Under the pieces are notes generated by a model that saw only the letters and a program-made list of their open reading frames with translations, was not told the origin of the DNA and did not search any database. The translations under genes and the position numbers were made by a program. Of a DNA stretch of 64,000 nucleotides, positions 1 to 64,000 are shown one piece after another (the stretch's first letter is position 1; each line of letters starts with the position of its first letter). Source of the stretch: Azolla caroliniana (lineage: Eukaryota; Plantae; Polypodiophyta); assembly GCA_043228905.1 (NCBI GenBank), contig JBHGNT010000021.1:11222001-11286000 (forward strand). The letters are read 5' to 3'.

Positions 1-1372
1 CGGGCACACCGTTTTGCTCTGGTGTGTATCTACAACTGAATTCTCTTTGAATTCGCTTTCGCCGTAGATAACTGATGAATTGGCTGGAAAAGTATTCTTT
101 TCTGCCATCCGACCGCAAGCACTTTGTCTTCCTCTCCGTTTCCCGTTCAACTAAGTTTTGAAGGTTCTAGAAACATTCGAAGACTTCGCTCTTCCTCTCA
201 ATGAGGTAAATCCATGTGTGTCGTCTTTAGTCGTCGATAAAGGAGACGAAGTATTGACTCTTGCCAAGACTAACGTTTTGTGTTGGTCCCCATAAATCCG
301 AATGGATTAGATCAGGCTTGTTACGGCTCCGATTTCGTTTGGTGTGGAATGGAAGCCGGTGTTGCTTCCCGAGTTGGCAGGCTTCACAAATTTGGGCCTT
401 CCGGCCACTGAATTTCGGCAAGCCGAACACAACCTATCTCGATTGCAGGTCATGAAGACTTGGGTAATTGATGTGGTGGATCAGCTTGTGCCAGAGATCG
501 ATGTCTGATTCAATCTTTTGGCCTTTGGCAAACATGGTGGTGCCGACGTCATTAGTGTTGAGGATATACAACCTCCCTTCTCTGCGCCCTTGCGCAATTA
601 TCCGGCCTTCTTGCTCGATGAAGCACTCGAGGTACGTAAACCGCACTTGCATCCTCTCGTCGATGATTTGTCCAACCGACACCAAGCTCTTTGTGATAGT
701 TGGAATGTGTAGTACGTTCATCAGCTTCCCCTTTTGCCCGACATGGCTTAAAGGGACTTCTTCGACATGCACAATTGGGTGAGAGGTGTTGTCTTCGGTT
801 TCAACAATCCCCGGTTTTTCCGATTTCTTAGTAAAAGAGAACCACTCTTCATGGCTCGTCATGTGGTTGGACACTCCGGAATCAACGTATCATACTTCCA
901 CTGATTTGGAAGTAGTCTTCTTCATCAAGTTAGCCTTGTGCTTCATTTCAAAGACTGGCCTGGCCCTTTACCGGTTTTCCCGGTTTCGGATCCTTCTGAT
1001 CCTTTTGCATAGTGCGAGCTTTGCCGGTTTTCCCGACCGGCTTTGCAAGATCCGGATTTGTCCGAATCTGACTTTCGTGTCGTGGTACTAGCGGTGAAAA
1101 TCTTCCAGAGATTTTCCTAGGCCTCCTTTGGCGTTTTTGCATCTTTGATGTAGCTGAGCATGTAATCATGCACACCGGACACAAGGTAGTACAATACTCG
1201 GCTCTCTCTTTGCTCCCATGCCAGGAAGTCCTTGTGTGCCGGCTCTCAAGCTAGCTTGTTGGTTCCTTCCACATAGCTCCAATATCCATGCCCTAGCAAG
1301 TATTGACCAGGATGCATAGTTGCTCCGGTCAGGCTTTTCTATGGGAAGCGAACTTGCCATACCTCTATCCAT
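1..1372 (-). pseudogene. Degenerate Ty1/copia gag-protease-integrase fragment (same family as copia-A/B), continues off the left edge
   Basis: Gag start MDRGMASSLPIEK at 1372; protease (WYVDSG.SNHMTS), GAG-pre-integrase (DIDLWHK) and integrase zinc finger/core (CEACQLGKQHR...HSDLWGP...FIDD) in ORFs 434-874 and 227-430; stops, frameshifts and a large gag deletion near 1090. Confidence 0.92.
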
Positions 1373-1407
1373 TTCGGTTCTTTTGTCTATTGGTGCCAGG
1401 TATTAGG

Positions 1408-1832
1408 TGTTGAGCGGCAAGCTCAACCGGAGCCGGATCGGTTGAATAAGCCTGAGCCGGTAAGCGAGAGGAATCGGTATGCCGGTGAGCAACCGAGCCG
1501 GTAAGCAGTAAGGACCGGTAAGCAAGAGGAGCCGATATGCCGGATCCAATCCGTAACCGGAAGCCTAGTATAGGTTAGACTACTAGGCAGTTATAGTCTC
1601 GTAGTTAGTGTCAGATGCTCGTATGAGCATTGAAGTACACTGTACTTCTAACAGTCCCGTGTGGACTTGTATAAATAACGCTGATGAGCGCGTTGTAGAT
1701 ACAGAGCACAGAGTATTAATATAATCTTGAAAAATAGTGTGTTTTGCTCTCTCACTCTCTGTCTCTCTCGCGTACTCTCTCTCTCTCTCTGTGTATTGTT
1801 CTTTCCAACGCTTTCGCAAGAAATCTTTTACA
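1408..1832 (+). repeat. 5' LTR of copia-A
   Basis: Begins TGTTGAGCGGCAAGCTCAAC (like copia-B LTR TGTTGAGAGACAAGCTCAAC), TATA-like TTGTATAAAT ~1668, CT microsatellite, ends TTTTACA directly before the PBS. Confidence 0.88.
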
Positions 1833-1844
1833 TGGTATCAGAGC
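1833..1844 (+). promoter_or_regulatory. Primer binding site, tRNA-iMet
   Basis: TGGTATCAGAGC immediately after LTR. Confidence 0.95.
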
Positions 1845-1927
1845 GTGTGGGTTGAGAACCTCTGCTGCAGACATCTACGCTTGTGAAGGAAACCCTAACA
1901 GATCGGAAAACAAACACAAAAGGAGAA

Positions 1928-4900
1928 ATGGACAGAGGTATGGCTACGTCATTCCCGGTGGAGAAGCTCAACAGAACCAACTATGCATCTTGGTCATACA
2001 AGATGCACTAGTACCTGCTTGGGCATGGCTACTGGAGTTATGTCGACGGAGTGAACGACTCAGCACCGGAGACGACACACAAGGACTTCCCAGTGTGGGA
2101 ACAAGCGGCAAGCAGGGTGATGTACTACTTCGTGTCTAGTGTTGATGACCAGTTGCTCAGCCATATCCGTGATGCCAAGACACCGAAGGATGCTTGGGGA
2201 AACTTGAAAAAGGTCTTCGCCGCAAGCACCACTGCCAGGAAGCTGCAACTCAGACAGGAGTTGAGCAATGTTCGACAGAAGAACATGTCGGTGGCAGATT
2301 ACACAAACTGGATCAAAGGGATCTGTGACTGGCTTGCCTCTATTAACGTCACCGTAGAGGAAGACGAGATGGTGCAGGTCTGTCTTGGAGGCCTGGCGTC
2401 CAAGTTCGGAGCTTTCCGGACTGCGGTTTGTACAAGGGAGAATACGCCCTCATTTTTCGACTTACAGTCGATGCTCCTTGTAGAGGAGAACCACGCCAGT
2501 GCATCTACCAGTGCATCCCCAGACAACCAGATGTTGTACACGGGAGCGGATCGGTCCCGCGGGTGTGGTGGACGAGGCAGGTTGGAACTAAGGCACAATG
2601 AGCATGCCGACAGCAGTTTAGGGACTTCCACAAGGAGGGGGAGTCAAGGTGGTGCCGGAGGCCGGCAAGACAAACCCGCTACGGAATGCTGGTACTGTGG
2701 CAAAAAGGGCCACAAGGAAAGCGACTGTTGGAGAAAGCGTGCCGATTTGGAAAAATCCGGATCCGGCAAGACCGGTAAGGAAGGCCGGCAAAGCTCGCAC
2801 TACGCAAACGGATCAGGAGGATCCAAGAACGGTAAGGGGCCAGCCTTGGTGATGAAGCACAAGGCAAACTCAATGAAGAAGACCACTTCCAAATCGGAGG
2901 AACTGTGGTATGTTGACTCCGGCGCATCGAACCACATGACGAGCCATGGGGAGTGGTTCTCCTTTTTGGAGAAGTCAGATCAACCGGGAGTTGTCGAAAC
3001 CGGAGATGACACTCCCCACCCGATCGTGCACGTCAAAGAAGTTCCTTTGAGCCATGTTGGACAGAGGGGGAAGCTGATGAATGTATTACATGTTCCAACA
3101 ATCACGAAGAACCTGGTATCGGTCGGACAGATCGTCGACCAAGGGATGCAGGTGCGGTTTACGCACCTCGGGTGCTTCATTGAGGATGAGGGCGAAGTTA
3201 TTGCACAAGGGCGCAGAGATGGGAGGATGTTTATCCTCAACACCAATGATGTCGGCACTACACTGTTCGCCAAAGGACAGAAGGTCGAGTCAGATATCGA
3301 CCTGTGGCACAAGCGCATCGGCCACGTCCACTACCGGAGGCTTCAAGACTTGCAAACGAAACAAGTCGTTTTCGGTTCGCCAAAGTTTAGCGGCCGGAGA
3401 GCCTAGATTTGTGAAGCCTGCCAACTCGGGAAGCAACACCGGCTTCCATTCCCCACTGAAAGAAATCGAAGCTGTAACAAGCTCGATCTTATCCATTTGA
3501 ATGTGTGGGGACTGGCACAAAATGTTAGCATTGGTGGGAGTCGATATTTCGTCTCCTTCATCGACGACTACACGCAGCATACGTGGATCTACCTCATTGA
3601 GCGGAAGAGCAAAGTCTTCGAGTGTTTCCGGAGCCTCCAGAAGATGGTGGAACGGGAATCAGAGAGGAAGATCAAATGCCTACGGTCGGATGGCGGAAAA
3701 GAGTACTTTTCCGGCCAATTCAACAACTATCTACAACAAAAAGGAATTCGGCGAGAATTCAGCTGCAGATACACACCGCAATAGAACGGTGTGGCCGAAA
3801 GGAAGAATCAGTCGTTGATTGACGCGGCTAGGGCAATGCTGGAGGAAAAGAGCATGCCCAAGTTCTACTAGGCAAAGGCGGTCCAAACGGCCGTTTACAT
3901 CCAGAACCAGATCGGGGACAAGGTGTTAGCTCACGAGCTGTATTTCGGGCGCAAGCGGAATTTGAGACACCTCCGGATATTCGGCAGCATAGCCTATGTA
4001 CATGTGCCGGATGAGAAGCGGAGAAAGGTGGATGCAAAATCGGAAAAATGCATCCTAGTCGGCTATGCTCAAGAGCAAAAGGGGTATAAGTGTTATAACC
4101 CCCGAACGAAGCAGGTCTGAGTCAGCCGAGATGTCAAGTTTGATGAATCGGCATCGTGGTATTCCTTACCGACTCCGACTTCCGATCCTGACCCGATGAC
4201 GGAGGCTAGGGCTAGTGAGCCCGAACCGGCCCAGGTAGAGAAAGATGAAGTCGGGACTCAAGATGAGAGTCCGGAATCGTTTCGGTTAAGCGGACCGAAT
4301 GAGAGACTGGATCAGTCCAACCAGTCAGATGATGAGACGGAGAGTAGTGGAGACTCTGTCGTGCTCTCCCCGCGCAAGGAACCGAGGAGACGGTTCACAC
4401 GCAAAGAGAAAGGGAAGTAGAAGATGCCGTAATTCGAGACGGGCAATGATGAGTCGGATCGGTGCGTATCTGACTTCGACAAGGACATAGGTAGATCTTC
4501 GGGAACGAAGACCGAACCGGCCAAGAAGGGTCTCATACCGAGTAACGGTGAGTTATGCCGGTCCACCCGCCAGAAGCATCCCGTTAAACGGTACGGGTAT
4601 AACGAGTACATGGCGCATCATTATGCGTACATGACCAAGGTCGCGGAAGTGCGTGAGTCGGAGAGCTACGCAGAAGCGACAAAGGACGCAAATTGGCGTG
4701 CCACTATGGAGGATGAAATGCGGGCACTGGATGCCAACGGAACTTGGGACCTGGTTGACCCTCCCCGTCACTGTAAACCGATCGGATGCAAGTGGGTGTA
4801 CAAGGTAAAGTACAATGCCGACGGTACAGTTAACCGGTACAAGGCCCGGTTAGTGGCGAAGGGATATGCGTAGACCCACGGAATCGACTACGACGAGACC

Positions 4901-6310
4901 TTCGCTCCTGTAGCGAAGATGACGACGGTTCGTGTGGTACTGGCGGTTGTTGCGGCAAGGGGGTGGCATCTTCATCAAATGGATGTGAAGAATGCCTTCC
5001 TTCAAGGAGATCTTGAAGAAGAAGTCTTTATGACTCAACCCCTCGGATTTCAGTAGGAGATGAACAAGTCTGCGGTATGCCGGCTGAGGAAGTCGTTGTA
5101 CGGCTTGAAGCAAGCACCCCGTGCTTGGAATGTTAAGATCACGCACCGGTTGCGAAAGATGGGGTTTGTTGCCTCTAAGTTGGACTCTTCCCTGTTCATC
5201 CGTCAAGGCTCAAACGGTCTGGTATGTATCTTAGTCTATGTTGATGATTTAGTCATCACCGGCCCAGGTCTTCCGGAAATCAACCGCGTCAAGTCCCAGT
5301 TGTCAGAGGCATTCGATATGAAGGACTTGGGGGACCTTCATTATTTTTTGGGGATTGAGGTGATACGCACCCCTGATGGCATATTGCTTTCTCAACGCCA
5401 TTATGTGTTGAATATGTTGTACAAGTTTGGCATGACGGAATGTTGACCTGTCTCCACACCCCTGAACCGGAATCAGAAGATCCGCCCCAACTCCGGACCA
5501 ACCTGCGATGAGAAACGGTTCCGACAAATAGTCGGAAGCCTGATCTACTTGACCATCACTTGACCCGACATTAACTATCCGGTTAGAGTGGTAAGCCAAT
5601 TCATGCAAAAGCCGACCGTGGAGCACCTTCAATGCGCGCAACGAATACTAAGGTATGTAAGCGGCACTAAGGACCGGGGGCTCTTATATCGGCAAGGTAT
5701 AACCGAAGAGCTTGTCGGCTACACGGATGCCGATTGGGCTGGCGATGCAATGGATCGTCACTCAACTTCCGGCTTTATGTTTTCTCTTGGGAGCGCAGCT
5801 GTTGCGTGGAGCAGCAAAAAGCAGCCAATAGTGGCTCTATCCAGCACTGAGGTTGAATACCGGGGCGCGACCGTTGCCACCTGCGAAGCCGTTTGGTTTC
5901 ATTGACTACTGCAAGACCTGCGGATTGAGGTACCGACCCCGATCCTGATCTACTGTGATAACCTCAGCAACATGCAGCTGGCCAAGAACCCTGTGTTCCA
6001 TGCTTGCACAAAGCACATAGAAGTGCATTATCACTTCGTGCGTGAGCGGGTCCTGAGCAGTGAAGTTGAACTACGGTATGTTCACACGGATCGGCAAGTT
6101 GCCGACATCTTCACCAAGCCGCTTGGGTCGGACAAGTTGCAGCACTTTGCCGAAATGCTTGGTGTTCAGCATCTCGACGTGCCGCACTTGAGGGGGAGAC
6201 GCAAGGGTAAAGACACTACCGAAATGGGCAAAGGCAAAACTGTTGAACCCGTAGGTAAGAGAAGAACCAGTAGAGGTGGCGACAAGAAGAAAAATGAAGC
6301 CGAGTCGATG
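1928..6310 (+). pseudogene. copia-A gag-pol pseudogene
   Basis: Zinc knuckle CWYCGKKGHKESDC, protease WYVDSGASNHMT, integrase, RT (YKARLVAKG, LYGLKQAPRAW, VYVDD), RNase H (YTDADWA, KHIEVHYHFVRE); many in-frame stops. Confidence 0.93.
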
Positions 6311-7465
6311 AAAGCCAACCATTCGACGTAGCATCTCACCGTAGCTGAGGTTGATGCATCAAAAATCGCAGAGTTCACACTATCCCTTGATGGACCCACT
6401 GCACGGTGGTATTCCTGCCATGATCCCAGGGAGTTTGTGATGACTCAGGACATCTATAATTGATTTCTTGAACTTTTCCACTATGAGATACCTAAGCAAG
6501 AACTGCTCCGTCAATTCTACGCTATTGCATAAGAACTGCATGAAATGGTTTCCCAGTTTATGATCCGCTTCCAAGATCTCTATCGGAAACTCACCCAAGA
6601 TGTGTCTACTAATCATTTAAAAGACACATTCCTTGCAAGACTACGGGAGCCTCTGTGTATGACTCTCGCATTGACCAACTTCTCATAGCAGGCAATCGAG
6701 TAGGTGGTCGCCCACGTGCTTGCTGTGGACAGAGCCCAACGTAGTACCTCTTTTTTGAAATGTATGACATGCTCAAATTCCGGTCACTCGGTCGTGGATT
6801 TCCCTCTTCATCCACACTACCTTATCTACCACTCCCAGCTGCATATGGTAGAGAATCGGGATGCCGAGCGGCCCTGGTATGAGGATCGTCATCGACGTGA
6901 AGATCGCTACCAACCCGTGGAGGATAGCTATTGCCAGGACAATAGATACCGTCTCGAGGAAGAGCGTTACCGGCCATAAAATCGGCCTCAAGACGATCGT
7001 TTCCGGTCTAAAGAGGACTGTTATTGCCCTATAGAGTACTACTATCACGACTACGATCGGGACGACTATTATGAACCACGATATCAAAGGCACGATTAGT
7101 AGCCTCCCCAGAATAATCGAGGTCCTTGGCAATTGGAAAATAATCAACGACCTCTGGATAATCATCTTTGGGATCCACCTCGCCTTGATGATCGTTGGTT
7201 TCTCCCTCACACCGAGCCTCGAGATGATCACCACCACCGCGCCACCCCAGGAAGAAACCTCTCGACCTCACTCAACGACTCATCAACCGACACATTATGC
7301 CACTCACTATCCAACCAATGATCGTGACAAAGGACCTGCAGTCAATATCATTACAACCGAGGTTAAACAGGTCCCAACCAAAAGCTAGGCACACTCCACG
7401 CAATGGGATATCCAGGATGATGTTCGTCAAGCCGCAAAGGAATGGACCAAGAAAGAAAATAACAT
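6309..7465 (+). pseudogene. Ancient gag relic of the ORF2-bearing gypsy family (T0)
   Basis: Translates to ANHST*HLTVAEVDASKIAEF...FLKCMTCSNSGHS...PAVNIITTEVKQV, collinear with T2 Gag ANHVSQRLTEPEADRSKVAEF...LQCTTCLNSGHS...PAVNMVTAEVQQV. Confidence 0.85.
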
Positions 7466-7558
7466 TGTCGTGGAGAAAACCGTCCCTAGGCGGAAACCGG
7501 GTATAACGTGCGTAAACATGCCCTTACACGTGGGCACAATTTTTGTTGTATAGTACGT

Positions 7559-8076
7559 TGTCGCGTTGTTACGCGCGTGCGTGTAGAAGGCGCGGGACCA
7601 CGGGGGTCTTGGACTAGGGAGTAGAGGAGAAAGAATAAGACACAAAATGGAAGCTTAGCTCAAGAGGAGGTGAGAAAGGATAAGACAATAATATAGAATA
7701 GACGGGCAAGATGCTCAACAAGTTAGCTTAAGGAAATATAAACGCTTTACAATGGTGGCCGCCATGGCCGCACCAAACGACTATATCAAAAACCCTAAAG
7801 GAAAACCCAAGAAGAAAACCCTAACCAAAACCCTAAAACCGAATAGGAAACCTTTGACCTAAGTGGTATGCCTCTCTCCCTCAAAATAGGCAACCCCTCA
7901 GAAGTGACCCCTCCCTTCCTTTTATAGCCCAAGGAGGGAGGGACCTTACAATGTGGGATAGAGTTTCCCCTCTTATTTCTATACACCATTTCTTAGTATA
8001 TATGTGCACATGGTGCACACCACCGATTTGCCTATTCCACCCCGGTTTCCGCCTATGGACGAAAATCTTCACGACA
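7559..8076 (-). repeat. 3' LTR of N1
   Basis: Direct repeat of 11667-12184 (about 9 substitutions by eye); preceded on minus strand by G-rich GGTGGGGGCGGA. Confidence 0.95.
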
Positions 8077-8529
8077 TCCGCCCCCACCAAACCGCACATC
8101 CACCGGTATGTGCCAAGAAAGGAGAAGAGGCGAGATTTTTCGGCCATGGTGATAAAACCGAGGTCCACCGTGTCCTCATTGGCCTTGCTCGGCTTCGTTT
8201 TCCATTTCGAGCACGCCCATCCCTTCCACATGAACCGTCGTAGCATCCCGTTCCACCGTATCCGTAGCACGTCCTCGAGCCGACGGCTCCAACCGATCCA
8301 CCACGTCCACCGTGTGTCCCCGAAACATTGACTCCATCCGAACCGCCATATCCACCGCATTCACCTTCCTCCCCGGTTAGTCCTCCCGAACGCCATTGCT
8401 GAGCCGGTCACTCTTTCTTTGTCCTCCACGTAGGTCCTCCGATTAGACCCTTGGTCACCCCGTTTGCTCGCCGGATTCTGCCCCTCGCGTACCGCTTGTG
8501 TTCTATCTGCAATTCGATCCTCTCTTCAT

Positions 8530-9400
8530 CTCGAACACCTCACGCTGATTCCCTCCGTTCCGTGCTCACCTTCTGTAGGCTCTTTCCGTGTGCCCTTGTT
8601 GTCTCCCGAACATGCGCTCGTTCTTCGTTCCCTTGGCGACCTCATTATGCGCTCCTCGCTTCTCCTTTGCTCACTGTGCTCTCTCGCTGTAGAGCGTACC
8701 GTCATCCCGACCACCATGTCAGTGCCCTTCGCGACTCCCGTTACCGCTTCATCCCGACTCTCGTCCTCTTGGCCTTCTTGGCCTCGCATGCCTTCCGGGA
8801 TGCCACGCTTCCTCTTCTCGGCGCGTAGCCCGTCGCTCTCCTCGCACCTCCTCCGGTTCTCAAGACAAAGCCTTCCATGCTCGCCGATCATCCACCGATA
8901 CCGGCACCTCACCACTCCGTCTCTCGTCGTGTGCATTCCTCGCAAAGGCTTGTATGTCCTCCAGGTGCGCTCCCGATCTCTCCGATCGCACTCTAGATTC
9001 CGCCCTTTTCGTGCCGCATATATTCCTCCTTTAGTTTTATCGTCTCCGCATGTCGAACACCTCGGTGTGTCGACTCTTCCCGCTCCGCGCTTGCCTTCCG
9101 TAGGCTCTTCCCGTGCGCCGATGTTGTCCCCCGAATATGTGCCCATTCTTTGGCCCTTAGGTGACCCCATTACGCGCACCTCGATTCTCCCTTCCTCTCT
9201 GTGCTCTCTCGTAGTAGAGTGTATCGTCATCCCGGCCTCCGTGTCGGTGTCCCTCGAGGCTCTCGTTACCGCCTCGCCTCGACTTGCGCCTTCTTGGCCT
9301 GCCTAGCCCGCTCGGCCGCACACATCCTTTGGGATGCCCCGTTTGCTCCTCACGGTACGTGACCCTCCGTTCTCCACGCATCCCCTTCGTTTTCCCAGAC
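8530..9400. repeat. Two diverged internal direct repeats in N1
   Basis: TCGAACACCTC...TAGGCTCTT.CCGTG...GGGATGCC block at ~8530-8870 and again at ~9050-9400. Confidence 0.7.
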
Positions 9401-10807
9401 ACAATCCTTCGTTCATGCTGATCACGCTCGTCTCATTCCATCGATCCTAGCATCTCGTCGCACCGTCCGTCGTCCCACGCTTGCCTCTCGAAGGCTTCCT
9501 CCAACCGTCATCATTGGTCACTCGTTGTGGCTCCTCCGAATGCACGCTTGCTTCTTGGCCCTTCGTCGGCCGTAGTGCATGCTCCATTTTACGTCGTACT
9601 GCATACTTCGTATTACGCGCCTCATCCACCGTAAACCCGACCTCCGCGTTGGTCTCTTCATCCTTCGTTGTCGTAGACCATTCCGACTCAGGCTTGCCGT
9701 CTTGGCCCCACTCGTCCATTATTTCATACCGGATATCTACACCGGTCTCCAACTCCGCATCGGCCTCTAACTCCTCGCCGCCACCCTCCGTCTCTTTGGT
9801 CTTATGTTGATCCGCAACCGCCGAAGTCTCAAGAATAGGTGTGGAGGGTTCCCCTTGCTCTCGGTCTTCCGCCAAGCCGTAATCACCGTGCCCGGTTAGC
9901 CTCCTTCTTGCGCTCACCGGCTCCCACCGCGTGTTGTGGCTCGTACGCCTCGGCCTCCAATCATGCTGACATAGCCTTCGCCTGGATCGGTCTCGACCGA
10001 TCAAGTTCTGGTTTGGTTGGCTCCCTTTCCTAACCGTAACCGGCCGGTACATGTTTGTCCGCACAAATCCGGCCTTGCTAGCTCTTCTTCGGTTTGGGCC
10101 CGGTTGACCAAACCCCACTCCAATCTTCTTCCGCCTTCTCTTCCGATCGGGTCGGTTCCCGACTCTCTCCTCCTTGCCGTTCCCGACCTCTCCGTCGGTC
10201 CTCTTGTATATGCCCGTTCTGGGCCTCGCGTCCTCATCTTCGCATGTGTTCGCTCTGGGCCATGCCTCCTCACGGCCACCGTCCTTCTCTCCGGTCTCAT
10301 GTTGGCATTTGAGCACAACCGCCGCAGTCTCCGGCCCCGGTGTCGAGAGGTCTCTCCTCTATTCGCTATGACCTTCCTCGTCGTCGTTTCGATCGTCCGT
10401 TTTGCCGTCGCCGCCGCCCATCGCTCTAGGTCTCACGTGGGCTCTCGGGCCGACCGCTGGAGCCTCTAGGGCCGGTGTGGGTAAGGTCCCGGCACCTCCG
10501 CTCGTCGTTGCTATAGCCGCCTCCGTCTAGACATCGTTGTCTGCGGCTCCCCCATCTCTGATTCCGCAAGCCTCGATTATGCTTGCCGCCCCTTCTTCCT
10601 CGCTTTCCTTGCCGTTGTCGTGGTTGCCCTCCTTGTCGCCGCCACCGCCCGTTGCTCTAGGTCTCACGCCGGCACTCGGGCCGGCCGCCGGAGCCTCTAG
10701 GATGGGTGTGGGTAAGGACTCGGCACCGCTGCTCGTTGTGTCTGTAGCCGCCTCCGTTTGGACTTTGTTGTCCACGGCTAACCCACCTCCGATTATGCAA
10801 GCCTCAA

Positions 10808-11629
10808 TTATGCTTGCCGCCTCTTCTTCGTCGCCGTTTCAGCCACCCGCCTTCCCGCTTGATGTTTTGGGCCACCTTGCCCCGAATCCTCCACCCACTC
10901 TCGAAGTGGCGCTTCCCGCTCCGTAGTCATTGGCCTCATCCATGGTTGTCCATTCGCCACAAGACGAGAGGGTCGCTCTCTCCACACCCTCTCCCATTTT
11001 GCCGTTGCACGCTCTTTCGGCCTCCGCATAGGCCCCTTCACGCGTAGGGAGGCTTCTTCCTCCGCATCCTTCGATCCGCTTGGGCCCAACTCCGTAATAA
11101 GCCATTCCTCGGCTTCGAACTTCACCTTCACGATCTTGCACGCCTCCCATACCAACACCTCGAAGTTGTACTCCTCCGGTTGATCGCGCGTCAAGCTCTT
11201 TTCCGGCGGTGGTGTTAAGCCACCCACCGCCCTCTCTTTTCTGTCGCTCGCGGGCCAAGTCGTTGCCGACTGCTCCCCATCATATTGCTGACATACCCAC
11301 TTTGGTTTCGCGTATCCGTATGCCTCCATTAGAGCTCCCTCGAAGGACTCCCACGACTCTTGAGCTTCTTGAAGCTCCTTGACCTCTTTATGCACCAATA
11401 CGACCGCCACTCGACGAAAATACTCTAGACGCATCGCTTTGTCCACGCCCCACTCCGTCATCTCGACATCGTATGCTTCCAAGAACCTCGGGACATCATC
11501 CCCGTTGAATCGGCCGACTCGATCCTCGACGGCTTGTTGAGCCGCATCTCGCCTCGCCTTTTTCCGTCGTGCATCCATTACCATCTTTGCCATCATCTCC
11601 TCGAAGTCGAAGTCTTCTTCCATCTCCAT
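10808..11629 (-). CDS. Truncated Gag-like protein of N1 (273 aa)
   Basis: VGRFNGDDVPRFLEAY...SWESFEGALMEAYG aligns to Y-family Gag IGRFNGKDAMKYLASY...EEFEGRLLEKYG; starts just after the PBS. Confidence 0.75.
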   Translation of the reverse strand: MEMEEDFDFEEMMAKMVMDARRKKARRDAAQQAVEDRVGRFNGDDVPRFLEAYDVEMTEWGVDKAMRLEYFRRVAVVLVHKEVKELQEAQESWESFEGALMEAYGYAKPKWVCQQYDGEQSATTWPASDRKERAVGGLTPPPEKSLTRDQPEEYNFEVLVWEACKIVKVKFEAEEWLITELGPSGSKDAEEEASLRVKGPMRRPKERATAKWERVWRERPSRLVANGQPWMRPMTTEREAPLREWVEDSGQGGPKHQAGRRVAETATKKRRQA

Positions 11630-11644
11630 GCTCCCTTGCCACCC

Positions 11645-11663
11645 TTCACGTCGGGTTCACCCA
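11645..11663 (-). promoter_or_regulatory. Primer binding site, tRNA-Trp (N1)
   Basis: Minus strand TGGGTGAACCCGACGTGAA, complementary to plant tRNA-Trp 3' end TTCACGTCGGGTTCACCA (one extra G). Confidence 0.85.
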
Positions 11664-11666
11664 AGA

Positions 11667-12184
11667 TCTCGCGTTGTTACGCACGTGCGTGTAGAAGGGG
11701 CGGGACCACGGGGGTCTTGGACTAGGGAGTAGAGGAGAAAGAATAAGACACAAAATGGAAGCTTAGCTCAAGAGGAGGTGAGAAAGGATAAGACAATAAT
11801 ATAGAATAGACGGGCAAGATGCTCAACAAGTTAGCTTAAGGAAATATGAACGCTTTACAATGGTGGCCGCCATGGCCGCACCAAACGACTATATCAAAAA
11901 CCCTAAAGGAAAACCCAAGAAGAAAACCCTAACCGAAACCCTAAAACCGAATAGGAAACCCTTGACCTAAGTGGTATGCGTCTCTCCCTCAAAATAGGCA
12001 ACCCCTCATAAGTGACCCCTCCCTTCCTTTTATAGCCCAAGGAGGGAGGGACCTTACAATGTGGGATAGAGTTTCCCCTCTTATTTCTATACACCATTTC
12101 TTAGTATATATGTGCACATGGTGCACACCACTGATTTGCCTATTCCACCCCGGTTTCCGCCTATGGACGAAAATCTTCACGACA
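11667..12184 (-). repeat. 5' LTR of N1
   Basis: Direct repeat of 7559-8076; starts TGTCGTGAAGATTTTCG on minus strand, terminal CA mutated to GA. Confidence 0.95.
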
Positions 12185-12777
12185 ACGTAGGTAGGTACAA
12201 GTCGCCTGAGGCGAAATCCTAGGTAGCACGCATTCGGTAGGGAGAAAATCGAGGTGTATCCCTATCCGAAAGGATAGGGAATAAAACATGATGTAACCGG
12301 TAGTAATGAACTCCCTCCTGGGGTTACAAAAGAGAGGGAGAGGCACTCACAGGGGCTATCACGTTTTTGTGGAGGACGAAGTGCTACCGGACTGGAACCG
12401 AGCGCTTCTCCTCTCCTCTATCGTCACCATAGTCGTTCTGTGCAGGTTTCGGGAGGCCGACTCTGCTCTGCAGAACGCCCGAGTGCTTCCGACAGAGTCT
12501 CCATCTCGCGTTTTGTCTGTTTGCGTGTGTCTGTGTGTGCAAGCGTCGGAGCCCATCACTCGCCGGCTTGCCGGTTGGTACTCCTTGATATATATATATA
12601 TACATAATCATTCGTTCTGTCTCCATCTCGCGTTTGGTAGTTAGTCGCAACTCGTATGATTCTGTGTGTGTCAATTCACGTTTGAATTACATCGGTAGTT
12701 TCCTTCCCCTCTCTCGGTTCGAGGCCCCTGTGGTCCCTCCTCGTTCTCCACGCACGCGCGTAACAACGTGACATATT

Positions 12778-12795
12778 TGGTGAACCCGACGTGAA
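12778..12795 (+). promoter_or_regulatory. Primer binding site, tRNA-Trp (Y1)
   Basis: TGGTGAACCCGACGTGAA, 18-nt complement of tRNA-Trp 3' end, 4 nt after LTR end. Confidence 0.9.
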
Positions 12796-12824
12796 ACAGG
12801 CGGTAGAGGAATAGGAAGAAGAGA

Positions 12825-14907
12825 GTGTCGGATCTTGCAAAGGCCATGACTTCGGTGGTGGATCGGATAGTGAGTGCGCGCGAAGGCACAGGCGCCCTCG
12901 ATAGGGCTATTGAGGAATTCATCGGCACGATAGGCCGGTTCGGTGGGAAGGACACCACGAGCTATTTGGAGGCTTCTCGAGCCGAAATGGTGATGAAGGA
13001 CATCCCGGAGGACAGGCGACTGGCCAAATTCCCACGGGTGGCGGTGCCAGGCATCCACGCGGAGGTGCTTGAGGTACGGGCTGAGAGTCGGATCTGGGAA
13101 GAGTTTGAAGGTCGGCTCCTTGAAAAGTACGGGCTTGATGACGCGCTTCGGCTATCGAAGTAGGACTTTATGGAATGCGTGGAGACCCCCGAAAAAGGGA
13201 GAAACGCGTCGGTGCTCCATCGGGAGTTTGAAGAACGTTTTGCACGTCTTTCGACGCTGGATTAGACCGTACTGGACACAAGTCGTGTCCTATTGTTCGT
13301 TAAATCGGTGGACGCAAGGGACCGGGAGCAAGTGGGCTTCCTGCTGGAGACCGATGACGGCCTAACGACCGACTAGGCCGTGGTAAAGAGAGTCTGCGGC
13401 CGTTTTGACAAACGGCGTGAGTGGGTCGATAAAGGATTGACGGGGGCGGGTTCTGTTGCGACAAGGAAGGTCGAGGTACCCCCACCGGCACGAAGGGAAG
13501 AGACCCGAGACTGGCTCGAGACCGGCTTGACTTCGACTGGCATGGTCAAAGGCTCGTCCGGAGGAGCTGACTCAGATGGTGAGGGTCCAGATTGTGCAAG
13601 CACGGAGGGACGGCGGTGAACAAGTCCGTGACCGAAGGCCTCTGGCTACGAACCGGTGCTTGTGGTGCGACGCGGTCGGCCACGCCCGAAAGGACTGTGG
13701 GGACTTCGACGAAGCGATAAGAGCTAACGTAGTGCACACTAGCGAGACCCAAAGGGCCCTGGATCTGAATATCGGACGAGGGGATATGAAACGACTGATG
13801 GAAGAAGCAGCGGGTCGCCACGCGGAGACTGTCCACTACTCGGCATCGGCCGGAATCCGGTTCGGAAGTGATGAGGTCCGAAAGGTGAAGGAAGCCGGAT
13901 TCTGGCCGTTGGTGTTGGAAGGCCTCGCCGACGTACGGCTGAGGAAAGAGGAAGCAGACCGCACGGAAAGACGGGTCCGGGAGGTAACCGGGTGGAGTGA
14001 CCCGGTCGAAGAGAAGACGGGCTTCGTGGAAGCCGTGTGCTAGAACTACGAGGTTCTAGTGGAAGACAAGTGTGCGGGAAAGACCGGGGGGGCTAGTCCC
14101 TCACAACAGTATGAGACCCGGTTCGGGCTGAAGCAGAATGATGTCGGTGAGACCAACGCACCGGATAAAGCCAAGAGGGCCGGGTACCGGCTGAGCCTGG
14201 AGATCGAGAGGACCACGGACCTGCAAAAGGTCCTCGAGGAACGTATCCTCGACAGCAAAGTGGAGTTGTCATTGAGGGAAGTGCTCGGTATCGCCAAGAA
14301 GGAGTTACACGACTCCATCGTAGACTTGGTGAAGCGGTAAAGGCTTTCGACAGAGCCGGAGCTGGGGAAACCGGTGGAGGTGCGAACGACGCTCCTAGAA
14401 GACATGGCCCTAGAGGACGAATTGGCGAAAAGCCACTACTCGAGGCTACATTGGGCCAGAGCCACTACGGAAACCCCTATTCGGATCAGGGACATCTAGG
14501 AGCCGCTGGTGGCGTTGGTAGACCATGGTTTGGAGATCAACTTGATGTCTATGGACTTCTACAAGAAGGGAAAGTGGCCGATCAACACCAAGCACGGGTG
14601 GAAGATACGGGCAGCAACGCATGCCACGGAGGAGCTACCCGGAGCCTGCCTGAATGTACGAGTGAAAATCGGCGATGTCGAAATCGATCAACACTTCTTC
14701 GTGGAGGATACTTCCTCGCATCCGGTGATACGCGGAGAACCGTACATCACGGCGGCGCACACGGAGACAAAGGTGCTAGACAACGGTTCGACATATGCAC
14801 AGGTCAAGTGCCAGGACGGGCGTCACTCGGTCCAGTTCCTGACGGTGCGACCAAACCATGAGCGTAATCGCGAGACCCTCAGTGCCGAAAACCGAGGGTA
14901 TTTTTAG
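12825..14907 (+). pseudogene. Y1 gag-protease ORF1 (disrupted)
   Basis: Zinc knuckle CLWCDAVGHARKDC; aspartic protease ALVDHG.EINLM...VIRGEPY; stops and frameshifts; collinear with Y2 ORF1. Confidence 0.85.
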
Positions 14908-14962
14908 AGAGGGCTATCAAGGCATGGGGCCGCGATAGTCCGGATACCCCGGGAAAACCCCA
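14898..14962 (+). promoter_or_regulatory. Putative -1 ribosomal frameshift signal (Y1 copy, shift site mutated to G TAT TTT)
   Basis: ORF1 stop TAG 14905-14907; -1 frame open into RT; stem GGGCTATC/GATAGTCC with loop TGGGG pairing CCCCA at 14958-14962. Confidence 0.7.
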
Positions 14963-17694
14963 CAGATGTACTATACGCAAAAACACCTATACCATAGGTA
15001 GGAAATTTTGGTTCACTGATAGCGGCGGTTGTACAATAGCCGGCGTAGTTGGCCGGGAAAGGAAGCGGGCAGAGGAGCGACTTCGGGCATGCGGAGTCCT
15101 CGGCCCTGAAGAGGAAATCAGCGGGGCCGTGGAGGCGGTTTCTTTCGATGACACCTTGGTGAAGTTACGGGAGGTGTTCAGAGAAGGCTTTAATGAGGAC
15201 CGGACGATTCCGGTATGTTCGGAAAAGATGTACGAAGTCATTGCCGACTTCAGTAGTAGACTCGAGTCGGATCGGATGGCCCAAGTGGATACGAAGTACA
15301 AGACTGTGGACCGGAAGGTGAGGCCAGTCGCGGCACCCTTGCCAGAGGGCAGCGAGTTACAGATAAAGGGGGTCGCGTCGGACCCAAGTTTACGAGATCC
15401 GGCCAACATAGGACACAATTTCACCGACATAACGCTACGGGAGCTCAAGATCGATGGGGGTGGTTTTCTACTGCTAGCGGAAGAGGACCGGTTTAGGAGA
15501 ATGCTCGGGAGGCACGGGAAGGCTTTCGCATTCTCACCGGAGAAGATCGGATGCGTAGACCCGAAGGTTGTGGAACCAATGGTGATCTTCACAGTACCGC
15601 ATGTGCCGTGGAATCTCAAACCAATTCTGGTACCCAGAGCTCACATCCCGAACCTGATGGAGTTGCTGAAACAGAAGGTGGAGATGGGCATCCTCAAACC
15701 GTCGAGTGCCCCATATTCGAATCGGTGGTTTACCGTGCCGAAGAACGGCACATTGTGCTTCATACAGGACCTGCAACCGGTCAACAAGGTGACCATTCGA
15801 AATGCAAGTATCGGACCGACCATCGATGAGTTCGCAAAGGCCTTCGCAGGGAGGTCGATCTACTCGGTCAGGGATCTGTATTCAGGGTACGATCAATTCC
15901 AACTAGTCGTGGAGGGCCTAGTTTGGATGTGTACCCTACCGCAAGGAGGAACGAACTCGGTGGCGCACATGGTGAATGCGATGAACAAGGTGTTGAGGGA
16001 CTGCATCCCGGACATCACCATGCCATTTGTGGACGACATCCCGATCAAAGGATGTCCGAGTCGGTCGGGCCCGATGGTTGCCGGAGGTTCGTGACAGATC
16101 ACATCCGCGACAGCGAGAAGGTGCTACAAAGACTCGAGAGCGCACGGCTCACCTTCTCAGAAGAAAAATCAGCCTTCGGACAGCCGGAGATCCTAGTAGT
16201 CGGACACCTGTGCGGGCCTTACGGCCGGAAGCCGTCCCCGACGAAGGTAGAAGCCATCTCCGCGATGAAGGATGATTGCGGGTCAGTCACGGAGGTCCGA
16301 AGGATCCTTGGGGCATGCGTGTTCTATCACATCTGGATTCAGCACTACGCACATGTCGCGGAGCTGCTTTACGAGTTATTAAAGAAAGGGCGCTGGTTCG
16401 AATGGAGGACGGAGCACGCGGAGTCGGTCCGGAGACTGAAGGAGGCGCTCACCGCGGCACCAACTCTCCGAAAAGTGGTTTACGGCAAGGAAGTCCCCAT
16501 TTACGTGACGGTGGACATGAGCCCCACCGGGATCGAGTGGGTGATCAATCAAGAAGATGAAGACGACGTACAGTTCCCGATCCGGTTCGGGGCAAAGGTA
16601 TTGAGCGAGGAGCAGTGAGGATACGCCCAAATCAAGCGCGAGCTATGGGGTATCGTTTCGGTAGTCAAGGCCGACAAGGACTATCTGATCGGGACAGAAG
16701 TAATCATCGAGACGTACTGTCTGCCGATTATGGGTATGGTCTCCGGATGCGCGACTCCGGACCTGGCGATGCTCAGGTGGATCGCGTACATCAAGTCCCT
16801 GAACCTAGAGATATGGCACATCTCTGGAAAGGATAATGCCATGGCCGACATGCTTTCAAGGGCGTGGTTCAGCGACGAGGACGGCATGGTTTCGGATAAT
16901 GAAGAAGTTAGCGAGGACTTCTTCGGGTCAGCTAACGTAACAACAAGAAAGGGGAGCACTCCGGCGCTTAACGAATTCGACGAGAGCAAGTACGCTGGGG
17001 AGTGGCTCCAGATCGACGGGTTCCTGAAGACAATGACATCGGATGCAACATTGATGAAGGAAGAGACCAACTGGATTCGGACGAAAGCGTACCGATTCTT
17101 CCTACGAGACGATAGCATATGGAAGCACCCAAAGAAGAGAAACGACATCCTGCTCTGAGTGGTGGCGAAGAAAGGGGAACAGGAAAAATTGTTGATGGCG
17201 TACCATGAGAGTCCCTGGGCCGGACACTGCGGGAGGTGGGCCACATTCGAGAAGTTAAAGGAGAAGTACTGGTGGCCAGGGCTATACCGAGATGTGCATC
17301 GGTTCGTCACGACTTGCAAGAGTTGTCAAGTGCATTCCATAGTCCGACATCGGGACGAGCTTCACCCAACCTACCCTCCGACCGTCCACTTCAAGTGGAT
17401 GGTGGATCTGGTGACGATGCCGATGGGGGTAGGGCAGATGCGGTATTTCGTGCTGGCTCGGGAGGACCTGACAAACCAGGTGGAAGTTCGAGCGTTGCAG
17501 AACAAAACGACCGTAGCCGTATGCCGATTTCTGATCGAAGAAGTGGTATGCCGGTACGGGTGCGTAGGTAAGATCGTGGCCGACGGCGGGGAATTGGACG
17601 TGCAAGAGGCAGAAGAGTTGTTTAACCGGCTAGGAATTATACTCTTGCTCACCGTGGCGTACAATCCGGAGGCGAACGGGAAGGTGGAGCGCGG
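14898..17694 (+). pseudogene. Y1 pol (RT, RNase H, integrase N-terminal and core), disrupted
   Basis: PYSNRWFTVPK, DLYSGYDQ, LPQGGTNS, MPFVDD; RNase H VTVD.SP.GI; integrase HHCC (H...GH...YWWPG...CKSCQ) and YNPEANGKVERG, cut by Y2 LTR. Confidence 0.9.
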
Positions 17695-18404
17695 TGTCGT
17701 GAAGAAAACCGTCCACGAGCGGAATCGGTGCGCCGGAGCATAGGAACCGGCTCTTCATGCACGTACACCTTACGTTGTACATAAGAGAGAATTAGGGACA
17801 TAGAAGATCCTAGGTAGGTAGATTCGGTAGGTAGGAAGTTAATAGGAAACGACTCCTTCCTTGCCTATAAAAGGAGGGAGACGAGGAGGGGGAAGGGGAT
17901 CGCGGAGAGTCGAGGACGAAGTGTTGTCGGTTTGTGGGCGAAGGCTTCTCTCTCTCTCTAGCTCGCAAACTCCGTAGCTTCTTGCTGTGCAGGTTTCAGG
18001 AGGCTCGCGTTGCTCTGAGGAATGCCCGAGTGCTTCCGGTAGCACCTCCAACCTACTCTTTCCTTTCTGTGCGTTTACGAACAGGCATCGACATCTGTTC
18101 GCCGGCCTGTTCGGTTGTAACCGACTTCGTGTTTTGTTGTTTGTCTCTGTTAATATACCCTTACATACCGTTGTGCCTCTCTGTGTTGGTTTCCACGCTC
18201 GCTCTCTGTTAATATACACTTACATACCGTTGTGCCTCTCTGTGTTAGTTTCCACGCTCGCGTCTTCGTGTCGAAGGACCGTGTCCCTGTGGATCTACGC
18301 CCGCACGTAGTGGGTCCCTTCCCTTCTCCTTTCCCTATTGCTCTTCGGTACAAGACCCCCGAGGTCCCGCCTCATTCCATGCATCCGCGAGGAATACCTC
18401 GACA
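17695..18404 (+). repeat. 5' LTR of Y2 (710 bp, with internal ~60-bp duplication at ~18150-18262)
   Basis: Homologous to 23050-23668; TATA CCTATAAAAGG ~17864. Confidence 0.9.
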
Positions 18405-18407
18405 TCT

Positions 18408-18425
18408 TGGTGAACCCGACGTGAA
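18408..18425 (+). promoter_or_regulatory. Primer binding site, tRNA-Trp (Y2)
   Basis: TGGTGAACCCGACGTGAA. Confidence 0.9.
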
Positions 18426-18447
18426 AGAGGCGGCAGAAGAGCAGAAG

Positions 18448-20574
18448 ATGAAGGGGTCGGATCTTGTGGAGGCCATGGCTTCGGCAGTGGATCGGATATT
18501 GAGCGCACGCGAGGGCATCGACGCCCTCGACAGAGCCATTGAGGTGGTGGTCGGTACGATCGGCCGGTTCAACGGAAAGGATGCCATGAAGTATTTGGCG
18601 TCCTACGGGGCAGAAATGTTGATGCGGGACATTCCGGAAGAGAGCCGTCTTGCCGGGTTCCCTCGAGTGGCGATGCCGAGCATCCATGCGGAGGAGCTCG
18701 AGGTGCGGGCGGAGAGCCGTACCTGCGAGGAGTTCGAAGGTCGACTCCTAGAATAATACGGGGTGGACGACGCGCTCCGGCTTTCGAAACGGGACTTCAT
18801 GGAGTGGGTGGAGTCCCCCGGCAAGGGAAGAAACGTGTCGGCACTCCTCCGGGAGTTCGAGGAACGCTTTGCGCGCCTTTCGGCGCTTGACCAAACCGTT
18901 CTGGATACGAGCTGGGTCCTACTGCTCGTCAAGTCGGTGGACGAGCGGGACCGGGATCAAGTCGGCTCCTTGTTGGAAACCGAAGACGGGCTGACGACCG
19001 ACTGGGCTGCGGTTAAGAGAGTATGTGGCCGTTTTGACAAACGCTGAGAATGGGCTGAGAATGGGGCGGCTGGTGCGGGCTCTGTCACAGCAAGGAGGCT
19101 TGAATCGGCACCACAAGGGCGAAGGAAAGAAACCCGGGAATGGCTCGAAACTGGTCTGGCTTCGACCGGCATGGTCAGTGGCTCGTCCGGAGGAGCAGCG
19201 CTGGAAGAGTTGACGCAGGCAATAAAGGATCTCCAGATCGCCCAGACTCGAAGGGAAGGCGGCGAACGGGCTCGTGACCGACGGCCGGTAGCAGGGAACA
19301 GGTGCATGTGGTGCGACGACGTTGGCCACAACCGGAAGGACTGCGGCGATTTCGCAGAAGCGTTGAGGAACCGGGTGGTGTACCTGTGGGAAGGCCGGGT
19401 GCACGCCGGCGACACCAGAAGGGCCCTAAACCGAAACGACGGGCGAGGAGGAATGAAGAGACTGATGGAAGAGGCAGCGGCCCGACACGTGGAGGCCATC
19501 CACTACTCGGCGTCGGCCGGCATTCGGGTCGGGGGCAGCGAGGCCCGAAAGGAGGGCAAAGACGGATTCTGGTCGGCAATGCTGGAAGGTCTTGCCGGCG
19601 CACGGCTAAGGAAAGATGAAATGGACCGCGTTGAGAGACGGGTCCGGGAAATAACCGGGTGGAGCGATCCGGTCGAGGAGAAGACGGGATTCGTAGAAGC
19701 CGCCTACCGGAACTACGAGGCTCTAGTAGAAGACAAACGGGTGGGAAAAGCCGGAGCGGCCGGGCCCCCACAACGGTACGAGACCTGATTCGGGCAACGA
19801 CGAAACGATGCCGGTGGATCCAGCTCGCAAGATAACCCCAGGAAGGGTGGATACCAACTGGGGACGGAAATAGAAAGGACTACGGACCTACAAAAAGTCC
19901 TAGAAGATCGGATCCTCGACAACAAAGTGGAGCTGTCATTGCGGGAGGTGCTAGGGATCGCCAAGAAGGAGTTCCACGACTCCATTGTGGACCTGGTGAA
20001 ACGGAAGAGGCTGTCGATGGAGAAGGAACCGGAAAGACCGGTGGAGGTGCGGACGACGCGCATTGACGACATGGCGCTGGAAGATGAGTGGGCGGAGAGC
20101 CACTATTCAAGGCCGCACTGGGCCCGAGCGACCACGGAGACCCCGGTAAAGATCGGAGATGTTCAGGAACCGCTGGTGGCATTGGTGGACCACGGTTTGG
20201 AAATAAACATGATGTCCATGGACTTCTATAAGAAGGGGAAGTGGCCGATCAACACCAAGCACGGGTGCAAGATACGAGTGGCGACGCGCGCCACCAAGGA
20301 ACTGCACGGGGCCTGCCCGAACGTGCGAGTCAAGATTGGCGACGTGGAGATTGACCAGCACTTCTTCGTACAGGAGATGTCCTCGCACCCGGTCATATTA
20401 GGGGAACCATACATCACGGCGGCGCGGATGGAGACCAAGGTGCTAGACAACGGTTCGGCCTACGCGAGGGTCAAAAGCCAGGACGGGCGCCATTCGGTCA
20501 AATTTCTGACGGTGCGACCGAACCATGAGCGAAACCGCGAATCCCTCGGTGCCGAGAACCGGGAGGATTTTTAG
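18448..20574 (+). pseudogene. Y2 gag-protease ORF1 (few in-frame stops)
   Basis: CMWCDDVGHNRKDC knuckle; ALVDHGLEINMM...VILGEPY protease; ends ...REDF*. Confidence 0.88.
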
Positions 20575-20630
20575 AGAGGGCTGCCAAGGCGTGGGGCCGA
20601 GACAGTCCGGACACTCGGGAAAGACCCCAC
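20565..20630 (+). promoter_or_regulatory. Putative -1 programmed frameshift: G GAT TTT shift site, 6-nt spacer, H-type pseudoknot
   Basis: -1 frame open from 20565 into pol; stem 1 20578-20585 / 20601-20608; stem 2 GTGGGG 20591-20596 / CCCCAC 20625-20630. Confidence 0.8.
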
Positions 20631-22930
20631 AGCTGTACGATAGAACCGAAACCGAAGAAACCTTGTACGATAGGTAGAAAATTCTGCTTCTCCAACAACG
20701 GAGGGTGTATGATAGTCGGCATCGTTGGCCGAGAAAGGGCAAGGGTTGAGGAGCGACTTCGAGCGTGCGGAGTTCTCGGCCCGGACGAGGAAATCAGCGG
20801 GGCGGTGGAGGTGGTCTCCTTCGACGACACCTTGGGGATGCTGAGGAAGGTAGCCGGAGAAGACCTGAACGAAGACCGGACGATACCGGTATGTTCCGAA
20901 GAGATGTACGAGGTCATCGCGAACTTCAGCCAGGGACTCCGGTCGGATCGGACGGCCCGAGTTAGCACGAAGTACAAGACTGTGGACCGGAAGGTAAGGC
21001 CAGTCGCGGCACCTTACCGGAGGGCAGCGAGTCCCGAATCAAAGGGGTTGCGTCGGACCCCAGTTTACGAGATACGGCCTGCATAGGACACACCTTCACC
21101 GACGGGACGCTCCGGGAGCTCAAGATCGGTGGGGGCGGGTTCCTACTGCCGGCGAAGGAAGACCGGTTTCGGAGAATGCTCGGAAGGCACGGGAAAGCCT
21201 TCACATTCTCGCTGGAAGAGATCGGGTGCGTAGACCCGACAATCGTGGAGTCGATGGTGATATTCACGGTACCGCATGTGCCGTGGAATCTCAAGCCAAT
21301 TCCGGTACCAAGAGCTCACATCCCGGAGTTGATGGAGCTACTGAGGCAGAAAGTCGATATGGGTATTCTCGAACCGTCGAGCGCGCCATACTCGAACCGA
21401 TGGTTTACTGTACCAAAGAAAAACGGAACATTGCGCTTGATTCTGGACCTGCAGCCGGTGAATAGAGTGACCATTAGGAACGCAGGAATTGGACCAACCA
21501 TAGACGAGTTCGCGGAGGCCATCGCCGGAAGGTCGATTTACACGGTCAGTGATCTGTACTCGGGGTACGACCAGTTCCAGCTAGCCGTGGAGAGTAGAGA
21601 CATTATGACGATGCGAACTCCCCTCAGCCTAGTGCGAATGTGTACCCTGCCACAAGGAGGGACCAACTCGGTGGCCCACATGGTGAATGCAATGAACAAG
21701 GTACTGAGGGATTGCATCCCGGACATCACCATGCCATTTTTGGACGACATCCCGATAAAGGGGTGCCCGGTGGAGGGGAAGGACGAGACAGTCGGGCCGG
21801 ACGGATGCCGGCGATTCGTGGCAACACACATCGACGATTGCGAGAAGGTGCTACAAAGGCTAGAGGATGCGAGGCTCACCTTCTCCGGGGAGAAATCGGC
21901 CTTCGGGCAATCAGAAATCCTGGTGGTCGAACACCTGTATGGACTGTATGGCTGGAAGCCGTCTCCGGCAAAAGTAGAAGCCATCTCCGCGATGAAGACC
22001 GACTGTAGCTCGGTTACGGAAGTTCGGAGGTTCCTGGGGGCATGCGCGTTCTACCATATATGGATCCCACATTACGCCCACGTTGCGGAGCCGCTATACG
22101 GGTTGCTAAAGAAAGGGCGAAAATTCGAGTGGCGAGACGAGCACACGGAGTCGGTCTAGAAGCTGAAGGAAGCTCTTGCGGCAGCACCGGCGCTCCGGAA
22201 GGCTGACTACGAGAAGGGTACCCCGGTATACATAACAGTGGATACCAGTCCGACCGGGATCGGATGGGTCGTCAACCAAGAAGACGAGGACGACATACGG
22301 TTCCCGATCTGATTTGGCGCGAAGGTCCTCAATGAGCGACAGCGAGGGTACGCCCAGGTTAAACGCGAACTCTGGGGTATCGTTTCGGCAATAAAGGCCG
22401 ACAAAGACTACCTAATCGGGACTGAAGTGATTATCGAGACGGATTGCCTGCCAATTCTCGGCATGGTTTCCGGATGCGCGACACCGGACCTGGCAATGCT
22501 CAGGTGGATAGCATACATCAAGTCCCTGGACCCGGAAATACGACACATTTCCGGAAAGGACAACGCCATGGCCGACATGCTTTCGAGGGCGAGGTTTGAT
22601 GACGAGGGCGGCATGGTCTCGGAGGACGAAGAAGTCGGCGTGGACTTCTTCGAGGCGGCGTACGCAACGACCGATGGGACGAGCACTCCGGCACTTAACG
22701 GCTTCGACGAGAGCAAGTACGACGGTGAGTGGCTGCGGATCGGTGGTTTCTTGAGGACAATGACGCCGGATGCATCGTGGACGAGAGACGAGGCCAACCG
22801 GATCCGGAAGAAAGCTTACCGATTCTTTCTCCGGGACGGATACTTATGGAAGCACTCGAAGAAGAGGAACGTCGTCCCGCTCAAGGTGGTGCCGAAGGTC
22901 GAAAACCGAAGAAGAACCGACGAGTGGTGA
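20565..22930 (+). pseudogene. Y2 pol (RT, RNase H; integrase lost)
   Basis: RT MPFLDDIPIKG, VRRFLGACAFY; RNase H ETDCLPIL...DNAMADMLSR; frameshift near 21015 and stops. Confidence 0.9.
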
Positions 22931-23049
22931 CGACGGACGATCCAAAACCGAAGAAGAACCGACGAGTGGGGAATAAAGGCTGGACCGGGTTTCTCCGTCC
23001 CAACTCGATTTGGCGCATGCCGGTGGATGCGCGGTTAGGTGGGCGTGGA

Positions 23050-23668
23050 TGTCGTGAAGAAAACCGTCCACAAGCGGAATCGGTGCACTAGAGCGTAGGA
23101 ACCGGCTCTTCATGCACGTGCGCCTTATGTTGTACATAGGAGATCCTAGGCGGGCAGATTCGGTAGGTAGGAAGTAAAGGGGAAACGGCTCCTTCCTTGC
23201 CTATAAAAGGAGGGAGATGAGGAGGAGAAAGGGATCACGGAGAGTCGAGGACGAAGTGCTGTCGGTTTAGGTGCGAAGGCTTCTCTCTCTCTGGTTCGCA
23301 AACTCCATAGCTTCCTTCTGTGCAGGTTTCGGGAGGCTTGCGCTGCTCTGAGGAATGCCCGAGTGCTTCCGGCAGCACCTCCAACCTACTCCTTCATCTC
23401 TGTGCGTTTACGAACAGGTATCAGCATCTGTTCGCCGGCCTGTTCGGTTGGAACCGACTTCGTGTTTTGTTGTTAATCTTTGTTAATACATACATACATT
23501 CGTGTCTCTCTATGTCGCTGTCCCACTCGCTTCTTTGTGTCGAAGGGCCGTGTCCCTGTGAATTTACTCTCGCACGTAGTGGGTCTCTTCTCCTTTCTCT
23601 CTTGCTCTTCGGTACAGGACCCCCGAGGTCCCGCCTCATTCCACGCATCCGCGAGGAATACGTCGACA
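23050..23668 (+). repeat. 3' LTR of Y2 (619 bp)
   Basis: Homologous to 17695-18404 but with many substitutions and indels; preceded by GGTTAGGTGGGCGTGGA. Confidence 0.9.
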
Positions 23669-24032
23669 ACGGGGGCTAGTCGCCCCGATCACAACAACCA
23701 CCCTATTTACCCGAAATTGTATACTATGTGGAAAAAAAAGACCCACTAAGTATTTAAAGAGCATGCACGACATACGAGAAAAGAAAGTACAAACTGTTTT
23801 CGATGCATGATCTTTAAACCTTATTATGATAGGCAAGAGTAAGAATCTAGGGCACAAGGCCATGTCTCAAGAACCAAGGCAAATACATAAAGCATGGAAC
23901 CATAGGCCACAACACTCACACATGCACAGAAACACATAGCCTTCAAGCTCTCTCGCTCTCGCACCCCCTGCTCAGAAGCCTTCTTGCACTCAGCCTCAAT
24001 ATTTTTCTTACTGTTCATCTTCCAAGCCAACC

Positions 24033-26450
24033 ATGCTGCTCGAAGTTTCTAGGGAGCCCCACACTTGGTTGAACAAGCACGACGTAGGCAGATACCTCAA
24101 AGTGGTAGATGCACCCCCCACCTTGACACCATCACGAACATCCAGATCCGGTCGGTGTTGGGCCTACAACGAGGCGGGGACCATGACATCGAAGATCCGC
24201 CTTAAAACGTCCTCGAAGCTTCTTTCGGGGAGTACTCAGTAACAACAAAGGTGTATCATACACAAGGCGACCCTAACAAGTTCTTTGGCAATCTCGCCTT
24301 ATTTCATTTGGAGTTCGACTACGTGCACACTAACGCGTACAACATGCGAGAGAAGAAGGCCGGAATAATCATCAACACCTACAGAGGCGGTGCACTTGAT
24401 TGGGGAATCATCACATGGGAAGGAGTTTCCACCGGCTTCGGCTATCCGGGTGGGGAAACAATTCTTGCATGCCTTAGCACAATACTTATCTATGCTTTAC
24501 CCCCCTAGTCCACTACCACACCCCGCCGAACCCTCAACCTCCTCGCCCCACCCACCCAGGCGAGACAATGAGTTTTACAATTAGCTCAGGAAGAATGGTA
24601 GGATGATACGCCTGTCCAAACTCCCCCCTACGCCCTGACCGACCACCAATACTAGCACCTTGGACCTAGAAGACCATATCACCATAAGGGTGCACAAAAA
24701 ACTGAAGTCATCTTCCTGGTGGAGAAACCAAAACTCAAATTGGCCAGCACACAACAGGACCGTCGGGAGGAGACCCAGACAACCACAAATGACAACAGTC
24801 GGCAATCCCAGGAGCAACTGAAACAGCTCCCAGAAGAGTCTGCGGTCGCGAAGAAACCCTAACCCATGAGCCTCGCCAGAAAACGCCGTAGGCTATGCCG
24901 ACCTAGCGAAGAGCAAAGAGACTCCTCGGCCGAAAACCTCCAATTGGTCATCACTTCCGAGATGACTTTCAGTGTCATCCTAGACAAAGCCATGTCCTTG
25001 ATAGAAAATACAGAGAACGAACAAGCGTCCTGTGTCTCAGAAGAAGAAATGTTGTCATTCAGGGACCTTCCAGTTGAAGCCTATGAGCTCAGTGCGATCT
25101 TACAACACGACACAACATACGAGCTAATCGACTTTATTGCTCGTCTCCAAGTTGTCACGGTAGCACGCATGGCCCAGGAACATGTTGAGGAACAGATGAT
25201 CCAACGGGCGCTCACCAACAAGCTTGAATTGGACAACGAGCAAAAGAGCACTATGAAGTGGCCAAAGCAGAAGCCGACCAAATCTAGGAGTAGGTAGCAA
25301 AACGCGAAGCCAAACTCCAAGAATGGCTTGACGCAGAGACAAGCAAGCTTCGAGAAACTAAAGAAAATGTTGCGTTGGCTCTTAGGGCAGCAAACAAGGC
25401 TTCTACAGCCAAAATACATGAAATTGAGGAAGGATACCAATGGGCTACGGCCATTAGAAACAAACAACTCATGAGTCTCCAAAACGATCACACGAAATTC
25501 CAAGAAAGGTGTAGCCAACAACTTCAAATTTTGGAAGAAGCGGTATGAGACAAATATACATTGTGGGAGTCCCTCTAGCAGTTACAAATCTCTATAGCAC
25601 AAGACCGGGAATAGGAGCAAGAGTGGTATCTGCAAAAGTTAGCCGTGAATTTGGATCAACTCCTCCGACGCTACGATCTACATACGAAGGAAATGGAGAC
25701 AAAGCTCGCCGAGATAACCGTGTCGTTCAGAATCGTGAAAGCCAAGCTCAAGCGAGACTCCGTGACTGCCAAAGACGAACTAGACACCCTACATGCCAAA
25801 TATGACATGGGCGAAGCACTAGTGGTAAAGCACTGGCTAAAGCTGAAGGAGAAGGTCGAAACGGCACTAGCTCATGGATGAAAAGAATGGCTGGCTCAAG
25901 CAGCCAAATTGCAGGTCTCCCGAAGCAGATGCCGAGAATAAGAAAAAAGAGGTTCGTGGTTTTTACAAGATGGATGAGAATAGCATTTAGATCCTCCGCA
26001 AAGATCTCACCAAGGAATTCCAAGCTTTGGCCCGAACACACACCACAACCATCGGAAACCTCCTAGAGGAATTTAATGATGATCAACTACTGCTCATGAT
26101 GGAAACCAAAGGTTATGAATGTGCGCACCTACAAGCCGAGAAGGAAGAAGAAGCCGCGGCACATGCCTTAGCAAGCAGGTTGACTAGGGAAGCAGTCGAT
26201 GAGCCGAAAGAAAAAGAGGCGACACGCCCCGGCCCGGAGATGGAACAAGTGGTTGAACAGACCACGGAGCCAAAGCAGGAGGAAGTGGCTCCGATATCCA
26301 TGGCGGTAACTCAAGATCAACAGCTCGATGTGTCGACCGAGTACCACGAAGAAGAGCCAAAACAGGAGAAGGTGACTCGAAGCTAACTGAAGCCTAGGAG
26401 AATACGGAACAAAGGGATGATTTGATGCCCGATCTCACACTGAGGGAGTT
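24033..26450 (+). pseudogene. Ancient relic of the gypsy 3' extra ORF (T0 ORF2)
   Basis: WLNKHDVGRYLKVVDAPP, YHTQGDPNKFFG...LDWGIITWEG and FYKMDENSI...NDDQL match T2 ORF2 WLTENGLGGLLRVADAPP, YRTQGGENLLF...VDWLHFITEG and FYKMDEESI...DDGQL. Confidence 0.8.
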
Positions 26451-26818
26451 GAAGCAACTGAAGACTGAGTGTACAATAGAATTTTTCAGCTCTTTTCCCA
26501 ATTTCGTGATTTTGTTTTTTTTAGGTTCGACGCGCAAGGCATTTTCCCATGGGAGTGCCAAGTGTTTTCCGTGGGACAAAGGGCACGAGGTGTGAAATGA
26601 ATCTAAAGAGACATGTAGGTCAAGCAGGGAAAAAGGGAATCGGTCGAGCACTCATAGCCAAGGAACGTAGAACAAAATACATGTAACCGAGAATAAAGGT
26701 TGTGAATTAGGAGGAAGTAGCTGAAGGACGCGAAGGAGAGAATAGGCTATATGAATCGTGGAACAACAAAATGAAAAGGAGAGTGAGTATATGCATATCT
26801 TATGAAATAAGAGAAAGA

Positions 26819-27424
26819 TGACGTGGAATACGCAGATTAATCTCTGACAACAACCGAGGCGTAGATCGCTTGATGAAAATAAAAAAACCCCACAGACTAA
26901 ATGGGAATGGAGGTAAGTCGACAAAACAGAAAGAGAATACACAGGATATTAACGTGGAAAACCCTGAGAGGGAAAAACCACGGGAGTCCACAGACTCCAA
27001 ACTATCACTCTGTAAAGTAATACAACAGGGAGCATAGAGGCAACAACCTCTTGCTCACAATCTTCGCCTAGTAGCGGTTACAACAGAGACACAATCTCTG
27101 TATGTCGCTCTCTCTCTCTCTCTTACGCTCTGTACAGAGGTTACACCAATAACTCTATCATCATACCTATTTAGTTTTCCCTCGAACATATTTATACTAA
27201 TATGACTTTTGGGCTATTGAGAAATATAGCCCCAGTGGGCTCTCTGGAACATATTTACATATATGTCCCTTCCATCAGATGAGACGTTCTCATCGGGCCT
27301 ACAACATTCGGTTCTCACCGGGTCTTCCGTTGCCAAGCACTCCACATCCTGATTCGGCCTCGGCTGAGTTGCTCATCAACATTGTTCTTCTCACTTCCCA
27401 TCCGGAGGGACTTGTTTCCTAACA
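26819..27424 (-). repeat. 3' LTR of copia-C
   Basis: Direct repeat of 31419-32111; adjacent to PPT. Confidence 0.92.
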
Positions 27425-27434
27425 AACTCCCCCT

Positions 27435-30400
27435 TCACTCCGGCATGGGATGTCTTACTAGTCCGATCCGCTTCCGACATGCATCCAGCTTGTCGGGTAT
27501 TGGTACTTTGGTTAGCATATCTGACCCGTTCTTGGCCGTGTGGATCTTTGTCAGCACGAACTCTTGATCTTCTACTCGCTCCCGGATCCAATGATACCTA
27601 CGTTGGATGTGCTTCGTCCTGGAATGGTACGATGTGTTCTTAGCAAGGTGGATGGTACTTTGATTGTCGCAATAGAGCCGGTATTCATCTTGTCGGATAC
27701 CGAGCTCTCCGATAAAGTCCTTCATCCATAATATTTCCTTGCCGGCTTCCACATCGGCCATGTACTCTACCTCTGTGGTTGACAATGCAACCGTCTTCTG
27801 CAGCCTCGACTGCCACAAAACAGCTCCCCTGCATATGTCATTACATACCCGGATGTAGACTGGCTGGTATCCACATCAGCCGACATGTCCGAATCGGTAA
27901 AACCGTCAAGTTGAGTTTTACCGGAGCTGAATCGGAGACACATATTCGAAGTGCCCTTCAAGTACCGGAGTATCCATTTGACCGCGTCCTAGTGCTCCTT
28001 GCCGGGATTGCTCATAAACCGGCTCACCACTCCGACTGTGTATCCAATATCCGGCCGAGTACACACAATTGTGTACATCAAGCTCCCGACGGCAGAAGCA
28101 TATGGAACCTTCACCATATCTGCCATCTCTGCTTTCTTCTTCGGGCTTTGCTTACCGGATAGTCTGCAGTTTGCTGGGACTGTCGATCCGACCGGTTTTG
28201 CTTCTAACATGTTGAACCACTGAAGCACCTTTGTCATGTATTTCTCCGGTGACAACCACAATTGCTTCTTTGACCAGTCCCGGATTATGTGCATCCCCAG
28301 TATCTGTCTTGCCAGGCCCAAGTCTTTCATTAAGAAAGTTTGGTTGAGAGCCTTCTCAGCATCCGTATTTTGGCTTGGTCTCGTCCGACGATCAACATGT
28401 CGTCCACGTACAGAAGGAGTATCAGGAAGTCGCCTCCTTCGAACTTCTTCACAAACACGCAGTGCTCAGTTTGCGTTTTGTGATACCCTTGTTCGGTCAT
28501 GAAGGAGTCGAACTTCCGGTACCATTCTCGGGGAGCCTGCTTCAGTCCATACAGGCTCTTCTTCAACCGGCAAACCAAGTGCTCCTTCCCTTTCTCCACG
28601 AATCCTTCCGGTTGATGCATGTAGATCTCCTCTTCGAGGTCACCATGAAGGAATGCCATCTTCACGTCCAGCTGCTCTACCTCGAGGTCCATGCTTGCCG
28701 CTATGCTCAGCACTGTCTAGATGGAAGTCATCTTTACTACCGGGGCAAATATCTCATCGAAGTCCACGCCCTTCTTCTGCTGGAACCCCTTCACCACGGT
28801 CCGGGCTTTGTAACTTGGAGGGTTGCCGGCATCTCCCGGTTTCAACTTGTACACCAACTTGTTTCGGAGTGCCCTCCTTCCTTTCGGCAACTCCACCAAT
28901 TGATACGTGTGGTTCTCATGCAAGGAATTCATCTTGTCTTGCATGGCACTCAACCACTTGCGGCTATTGGTGTCATCCTTTGCTTCTTCGAAGCTTTCCG
29001 GCTCCCCCTCATCGGTCAGTAGCACATGCTCTGCATCTGGAAATTTCTGGGGGGGCCTTCTCTCTCTGAGAGGATATCTCCATCTTTGGCTTTTAGCAAT
29101 CGGCTCCTCTATTTGTTCTTCATCTGAATTCGATTCGGGTTCTTGGCCGGTTCCGGTTTCGGCTTCCTCTACTTCTTCTTCTGCCAGTTCGGTATCCGCA
29201 CCGTAATCGGCTGGTTCCTCGAGTGTCAACCGGCTCTTAGTTGGGTGGGTCTGAATCTCATCGATGTTCATTATCTTCTTCTCCGACTCCCAGTCGGCAA
29301 GAGTCTTGTCCTCCATGAAGATAATATCTCAGCTCCGGAAAACCTTCTTGTCACCCGGATCCCACACTCGGTAGCCGAACTCATCATCGCCGTATACGAG
29401 GAATATGCATGGTCAGGTCTTTGGATCCAACTTTCCTCTCCGGTCCTTAGCAACATGCACGTACGTGTGACACCCGAACACCTTCAAATGCCGGTAGGAC
29501 ACTTCCTTACAGGTCCACACCTTTTGCGGCATGTCTCCATCCAAGGGCACTGAGGGTGATCTGTTTATCACATACGTCGTTGTCGAGAATGCCTCAGCCC
29601 AAAACGTCTTGGGTAGTTTAGTTCCGGCGTCTTCGGCACGGTAAATTTGACACGGATTCCCTTCGAGCGGCAGTACTCCTCGAACTGCCCCCGATATTCT
29701 CCTCTGTTATCTGCTCGAACCGCCTTCAGCTTCCGGCTGGTTTCTCTTTCCACTCTCGCGTGGAGCTCTTTGAAGACGGATAGCACCTGATCCTTCGTCT
29801 TCAACTGTGTGGCCCATAGCTCCCGGTTGTGGTCATCTATGAACATCACGAAGTACTGTGATCTGGCATGTGACTTCGTGTCCACTTGACACACATCAGT
29901 ATGCACCAACTCCAGTGGTGCGTTACATCTCATCGGTGGCCTTGATCAGAAGGAGGTCCGGTTTTGCTTACTGGCTAGGCAATCGATGCACCTCTCAAGA
30001 TGCACGTTCTTCACTGGAATGAGGTTGTCATCGGCAAGCCTCTTCATCCCCTTCACGCTCATGTGACACAATCTCTTGTGCCACATCTCACCGGCAGTGT
30101 CGGAAGCCACATTCACTTCTTCCGGACATAACCGGGCATTCATCAGGTACAACGTGTTGACCTTCCAGGCCCAAGCCACTATAGACTCCCTTTGCTGAAT
30201 TTCATGACTCCGTTCCGGATGCTACCCGTGTAGCCTTCATCATCTAGCCGACTGGCTGATATCAGGTTCAGTCGAACCTCCAGAACGTGTCTGACATTCT
30301 TCAGCAGCAGCTTGCATCCGGTTGGTGTTGTCGACCACACGTCTCCTATGCCGACAATTCAGCATGTAACTTCATTCCCCATCCGGACAAAGCCGTGATC

Positions 30401-31387
30401 ACCAGCTGAGTAGGATGAGAAGCATTTTTGGTCCGGGATAAGGTGGAATGACGCTCCGAAATCGACAACCCACGTTGTCTCGTCGCCGGCAAGGTTCAAC
30501 TCACTCTCCTCAGTGATGAGCATCAACTCTTCTTCACTTGCCGCGATTGTCGTCGTTACCTTCCGGTCCGGCCCCCTCTGGTCTTTACCGTTCCGGTCCG
30601 GTGTCCGCTTCGAATTGGTACCATTGGTTTCCTTGTCTTTTTGGAAGTGCCGACAGTTCTTTTGGAAGTGTCCCGGCTTGCCGCAATAGAAGCAGGTAGG
30701 CCTCCCCCTTGACTTTGACCACGTCCCCGACTTCTCCCGGTTCTGGGGACTACGGTTCCTTTGTCTTCCACGTTCCGATTCGGTAATGAGCGCTTTGGAG
30801 TCGGAGTTCGTATCCTTGTGTTTCTGACGCGTCTCCTCATCTAGCAAGCTCGACTTCACTCCTGCTAGGGATATCCGTTTTCCTTCTAGCCCGGTGTTGC
30901 CCAAAGTGAAAACCAACGTCTCCCAGCTATTTGGGAGGGAACCGAGCAGGAGTAGTGCTAGTACCTCATCGGTGAGAGGTACTTCCAATGATGTTGCCTA
31001 GTGAATCAGCCCCTGGAAGGCATTCATGTGCTCCGCCATGCTGGAGCCATCTTGGTACCGGAGTCTTACTAGCTTCCGAAATACCGAAACTTGATTAACA
31101 ACATTTTTGTTCTGAAACATAATGTTGATCTTCTCCCAGAGCTCATGAGCCTTGCTCTCTTCATTGAAGTTGTTGTATAGACTCATGTCGATGAAGCACC
31201 GTATGTATTCCGTTGTCTTCATGTGCATCACCTCCCATATCGTGGCATCGATTTTGTCTGGTCTCTTGTCCCCGAACTGAACCGGCAACCAAAGATCTTT
31301 AACCACGAGCATGTCCCTCATCTTCGACTTCCACACTGAGTAATTGGAGCCGGTGAGCTTGAACATGCCTCCCAACGAATCATCCAT
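27435..31387 (-). pseudogene. copia-C gag-pol pseudogene
   Basis: FKLTGSNYSVWKSKMRD gag, CFYCGKPGHFQKNC, WVVD.GASFH, LVHTDVC, LYGLKQAPREW, LYVDD, KHIQRRYHWIRE; stops and frameshifts. Confidence 0.93.
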
Positions 31388-31418
31388 TTTTCTGTGTCGT
31401 TTCGCTCTAATACCAATT

Positions 31419-32111
31419 TGATGTGGAATACGCAGATTAATCTTCGGCAACAACCGAAGCGTAGATCACTTAATGACAATCAAAAAACCCACAGACTAAA
31501 TGGGAATGGAGGTAAGTCGACAAAACAGAAAGAGAATACACAAGATATTAACGTGGAAAGCCCTGAGAGGGAAAAACCACGGGAGTCCACAGACTCCAAA
31601 CTATCACTCTGTAAAGTAATACAACAGGGAGCATAGAGGCAACGACCTCTTGCTCACAATATTCGCCTAGCAGCGGTTACAATAGAGACACAATCTCTGT
31701 ATGTCGCTCTCTCTCTCTCTCTCTCTCTCTCTTACGCACTGTACAGAGGTTACACCAATAACTCTATCATCATACCTATTTAGTTTGCCCTAGGTCATAT
31801 TTATACTAATATGACTTTCGGGCTATTTAGAAATATAGCCCCAGTGGGCTCTCTGGAACATATTTACATATATGTCCCTTCCATCCGATGAGAGGTTCTC
31901 ACCGGGCCTGCAACATCAGGTTCTCACCGGGTCTTCCTTGCCAGGTACTCGTCATCTGGTTCTCATCGGGTCTTCTGTTGCTGGGTACTCCACATCTGGT
32001 TCTCACCGGGTCTTCCGTTGCCGGGTACTCCACATCCGGATTCGGCCTCGGCCGAGTTGCTCATCAGCACTGTTCTTCTCACTTCCCATCCGGAGGGACT
32101 GTTTCCTAGGA
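31419..32111 (-). repeat. 5' LTR of copia-C with expanded ~40-bp U3 repeats
   Basis: Extra copies of GGTTCTCACCGGGTCTTCC...ACTCCACATC at ~31895-32040 relative to the 3' LTR. Confidence 0.9.
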
Positions 32112-32353
32112 AAAGAATGACGAATATAATCGACCTGTGTTGACTTGTAATCAATTTTATCCAGTAATCAATATGCATACCTTTTTGGGTCATTTTTGTG
32201 TATGTTTTTGTAATCTGTACTATCGAGTCTATTATTCTTACTATGTAACTGACCGGCCTACTTGGTCCTAGTGTAGTCCCCTACGCAACTACGATTCCTT
32301 GACTCTATTACTTAGGGAGTAATTGAAGGTGTGTCCCCGAGAAGGAGATAACA

Positions 32354-32850
32354 TGAAAATGCCAAGATAAGCCGACAACAAGGATTGGCAAAGAAAGACA
32401 CCACGATCCGACCTCAAGTTGAACTTGAGGGGAAGTGTTGGGTGGACAAGGTCGACATGATCCGGATTGGCTGGGTAAACCAGAGTCGTATCGGTATACG
32501 GAACAAGGAACTGGATCGGTGTCTGGAACCAAGAGCCTGATTGTAATCCGGATCTGTAACCAGTAGGCCTTTAGAGTCCTATGATCCTAGCCTAGTATGT
32601 AGGCATATTTTTAGGAGTTAGTGTCAGTTGCTCGGTACAAGCATTGAAGTACTTGTCAGTCATTTAAGGACTTGTATACAAATGTGCTCTATAGCACATT
32701 TGTATGTACACAATTCATAGAGTATTTTTGAATTTGAGTTCACGTTCTGCTCTCTCCCTCCCTCTCTCTCTCTCTCTCATGCGTACTGTGTATTCTCAAG
32801 CTTCCATTAAACCTTCGTTTCTGTCTTTCTGTCGATATTCGGCTGAGTCG
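32354..32850 (+). mobile_element. Orphan copia 3' end: PPT plus partial LTR of the copia-A/B superfamily
   Basis: GTTGAACTTGAGGGGAAG then TGTTG at 32436; shares GTTAGTGT...GCATTGAAGTAC...GGACTTGTATA and CCATTAAACC with A/B LTRs; right boundary uncertain. Confidence 0.7.
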
Positions 32851-32859
32851 GTTGTGCCT

Positions 32860-33150
32860 ACCCTTTGATAAGTCCTTGGCATGAAGCAAATCATTAGGCC
32901 TTAATACATGTTGTGGAAAAGAACATGGACAATTACTTAGATGTTGAGTATGAACCTCAAGGATATCAAGTAACTGACCATTGTGATTAATAAGAGTCTT
33001 GCCTTTTAATTTAGACTCCATTATTGGAGTTTTCCACATTACTTCTTTGTATGACCCTTTGTTTTGCAATACCCACAGTTAGGTATTTGTCACATAGAGT
33101 CACGAGTTGAGAATTCATTGGTTGTCTTTAGACTCCCACATGCATGTAAG
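32860..33150 (-). pseudogene. Possible retroelement gag remnant
   Basis: Minus strand reads CGYCKTKGHTKK*C, a broken CCHC knuckle near 33035-33080. Confidence 0.35.
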
Positions 33151-33154
33151 CAAG

Positions 33155-35670
33155 ACATCCGAACACCTTTAGATGCCGGTAGGATACATCCTTACCGGTC
33201 CATACTCTTTGCGGTGTGTCTCCATTCAAGGTACTGAGGGTGATCTTTTTATCACATAGGTCACCGTCGTCAGCGCCTCAACCCAAAATGTCTTTGATAA
33301 CTTGGCATGTGCTAGCATGCTCCAGACTCTCTCCATCACAGTTCAGTTCATCCGTTCGGCCAGCCTGTTCAACTCCGGCGTCTCCAGCATGTTGAATTCG
33401 AACCGGATTCCCTTCGACCGACAGTACTCCTCGAACTGCCCCCCGGTATTCTCCTCCATAGTCCAGTCGAACTACCTTCAACTTCTGGTTGGTTTCTCTT
33501 TCCACTCTCACGTGAAGCTCCTTGAAGACAGATAGCACCCGATCCTTTGTCTTCAGCTATGAGACCCACAGCTTCCGGTTGTGGTCGTCTACGAACGTCA
33601 CGAATTACTGCGATCCGGCATGTGACTTCATGTCCACTTGACACACATCTATATGCACCAACTCAAGTGGTGCATTTCGTCTCATCGGTGGTCTTGACTG
33701 GAAGGAGGTTCGGTTTTGCTTGCCGGCTAGGAAATCGGTGCACTTCTCAAGTTCCACGTCCTTCACGAGAATGAGATTATCTTCGGCAAGTCTCTTTATC
33801 CCCTTCTGGCTCATATGACACAGTCTCTTGTGCCACAACTCACTGGTAGTGTCGGATGCTAGGTGTATCCAGGCATTCATCAAGTACAACGTGTTAACCT
33901 TCCGGGCTCGAGCCACTATTAGGCTCCCTTTGCTGAACTTCATAATGTTGTTCCGGATGTTACCTATGTAGCCTTCATCATCTAGCCGACCGACTGATAT
34001 CAGGTTCAGTCGAACCTCCGGAACATGTCGGACATCCTTTGGCAACAACTTGCATCTGGATGATGTCGTCAACAACACATCTCCTATGCCGACAATTCGG
34101 CATGTACCTTCATTCCCCATCCGAACACAACCATGATCACCGGCTGTGTAGGATGAAACTCATTTCCGATCTGGTGTCAGGTGGAACGATGCTCTGGAAT
34201 CGACAACCCACGTTGTCTCGTTGCCGACAAGGTTTAACTCATTCTCCTCTTCACTTGTCGCAATTGCCGACGATCCTTCACGATCCGAGCCTCTCCGGTT
34301 CAAACTCTTCTTTGAATCGGTAGTGCCGGTTTCTTTCTCTTTCCGGAAATGCGGATAGTTCTTCTTGAAATGCCCCAACTTCCCACAGTAGAAGCAAGTA
34401 GGCCTCCCCCTTGACTTCAACCTCGTCCCTGATTTGTCCTGGTTTTCGGGAATCTGATACCGACCTCTTCCCCAGTTGTGGTCATCTTTCGTGACCAAGG
34501 CCTTCAGAACGGTTCCGGACTCCCAGTCCTTCCAGCGAGCTTCTTCATCTGGCAAGCTTGACTTGACTCTTGCTAGGGACAATTGTTTTTCATTCCGGCC
34601 TGGGTGTTACCCAACGTGGCAACTAGCGTCTCCCAACTATTCGGGAAGGAACTATGCAAGAGCAATGCGAGTACCTCATCCGTGAGAGGTACTTCCAACG
34701 AGTTTGCATGATGTATTAGCTCCTGGAAGGCATTCATGTGCATACTGGAGCCCCCCTAGTATTGGAGCCTCACTAGCTTCCGAAATACTGAAACCCGATT
34801 AACGACATTCTTGTTTTGGAACATGATGCCAATCTTCTCCTAGAGTTTATGATCCTTGCTCTCTTCATTAAAGTTGTTGTACAAACTCATGTCGATGAAG
34901 CACCGGATGTATGCCGTCGTTTTGATGTGCATCACCTCCCACACTGTGGTGTCGTTCTTATCCGGCCTCTTGTCCCCGAACTGTACCGTCAACCAAAGAT
35001 CTTTAACCACCAGCATATCCCTCATCTTCGACTTCCACACTGAGTAGTTGTAGCTGGTGAGCTTGAACATGCCACCAAACGATTCTTCCATTTCCTGTGT
35101 TGTTCCCTCTGATACCAAATTGTGAAGAATAGCACAGAATATTGCTCAACCACAACCAAGTCTTGAATCACTTCAATGAGAATGAAACACAGAAATGGGA
35201 AATATAGAGTGAACACACGTACACACACAAGCAATATAGAGTACTTAGGATGTTTACATGGAAAACCCTAATAGGGAAAAACCATAGGAGCCCACAGACT
35301 CGGAGGCAACGACCTCGAACTCTGTTTCTTCGCCAAGCGGCGGTAACAACAGAAACCGTTCTGTATCTCACTCACTCACACACACACACTCTCTCTCTCT
35401 CTTTATCACTTGCTCTATCTAACAGTTATACATACAAAACATATGACAACATTCTCGTAAAGTGATTGCCCTAAGTCATATTTATACTTATATGAACTTA
35501 GGGCTATTTACAAATATAGCCTCAAAAGGCTTACTCAAAACTTAGGGTACATTCGATCCAGTTTCCGGATCTCTTTCAGTTCTCACCGGGTCCATCCGAT
35601 CCGGTTTCCGGATCTCTTCCAGTTCTCACCAGGTCCTCTTCATCCATCACCGGATCCCATCCGGAGGGAC
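33155..35670 (-). mobile_element. Truncated copia-D (copia-C family): partial LTR, PBS, gag-PR-INT
   Basis: LTR from 35121, PBS TGGTATCAGAG 35107-35117, gag FKLTSYNYSVWKSKMRD, CFYCGKLGH, LWHKRLCH; RT and RNase H absent. Confidence 0.88.
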
Positions 35671-36424
35671 CGATGTAAGCTTTGTGTTACATTAGTCTCA
35701 AATGGAGACCACACCATCAAATGACAACTTTACCTCCAAGCTCATGACTAACATAGGCGATCTTTTCTTAAAGATGTTGACAAAGTCATCCCATGCAGCA
35801 TGCAACTTTTGGGCATTCTGAAACCTACATCATCAAGCAACAACTTTATCTCCAAGCTCACGACTAACATAGGCAATCTTTGTATGGTTTGGCTTGGGAT
35901 ACAGCTCGAAATGAGACTCCCAATGACCATGCCAAGTACTAATAACTTCTTGTAAAGAATCAATGGTGATTCTTGTGTAGCGGAATAGATGTGTGTTATG
36001 TGTGTATATGTGTGAGAGAAGAAGAGTGGAGAGAAAAGAGAACTCAAGATAGATAAATGATAGGAAATTAGAATACTCAATAAGAAGGTGTATATTTCAC
36101 AAGTAGAATAAGATTTTCAAAGTGTAGCATAACAAGGAGTCACAACCGACTTAGTATGAAGTATGAGGGTGCTTTATATAGAGTCACCCTCTCTCTTCAT
36201 TAACTTTACAACAAACACTCTCTCTCTTGGGGAATGTGAAGACTCAAGTCATGGGGAATATGTAACTCATTAGTTATGTGTCATAGAATATGATTCTATG
36301 ACACATAGTTAATGTGTAGAGAGTAGTGGTGTGACTCTTGACTTTTGAGTAATCATGGATTCTCAAAAGGTGTGTTCACACATTGTGCTATGTTGAGCTT
36401 GATTCTCAACACGCCCCCTCAAGC

Positions 36425-37746
36425 TCAACTTGGGTTGGTATCCGGTTCAGACAATCTCCGGTGTCCGCTCGTTATCTGGTTCTCGCTTGTACTCCCCCTC
36501 AAGCTTGGCAAGTCAGGGATTGTCAATCCAAGGTCTGAGATGAATTGCCTAAGCTTGTCGGCTCCTAGGGCCTTCGTGAAGATGTTGGCCGTTTGAAGAT
36601 TTGTATTGATGTGTTGAAGGTCGACATCTCCGGCTTGAACACGCTCCCGAATGAAGTGATAGTGCACTTCGATATGCTTCGTGCGTGCATGGAACACCGG
36701 GTTCCGAGCTAGATAAATATTGCACATGTTGTCACAATAAAGGGGATTCGGATCCTTGATGGGAACGCCCAGATCCTTCAAAATCCTCTTGAGCCATACG
36801 GCTTCACACGCAGTTTTGGTTGCGCCCCTGTATTCCGCCTCCATACTCAAAAGAGCGATGGTAAGCTGCTTCTTGCTACTCCATGAAATCGCTCCGCTGC
36901 TGAGGGATAAGACAAATCCGGAGGTCGATCGTCGATCGGCTTTGTAGCCAGCCCAATCCGCGTCTGTATACCTTTCGAGTTGTATTGGTGTGGCCGATGC
37001 GTAGAGAACGTCGTAATACATTGTGCCGCTCACGTATCGTAATACTCGGCTAGCGCAATCGAAGTGAGTGTCGCGTGGCTTTTGCATGAATTGGCTGAGG
37101 AGTCTGACTAGATAGCTAAGGTCAGGTCGAGTGATCGTGAGGTAGATGAGGCTCCCGATCAGTTGACGATATTGAGTCGGATCGCACTTCGTGCCGGAGT
37201 CGGCATCCAGTTTGAGGTTTCTATCGAGAGGCGTAGCGATGGATTTGCACTCCGTCATCCCGAACTTGTATAACAGGTTGAGAATGTATTGCCGTTGAGA
37301 GATCATAATGCCAGCTGGAAGCCGAATTACTTCGATGCCAAGGAAGTAATGGAGCTCCTTCATGTCCGTCATCTCGAATTTTCTGGAGAGGAGGGACTTG
37401 ACCTTGTTGATGTCGACTAGACTTTCACCTCCAATGACCAGATCATCCACGTATAGGATGATGACAATTAAGCTTCTAGAGTCGTGTCGTATGTAGAGGG
37501 AGTTGTCGGATTTTGACATTCGAAAACCGATTTGATGAAGATAGTGCGTAATCTTCGAATGCCAAGCACGCGGTGCTTGCTTAAGGTCGTAGAGTGACTT
37601 CTTGAGTTGGCATACGGCTTTTGGATGAATGCGCGATTCGAAGCTGGGTGGTTGTACCATGTAGACCTCCTCATCTAATTTGCCTTGGAGAAAGGTGTTC
37701 TTGACGTCCATTTGGTGGAGGTGCCACCCTTTTTCCGCTACAAGTG
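36425..37746 (-). pseudogene. copia-E RT / RNase H segment
   Basis: MDVKNTFLQG, LKQAPRAW, LYVDD, YTDADWAG, KHIEVHYHFIRE. Confidence 0.93.
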
Positions 37747-38027
37747 TGTTATTGTGTTACCCCGTACGAGCTGTACTGAGAGTCAAGTGTGATGAGCGAG
37801 GGTCGAATATTATCATGATGATCTTGTATATGTGTAGGGAACATAAATGTAATTGTGAGTCGATATGTATGTGAACACATGCACACGTGTGTGCATGTGG
37901 AGGGATACGATGAGGTGTGAGTGAGTGTCCAATATGAATGCTCTAGGGGGCTTACACCCCTTTGTATCTACCCCCTCTTGTACTATTTAACCCCTTTATG
38001 GGGAATGAATGATAAATGAATCATTTC

Positions 38028-38065
<38 letters not shown>

Positions 38066-38232
38066 CCTCAACGTTGAACCCCCTTGGGAGGGGGGTGGAG
38101 CCATTCTAGGCACCACCCCCCACCCCACAATGCTTCTCTATATGATCTCTCTCACCATCATACTCTCCATCACCATGTCTATCTTTATCATGATTATCAT
38201 CATCATTAACCCTAACCCTAAAACATACAACA
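37747..38232 (+). repeat. LTR of a separate gypsy family (X), followed by PBS-like TGGCAACCACGA (38238-38249)
   Basis: TG...CATACAACA termini, TATA-like CTATTTAA, CT microsatellite; no internal similarity to 44177-44566. Confidence 0.72.
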
Positions 38233-38252
38233 CATTTTGGCAACCACGACGG

Positions 38253-40784
38253 GATGGATTTAGCGGCTACAACCAAATACGAATGAACCCGGCCGACCAA
38301 GAGAAGACAGCGTTCGTGACGGAATGGGGAGTGTTCGTCGCGGTCGTGATGATGTTCGGACTAAAGACGGCTCCAGCGACCTTTCAAAGGATAATAATGG
38401 AAATTTTCGGGGAATATATCCCCGGTTTTATGCAGGTCTTCCTTGACGATTTCGCGGTCTACAGCCGGCACGGAGAGCATCTCGATCACCTCCGGCTGTG
38501 CTTGGAGAAGTGCCGCGAGTACCGATTCAGCCTGAATCCGGCCAAATGTGTCTTTGGAGTGGCAAGCGGCAACTTGCTAGGGCACGTGGTGAGTAAGGAA
38601 GGAATCGCGGTAGATCCGGATAAAGTCAAGGCGATTCTCGATGCACCAGAACCAAGTAACACAAAGGCTTTAAGTCGGTTCCTGGGCCAAATAAGGTGGC
38701 ATAGCCGGATGATACGGCACCTCGCGGACTTCGCTACACCGTTACATACCGCCGTACATAGGGTACCCTTCCTATGGGCAGAGACGGAGGAGGAATCCTA
38801 CAAAGCGTTGAAGGTTATGCTGTCGCAAGCTCCGGTGGTGCAACCGCCGGATTGGAGTAAAAGCTTTCACGTCTTCGTCGACGCGTCGAACGTAGCAATC
38901 GGCAGCGTTTTGATGCAACTCACAGAGCCGAAATGGTACTGACCGGTGTACTACGCAAGCCGGAAACTCTCAAAAGCCGAACGGAATTACTCTACGACGG
39001 AACGCGAGGCATTGGGAATGGTGTATAGTGTCACAAAGTACAGGCACTATCTGCTCGGAAGGAAGTTTTCCTTCCATGTCGACCATTCGGCACTACTCTA
39101 CCTGGTCTCGAAGGCATCCCTGACGGGAAAAATTGCACGGTGGAAACTGCTACTACAGGAATTTGAATTCGACATTTTCCACCGACCCGGGGCGCACCAT
39201 GCGATAGCGGACTATCTAAGCAGACTCGAATCCGGAGAAGTAGGGGACGACGTCCAGGATGAGTTTCCCGACGCCGAATTGTTCCGGATCACGACGAAAC
39301 CGGCAACGGATACAACGGTAGCCGACGAAGACACATGGCTAACTGAGATGCACCAGTTCCTGAGCACCGGAGTTCCCCCGGAGAACATGGACCGCGATGA
39401 AAGGAAAAGGGTAGCAGTAAGAAGTAGACATTTCTGCTTGGTTGGAGACACCCTCTATCACAAGGGGGTAGATGGCATCTGGAGACGAGAAGTGCAGAGC
39501 GATGAGAAGGATCTAATCCTTAGGGAAGCCCACTGTGGAATTGCCGGCGGGCATTATGCCGGCGACGCAACCGCTTGGAAAATATGGCAGAGCGGACTGT
39601 GGTGGCCGACCACCCTAAAAGATGCCGTGAAGTATAGCAGAGAATGCGATTTGTGTCAACGACTGGGCCAACCCACAGAGCAGGCCCGGATGCCACACCA
39701 CCCGGTCTTGCCCTTAGAACCGTTTCAAAAGTGGGGGTTGGACTTTGTCGGTCCCTTCAAACCACCGGCAATGCGAACCGGAAATCGGTATGTCATAGTG
39801 GCGACCGACTATTGCACCAAATGGGTAGAAGCAAAGGCCTTACGGGACAACACGGTCGCGTCCACGGCAAAGTTTCTGTACGAGTGCATATGGTGCCGGT
39901 ATGGATGCCCGATCGAGCTTATAAGTGACCAAGGAGGACATTTTCTCGGGCAGGTAGTAGAGAGCCTGACGTCATTTTACGCGGTGGTACATAAAAAGAG
40001 TACTCCCTACTACCCTCAAGCCAATGGACTAGCGGAATCAACGAACAAAACTTTGTAGAACATCCTACGAAAAATCGTCAACGAGAACCGGACCGACTGG
40101 GATACGAAATTGCAAAGCGCGCTATGGGCGTACCGAACAACGTACAAAACCAGCATCCGGACAACCCCGTTCCGACTAGCATTCGGGTTAGAAGCGGTCA
40201 TGCCGGTAGAGTTCCAGATCCCCAACTTACGGATTCAGGTGAAGGAGCGCTTAAGTGAGAACGAGTCCGAACGAATCTGGCTGGCAACGCTGTTGGAATT
40301 AGAGGAAAACCGAATAGCCAGCTTACTACAACTCGAACTGGAGCAAAGGAGGAGAAAAGCCTTCGTGGACCGACACCGGCGTGGCAATGAAAAGGAGTTC
40401 GAAGTCGGGAAACCGGTGCTACTATTCCAGACAAGGATGGGGAACATGCCGGGAAAGTTGCGGTTTCGATGGACCGGACCGTTCTGGATCACCAAGGAGT
40501 ACAATGGGTCGTATCAGCTCGGCACGTTGTCTGGAGATGTCATTGGCAAGTGGGCAAATGGATTTCGGCTAAAGCCGTATAAAGGAAATATGCCAGCCAA
40601 CCCGTTCAAGCGAAACTCGGAAATCAGGCAAGATGAGGAACCGACACCGACAGACGCTGCTGAAGATATTCAGACCGATGAAGAACCGACACCGATACTG
40701 ACGAAGACTATCCCGGAAAACCGACAGAAGGATCCGGTATCCACACGAACCGACCCGAACAAATCGGGGGGGACCAGCAAATGA
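38253..40784 (+). pseudogene. T1 pol (RT from DGFSGYNQI, RNase H, integrase), two premature stops
   Basis: MFGLKTAPATFQR, VFLDD, FVDAS, WGLDFVGP, YPQANGLAE; near-identical protein to T2 pol. Confidence 0.93.
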
Positions 40785-41229
40785 CGTGGTCCAAGCAAAA
40801 GGAAAAAATAAAAAATAAAAAATAAAAAATAAAAAATAAAATAAAATAAAAAATGACGTGGGCAAAATCGACGCGAATCATCGTAATGATGGGGAGATCA
40901 CAAGAGGTGGGAGCGCCACCATGCAACGAAGAGGCGCCATGCATTAAAGAAGGACGTGCGCGTACTTGCTATTTAAAGCATGGAGCGTGGGCACTCACAC
41001 GCGGCAAACAAGAAAGGACATACTAATTATGGCGGGAGAGGAACATGCGCGGGAAACGAAAAAGGGCGGCTCGAGGCACAACCCACTATATAAGACACAG
41101 GCCTGCGAAGGGCTCACTTTTTACGAATTTTCCTACATACAGGCGTAGAAGCACAGAAGAGCGACCCGACGCACAGAGCACACACAGCGCGATCCCGAAC
41201 AACAGGGAGCAGAAGAAGAATTCAAAACA

Positions 41230-44126
41230 ATGGTACTGTCGGAAGAGGCACGCCAATGGATGAGGGAGAACGGGTTAAAAGGATTGCTGCGGATCGCCGA
41301 CGCTCCACCACACGCAGAACCAGAGCAGGCGGCAGCATCGATCGATATATCAGAAGTCACGGAAGGAGCGGTGCAGGCACTCACGGGGATCAAAGCAGGA
41401 GGACTGCAAACAATCGAAAACCCTTCCAGTGAAATCCTGTTCGAATATTTCGGGGAATACTCTATCAACAGCAAGGCGTACCGAACGCAGGGCGGAGAGA
41501 ACCTGCTGTTCGGAGAAGTGGCCCGCGCTATGATGGAATACGGATTCGTGAATCCCCGTCCCCCAGCCATAGCCAAGTACCGGGCAACATTCTTAATAGC
41601 AGCGTACGAGGGCTTACAAATAGACTGGCTCCATTTCATAACCGAAGGATTGAAGGAGGCCATCAGAAATCTTGTGGAAGGAAAAAAGCCATGGGCCGGG
41701 ATAGCACAATGGCTAACGGTGTTAGTCCCACCGGTGCTCCCCATCACACAAAAGAAAAGAGGTCGGCAGGAGACGACGCCGAAAAAGGTCACAAAGCGCC
41801 GACAGATCTTGGAGAAACACACCCCCGGATGGACCCAACAAGAAGCAGAACAGCAGGGGGAAGGACCATCCCGACAGCAACAGGAACCGGCAACAAAGGC
41901 AAAACCGGCAGGTAAAGGCAAAGGGAAAGCGGCCGAGGAGGAACCGGTAGCGCGCAAACCAATCCATATAACGCTGCGACGGCCGGAACCGGAACCAGAG
42001 GTCTCTAGACAAAAGGTCTGTCTGGTAACCGCACCGGAGGAGGAAACTGAAACAGAAGACTCATCCGAACCACTGGTAAGACTCCCAGCAAGACAAGGTC
42101 GGGAGAAACGGGCGAAAGGACCAGCTCCACCAGTGGACAGAACTCAGCAGAGGGCGCAGGGACCATCTCCAGTAGCCGAGGCGGAAACAGCACCGGAACC
42201 CGTACCCAGGGAAGCAGCACCGACACCGGTTGGGTCAGAAAACCGGTCATCCCAGAGAAGAAGAAGGAACAAGCGCCGGAGCCGGAGCCAGAGAAGAGGC
42301 TGGAAAATCAGCCTGGCTTAAGTGAGCAAGGCCACCCCGACACCGGAAGAACAAAGCCACAATGGCTGAGATGGCTTTCGGAGCAGTTATCGGGAGTAGC
42401 GGACCAGTTAGAGAAAGAAGAAACGTGTCGGCAACAGCTGACGCATACAACAACTCAGGAGTTGGTCGCACTCCGAACACAGATCGAGGAAATGCAAGGG
42501 GAGCTGTTGCAGGCAAGGGAAGGAATTCAACAAGCACAAGCTGTCACCGAGCCAGTCGGGACAACAAGGAAGCAACCAGAACCGGAACCGGAACCGGTAG
42601 CCTTGCAAACCGGCCCTGAGACCGAAAAAATAATAGAAACCTTACGAGAGGAGTTACAAGCTCAGGAGGCATTAAGGGAAAGAGAAAGGGAGCAGCGGAA
42701 AGCGGTGGAGGATGACAGACGAAAAATGGAAGAAGGCCTCCGGAAAGGTCGAGCCGCTAATGACCGACTGCAAGAAGAAAAAGAGAAGTTGCAGAAGGAG
42801 AAGGACCGACTACGTCGACATGCCGAGCAAGAGATAGAACGACTGCAGGAAGAACTCCGACAACAGAAGGACCGGGACGATCGGTTAAGAGCTCAGGCAT
42901 CCCGACGCCTGAAGCAGAAGACGGAGGACTTCGACCGTCTCTACCGAGATCACAAGCAGGCCGAGTCGGACAACAAAAAACGAGCAGCAAACTACGACCG
43001 GCAAATAGAGAAGCTAAAAGAGCAGCTCAAAGAGACCCGATTAGACCTGGCTAAGGCGATGGATGAGGTCAGTGCCAACAAGGAAGCATTGTCGGCGGAA
43101 ATAGCCCAAGCAACGGAGAGAAGGAAGGAATTAGAGGCGCTAAGGCGGGAAAAGCTGGACCTGACCAAGATCAGGAATGAAGAAAAGGAAAAATCGACCT
43201 TCACGATCAGCAAACTGCAGAGTACCTATGAAAAGCAGAAAGCAGATTACGAGGCCCAGGCTCAGATAATGGCCGACATTATAAAACGGGCAAGGAAGGA
43301 AAAGCAGGAAGCTTATGCGCATGCTAAGGCAGGGGTTGACCGGATCAAGCTCATCATGTCAGGATGGAGAACCCGAGCTCAGGCAAGCATCAATGAAAGT
43401 ACGGAAAAGCTATGGAAGGAGTGGTCACAACAGGCAGCTAAGCTGCAGACACTCCGAGCGGATGTCGAGAATCGGAGGAAGACCGGTGACAAGTTCTACA
43501 AGATGGATGAGGAAAGTATCGTCGCCATTCGGGAAGAATTGTCGGAAGATTTCTACACTTTAGCGGAAGAACATCTCAAAGAAATCCGAGGGTTGGTAGA
43601 GAGGTTGGATGACGGGCAGCTCGCAACTCAGTTGGAGTTGGAGAGATACGAGTAGGACCGGTTACGACAGGAAGCTAAGGGAAGAACGACGCCAACCACT
43701 ATTGGTGAGGGAACGCGACCGGCTGAAGATGAACCAACCGACGCCGAACAACCTCGACGAGGAATACCCGAAGACGAACTTGAAGAAGAGCAGGAGCGGA
43801 CCGATGCCGGAGAAGAAGAAGAGCTGAGACCGGAAGACACCAGAGCAGAGGAAGGAGGCATATCGAGTCGACCAGTCGAGACCGGAGAAAGCGACACTGG
43901 TAACAGAACAGAGCCAAGAACGGAGGGAGAACAGGAAGAACCCGGACGAAGAGGTGAGGAAGCACCGACACCACAGAATCAAGCAGAGCCGGAGCAGCAA
44001 ATTTTTACAGAACAGCCCACCCAACCGGAGGTCGGAGACCAGGCAGGCAAGGAACAGGAACAGGAGGAAGAAGCACCACTTGACACCATCGAGCAGAGTG
44101 TGCTCGATATTTTGGAGGAAGACTGA
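41230..44126 (+). pseudogene. T1 ORF2 (3' extra ORF), one frameshift near 42250 and a stop at 43653
   Basis: ORFs 41230-42321 and 42462-43655 are collinear with T2 ORF2; both end LEED*. Confidence 0.88.
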
Positions 44127-44176
44127 GGCCGGGAGTGGATTCGAAGTGCAAGGCACTTTCCCACGGGCGTGCCATG

Positions 44177-44566
44177 TGTTGGCCGGTCAGAAGAGCAAGG
44201 ACAAGTGGGAAGGCGGAATCGGATCGGATAATAGGAGGCAAATAATAGTAGAATTATTATTCGGAGGGACGGATCCGGTACAATTGTACCGATCCAGATC
44301 CGGACCGATTCGTATGTCGGTTGCCTAAGCGCACCGATTGTAACCTTGCCGGATGCCTATAAAAGGATCCGATGATTTGTAAAGTGTTTTGACGGAAGTA
44401 ATACAATAGTGATTATTGCGTATTTATTTGTATCTCGTATTGTTTGCCGTCCGTGCTTAATTGTAATCATCTTATGCGTGTAACCTAGCATCCAATCCTT
44501 ACCACCCCTTTGGAGAAGTGTCGGATAGACACCTGTGTTGAGGCTAGTCCGGCCAGACAGACAACA
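44177..44566 (+). repeat. 3' LTR of T1
   Basis: Homologous to T2 LTRs (TGTTGGCCGGTCA...CCTATAAAAGG...ACAACA); followed by TSD AAGTG. Confidence 0.92.
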
Positions 44567-45256
44567 AAGTGCAATCACGGTCCACACCGTTATCATCTTT
44601 GCCACCGGGGCAAAGGTCTCTTCATAGTCGACGCCATGCGTCTGAGCGTATCCTTTCGTTGTGAGTCGAGCTTTGTAGCGGTTTACGGAGCCATTGGCGT
44701 TATACTTCACCTTGTAGATCCATCTGCAATCGATTGCCTTCTTGTGCAGTGAGTGGGGAACGAGATCCCATGTCTCGTTCTTGCGTAATGCACGCATCTC
44801 CTCGTTCATTGCTTTGATCCATCGCGGGTCCTTCGCGGCTTCGGAAAAGGTTTCTGGCTCCCGTACTATTGCTACCTTCATCATAAAGGCGTAATGGTAC
44901 GCCATATAATCATTGTAGCCGAATCGGCTTATGGGGTTCTTTTCACGGGTAGATCGGCGAAGCTTCTCATTTGCGGATACTATGGTGTTCTCCGCCCCAT
45001 TTGTTCGGATCTCAAGGCCTTCGAACTCACTATCGAGGGAGTGAGTTGATTCGTTGCCGTCAAAGTGATCATCTTCAAACTCCGGCATTTTTGCCTTCCC
45101 TTTGTCCATCCTCAAACTCGACTGAGATGTGCTTTGATTGCTCGGGGGCTCTTGTGGCCCACTAAGCCTTGTTGTAATTGGGCTTTCTTCAAACATGCGC
45201 GTGAGTCGATCTTCGGCTTCTATCTCTATTTCGGCGGAATCCGGGTCTAGCGGAAT

Positions 45257-48200
45257 TGTTGAGAGACAAGCTCAACATCGGCCGGATCGGCTGAAGAAGC
45301 CGAGGACCGGATCGGTTGGGACCGATCGGTTAGGCCGAATGCGTAAACCGGGAGGTCGTTAGGAAAGATATTCCGTGAGGAATATATTTGGGAGTTAGTG
45401 TAGGAGCTCTTAATGAGCATTGAAGTACTGTCAGTACTTCTGTCAGTCATTCTAGGACTTGTATAAAAGTGTTCATGGAACACACATATGTATAGAGTAG
45501 TGAATCGAGATCTTTTGTTGTTGAATATAGTTCTCCTTTCTCTCTCTCTGTCTCTCCTGCGTATACAGCGTAAGCTCAAGCTCTCCATTAAACCTGCGAC
45601 TTCTATCTTCTGTTCGGTCTTCATACTTGCTTCCACACGCTACTTTCTACATGGTATCAGAGCGCGAGGGTTGAGAACCTCTCTGCAACTGACACAGTGA
45701 CGAAGAAGAACAAGAAGAACGATGGATAGAGGCATGGCGAGCTCGCTTCCAATAGAGAAGCTCGACCGAACGAACTACGCGTCTTGGTCCTACAAGATGC
45801 ACCAGTACCTGCTCGGGCACGGCTACTGGTGTTATGTTGAAGGAGCTAATGACGCGGCACCCGAATCGACACACAAAGACTTCCCGTGGTGGGAGCAATC
45901 GGCGAGCAGGGTATTATACTGCTTCGCGTCGTGTGTGGGCGAACAACTATTGAGCTATGTCCGGGATGCAAAGACGCCGAAGGGTGCGTGGGAAAATTTG
46001 AAGAAGATTTTCGCCGCGAGCACCACAGCCAGGAAGCTCCAGGTCCGACAGGAGTTGAGCAACCTACGACAACGCGAGTTGTCGGTGGCAGACTATACCC
46101 CGAAGATCAAGGATATCTGCGACTCCCTCGCCTCCATAGAGGTAAACATCGAGGAGAGCGAGATGGTCCAGATTTGTCTCGGAGTTTTGGCGTCGAAGTA
46201 CGGAGCGTTCCGAACGACTGTGTGTACCCGGGAGAATACGCCGTCCTTTTTCGACTTACAGTCGATGCTCCTGGTAGAGGAGAACCACGCGGGTGCGTCG
46301 ACGAGCATGCACACCGACAGCAAGATGTTGTACACGGAGGGAGAAAGTCCCCATGGTCGTGGCGGATGAGGCGAGTCGGTGCGCAATGGAGGCGGCCGAC
46401 GAGATCAAGGAAGAAGGCACCGAAGTGATGCCGACAGAAACTCCGGACCCTCCGGAAACTGGGGGAGTGGAAGCGATGAGAACCAGCAAGGGAAGTCCAT
46501 CACGGAGTGCTGGTAAAGGCCATAGGGAAAGTGAGTGCTAGAAGAAGCACGCCGATTCGGAGAAAACTGGTTCCGGACATACCGACAAGGGAAATCGGCA
46601 GCGATCGCACTACGCCAAAGACTCCGGGAGAGTTGGAGAAGGGTCTGTCTTCGTGACGAGACACGAAGCAAACTCAATGAAACAGAGCACCCCGAGATCG
46701 GACGAGGTGTGGTACGTAGACTCCGGCGCGTCAAACCACATGACGAGCCATAAGGAGTGGTTCTCGTACCTTGAAAAACCGATACAACCCGGATTAGTCG
46801 CAACTGGAGACGACACTCCACATCCGATCGCGAATGTCGGAGAAGTTCCCCTTAGCCATGTCGGGCAGAAAGGGAAACTCATGAACGTGTTGCACGTCCC
46901 GACAATCACGAAGAACTTGGTCTCGGTCGGACAGATCGTCGACCAAGGGATGGAGGTTCGGTTTACACACCTCGGGTGCTTCATTGAGGAAGAAGGCCGT
47001 GTGATTGCGCAAGGGCGCAGAGACGGGAGGATGTTCATCCTCGACTCCACTGACGGCGGCACCGCAATGTTCGCGAAGGGACAAAAATCCGAGTTGGACA
47101 TCGACTTGTGGCACAAGCGGATAGGCCACGTCAACCACCAGCGGCTTCAAGATCTACAATCGAAACAGGTAGTGTTCGGATTGCCCAAATTTAGTGACCG
47201 AAAGGCACAAATTTGTGAAACCTGCCAGCTCGGGAAGCAACACCGACTTCCTTTCCCCAACGAGCGAAACCGGAGCCGGAACAAGCTCGACCTTATACAC
47301 TCCGATGTGTGGGTGCCGGCACAAAACGTTAGTCTTGGCGGGAGCCGATATTTCATCTCCTTCATCGACGATCACACGCGGCACACGTGTATCTACCTCA
47401 TTGAGAGGAAGAGCGAAGTCTTCGACTGTTTCCGTGACCTCAAAGGGTTCGTGGAAACGGAAACGGGACGAAAGATCAAGTGCCTGCGGTCAGATGGCGG
47501 GAAAGAGTACTTTTCCAATCAATTCAACGGTTATCTACAACAAATGGGAATTCGGCGCGAATTCAATTGTAGATACACGCCAGAGCAGAACGGCGTGGTC
47601 GAGAGGAAGAATCGGTCAGTTGTGGAAGCGGCACGGGCAATGCTGGAGGAGAAGAGCTTGCCCAAGTTCTACTCGGCCGAGGCGGTAAGGACCGCGGTAT
47701 ACATCCAAAACCGGATCAGAGACAAAGTGTCGGTGCACGAGCTATATTTCGGAACGAAGCTGAACTTGCGACACTTGAGGGTGTTCGGTAGCATTGCGTA
47801 TGTGCATATACCGAAGGATAAAAGGAGGAAACTGGACACAAAGGTCGAGAAATGCATCTTGGTCGGTTACTCGGACGAGCAGAAGGGTTATAAGTGCTAT
47901 AACCCTCGCACCAAACAAGCGCATGTCAGCCGCGACGTTGTGTTTGACGAGTCCACGTCCTGGTACTTGCCCCCGACTCCGAACCCTGCCCCCAATCCAA
48001 GCTCTGACGATGAGGTCAGAGAGGCCGAGATGCCTCCGAATGAGCCCGAAATCGAGACCTGCGAAGAGAGTCTGATTTCACTCCGGTTAAGTGGACCGAT
48101 TGGACGACTGAGTCGGTACGACCAGTCCGATGAAGAGCCGGCGAGTAGTGGAGACTCGGCCGTGCATTCCCCGTGCAGGAAGCCGAGGAGACAGCTTATG

Positions 48201-50884
48201 CGCAAAGAGAAAGGGAAGAAGAAGGTGTCGGATTCCGACACGGATAGGAACGAGTCAGACCGACGCGAGTCCGACTCCGAGGGAACCGGTTACGGGTCTT
48301 TAAAAGTGAAGTCCGCGTCGACCAAGAAGGCCTCGACATTGGCTAATGCGAGATTACGCCGATCTACCCGCCAGAAGAACCCTGTTTTGCGGTTCGGATA
48401 CAACGAGTACATGGTGCATCATTATGCGTACATGACCCGTGTAGCGGAAGTGCGTGAGCCGGAGAGCTACGTAGAAGCGGCTAAAGACGCGAATTGGCGT
48501 GCCACGATGGAGGAAGAGATGCACGCATTGGCGGAGAATGAGACTTGGGACTTGGTTGACGCACTGAAGGGTCTGAAGCCGATCGGGTGTAGGTGGGTGT
48601 ACAAGGTCAAGTACAACACCGATGGCTCGGTCAACCAGTACAAGGCTCGGCTAGTGGCAAAGGGCTACGGGCAGAAACACGACATCGACTACGATGAGAC
48701 GTATGCGCCAGTCGCGAAAATGACGACCGTCCGTGTCTTGCTCGCAATAGTCGCGGCCAAGGGGTGGCACCTACATCAAATGGATGTAAAGAACGCGTTC
48801 CTGCAAGGTGACCTTGAGGAACAAGTGTACATGGTACAACCCCCCGGATTTCCCTCCGGAAAGAACTCCTCGGCAGTATGCCGACTGAAGAAGTCCCTTT
48901 ACGGACTGAAGGAAGCCCCGTGTGCCTGGAACGCGAAGATCACGCAACAACTGCGTCGGATGGGCTTCGTCACGACAAAATCGGACTCTTCCCTGTTCAT
49001 CCGGAAAGGTCGACTCGGACCTGTTAGTATTCTACTATATGTCGATGACTTGGTCATCACCAGCGCCGACCTAGGCGAAATCGACCGCGTGAAGCTCCAA
49101 CTTGCGACATCGTTCGACATGAAGGATCTGGGGGACCTTCATTACTTCCTCGAGATCGAAGTGATTCGTACCCCCGAAGGCATATTGATCAGCCAACGTC
49201 ATTACGTGCTGGGTATGCTCTTCAAACTCGGGATGGCCGACTGTAAGTCCGTCTCGACTCCTCTAGACAGAACTGCAAGCTTCGTCCTGATACGGGAAAG
49301 GTATGCGACCTGACGAGGTTCTGACAAATTGTCGGAAGCCTCATATACTTGACCATCACCCGACCCAACCTCAGTTATCCGGTCGGAGTGATCAGTCAGT
49401 TCATGGCGCAACCTACCAAGGAGCACCTTCAATGTGCGCAACGCGTACTGCGGTACGTAAATGGCACTAAGGACCGAGGACTGCTATATCGGATCAGTGC
49501 AGCTGCGCAGTTAGTCGGCTACACCGATGCTGATTGGGCTGGCAACGCCGCCGATCGCTGATCCACGTCCGGATACGCGTTCTCCCTCGGGAGTGCCGCG
49601 ATCGCGTGGAGCAGTAAGAAGTAGCCGACAGTTGCACTGTCGAGCACCGAAGCTGAGTACCGAGGAGCGGCTATCGCGACATGCGAAGCCATATGGTTGA
49701 AGCGGCTACTTAAGGACCTGCAAGCGGAGGTGTCCGATCCGACGACGATCTACTATGACAACCTCAGCAGCATCCAGCTCGCGAAGAACCCCGTTTTCCA
49801 CGCACGAACCAAGCACATTCAGGTGCACTACCATTTCGTCCGTGAGTGTGTCCTTTCCAGTGAAGTCGAACTTCAGTACGTGCCGACGAATCGGCAGACT
49901 GCCGACATCTTCACAAAGCCTCTTGGTCTGGACAAGTTGCGGCAATTCTCAAGTGCGCTCGGATTGTGTCACCTTCACGTGCCAAACTTGAGGGGGAGAA
50001 CAATCCCGAACGACCAAGCAAGGTAGTAGGAAAGGAGCGGAGACCGCGACACCGAGTCGGTTGTCGAGTTCAACTTCGGATCGGCTGAAGAAGCCGAGGG
50101 TGGACCCGCGGAAAAGTTCGGAAGAGGACAGAAGGGGAGCAACCGAAGGAGAGAGCTGAAGCCAACCACGCATGGGGGAGATGACGCCATCAAGGGCGAG
50201 AAGACCGAAGATGAGTTGGAGACAGCCAACCCGGACGAGAGCGAAAACCGATCGGAGGTAGCCGAGTCGGTTCAGATGTTTGATTCAGACACGTTGAATC
50301 AACCGAGGCCCAAGCGGAAGAAAAGGTCGCAGAAGAAGTGTCGACACTACAACAGCAGAAGAGCTGATAAGGGCCACATGAGCAGACAAGCCGACCGGAA
50401 GGGTCGAAGCGTGCGGAGTCGAACAGGTCGAGGAGCGCGAGCGAGGCGTGAAGCCAGGAGGAACCAGAGCTGTGAGCCGGAGGATCCCGAAGAGCCTCGA
50501 GTTGAGCTTGAGGGGGAGTGTTGAGAGACAAGCTCAACATCGGCCGGATCGGCTGAAGAAGCCGAGGACCGGATCGGTTGGGACCGATCGGTTAGGTCGA
50601 GTGCGTAAACCGGGAGGTCGTTAGAAAAGATATTCTGTGAGGAATATATTTGGGAGTTAGTGTAGGAGCTCTTAATGAGCATTGAAGTACTGTCAGTACT
50701 TCTGTCAGTCCTTCTAGGACTTGTATAGAGTAGTGAATCGAGATCTTTTGTTGTTGAATATAGTTCTCCTTTCTCTCTCTCTGTCTCTCTTGCGTATACA
50801 GCGTAAGCTCAAGCTCTCCATTAAACCTGCGACTTTTATCTTCTGTTCGGTCTTCATACTTGCTTCCGCACGCTACTTTCTATA
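45257..50884 (+). mobile_element. Ty1/copia element copia-B, full length
   Basis: LTRs 45257-45651 and 50519-50884 (3' copy has a ~29-bp deletion); TSD GGAAT (45252-45256 / 50885-50889); iMet PBS 45652-45663; PPT 50510-50518. Confidence 0.96.
45722..50026 (+). pseudogene. copia-B gag-pol (886-aa intact PR-INT-RT stretch; stops and frameshifts elsewhere)
   Basis: ORFs 45722-46369, 46653-49313, 49349-49561, 49697-50026 carry all copia domains in order. Confidence 0.95.
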
Positions 50885-52489
50885 GGAATCAAAGTCGAAG
50901 TTGTCTCTGGTGCATACCAGGATGCGGACTCATCGAAAATGACGTCTCGACTTACGCGACATTTTCGAGTTGAGGGGTTGTAGCACTTCTACCCCTTTTG
51001 CTCCAGTGAGTATCCTACGAGGATACATTTCTCCAACTTCGGGTCTAGCTTTTGACGCTTCTTGTCGGGGATGTGCACATACGCAATAGGGCCAAATAGC
51101 CGAACATGCGATAGGTTCGGCTTCTTTCCAAAGAACTTCTCGTGCGGAGAAAGTTTGTGCACACCCGATGTCGTACACCGATTCATGAGATAGATGGCCG
51201 TGTTAGCTGCTTCCGCCCAATACGATTTCGGCATGTGCTTTTCGTTCAGCATAGCCCGTGCCACTTCGAGGATGTGCCGATTCTTGCGTTCGGCCACTCC
51301 GTTTTGTTGCGGCGTATGTCGACACGAAAACTCTCGCCGTATTCTTTCTTTCCGTAGAAACTCCGAAAATTCGTTGGAGAAGTACTCCTGGCCTCCATCT
51401 GACCGAAGACATCGTACATGTCAGCCCATGGCTTTCTCGACTTCATTCTTGAATTTTTGGAAGGGTCCAACACGTCGCTATTTTGCCGCATCGGGTAGAT
51501 CCAACTATGTCTAAAGAAGTTGTCGATGAAGGTCATGTAGTATTGGCTTCCGCTGAATGTCGCCGTCTGAGCCGGACCCCATACATCGGAATGAATTACG
51601 TCGAGTACGCCTTTGCTCACATTCCGCTCCTTCGGAAATGGGTGTCATGTTGCATGCCGAATTGGCAAATGACCAAATGACACACATGCCTTCAATCTCT
51701 TTCTCCGCGAGTGTCGGGAACCCGATGACAACTCCTTTCGATTGCATTGCCTTGAGCTTTTGGAGATTTATATGGCCAATCCACTTGTGCCATAACTCTA
51801 TGTTAGAATTGGATTTAACGCCCTTCGTGAACATGGCCGATTTCATGTCAAGTGAGTTGAGAATGAACATTCGGCCCTCTCTTCGTCCGCGAGCGATGAG
51901 TCGGCCCTCTTTTTCGATGAAGCAATCACCTTGATTAAATCATACTTGCATTCCTTGCTCTTCTTCTCCAGACGGAACATTGCCGATGTGCTGAATCAGG
52001 TGCGTAGTGTCGTCTCCGGTTTTGACATAGCCGGGTCGGTCCGGCTCTCGAAGTTCTCGGAACCATTCTTGATGCGACGTCATATGGTTCAATGCACCGG
52101 TGTCATGAAGATTTTCGACAATGGTGTGAAAATCACATAAAATGTACAAAATCGAGTATGAATCGTATAAAACAATAATAGTGAAAATACTATTTTAAAT
52201 ATGTTTAATATCTTCGTACAAAAAGATGGAGGTCTTGAAGAGCTTTCAGATGAACTTTACTACATAAGAAACGGACATCTAAGTTTCAACTTATGTGGGT
52301 ATGAAGTTTTGCAAAAGAAAAAGAGAAAAATAAAACTGTGAAATATCCCACATAGATAGGAAAGTTAAGGCCCTGGCTATATAAGCACAATGAGATCCCT
52401 TATTTTTCATTTGTGCTAAGAGGACTTTGGCCACTTTGTCTAGATGGATGAATGTGGCCAAATTCCCAAAAATTGACTGGCAATAAAAT

Positions 52490-52860
52490 GGAATCAGTCG
52501 GTAATGGAACCGGAATCGGTTGGAAATCAATTCGGAAATCGGCCGGTAAGCTGGAAATTGGAACCGGCCGGTAAAGCAAATTGGAACCCGTCGGTAAGCA
52601 AATCAAAACTGGTTGGAAAGCAAACTGGGACTGGTCGGTAAGCAATCCGGAACCGACTGGTAAGCAAACTGGAACCGACCGGAAAGCAAATAGGAATCGT
52701 CCGGTAAGCAAACCGGAATCGACGAAATCGGCAATCGGATGGTGTCGGAAACCGGGCGAAACCGACAACCGGCGACCGGATGGAACCGGAGATCGGGCGG
52801 AACCGGCGACCGGACTGGGCCGGACCAAATGGATGCAAATCGGACGGATCGGTCAGGTCG
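52490..52860. repeat. Degenerate tandem array (CGGTAAGCAAA...GGAACCG, ~20-25-bp units)
   Basis: Repeated GGTAAGCAAA / GGAACCG / GGAAATC motifs. Confidence 0.75.
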
Positions 52861-53173
52861 GTTGATGGCGGTGCATGGTGTCTTAAAGATGTTTGGTCCA
52901 AAAGCCTAATAGTATTTTGTGCATAAAAGAAAAAGATGTAAGCAAGACTCGAACTTAACACCTCCAAGATAGGAAGCAATAAGTTTACCATTAAGCCAAA
53001 CCATTTCTTTAGAGATTATATTTCTATCATTATAACTTTACATATAAATTCTCATACATGAGAGCTAAAATGAGTGACGTGGTTATCATGCACCACATGT
53101 AATACATGAGCGCCAAATGGCAAACATGCATTTTATGCATATCTTGTACCCTCGAATGCATGAGGGCAACTAT

Positions 53174-53544
53174 TGTTGGCCGGTCAAAGAAGGCAAATGG
53201 GAAAGCAAGGTCGGATCGGATAAATATAGAAATAGGAATAGAATTATTAGGAGGGACGGATCCGGTAGTTGTAACCGATCCGGATCCGAACCGATTCGGT
53301 TTCGGTTAACGGTTGCCTACCGAGCACCGATTGTAATCTGGCCGGATGCCTATAAAAGGATCCGATGTTTTGTAATGAAAGCGCGAAGAATTAATATAGT
53401 TTTGCTTATGCTGATTAATCTTGTCTTCGTCTGTGCTTAAGTGTAATTATCATACGCGTGTATTAACATCCTATCCCTACCACCCCTTTGGAGAAGTGTC
53501 GGATAGACACCTGTGTTGCGGCTAGTCCAGCCATACATACAACA
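53174..53544 (+). repeat. 5' LTR of T2
   Basis: Direct repeat of 62633-63003; TATA CCTATAAAAGG ~53349. Confidence 0.97.
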
Positions 53545-53550
53545 CTATTT

Positions 53551-53560
53551 TGGCGACCAC
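53551..53560 (+). promoter_or_regulatory. Primer binding site, probably tRNA-Arg (10-nt match)
   Basis: TGGCGACCAC, complementary to ...GTGGTCGCCA of plant tRNA-Arg; 6 nt after LTR. Confidence 0.65.
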
Positions 53561-53596
53561 GATTCCTGCAGAGTGCAGAGGACAACCGGGGGATGG

Positions 53597-56500
53597 ATGT
53601 CTAGACAAAATAACGACCACATCACCGAAAGAGGGAGACGCCACGCCGAACGGCAGCGACGACGGGAAGCCCTGCAGCAAGCCGTTGACGAGATCCGGAG
53701 CGATCGGTCATTCTCAAAAACGCTTCGGCAAATCGCAGAAAACGCACTGCAGTTCCAGGTTCTACAAGCTTCCGACGAAGGCAGTAGCATAACCAGCCTC
53801 CAAGAAGCGGAGACACTACTACAGACTCTCGCTGGCGGCGACGGGGACGCAGCGGCATTTGCAACATTAGAGGCGGATTCGGATAGCGGGGAAAGCGTGG
53901 GATCCCGCTATAAAAACAGCCACGAGAACAACCCCTTTGAGTCGGATCGCTCAGCAACATCGGAACCAGAGGATGAAATAACTCTGGAGTTCGGTGACCG
54001 GCAATCGCCGAGGAGGGAGGAGCGGATACCAACACCACCCGCGGAGGAACCGCAGGAGCGGTTATCAACACCACCCGCGGAGGAACCGCAGGAGCGGATA
54101 CCAACACCACCTGCGGAGGAACCGCAGGAGCGGTTATCAACACCACCCGCGGAGGAACCGCAGGAGCGGATACCAACACCACCTGCGGAGGAACCGCAGG
54201 AGCGGAGACCGACATCGGAGGAACCAGCGCAGGAGAATCAGTGGGACGACACGATGCCGTATCCATACCCAAAGTATCGGGATGAGCCCGACGGAGAGGC
54301 ACATGTGTATGCATTCCTGCGAACATGGGAAGCCAACCACGTGTCCCAGAGACTGACGGAGCCCGAGGCCGACCGATCCAAAGTCGCCGAATTCGGCATG
54401 ACATTAGAAGGACCGGCGGCCCGGTGGCACGACAAGCACTTACCAGGCAGCTTCGCCACGTTCGAGGCATTGAAAACCCAGTTTTTACGCTTGTTTCATA
54501 GACGAGTGGAACAAAGGGAATTGGTCGGACAATTCTACACCACTCGGCAGGGAGAAAACGAGACGGTCCCACAATTTATCATTCGTTTCCAGACCTTGCA
54601 CAGTCAATTAGCAAGAGCACCACCCGAAGAGGAGGCCAAGGCAGTCTTTTTGGCTGCGTTAAAAGACCCACTTCGAGCGATGTGTGGAATCATCGATTTC
54701 AGCACCAGCACAATGGACCAAGTCATTGATCGGGTCCTGGAAATGGACAACACGAGCCCCTTCTTGCCGATGGGGGCGTTACACCAGGCGCTTCCGAAGG
54801 AGGAGGACCTCCGGTTCCGACAAGCCCTACAATGCACAACATGCCTAAATTCGGGGCACTCGACCGTTAACTGCACCCTGCGCGCACAGTGCATGATATG
54901 CAATTCTCGCGCCCACACAACGAACCAATGCGAGTATAACCTGTTAACTCGACAAGCGGCACCGGTCCGACACATAGAACCGCGCAATCGGGACCCGGAA
55001 GAGGATCGATTCCGGAGGGACGACCGCTACCGACGAGAACGCGGCGACAGATACCCCGATAGAAGACGCGACAGCTATGACCGAGAGGAGAACCGAAGGG
55101 ATAGCTACCCCCGGGACCGGTACGACCGAGACGAATCCCCGGAATACGAGCGACGCAGAGAAGAAAGGCGGCCAGGGAACCGGAATTTCCGACGGAACCA
55201 AAGGCGGGGATTCTTCCGTAGAGAAGAGCGTCGGGAGGCAACAAGGAATGACAAACCAGTAGCGGCACCGGAGAACCAAAAGACCGAGGACAACCGCCGG
55301 GGAATGCCCCTCCCCCAAACATGGGAAAAAGGAGAATCCAGCAACACGCACAGGGTGTACTGTTATTACTGCCGAAAAGAAGGGCATTACAGTAATCAAT
55401 GCCCAAGCAAAACAGCCGACAAGCAGCCAGCAGTCAACATGGTGACAGCCGAAGTACAGCAGGTTACCACGCGGTCGAAGGGGAAGGCCGCCGAATGGGA
55501 AGCCCAGGAAGTAATCAGAAAACAAGCGGCACAATGGATCAAAGAAGCCAACGAACAAGGTGCGGCGGAAGTAAGAAACCAAAATATGCCAAGGGAGGAG
55601 GAAATCGTACAGCCAGGAGAAAACCCGACATGGCAAGCACTACAAGATTGTCAGATCGTGCTGCCGTTGGCACGGTTACTGCAGTTGGTGCCGCGGTTCG
55701 CAGCAGACTTACAAGCCGCCGTAAGCAAACCGACGCCGACGCCAGCACCGGCATTTTTCTCCAACCCGGAGGAAGGCCCAGCGGTGGTTGATACCAGTAG
55801 CCCAGCAATCACGACAATCGTCAAAGGAAACGAGATTCCAGGAACAATTATTGACGGAGGTTCCGGGGTGAACGTCATTAGTCGACGGACATGCGACGAC
55901 CTAGGCATCCAGGAGTGGGAACCATGCCCCTTCTGGTTACGCATGGCGGATACAAGCTCAGTCCGACCAACTGGTCTTATCCGGGACTTGGAAGTAACAA
56001 TAGGAGGCCACGGATTCCGAATATCGGCCGTGGTACTAGAGCTGAATGTACAAGGCGCATATCCCCTACTGTTAGGACGACCATGGTTGCGAACGGCGCA
56101 TATCAAGCAAAATTGGCAAAAGAATATGATCACGTTCCGACGAGGAAAAACAAAGGTACGGGTAGCCACGCAACCACGGGTGCTCACTAGCAAGGAGGCA
56201 ACCCCTTTATATGCCGAAAGCATCAACATGTTGGAGGGCTTATTGGATGAGGAAGTTGATCGGTACCTCGAGGAACACCCACAGATCGTCCCACTTTTTG
56301 AGGTGGATATCACGGCAGCAGTAGAGCCGTACATCACAATGCCGGACGAGCCGGACAAAGTGGCGATCCGGGAACTACGCCAAGCACAGGAAGCCCTAGA
56401 AAGAGAAATGACGATATCCCAAAGGGTGAAAGCATCCCAGCTGGAAGAGGTGGACCTCGGCACAACAGAACAACCCCGACCGGTAAAAGTCGCGAAGGAA

Positions 56501-59083
56501 TTGTCGAAGGAGGAAAAACAGGCAATGGTAGCACTGTTAACGGAGTTCAAGGACGTGTTCGCATGGTCATACGAAGACATGCGAGGGTTGGACCCCCAGC
56601 TCTACCAGCACCAAATTCATCTAAGTACTGACGCGAAACCCATCGCTCAACGTCGGTACCGGATGAATCCAAACTATGCGGCAAAGGTGAAGGAGGAAAT
56701 TGACAAGCTTCTCCGGGTCGGATTTATCCGACCAGTCAAGCAGGCAACCTGGCTAAGCCCGATAGTGGTGGTCCCGAAAAAGAACGGCAAAATCCGGGTC
56801 TTCCTAGACGATTTCGCCGTCTACAGCCGACACGGAGAGCATCTCGATCACCTACGACTATGCTTAGAAAAGTGCCGCGAGTACCGATTAAGTCTGAACC
56901 CGGCTAAGTGCGTCTTTGGAGTCGCAAGCGGCAATTTGTTAGGCCACGTGGTGAGTCGAGAAGGAATCGCGGTAGATCCGGATAAGGTAAAAGCAATTCT
57001 CGACGCACCGGCACCGAATAGCGCAAAAGCTTTAAGCCGATTCCTTGGTCAAATAAGGTGGCATAGTCGGATGGTACGGCACCTTGCCGACTTTGCGACA
57101 CCATTGCACGCTGCTGTACATAGAGTACCTTTCCAATGGACAGAAACGGAGGAGGCAGCCTACCAAGCGTTGAAGGTCATGCTGTCACAAGCTCCGGTGG
57201 TGCAGCCGCCGGACTGGAGTAAAAGCTTTCACGTCTTCGTCGACGCGTCGGACGTAGCAATCGGCAGTGTTTTGATGCAACTCACGGAACCGAAATGGTA
57301 TCGGCCGGTGTACTACGCAAGCAGGAAACTCTCGAAAGCCGAACAGAACTACTCTACAACGGAACGAGAGGCATTAGGAATGGTGTACAGCGTCACAAAG
57401 TACAGGCACTATCTGCTCGGACGAAAGTTCTCCTTCCACGTTGACCACTCGGCACTACTCTACCTAGTCTCAAAGGCAGCCCTGACAGGAAAACTCGCAC
57501 GGTGGACGCTGCTATTACAGGAATTCGAATTCGACATTTTCCACCGACCCGGGGTGCAGCATGCGGTAGCAGACTACCTGAGCAGACTAGAATCCGGAGA
57601 ATCAGGGGACGGCGTACAGGATGAATTTCCCGACGCCGAGCTGTTTAAGGTCACGACGGCACCGGTAACGGAGACCACAGTAGCGGACGAAGACAAATGG
57701 TTAACCGAAATGCATCAGTTCCTGAGCACCGGAGTTCCCCCGGAAAACTTGGACCGAGACGAACGGAAGAGGATGGCAGTACGGAGCAGACATTTCTGCT
57801 TGGTAGGAGACACCCTCTATCACAAGGGGGCAGATGGCGTATGGAGGCGAGCAGTGCGGAGCGATGAAAAGGATCTGATCCTGAGGGAAGCCCACTGTGG
57901 AATTGCAGGCGGGCATTATGCCGGCGAAACAACAGCCCGGAAGATATGGCAGAGCGGACTATGGTGGCCGACTACCATGAGAGATGCCGTTAAGTATAGC
58001 AGGGAATGCGACCTGTGTCAACGACTGGGCCAACCCACGGAGCAGGCCCGGATGCCACATCACCCGGTCTTGCCATTAGAACCATTCCAAAAGTGGGGCT
58101 TGGACTTTGTTGGCCCCTTTAAGCCACCGGCAATGCGGACCGGAAATCGGTATATAATAGTGGCTACCGACTACTGCACGAAATGGGTAGAAGCAAAGGC
58201 ACTACGGGACAACACGGCGGCGTCCACGGCCAAATTTTTATATGAATGCATATGGTGTCGGTACGGATGCCCGATTGAGCTGATCAGTGACCAGGGAGGA
58301 CATTTCCTCGGGCAGGTGGTGGAAAGTTTGACATCATTCTATGCGGTAGTACACAAACGAAGCACTCCCTACTACCCTCAAGCCAACGGATTAGCGGAAT
58401 CAACGAATAAAACGCTACAGAACATCCTTAGAAAAATCGTCAATGAGAACCGGACCGACTGGGATACGAAGTTGCAGAGCGTGCTGTGGGCGTACCGAAC
58501 GGCGTACAAGACCAGCATCCGGACGACCCCGTTCCGACTGGCGTTCGGCTTGGAAGCAGTCATGCCAGTAGAATTCCAAATTCCTAGCTTAAGAATACAG
58601 GTTAAGGAGCGGTTAAGCGAGAAGGAATCCGAACGAATCCGGCTGAAGATGCTGTTAGAACTGGAAGAAAATCGAATAGCCAGCCTGCTACAGCTAGAAC
58701 TAGAGCAAAGGAGGAGGAAAGCCTTTGTAGACCGACACCGGCGCGGTAACGAAAAGGAATTCGGTGTCGGGAAACCTGTATTACTGTTCCAGACAAGGAT
58801 GGGGAGCATGCCAGGGAAATTGCGATTTCGGTGGACCGGACCATTCTGGATCACAAAGGAGTACAATGGGTCTTACCAGCTCGGGACGTTGTCAGGAGAA
58901 GTTGTGGGCAAATGGGCAAATGGTTTTCGCCTAAAACCGTATAAGGGGCACATGCCAGCTAACCCCTTCAAGCAAGACCCGGAAAACCTGAATGGCGAGG
59001 AACCGACACCGACGCGTAACAACGACGAGGAACCGACAACAGTGCGCACCGACCCGAACACATCGGGGGGAACCGAACAATGA
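53597..59083 (+). CDS. Gag-PR-(internally deleted RT)-RNase H-integrase polyprotein
   Basis: Open frame; knuckles CTTCLNSGH..C, CMICNSRAH..C, CYYCRKEGHYSNQC; protease IIDGGSG; RT reads KNGKIRV|FLDD; RNase H FVDAS; integrase HHCC and D,D,E; first ATG after PBS at 53597. Confidence 0.93.
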   Translation: MSRQNNDHITERGRRHAERQRRREALQQAVDEIRSDRSFSKTLRQIAENALQFQVLQASDEGSSITSLQEAETLLQTLAGGDGDAAAFATLEADSDSGESVGSRYKNSHENNPFESDRSATSEPEDEITLEFGDRQSPRREERIPTPPAEEPQERLSTPPAEEPQERIPTPPAEEPQERLSTPPAEEPQERIPTPPAEEPQERRPTSEEPAQENQWDDTMPYPYPKYRDEPDGEAHVYAFLRTWEANHVSQRLTEPEADRSKVAEFGMTLEGPAARWHDKHLPGSFATFEALKTQFLRLFHRRVEQRELVGQFYTTRQGENETVPQFIIRFQTLHSQLARAPPEEEAKAVFLAALKDPLRAMCGIIDFSTSTMDQVIDRVLEMDNTSPFLPMGALHQALPKEEDLRFRQALQCTTCLNSGHSTVNCTLRAQCMICNSRAHTTNQCEYNLLTRQAAPVRHIEPRNRDPEEDRFRRDDRYRRERGDRYPDRRRDSYDREENRRDSYPRDRYDRDESPEYERRREERRPGNRNFRRNQRRGFFRREERREATRNDKPVAAPENQKTEDNRRGMPLPQTWEKGESSNTHRVYCYYCRKEGHYSNQCPSKTADKQPAVNMVTAEVQQVTTRSKGKAAEWEAQEVIRKQAAQWIKEANEQGAAEVRNQNMPREEEIVQPGENPTWQALQDCQIVLPLARLLQLVPRFAADLQAAVSKPTPTPAPAFFSNPEEGPAVVDTSSPAITTIVKGNEIPGTIIDGGSGVNVISRRTCDDLGIQEWEPCPFWLRMADTSSVRPTGLIRDLEVTIGGHGFRISAVVLELNVQGAYPLLLGRPWLRTAHIKQNWQKNMITFRRGKTKVRVATQPRVLTSKEATPLYAESINMLEGLLDEEVDRYLEEHPQIVPLFEVDITAAVEPYITMPDEPDKVAIRELRQAQEALEREMTISQRVKASQLEEVDLGTTEQPRPVKVAKELSKEEKQAMVALLTEFKDVFAWSYEDMRGLDPQLYQHQIHLSTDAKPIAQRRYRMNPNYAAKVKEEIDKLLRVGFIRPVKQATWLSPIVVVPKKNGKIRVFLDDFAVYSRHGEHLDHLRLCLEKCREYRLSLNPAKCVFGVASGNLLGHVVSREGIAVDPDKVKAILDAPAPNSAKALSRFLGQIRWHSRMVRHLADFATPLHAAVHRVPFQWTETEEAAYQALKVMLSQAPVVQPPDWSKSFHVFVDASDVAIGSVLMQLTEPKWYRPVYYASRKLSKAEQNYSTTEREALGMVYSVTKYRHYLLGRKFSFHVDHSALLYLVSKAALTGKLARWTLLLQEFEFDIFHRPGVQHAVADYLSRLESGESGDGVQDEFPDAELFKVTTAPVTETTVADEDKWLTEMHQFLSTGVPPENLDRDERKRMAVRSRHFCLVGDTLYHKGADGVWRRAVRSDEKDLILREAHCGIAGGHYAGETTARKIWQSGLWWPTTMRDAVKYSRECDLCQRLGQPTEQARMPHHPVLPLEPFQKWGLDFVGPFKPPAMRTGNRYIIVATDYCTKWVEAKALRDNTAASTAKFLYECIWCRYGCPIELISDQGGHFLGQVVESLTSFYAVVHKRSTPYYPQANGLAESTNKTLQNILRKIVNENRTDWDTKLQSVLWAYRTAYKTSIRTTPFRLAFGLEAVMPVEFQIPSLRIQVKERLSEKESERIRLKMLLELEENRIASLLQLELEQRRRKAFVDRHRRGNEKEFGVGKPVLLFQTRMGSMPGKLRFRWTGPFWITKEYNGSYQLGTLSGEVVGKWANGFRLKPYKGHMPANPFKQDPENLNGEEPTPTRNNDEEPTTVRTDPNTSGGTEQ
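54020..54235 (+). repeat. 36-bp coding tandem repeat x5 plus partial copy (ER[I/L][P/S]TPPAEEPQ)
   Basis: GAGCGG(ATAC/TTAT)CAACACCACC.GCGGAGGAACCGCAG units alternating between two variants. Confidence 0.95.
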
Positions 59084-59095
59084 TGCGGCATATGT

Positions 59096-59565
59096 AAAAA
59101 AAAAAAATAATAATAATAATAATAATAAGAAAAATAATAAAATAAAATAAAATAAAAAAAAAAAAAAAAAAAATGATGACGTGCTACGGTCAAGAAGATC
59201 AAGAAAATCATGGTAATAATGAAGGAGGTAGTTACAACCGTCACACGGGTGCACGAGCTATTTAAAGCACAGAACGTGGGGGCGCCGTTGTACAGGATTT
59301 AAAACGCGCGTCAATTAAGGAGTCATAATGACAGACACGTAGAAGATTCGACACACGCGGCAAAGAAGCGGAAGCATGACACGCGGCAGCAAAGGACACA
59401 CATACTATTCATGACACAGCATGCGCAGGCGCCAAAAATAGGACATGCTATTCAAGGCAGAACACGTGCAGCCGTCAAAATTAAAGAGTGACATGCTAAT
59501 TATGGCAGGGGACGCGCGAAAATCAGGAAAAGGCGGCTGGAGGGAAACGCCACTATATAAAGGAA
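59096..59565 (+). promoter_or_regulatory. pol-ORF2 spacer: A/AAT tract and putative internal promoter
   Basis: Poly-A/(AAT)n 59096-59172, GCTATTTAAAGCA ~59257 and CCACTATATAA ~59551, all with counterparts in T1 (~40797-40855, ~40968, ~41083). Confidence 0.55.
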
Positions 59566-62500
59566 GAACCGGAGAAGGGTTCACTTTTTACGAATTTTCC
59601 CACAAGCAAACGCAGGCTCGACGCGCAGAACACCTACACCCCGACCTCAGACCACAGGCAGCAGCAGACGAAGAAGAAGCGATGGCACTGTCGGACGGAG
59701 CGCGACAATGGCTGACGGAGAACGGATTAGGAGGGCTGCTGCGGGTCGCTGACGCTCCACCACACAAGGAACCAGAGCAGGCGGCAACAGCGGTGGACTT
59801 AGCAGAGGTCACTGAAGGAGCGGTACAAGCGCTCACAGGGATTTCGGAGGGAGGACTTCAGACGATAGAGCTACCCTCGAGCCAAATATTCTTCGAGTAT
59901 TTCGGCGAATACTCCCTTAGTAGCAAGGCGTATCGCACACAGGGCGGAGAGAACCTGCTGTTCAGAGAGGTGGCCCGCACCCTGATGGAGTACGGGTTCG
60001 TGAACCCTCGTCCGGCAGCCATAGCCAAATACCGAGCAGCGATCGTCATCGCGACATTCGAAGGCCTCCAGGTGGACTGGCTCCATTTCATCACCGAAGG
60101 ACTGAAAGAGGCGATCAAGCACTTAGTGGAAGGGAAGAAGCCATGGGCCGGAATATCCCAATGGTTAACAGTGTTGGTCCCACCGGTGTCCCCCATCAAG
60201 CACAAGCAAAGAAGTCGGCAGGAGACTACCCCGAAGCAAACCATGAAACGCCGACGAATCCTAGAAAAACACACTCCAGGATGGACACAGGAAGAAGAAG
60301 CGCCGCCAGAAGAGGGATCATCCCGACAGCCGCGGAAAGAAGGCTCATCTCGACAACCGAGGGAAGAAGACTCCTCCCGACAGCAACGGGAAGAAGACTC
60401 CTCCCGACAGCAACAGAAACAGCAACAGCAACCGACAACGAAGAAGAAAAAGGCGGAAAAAGGCAAGGAGAAGGTGGCAAAGAAGACCAGCAAGAGGCAA
60501 ACCGACACCGAACCAGTAACGCTCGAATCGGAACCGGTACCAGTAAAGGAACCAATAGTGGCACCGACGGAGGACGCTGAAACAGAGGAAGACTCATCCG
60601 AGCCGATGTTAATACTACCACCCAGGCAAGGAAAGGAGAAACGAGCGACAAGACCGACCCCAACAGCGGACGAAACTCAGCAACGGGCAAAAGAACCGCC
60701 TCCAGTAACCGGAACAGAAGCGACACAGGATGAAGGTTCTTCTGCACCAAAGACGGCAGTACCGGAACGGACGGCGGCGGAGTTCGAAGAACAAAGAAAG
60801 GAACAAGCGCCGGAACAAGAGAAGAGGCCGGAGAAACAGCCGGAAAAACAGCCGGAGCTAGGCACGCCTGCTGACACCAACGAAGGCAGAACAAAGGCAC
60901 AATGGCTAAGGTGGTTGTCAGGGCAGTTGTCGGGAGTAGCAGACCAGATGGAGAAAGAGGAGGAGCAAAGAGAAGAAGTGACTAGGACGATGACTAAGGA
61001 TATGGTCATGCTCCGGGCACAATTACATGAGCTGCAAGAAGAGATAGCACAGGCAAAAGAAGGCAGCCGACAAGCACAAGATGGCACCGAGCCGGTCGGG
61101 ACATCAGAAAAGCAAGCCGAACCACAAACGGAGAAGGCCTTGCAAACCGGCCCTGAGACCGAGAAGTTAATAACAACTTTGAAAGAAGAATTACAGGCTC
61201 AGGAGGCATTGAGAGATAACGAAAGAGAACAGCGGAAGTTGGTAGAAGACGACAGACGGCGAATGGAGGAAGGCCTTCGCCGAAGCAAAGCCACCAATGA
61301 CCGACTACAAGAAGAAAACGGGACACTGCAAAAGGAAAAAGATAGGCTGCGCCGACGAATGGAGCAGGAAATTGAGCGGTTGCGAGAGGAACTCCGACAA
61401 CAAAAGGACCGGGATGATCAGTTGCGAGCTCAGGCGAACCGACGCCTAAAACAGAAGACGGAGGAATTCGACCGACTATGTAAGGATTATAAACAGGCCA
61501 CGTCGGACATCAAGAATCAGGCAGCAACGTACGACCGACAGATGGAGAAGCTGAAAGAGCAGCTCAAGGAAAACCGCTTGGAATTGTCCAAAGCAAGGGA
61601 GGAAGTATCGGCGGAGAAGACCTTGACGTCGGAACAAAGAAAGGAGATGGAAGTACTTCGGCAGAAAGTAGGGGAACTGACAAAGAGCCGGAACGAGGAA
61701 AAAGTGAAGTTGACTTTCGAAATCAACAAATGGCGGAGTACCTGTGACAAGCAGAAAGTCGACTCTGAAGCTCAAGCTCAGTTAATGGCCGACATCATCA
61801 AACGGATAAGGAAGGAAAAACAAGCAGCTTCGGAACAGGCTAAAGCAGGGGTTGACCGAATTAAGTTCATCATGTCAAGCTGGAGTACCCGAGCTCAGGC
61901 CAGCATAAATGAAAGCACGGAGAAACTCTGGAAGGAATGGGCACAACAGGCAGCTGAACTGCAGATACTCCGAGCTGATGCAGAAAATCGGAAGAAAAAC
62001 GGAGATGGGTTCTATAAAATGGACGAAGAAAGTATCGTCAACATCCGGGAAGAACTGTCGGAGGATTTCTATGCTCTAGCAGAAGAACATCTCAAGGAAA
62101 TCCGAGGGTTAGTAGAGAGGTTGGATGACGGACAGCTCGAAACCCAACTAGAATTGGAAGGGTACGAGAAGGACCGACTGCGACAGGAAGCCGAGGGACA
62201 CACAACGCCGATCTCCATTAGTGAGGGCGAGCGACCGGCTGAAGAGGACCCAACCAACAATGTACCCGAGGAAGAACTTCCGGAGCAAGAGCAGGTTGAT
62301 GCCGGGGATGATGCAGAGTGGAGACAGAGAAGTACCGAATCCGGGGAGGAAAGGACACAACCAGTGGAAACCGGAGAGAGCGATACCGGGAACGGAACGG
62401 AGGTGGAGCAGGACAGACCCGGACAGGATACAGAAGAAACACCGGTACCACCGGTACAAGCAGAGTCGGAGCAGCAAGATGCGAAAAGGCAGCCAATCCA

Positions 62501-62582
62501 ATCGGACGTCGGAGACGGCACAGGCAAAACAACACTTGAAACCTCGGAGCGGAGTTTGCCTGATAATTTGGAGGAAGACTGA
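59445..62582 (+). CDS. ORF2: large retrotransposon accessory protein (N-terminal globular domain, disordered linker, long coiled coil, acidic tail); function unknown; probable start ATG 59682
   Basis: 1045-codon open frame inside the LTR pair; homologues in T1 and T0; E/K/R/Q-rich heptad region; no obvious hydrophobic transmembrane stretch. Confidence 0.9.
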   Translation: MLFKAEHVQPSKLKSDMLIMAGDARKSGKGGWRETPLYKGRTGEGFTFYEFSHKQTQARRAEHLHPDLRPQAAADEEEAMALSDGARQWLTENGLGGLLRVADAPPHKEPEQAATAVDLAEVTEGAVQALTGISEGGLQTIELPSSQIFFEYFGEYSLSSKAYRTQGGENLLFREVARTLMEYGFVNPRPAAIAKYRAAIVIATFEGLQVDWLHFITEGLKEAIKHLVEGKKPWAGISQWLTVLVPPVSPIKHKQRSRQETTPKQTMKRRRILEKHTPGWTQEEEAPPEEGSSRQPRKEGSSRQPREEDSSRQQREEDSSRQQQKQQQQPTTKKKKAEKGKEKVAKKTSKRQTDTEPVTLESEPVPVKEPIVAPTEDAETEEDSSEPMLILPPRQGKEKRATRPTPTADETQQRAKEPPPVTGTEATQDEGSSAPKTAVPERTAAEFEEQRKEQAPEQEKRPEKQPEKQPELGTPADTNEGRTKAQWLRWLSGQLSGVADQMEKEEEQREEVTRTMTKDMVMLRAQLHELQEEIAQAKEGSRQAQDGTEPVGTSEKQAEPQTEKALQTGPETEKLITTLKEELQAQEALRDNEREQRKLVEDDRRRMEEGLRRSKATNDRLQEENGTLQKEKDRLRRRMEQEIERLREELRQQKDRDDQLRAQANRRLKQKTEEFDRLCKDYKQATSDIKNQAATYDRQMEKLKEQLKENRLELSKAREEVSAEKTLTSEQRKEMEVLRQKVGELTKSRNEEKVKLTFEINKWRSTCDKQKVDSEAQAQLMADIIKRIRKEKQAASEQAKAGVDRIKFIMSSWSTRAQASINESTEKLWKEWAQQAAELQILRADAENRKKNGDGFYKMDEESIVNIREELSEDFYALAEEHLKEIRGLVERLDDGQLETQLELEGYEKDRLRQEAEGHTTPISISEGERPAEEDPTNNVPEEELPEQEQVDAGDDAEWRQRSTESGEERTQPVETGESDTGNGTEVEQDRPGQDTEETPVPPVQAESEQQDAKRQPIQSDVGDGTGKTTLETSERSLPDNLEED

Positions 62583-62632
62583 AGCCGGCTGTGGGTTCGA
62601 AGTGCAATGCACTTTCCCACGGGCGTGCCATG

Positions 62633-63003
62633 TGTTGGCCGGTCAGAGAAGGCAAATGGGAAAGCAAGGTCGGATAGGATAAATATAGAAATAGGAATAG
62701 AATTATTAGGAGGGACGGATCCGGTAGTTGTAACCGATCCGGATCCGAACCGATTCGGTTTCGGTTAACGGTTGCCTACCGAGCACCGATTGTAATCTGG
62801 CCGGATGCCTATAAAAGGATCCGATGTTTTGTAATGAAAGCGCGAAGAATTAATATAGTTTTGCTTATGCTGATTAATCTTGTCTTCGTCTGTGCTTAAG
62901 TGTAATTATCATACGCGTGTATTAACATCCTATCCCTACCACCCCTTTGGAGAAGTGTCGGATAGACACCTGTGTTGCGGCTAGTCCAGCCATACATACA
63001 ACA
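62633..63003 (+). repeat. 3' LTR of T2
   Basis: Direct repeat of 53174-53544, followed by TSD ACTAT. Confidence 0.97.
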
Positions 63004-63305
63004 ACTATAAAAGAGGAGGGGAAAAAGATGAAAGGGTAATGTAAAATTTTTGGGAGCTTTGTACTTGATAGGAAAATTAAAATTAAAAGTAAGAAATTCG
63101 TTATCCAATTGATGATATATCTTGTCTCTCAAAATCTCTCTCACAATCTAAAATCAAGTGTTCTATCTTATCTCGATCTCTCCCTTTCAATATATCTTAA
63201 ATCCTTTCTCACTAAAGCTAGCGCCAACTTCGAGTGCTTCCGGTCCAGAACCTCGGCGGTTCCGCCTCATGATCCGCGCGTAGTGACAGACGAATCTTCA
63301 CGACA

Positions 63306-64000
63306 CCAGAATCGACGAACCATACGTCTTCTGGACCGGAGGCACTAGTGGAAGTAGAGGCCGACATAGAATTCGCTCTATGTCTCATCACGAACATTCC
63401 GATGCGATCATCATAATCGGAGTTGATGGCGTAATTGGTGAGTTGTCGGCTAGTGGAAGCCGATTCACGTATCTTCTTACGGCATTCTTCTTCGTGGTGA
63501 CCGATTTTTCCGCAATATCCGCATTCGACCGAGCTTTGTCGGTTCGGACCGGAATGGAAGCTCCCCCTTCTTCCGAAGGTTCCTCGATAGCTTCCATCTT
63601 GATGCCGAAATTGCAAGTTGTTTTCGTAAATTGGCCCTTGTCCATCTCGTCCTTGGCCGAATCTGCCTCTTCTTGCACGGTCGCGTCCTCTTCCTCTGTC
63701 CAAATGCGTGTAGAGCATTTGGCCTTCTGAGGCATTGTTCCTTGTTCGAACATGATTCTCTTCAACCAACAACATGGATTGAAGATCAAAGAAGGAGGGC
63801 AGATTCTCCCGTGCTAGTACGGCGGTCCGCATCGCACCGAATCGTGGTGCAAGGCCGTCGAGGCATATTTGCACCATCTCATCATCATCCACATTGGCGC
63901 TTATCAAGCCGAGCGAGTCGCAAAGCTCCTTGATCTTCAAGGTGTAGGTTGTAATGAACATATCCCGTTGTTGAATGTTATTCAATTCTTGGCAGAGTTG
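63306..64000 (-). pseudogene. copia-E gag and protease N-terminus (continues off the right edge)
   Basis: PSFFDLQSMLLVEEN, CGYCGKIGHHEEEC, VWFVDSG. Confidence 0.92.

What the first reader, a model, noticed from the sequence alone, without database searches (positions are those of the whole stretch)
56780..56820. RT core removed in-frame from a young intact element; the junction looks like a splice product
Seen: T2 pol reads KKNGKIRV|FLDDF. It lacks the RT segment holding the first catalytic Asp and the PATFQR motif (at least the 61 codons visible in T1 at 38253-38435; about 100 expected), yet the frame stays open, the LTRs are almost identical and the TSD is perfect. In sibling T1 the missing segment ends GGTTTTATGCAG|GTCTTCC (AG at 38434-38435), a strong plant 3' splice acceptor. 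The T2 junction ATCCGG|GTCTTCC fits a GT donor at the Val codon after Arg. Inference: a spliced RNA was packaged, reverse-transcribed in trans and integrated. The family may use splicing to make an RT-less Gag-PR-RH-INT protein. The donor itself is not visible in this window.
Basis: partly seen in the sequence, partly recalled or inferred. Interest (0 to 1): 0.75.

Follow-up and report, generated by a model that had tools for sequence, protein, structure and literature searches.

The report
Spliced retrotransposon copy lacking RT core
One young copy of a plant jumping gene lacks exactly 297 bases of its copying enzyme, and in intact sister copies those bases begin and end with splice-type signals, so it was likely made from an accidentally spliced RNA that a sister's enzyme likely copied back into the genome; no second such copy was found.

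Summary
Observation confirmed. T2 (53174-63003; 371-bp LTRs with 2 differences, TSD ACTAT) has an open gag-pol frame but lacks 99 codons of RT, including the first catalytic Asp. Intact relatives (proteins 97-98% identical; DNA loci 83-91%) show the missing 297 nt runs CGG|GTATG(C/T)...TTTTATGCAG|GT, so the predicted donor exists. In the closest intact locus the acceptor ranks 1 of 275 AGs and the donor 1-8 of 170 GTs. Only 7 of 71,726 possible deletions with 3-nt or longer microhomology have both sites as strong. Best reading (0.72): a cryptically spliced genomic RNA was packaged, reverse-transcribed by an intact sister's RT and integrated, a plant LTR counterpart of L1 SpIREs. Against: no RNA test was possible, the two ends also resemble each other (GGT, 12 of 21 nt), and no second copy was found. 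The idea that the family splices on purpose to make an RT-less polyprotein is weakly supported: across the family the acceptor AG is kept in 7 of 16 loci and the strong donor in 17 of 48, and the piece is not U-rich.

The parts
53169..53173 (+). 5' target-site duplication ACTAT
53174..53544 (+). 5' LTR (371 bp, TG...CA)
   Evidence: 2 differences from the 3' LTR
53551..53562 (+). primer-binding-site-like TGGCGACCACGA (tRNA-Arg type is recalled, not tested)
   Evidence: sequence
53597..59083 (+). gag-pol ORF without stops: GAG, zinc knuckle, protease-like D-G-G-S motif, RT remnant, RNase H, integrase
   Evidence: RVT_1 matches only profile positions 147-204 of 205
56797..56799 (+). junction where 297 nt (99 codons) of RT are missing; GGT fits either side; splice placement is 56797|56798
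59442..62582 (+). extra 3' ORF (1046 aa stop to stop, no Pfam hit), collinear with T1's
62593..62630 (+). tRNA-3'-end-like stretch ending CCA, in place of a polypurine tract, 2 nt before the 3' LTR
   Evidence: sequence; described by earlier scan notes
62633..63003 (+). 3' LTR
63004..63008 (+). 3' target-site duplication ACTAT
38253..38435 (+). sister element T1: last 183 nt of the piece missing from T2, ending in the acceptor
38426..38437 (+). splice-acceptor-like TTTTATGCAG|GT in T1, the only match in the window at up to 1 mismatch
   Evidence: 0.23 expected by chance for the motif alone

Best explanation
T2 is a young, cleanly integrated Ty3/gypsy copy that lacks 297 nt of RT and was likely made from a genomic-length RNA in which a cryptic GT-AG intron was likely spliced out by accident, then likely packaged, reverse-transcribed by RT from an intact sister and integrated. 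Shown: the exact loss, its ends in intact relatives, their rank as splice sites, intact LTRs and TSD, and abundant intact sisters. Inferred: that the spliceosome made the cut, that it happened before integration, and that RT came in trans (or from the same parent's unspliced RNA). The sites look incidental: they are made by the codons R-V-C and G-F-M-Q-V in one clade and are absent from much of the family. The copy is likely a rare by-product that cannot copy itself but keeps its cis signals.
For: Missing piece is 297 nt, GT...AG. In L049 the acceptor ranks 1 of 275 AGs (score 6.1, next 3.3) and 1 of 215 in L080; the donor ranks 4 of 170 (8 if +6 is C). Ranks hold under four matrix/background choices (acceptor 1, donor 1-4) and the acceptor is first in 196 of 200 perturbed matrices; no stronger donor lies inside the piece; 0 of 133 antisense AGs score as high. 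A matrix-free filter passes 1 of 275 acceptors (this one) and 6 of 170 donors. 7 of 71,726 deletions of 60-2000 nt with at least 3-nt microhomology have both sites as strong; among those whose ends are also 12/21 alike, 1 of 1,324, the observed one. Intact sisters abound: P0125, P0128, P0126 are 98, 98 and 97% identical in pol and keep all 99 codons; a contig of depth 3,227 in X8 matches T2 without a difference downstream and runs on into intact RT. T2 has had little time for DNA deletion: 2 LTR differences, no stop codons.
Against: No RNA evidence. No second copy: 0 hits for the degenerate junction in metagenome contigs, 0 of 118 loci, 0 of 261 other proteins, 0 of the 150 best representatives, no bridging contig among 26 listed of 147 pieces in four runs. 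The ends have GGT microhomology and 12 of 21 matches in register (top 0.4% of in-frame pairs in L049, 11/21 and top 1.3% in L080). The piece is barely U-rich (T 23% against 20%; GC 49-51% against 54-57%). Ordinary deletions are common in older family copies: 6 of 30 nt or more with at least 80 aligned nt on each side among 53 loci, and P0275 lacks a different part of RT. GTA is the commonest Val codon at the donor (21 of 48), so the confirmed donor prediction is a modest test by itself. The weight matrices are recalled approximations.
Confidence: 0.72

Rival explanations
1. The loss is a homology-guided deletion: RT jumped between the two look-alike stretches (the R-V-C-V-D and Q-V-F-L-D codons) during cDNA synthesis, or repair joined them at GGT after insertion; the splice-like ends are chance.
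For: GGT microhomology and 12 of 21 in-register matches, top 0.4-1.3% of pairs. Single occurrence. Other deletions occur in the family's RT at other ends. Illegitimate recombination is the usual source of deletions in plant LTR elements (PMC2533021 and PMC1142308, passages).
Against: Among 1,324 equally look-alike end pairs in L049 only this one has both strong sites. The right end is the single best acceptor of 275. Three of the 12 matches follow from the splice consensus G|GT...AG|GT itself. T2 is very young.
Confidence: 0.15
2. The T1/T2 clade keeps a facultative in-frame intron on purpose, making an RT-less Gag-PR-RH-IN polyprotein that would raise capsid, RNase H and integrase supply relative to RT; T2 is a leaked copy of that message.
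For: Both sites are kept in L049, L080 and the T2 subfamily at 83-95% DNA identity; chance of keeping the five synonymous positions is about 0.05. The acceptor stands far above all others. Rice CRR is reported to splice out rt (PMC3735527, passage citing other work).
Against: Acceptor AG kept in 7 of 16 and G|GTATG in 17 of 48 family loci; several loci keep only one of the two. No U-enrichment, unlike the BARE1 intron (37.5% against 13.5% U, PMC3735527 section 11). Known programmed TE introns create or remove a stop; this one does neither. The p of 0.05 is post hoc.
Confidence: 0.1
3. The junction is an assembly or chimeric-read error in a high-copy repeat.
For: No listed contig in X8, X6, X9 or X12 bridges it; no raw reads or whole genome were available.
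Against: Logan contigs drop rare variants: high-depth contigs also differ from T2 at up to 3 letters, so T2's private alleles are not shown either. An error has no reason to land on the best splice pair and keep the frame.
Confidence: 0.03

Closest known systems
Spliced integrated retrotransposed elements (SpIREs) of human L1 (Larson et al. 2018, PMC5860796; abstract and outline seen)
   Same: A retroelement RNA spliced at its own sites is copied back and integrated; the product is crippled and generally a dead end; sequence drift creates new splice events.
   Different: L1 is non-LTR; SpIRE introns lie in the 5'UTR or 5'UTR/ORF1 and recur many times. Here an LTR element, an in-frame loss inside RT, and one copy so far.
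CRR centromeric retrotransposons of rice (seen only as one sentence in PMC3735527; the primary paper was not held)
   Same: A Ty3/gypsy element whose transcripts are spliced so that rt is removed.
   Different: CRR splicing is said to create two ORFs and was seen in RNA; CRR is a chromovirus (recalled). Here the frame stays open, only DNA is seen, and no chromodomain was detected.
[quoted passage not shown]
   Same: Plant non-chromoviral Ty3 element with a facultative intron of similar size (mean 274 bp). Intron-less genomic Ogre copies are recalled from the primary paper, not checked.
   Different: The Ogre intron is non-coding and its removal restores pol translation; here coding RT sequence is removed and the enzyme is lost.
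BARE1 and EVD/Ty1-copia shGAG splicing (PMC3735527 passages and section 11; PMC5580714 passages)
   Same: Splicing inside a single gag-pol ORF at GTAT-type donors and CAG/G acceptors.
   Different: Those sites are conserved, U-rich and create a stop after Gag; BARE spliced RNA was not found as genomic DNA. T2 would be the leak that BARE avoids.
Diaspora env loss by anomalous splicing (hypothesis in PMC1142308, passages)
   Same: Proposes packaging and reverse transcription of an improperly spliced RNA in a plant Ty3 lineage.
   Different: There the ends could not be tied to splice sites; here both ends are read in near-identical intact sisters.

Membership tests
Ty3/gypsy LTR retrotransposon | TG...CA LTRs with 5-bp TSD | tested here: met
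Ty3/gypsy LTR retrotransposon | domain order GAG-PR-RT-RH-INT | tested here: met
   (GAG, RT remnant, RH, INT); protease by motif only, no Pfam hit; relative P0143 matches Ty3 RT 4OL8 at E 2.7e-39
Ty3/gypsy LTR retrotransposon | polypurine tract before the 3' LTR | tested here: not met
   tRNA-end-like stretch instead, in T1 and T2
Autonomous element | complete RT with three catalytic Asp | tested here: not met
   missing part aligns to positions about 115-211 of the 4OL8 chain sequence, including the Asp of LDxxSG; only FLDD remains (catalytic roles recalled)
Tat clade (OTA) | additional archaeal RNase H domain | tested here: not met
   no PF13456 in T2 or P0004-P0009; the T2 clade lies outside the seed-plant aRH group, which has 100/100 support
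Athila / Phygy / Selgy | phylogenetic placement with reference elements | not tested
   no named references were in the tree
Spliceosomal GT-AG intron | GT donor near consensus at the 5' end | tested here: met
   CGG|GTATG(T/C), rank 1-8 of 170
Spliceosomal GT-AG intron | T-rich YAG|G acceptor at the 3' end | tested here: met
   rank 1 of 275 and 1 of 215
Spliceosomal GT-AG intron | U/AU-rich intron body as in plant genes | tested here: not met
   T 23% against 20% in flanks; the norm for this GC-rich host is unknown
Spliceosomal GT-AG intron | branch point 18-40 nt before the AG | tested here: inconclusive
   a TGAT lies about 23 nt upstream in one X8 contig of T2's subfamily, not in T1 or L049; not scored
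Spliceosomal GT-AG intron | removal seen in RNA | not testable with these tools
   no RNA holder listed
Spliced integrated retroelement (SpIRE-like) | precise loss at splice sites plus normal integration marks | tested here: met
Spliced integrated retroelement (SpIRE-like) | several independent insertions with the same junction | tested here: inconclusive
   none found, but the host genome was not available and contigs drop rare variants
Programmed TE intron (Ogre, BARE1, EVD type) | splice sites conserved across the family | tested here: not met
   AG 7 of 16, G|GTATG 17 of 48
Programmed TE intron (Ogre, BARE1, EVD type) | splicing creates or removes a stop to set Gag:Pol ratio | tested here: not met
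   frame and ORF unchanged
Amplified non-autonomous subfamily (BARE2-like) | many copies share the defect | tested here: not met
   all listed high-depth contigs at the junction belong to intact RT

The most novel reading that the evidence does not exclude
This clade of PPT-less non-seed-plant Ty3 elements carries a functional in-frame intron inside RT that yields an RT-less Gag-PR-RNase H-integrase polyprotein, a way of setting enzyme ratios not described for LTR elements, and spliced copies such as T2 are the seed of a protein-donating non-autonomous subfamily.
Probability: 0.1. Interest if true: 0.7.

Novelty: new variant of a known kind. Interest (0 to 1): 0.38.

Why it matters
Plant LTR elements are thought to keep spliced RNA out of their particles (BARE, PMC3735527). 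A natural insertion with both splice ends readable in 97-98% identical sisters would show that this filter leaks, and that host splicing at cryptic sites can turn an autonomous element into a non-autonomous one in a single step, as proposed without direct evidence for Diaspora. It also suggests a cheap genome-wide test: score the ends of internal deletions in young LTR copies as splice sites, to learn what share of so-called illegitimate-recombination deletions are splice products. As one probable dead-end copy its biological weight is modest.

Tried and rejected
No whole genome is held, so copies could not be counted at loci. No RNA holder listed: no evidence either way. One search listed no contig bridging the junction in X8, X6, X9, X12 (26 of 147 pieces shown, longest kept); this excludes a major subfamily at most, not a single copy. 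Junction pattern in metagenome contigs: 0. Intact-family pattern in viral contigs: 0. Proteins P0410, P0377, P0338, P0292 and P0405 skip similar parts of RT but are annotation gene models from seed-plant genomes, where a predicted intron can give the skip; rejected as evidence. Low-depth joints elsewhere in RT (from 56457-56460 and 56581) have unknown letters between and no GT...AG ends as laid on T2; not followed. A table of plant splice-site frequencies was not found, so matrices were recalled and tested for robustness. The Ogre and CRR primary papers were not held. No structure was predicted, since the loss of the catalytic segment is plain from alignment. No supplements were opened; those of TE transcript atlases such as PMC13547354 may list similar RT-internal introns.

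Full report
1. The element. Self-comparison and translation define T2 as 53174-63003, with 371-bp LTRs that differ at 2 sites and the TSD ACTAT on both sides. One open frame (53507-59083 stop to stop) holds GAG, a zinc knuckle, RNase H and integrase, and RVT_1 only at profile positions 147-204. A second ORF of 1046 aa follows, with no Pfam hit. Relatives lack the extra archaeal RNase H and lie outside the seed-plant Tat group in a 43-protein tree (the group label came from Pfam notes, and one of its 19 rows had no PF13456 note). The host is probably a fern: this is inferred from an Adiantum protein at 81% over the junction flanks and from earlier scan notes.

2. The loss. WLSPIV lies 116 aa before FLDD in the closest relatives and 17 aa in T2. 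Of 60 other proteins with the KKNGKIR-type motif, 33 show the full 99 codons, 24 gave no downstream match, 3 show other spacings, and none has T2's junction. DNA loci L049 (88%), L080 (83%), L040 and L053 align to T2 in two pieces that meet at 56797-56799; the gap in L049 is 297 nt. By alignment of a relative to Ty3 RT (4OL8) the gap covers about positions 115-211 of that chain, including the Asp of LDxxSG; FLDD stays. From established RT biochemistry (recalled) such an enzyme cannot polymerise.

3. The ends. In L049, L080 and L104 the piece starts CGG|GTATGT; in L049 and L080 it ends TTTTATGCAG|GT, as in T1. Loose ends of contigs in X8, X6 and X9 show the same start and end. A single X8 contig of depth 3,227 matches T2 without a difference from 56797 on and runs upstream into the acceptor; its codons match P0124-P0126 and P0128, T2's closest relatives.

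4. Is that more than chance? With a recalled Arabidopsis-type matrix the acceptor ranks 1 of 275 AGs in L049 (6.1 bits against 3.3 for the next) and 1 of 215 in L080; the donor ranks 4 of 170 and 2 of 127, or 8 and 7 if +6 is C. The ranks hold with local background, with a vertebrate-type matrix, and in 196 of 200 perturbed matrices for the acceptor; no stronger donor lies inside the piece. The consensus AG/GTA and CAG/G is given in PMC3735527 section 11. Of all deletions of 60-2000 nt in L049, 7 of 4.0 million have both sites as strong; 7 of 71,726 among those with microhomology of 3 nt or more. The main rival is that the ends resemble each other: GGT, and 12 of 21 nt in register, in the top 0.4% of in-frame pairs. 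Restricting the null to such pairs leaves 1 of 1,324, the observed pair. My estimate: a likelihood ratio of a few hundred for splicing against a prior of roughly 1:10, discounted for recalled matrices and no RNA, gives about 0.8 for a splice origin.

5. How often? No second copy was found. The degenerate junction has 0 matches in the metagenome collection and in 118 fetched loci; 0 of 261 other proteins and 0 of the 150 best representatives carry it. One search listed 26 of 147 pieces, longest first, and none bridges it, while intact sides have depths of hundreds to thousands. Against low-depth contigs of about 35-50 in X8, the intact subfamily would number some tens of copies or more (rough inference; the tool warns that depth is no copy number). 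Because these contigs also drop T2's private alleles, this rules out a major deleted subfamily but not one or a few copies. Ordinary deletions are common in older copies: 6 well-flanked ones of 30 nt or more among 53 loci, none with GT...AG as aligned, though at 67-79% identity their ends are unsure.

6. Accident or programme? Among 48 family loci with I-R-V at the donor, 17 have G|GTATG; among 16 with the acceptor region read, 7 keep AG. Within the close clade both are kept, with a chance of about 0.05 from background synonymous identity (74 of 144 fourfold and 93 of 148 other sites). The piece has 23% T against 20% in its flanks. Both sites sit before Val codons, which makes the cut in frame without any selection. 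The simplest reading is cryptic sites formed by codon choice.

7. Mechanism. Shown: exact loss, splice-like ends, intact integration marks, intact sisters. Inferred: an intact subfamily member was transcribed; a share of its RNA was spliced between the nearest strong donor and the best acceptor; the spliced RNA kept R-U5, PBS and the 3' priming region, was packaged, copied by RT from unspliced RNA or a sister, and integrated normally. T2 could still be transcribed, give Gag, protease, RNase H and integrase, and move again with help; nothing here shows that it did.

8. What is known. L1 SpIREs are the closest kind (PMC5860796, abstract). Splicing is known for Ogre, Bagy2, CRR (which removes rt), BARE1 and EVD (PMC6317226, PMC3735527, PMC5580714, PMC12786077; passages), and introns placed in Ty elements are lost on transposition (PMC12786077, passage). 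BARE spliced RNA was not found in genomic DNA (PMC3735527). Diaspora's env loss was proposed to come from anomalous splicing (PMC1142308, passages). Nine searches (listings seen) showed no report of a natural plant LTR insertion with an in-frame cryptic intron removed from RT, but the Ogre and CRR primary papers were not held, and I recall intron-less Ogre copies being reported. PMC13547354, PMC2533021 and PMC13756887 were read as passages only; the last was not relevant. The scan's index had no note of this junction.

9. Verdict. Real feature, likely a spliced retrocopy, so far single, probably a dead end. New variant of a known kind; interest 0.38.

Noticed in passing
window 37742-44571: T1 (37747-44566) is flanked by the duplication AAGTG inside a minus-strand copia RT, yet its 5' end (37747-38232) is unlike its 3' LTR. 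The 5' piece ends in CA, then a 17-nt PBS-like TGGCAACCACGACGGGA, then mid-RT directly. It looks like a chimera of two families formed by an aberrant strand transfer and then integrated as one unit.
   Followed up: partly
window 62593-62630 and 44136-44174: T2 and T1 have no polypurine tract; a tRNA-3'-end-like stretch ending in CCA, with a small hairpin, lies 2 nt before the 3' LTR. Earlier scan notes describe this for the lineage.
   Followed up: partly
window 59442-62582: Large extra 3' ORF (1046 aa) with no Pfam hit and a long charged, coiled-coil-like second half; 55-66% identical to T1's and with older fragments at 24095-26134. Function unknown.
   Followed up: no
window 54018-54235: Tandem proline/glutamate-rich repeats (EEPQERIPTPPA) before the GAG core; their number differs among relatives P0004, P0125, P0126, P0128.
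   Followed up: no
window 56457-56581 and onward: Low-depth contigs in several runs skip 75-672 nt of the RT N-terminal region from nearly the same start points; letters between are unknown, so they may be diverged copies or real deletions.
   Followed up: no
window 7561-12184: Another young element with 516-bp LTRs at 98.5% identity and no Pfam hit in three internal ORFs: a possible non-autonomous LTR element.
   Followed up: no

Follow-up and report, generated by a model that had tools for sequence, protein, structure and literature searches.

The window, the whole stretch of 64,000 nucleotides that was analysed, is a nest of plant LTR retrotransposons, and the host of the retrotransposon family described here is a land plant. 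One element, T2, has a complete outline, with two LTRs, a target duplication, a primer site, a gag-pol ORF and a second sense ORF (ORF2); homologues of ORF2 are found in two other elements, T1 and T0. We further took 68 loci from metagenome assemblies via domain alignment, and these are referred to by L numbers. The features of the window are as follows:

24033..26400, plus strand: ORF2 of T0, a heavily broken distant homologue
40966..44126, plus strand: ORF2 of T1, a broken homologue, with its own pol upstream (38016-40784) and a 3' LTR downstream (from 44177)
53169..53173, plus strand: 5' target-site duplication ACTAT of T2, repeated at 63004-63008
53174..53544, plus strand: 5' LTR of T2, 371 bp, TG..CA, two differences from the 3' LTR
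53551..53561, plus strand: primer-binding site of T2, starting TGG, 6 nt past the LTR
53597..59083, plus strand: gag-pol of T2, a single ORF of 1828 aa with gag, zinc knuckle, protease, RT, RNase H and integrase
56797..56799, plus strand: site in the RT core at which 294 nt have been deleted in frame, with 3-nt microhomology (T2 against L004)
59258..59280, plus strand: TATA-like box with a flanking ACGTG box, upstream of ORF2 and present also before T1 and T0
59445..62582, plus (sense) strand: ORF2 of T2, 1045 aa, between integrase and 3' LTR
59673..60200, plus strand: N-terminal globular domain of ORF2, aa 77-252, with a predicted VANC/PMD-like fold
60198..60269, plus strand: basic bipartite stretch, aa 252-275, KKRGR...KRR conserved in homologues
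60897..61997, plus strand: coiled-coil region, aa 485-545 and 571-851, periodicity 3.5-3.55
62010..62036, plus strand: FYKMDEESI, located where two long helices turn; beyond it lie a helix that runs to about aa 918 and a low-complexity acidic tail
62591..62630, plus strand: 40-nt element ending CCA, in place of a polypurine tract, 2 nt before the 3' LTR
62633..63003, plus strand: 3' LTR of T2

The primer-binding site of T2 is presumably of the tRNA-Arg type. No chromodomain was matched in its gag-pol, nor a second (archaeal) RNase H, a feature of the Tat clade, in pol; solely RT_RNaseH-type matches were found, with the integrase directly after. The full RT is present in L004, L011 and L034, and the remainder of the T2 gag-pol and ORF2 are open despite the RT deletion. 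Judged from its sequence, the T2 copy is RT-defective; in the contigs of three runs, neither expression nor the deletion joint was seen. A polypurine tract is absent before the 3' LTR of T2. The 40-nt element in its place, which carries a small inserted hairpin, is kept in T2, in T1 (before 44177), in the distant T0 (near 26530-26570) and in all six aligned loci (L002, L009, L014, L018, L045 and L050), and Rfam returned no family and no tRNA for it. The T2 gag contains an array of 36-nt tandem repeats (53982-54250) that encode an acidic proline-rich unit.

Elsewhere in the window, a gag related to that of T2 (34-36% identity) lies at 6302-7460 with no adjoining pol; it may be the gag of T0, cut off from its ORF2 by nested insertions. 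A young element at 7561-12184 has 516-bp LTRs that are 98.4% identical, ORFs without Pfam match and extreme CWG depletion (1 observed versus 15 expected in the LTR). Another gypsy family forms a tandem pair (12709-17743 and 18341-22930, 76% identical, both broken), one copy of which gave a weak DUF4100 match.

The initial annotation had described T2 as carrying a fully open second sense ORF after integrase, with a close homologue in T1 and a very distant one in T0, and each of these statements held. The 1045 codons of ORF2 are open behind a gag-pol of 1828 codons. With tblastn, T1 matched at 40966-44123 (54% and 61% identity over two frames), though its ORF2, in a correction to the earlier description, contains stops and a frameshift. 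T0 matched at 24068-24856 (E 2e-14) and 25925-26368 (E 3e-18), and scored iE 2e-49 with a profile built from 87 N-domain homologues; no pol belonging to T0 lies within the window, so for this copy we can only infer the env position. All four motifs quoted earlier, WL..(N/H)..G..L.V.DAPP, Y.TQG..N..F, DW...T.EG and FYKMDE.SI...L...(L/F).D.QL, are kept in T0 (24066, 24254, 24398 and 25961) and in T2 (59709, 59931, 60075 and 62010). The TATA-like box is likely an internal promoter of ORF2, to judge by its sequence and position: among 41 loci with 480 nt or more of upstream sequence, a loose version of the pattern was counted, without a chance control, in 35, and 33 share the same context.

Homologues of the ORF2 domain amounted to 269 cluster representatives at E<=0.001 (150 listed). 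Word-based searches returned ENA and JGI records only, with no informative name or Pfam label, and a deep-alignment search limited to proteins of 626-2000 aa, weak as evidence, returned seven members already known and none that would link them to a named family. Upstream sequence of 700 nt or more is available for 34 loci; the family integrase lies directly upstream of ORF2 in 21 of them and not in 13. In the eight of these 13 that were inspected (L002, L003, L006, L009, L012, L013, L017 and L033), the ORF2 leader adjoins unrelated DNA at an A-rich tract, without pol, and in L003 and L033 that DNA consists of apparent host genes with introns; such loci may be pol-less copies or short-read misjoins. 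ORF2 is open in 8 of the 14 loci that span both its N- and C-terminal regions.

The N-domain gave a confident model, and its basic residues R87, K161, K195, R197 and K231 are conserved. When the predicted fold was compared with 48,161 chains, VANC21 (PDB 9LNK/9LNJ) was the single outlier, covering 94% of the domain, at an identity of 8-11% and with about 175 aa of ORF2 set against about 230 aligned in VANC21. Independently of this match, Atlas placed three plant-transposon families among its leads: ATHILA ORF-1 and Transposase_32 (0.85 and 0.84, from homologue P0061) and PMD (0.80). Pfam on T2 ORF2 returned only DUF4200 below its cut-off and EOS1, with no match to DUF1985, PF10536, PF03078, PF20167 or PF04195; on the 87 homologues it returned 29 families, the best 25 of which were each matched by one member and none better than E 0.017, with DUF1985, PF10536, PF03078 and PF20167 not among these 25. 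A sequence-profile search of the PDB yielded ribosomal-protein noise only (best E 0.036 and 0.32), and the viral fold library gave no match at E<=0.001.

Following the N-domain, the basic stretch is likely a nuclear localisation signal by its sequence; in homologue P0040, an RGRP stretch after the domain is one that we take to be AT-hook-like. Part of the coiled coil (aa 741-810) was predicted as a parallel homodimer. For the C-terminal model (pLDDT 76, pTM 0.30), the only structural matches were helical hairpins of a generic kind.

We estimated dN/dS by the Nei-Gojobori method for T2 versus T1 and 15 loci, dropping gap-adjacent and poorly aligned codons; every pair shares T2, and the comparisons are thus not independent. 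Values were 0.06-0.15 for aa 77-252 (14 of 16 comparisons estimable), 0.12-0.33 for the coiled coil, 0.05-0.19 for aa 781-915 and 0.25-0.71 for the tail. The whole of ORF2 gave 0.13-0.28, versus 0.01-0.06 for RT-RH-INT. In this comparison with pol, which the initial annotation had proposed, dN/dS is far below 1 for ORF2 as a whole, where a value near 1 would have spoken against selection. Its reading of ORF2 as a selected, element-encoded soluble factor and not a membrane Env is supported by these values, by the lack of a transmembrane segment (highest 19-residue hydropathy 1.31) and by the open frames among the spanning loci. Its description of diverging linkers had to be revised for the C-terminal half, which instead contains a long coiled coil under selection.

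CHG methylation should leave a footprint in coding DNA by converting CAG codons to CAA, for which GAG/AAG versus GAA/AAA served as a control. The CAG/CAA odds ratio was 1.29 in T2 and 0.93 in T1 pol, and below 1 in all nine neighbouring copia and gypsy segments (pooled 0.38, p 7e-8; ORFs of the element at 7561-12184 were excluded from pooled codon tests as their frame is unverified). An unrelated gypsy within L035 gave 0.06. The footprint separates T2 from the others with z 4.9, a comparison of one lineage with about six, and the direct CAG share differed only at p 0.04. Family segments from the loci had odds ratios below 1 in 5 of 15 cases, significantly so in one, and an independent third-position test gave 0.93 versus 0.59 (difference p 0.15). 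The T2 LTR itself is CWG-poor. CpG tests did not distinguish the families, and substitution spectra (T2 versus L001; T1 versus its closest loci), in which replication and post-insertion changes are mixed, contained little or no CG/CHG excess.

The T2 LTR contains 10 ATCCG/CGGAT and 7 CGGATC/GATCCG motifs, counts reached in 0 of 300 dinucleotide shuffles; they are clustered and do not form a tandem array. The T1 LTR is similarly enriched, and of two other LTRs tested, one was not enriched and the other was enriched less strongly (P 0.01-0.03). Elsewhere in T2, CGGATC occurs four times in gag-pol and not at all in ORF2 or the spacer. This CGGATC/ATCCG cluster is a candidate binding array.

Taken together, we tentatively favour, at a little short of an even chance, a reading in which a non-chromovirus Ty3/gypsy family carries ORF2 as a conserved accessory gene. 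The product of ORF2 would be a DNA-binding protein of the VANC/PMD fold group, nuclear and dimeric, that protects the family to which it belongs from repressive non-CG methylation. Transcription would run from the internal promoter through to the 3' LTR, and the basic stretch would direct nuclear import. The predicted coiled-coil dimer would pair the N-domains, which could then bind clustered short LTR motifs, CGGATC being the candidate, and CHG methylation would be lost across the element body. The product would act in trans, so that an RT-defective copy such as T2 could still serve the family. This mechanism is modelled on VANC, in which non-CG methylation of the body drops and non-coding regions remain RdDM targets (PMC10398659, PMC5735166). 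The earlier guess of anti-silencing gains support from the predicted-fold match to VANC21 and from the codon footprint.

The same DNA-binding fold could serve another job, that of a plain transcriptional activator or of a chromatin tether that steers integration (e.g., via BET/GTE proteins) and leaves methylation unaffected; we regard this as possible but decidedly less probable than an even chance. The NLS-like stretch and the dimer prediction fit it as well, and it draws on a linker motif, P-[ILV]-[KRH]-[IVL]-[TKR]-[ILVF], present in T1 and in 14 of 35 homologues longer than 300 aa, a pattern drawn post hoc and without a chance control. The motif includes exact PLKIKL and PLKIRL, the cores of the CHD4 and MLV integrase ET-binding peptides (PMC10849530). 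PLKIKL/PLKIRL-like forms occur in the T1 linker (about 41950-41985) and in P0006-P0009, P0040 and P0042-P0045, but are lost in T2 and its subfamily, and an activator or tether would leave the CWG footprint unexplained. That the VANC match arose by chance, and that ORF2 encodes a soluble protein of new fold with a structural or movement role (a particle scaffold or a cytoskeletal or plasmodesmal adaptor), is unlikely: the single outlier in the fold comparison is itself a plant transposon accessory protein, Atlas independently arrived at plant-transposon families, and both the basic residues and the NLS-like stretch have been conserved.

A membrane Env-like fusion protein is highly improbable, as the hydropathy maximum revealed no retroviral-type Env transmembrane anchor in ORF2. 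Still more remote is a non-functional frame held open by A/G-rich composition; although there is a strong purine skew over ORF2 and the linker is repetitive, this is refuted by the selection test, and the 269 representatives and the confident fold also speak against it.

The anti-silencing reading bears on several questions in the field. What extra ORFs do in plant Ty3/gypsy elements is described as a question that has long been open (PMC7264820, PMC6317226), their effect on the methylation of their own element was stated in 2026 to be uninvestigated for Athila and Tork (PMC12844716), and the origin of PMD, retrotransposon or host gene, has been called "fully open" (PMC5418596). The T2 family allows such ideas to be put to the test, as it combines a compact domain that was modelled with confidence, a candidate motif within LTRs of 371 bp and a methylation phenotype that can be predicted. 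If ORF2 is indeed an LTR-binding anti-silencing factor, it would give retrotransposons their first demonstrated system of this kind. Our literature search, mostly short of full-text depth, found no report of anti-silencing by a retrotransposon extra ORF, nor of the ORF2 family. A bolder proposal, which we consider possible but clearly less likely than not, is that LTR retrotransposons of seed-free plants carry a sequence-specific anti-silencing factor, a compact VANC/PMD-fold dimer on an LTR CGGATC cluster that leaves the element body CHG-free; that the VANC/PMD/ATHILA-ORF1 fold was present on retroelements long before angiosperms; and that host MAIN/MAIL and VANC descended from a retrotransposon gene.

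The suggestion of an undescribed system was overstated, as extra ORFs with PMD plus coiled coil have already been described in Tat elements, namely lineages IV and V (PMC4408406). By sequence, ORF2 is not a member of VANC, PMD, Transposase_32 or ATHILA ORF-1; on its predicted fold, the N-domain most likely belongs to the group they form (VANC being DUF1985), and the fold and layout make it likely that ORF2 works as these proteins do. Structural homology between VANC and MAIN/PMD has been published (PMC13547354; bioRxiv 2024.09.27.615353), and MAIN/MAIL are PMD proteins (PMC5418596, PMC6317226). Athila, Ogre and Retand commonly carry extra ORFs, whose named domains are PMD, Transposase_28 and Athila ORF-1 (PMC6317226).

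VANC21, one of the VANC proteins of the Mutator-like VANDAL elements (PMC5735166, PMC10398659), serves an Arabidopsis transposon to remove silencing marks from its own DNA. Like ORF2, VANC is a transposon accessory gene, combines a conserved domain with repeat-rich variable regions and a predicted coiled-coil dimer, and goes with a coding body without CHG mutation footprint; the two may also be alike in the fold predicted over the whole N-domain and in clustered short motifs in non-coding DNA. VANC, reported to be dicot-specific (PMC13547354), belongs to a DNA transposon, its motifs form tandem arrays and it is DUF1985, whereas ORF2 belongs to an LTR retrotransposon whose host plant is likely seed-free, its family's motifs lie in a short LTR and it has no DUF1985 match. 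The Retand antisense TRP28 ORFs and Grande gene23 (PF04195; PMC11963269, PMC7264820) are likewise conserved accessory ORFs between pol and 3' LTR, with their own promoter and nuclear, predicted DNA-binding products, but are antisense and described as confined to flowering plants, while ORF2 is sense and without PF04195 match.

The PMD and PMD-coiled-coil ORFs of Tat/Ogre (PF10536; PMC4408406, PMC5418596, PMC6317226) share with ORF2 a globular domain followed by a coiled coil, as an extra ORF of a non-chromovirus gypsy. They are 5' sense or 3' antisense, in contrast to the 3' sense ORF2, and Tat/Ogre elements have the archaeal RNase H that was not matched in T2, as PF10536 was not in ORF2. PMC4408406 reports that extra ORFs are missing from moss Tat-like elements and from those of lineages I/II, and the T2 family would carry the fold group into a host that is likely seed-free. 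The Athila sense 3' extra ORF, ATHILA ORF-1 (PF03078)/Transposase_32 (PF20167) (PMC11728184, PMC7264820), agrees with ORF2 in position, orientation, lack of an aRH or chromodomain match and a predicted NLS; these two families are the best Atlas leads, and coiled-coil oligomers are predicted for the Athila domain (PMC13547354). Unlike Athila, ORF2 has no match to these Pfam profiles and no transmembrane helix and is about 1050 aa long, and T2 has short LTRs and no polypurine tract. ORF2 is a real accessory gene under selection, a distant variant of the accessory proteins of PMD/VANC type, and the signs that it may act against silencing are indirect.
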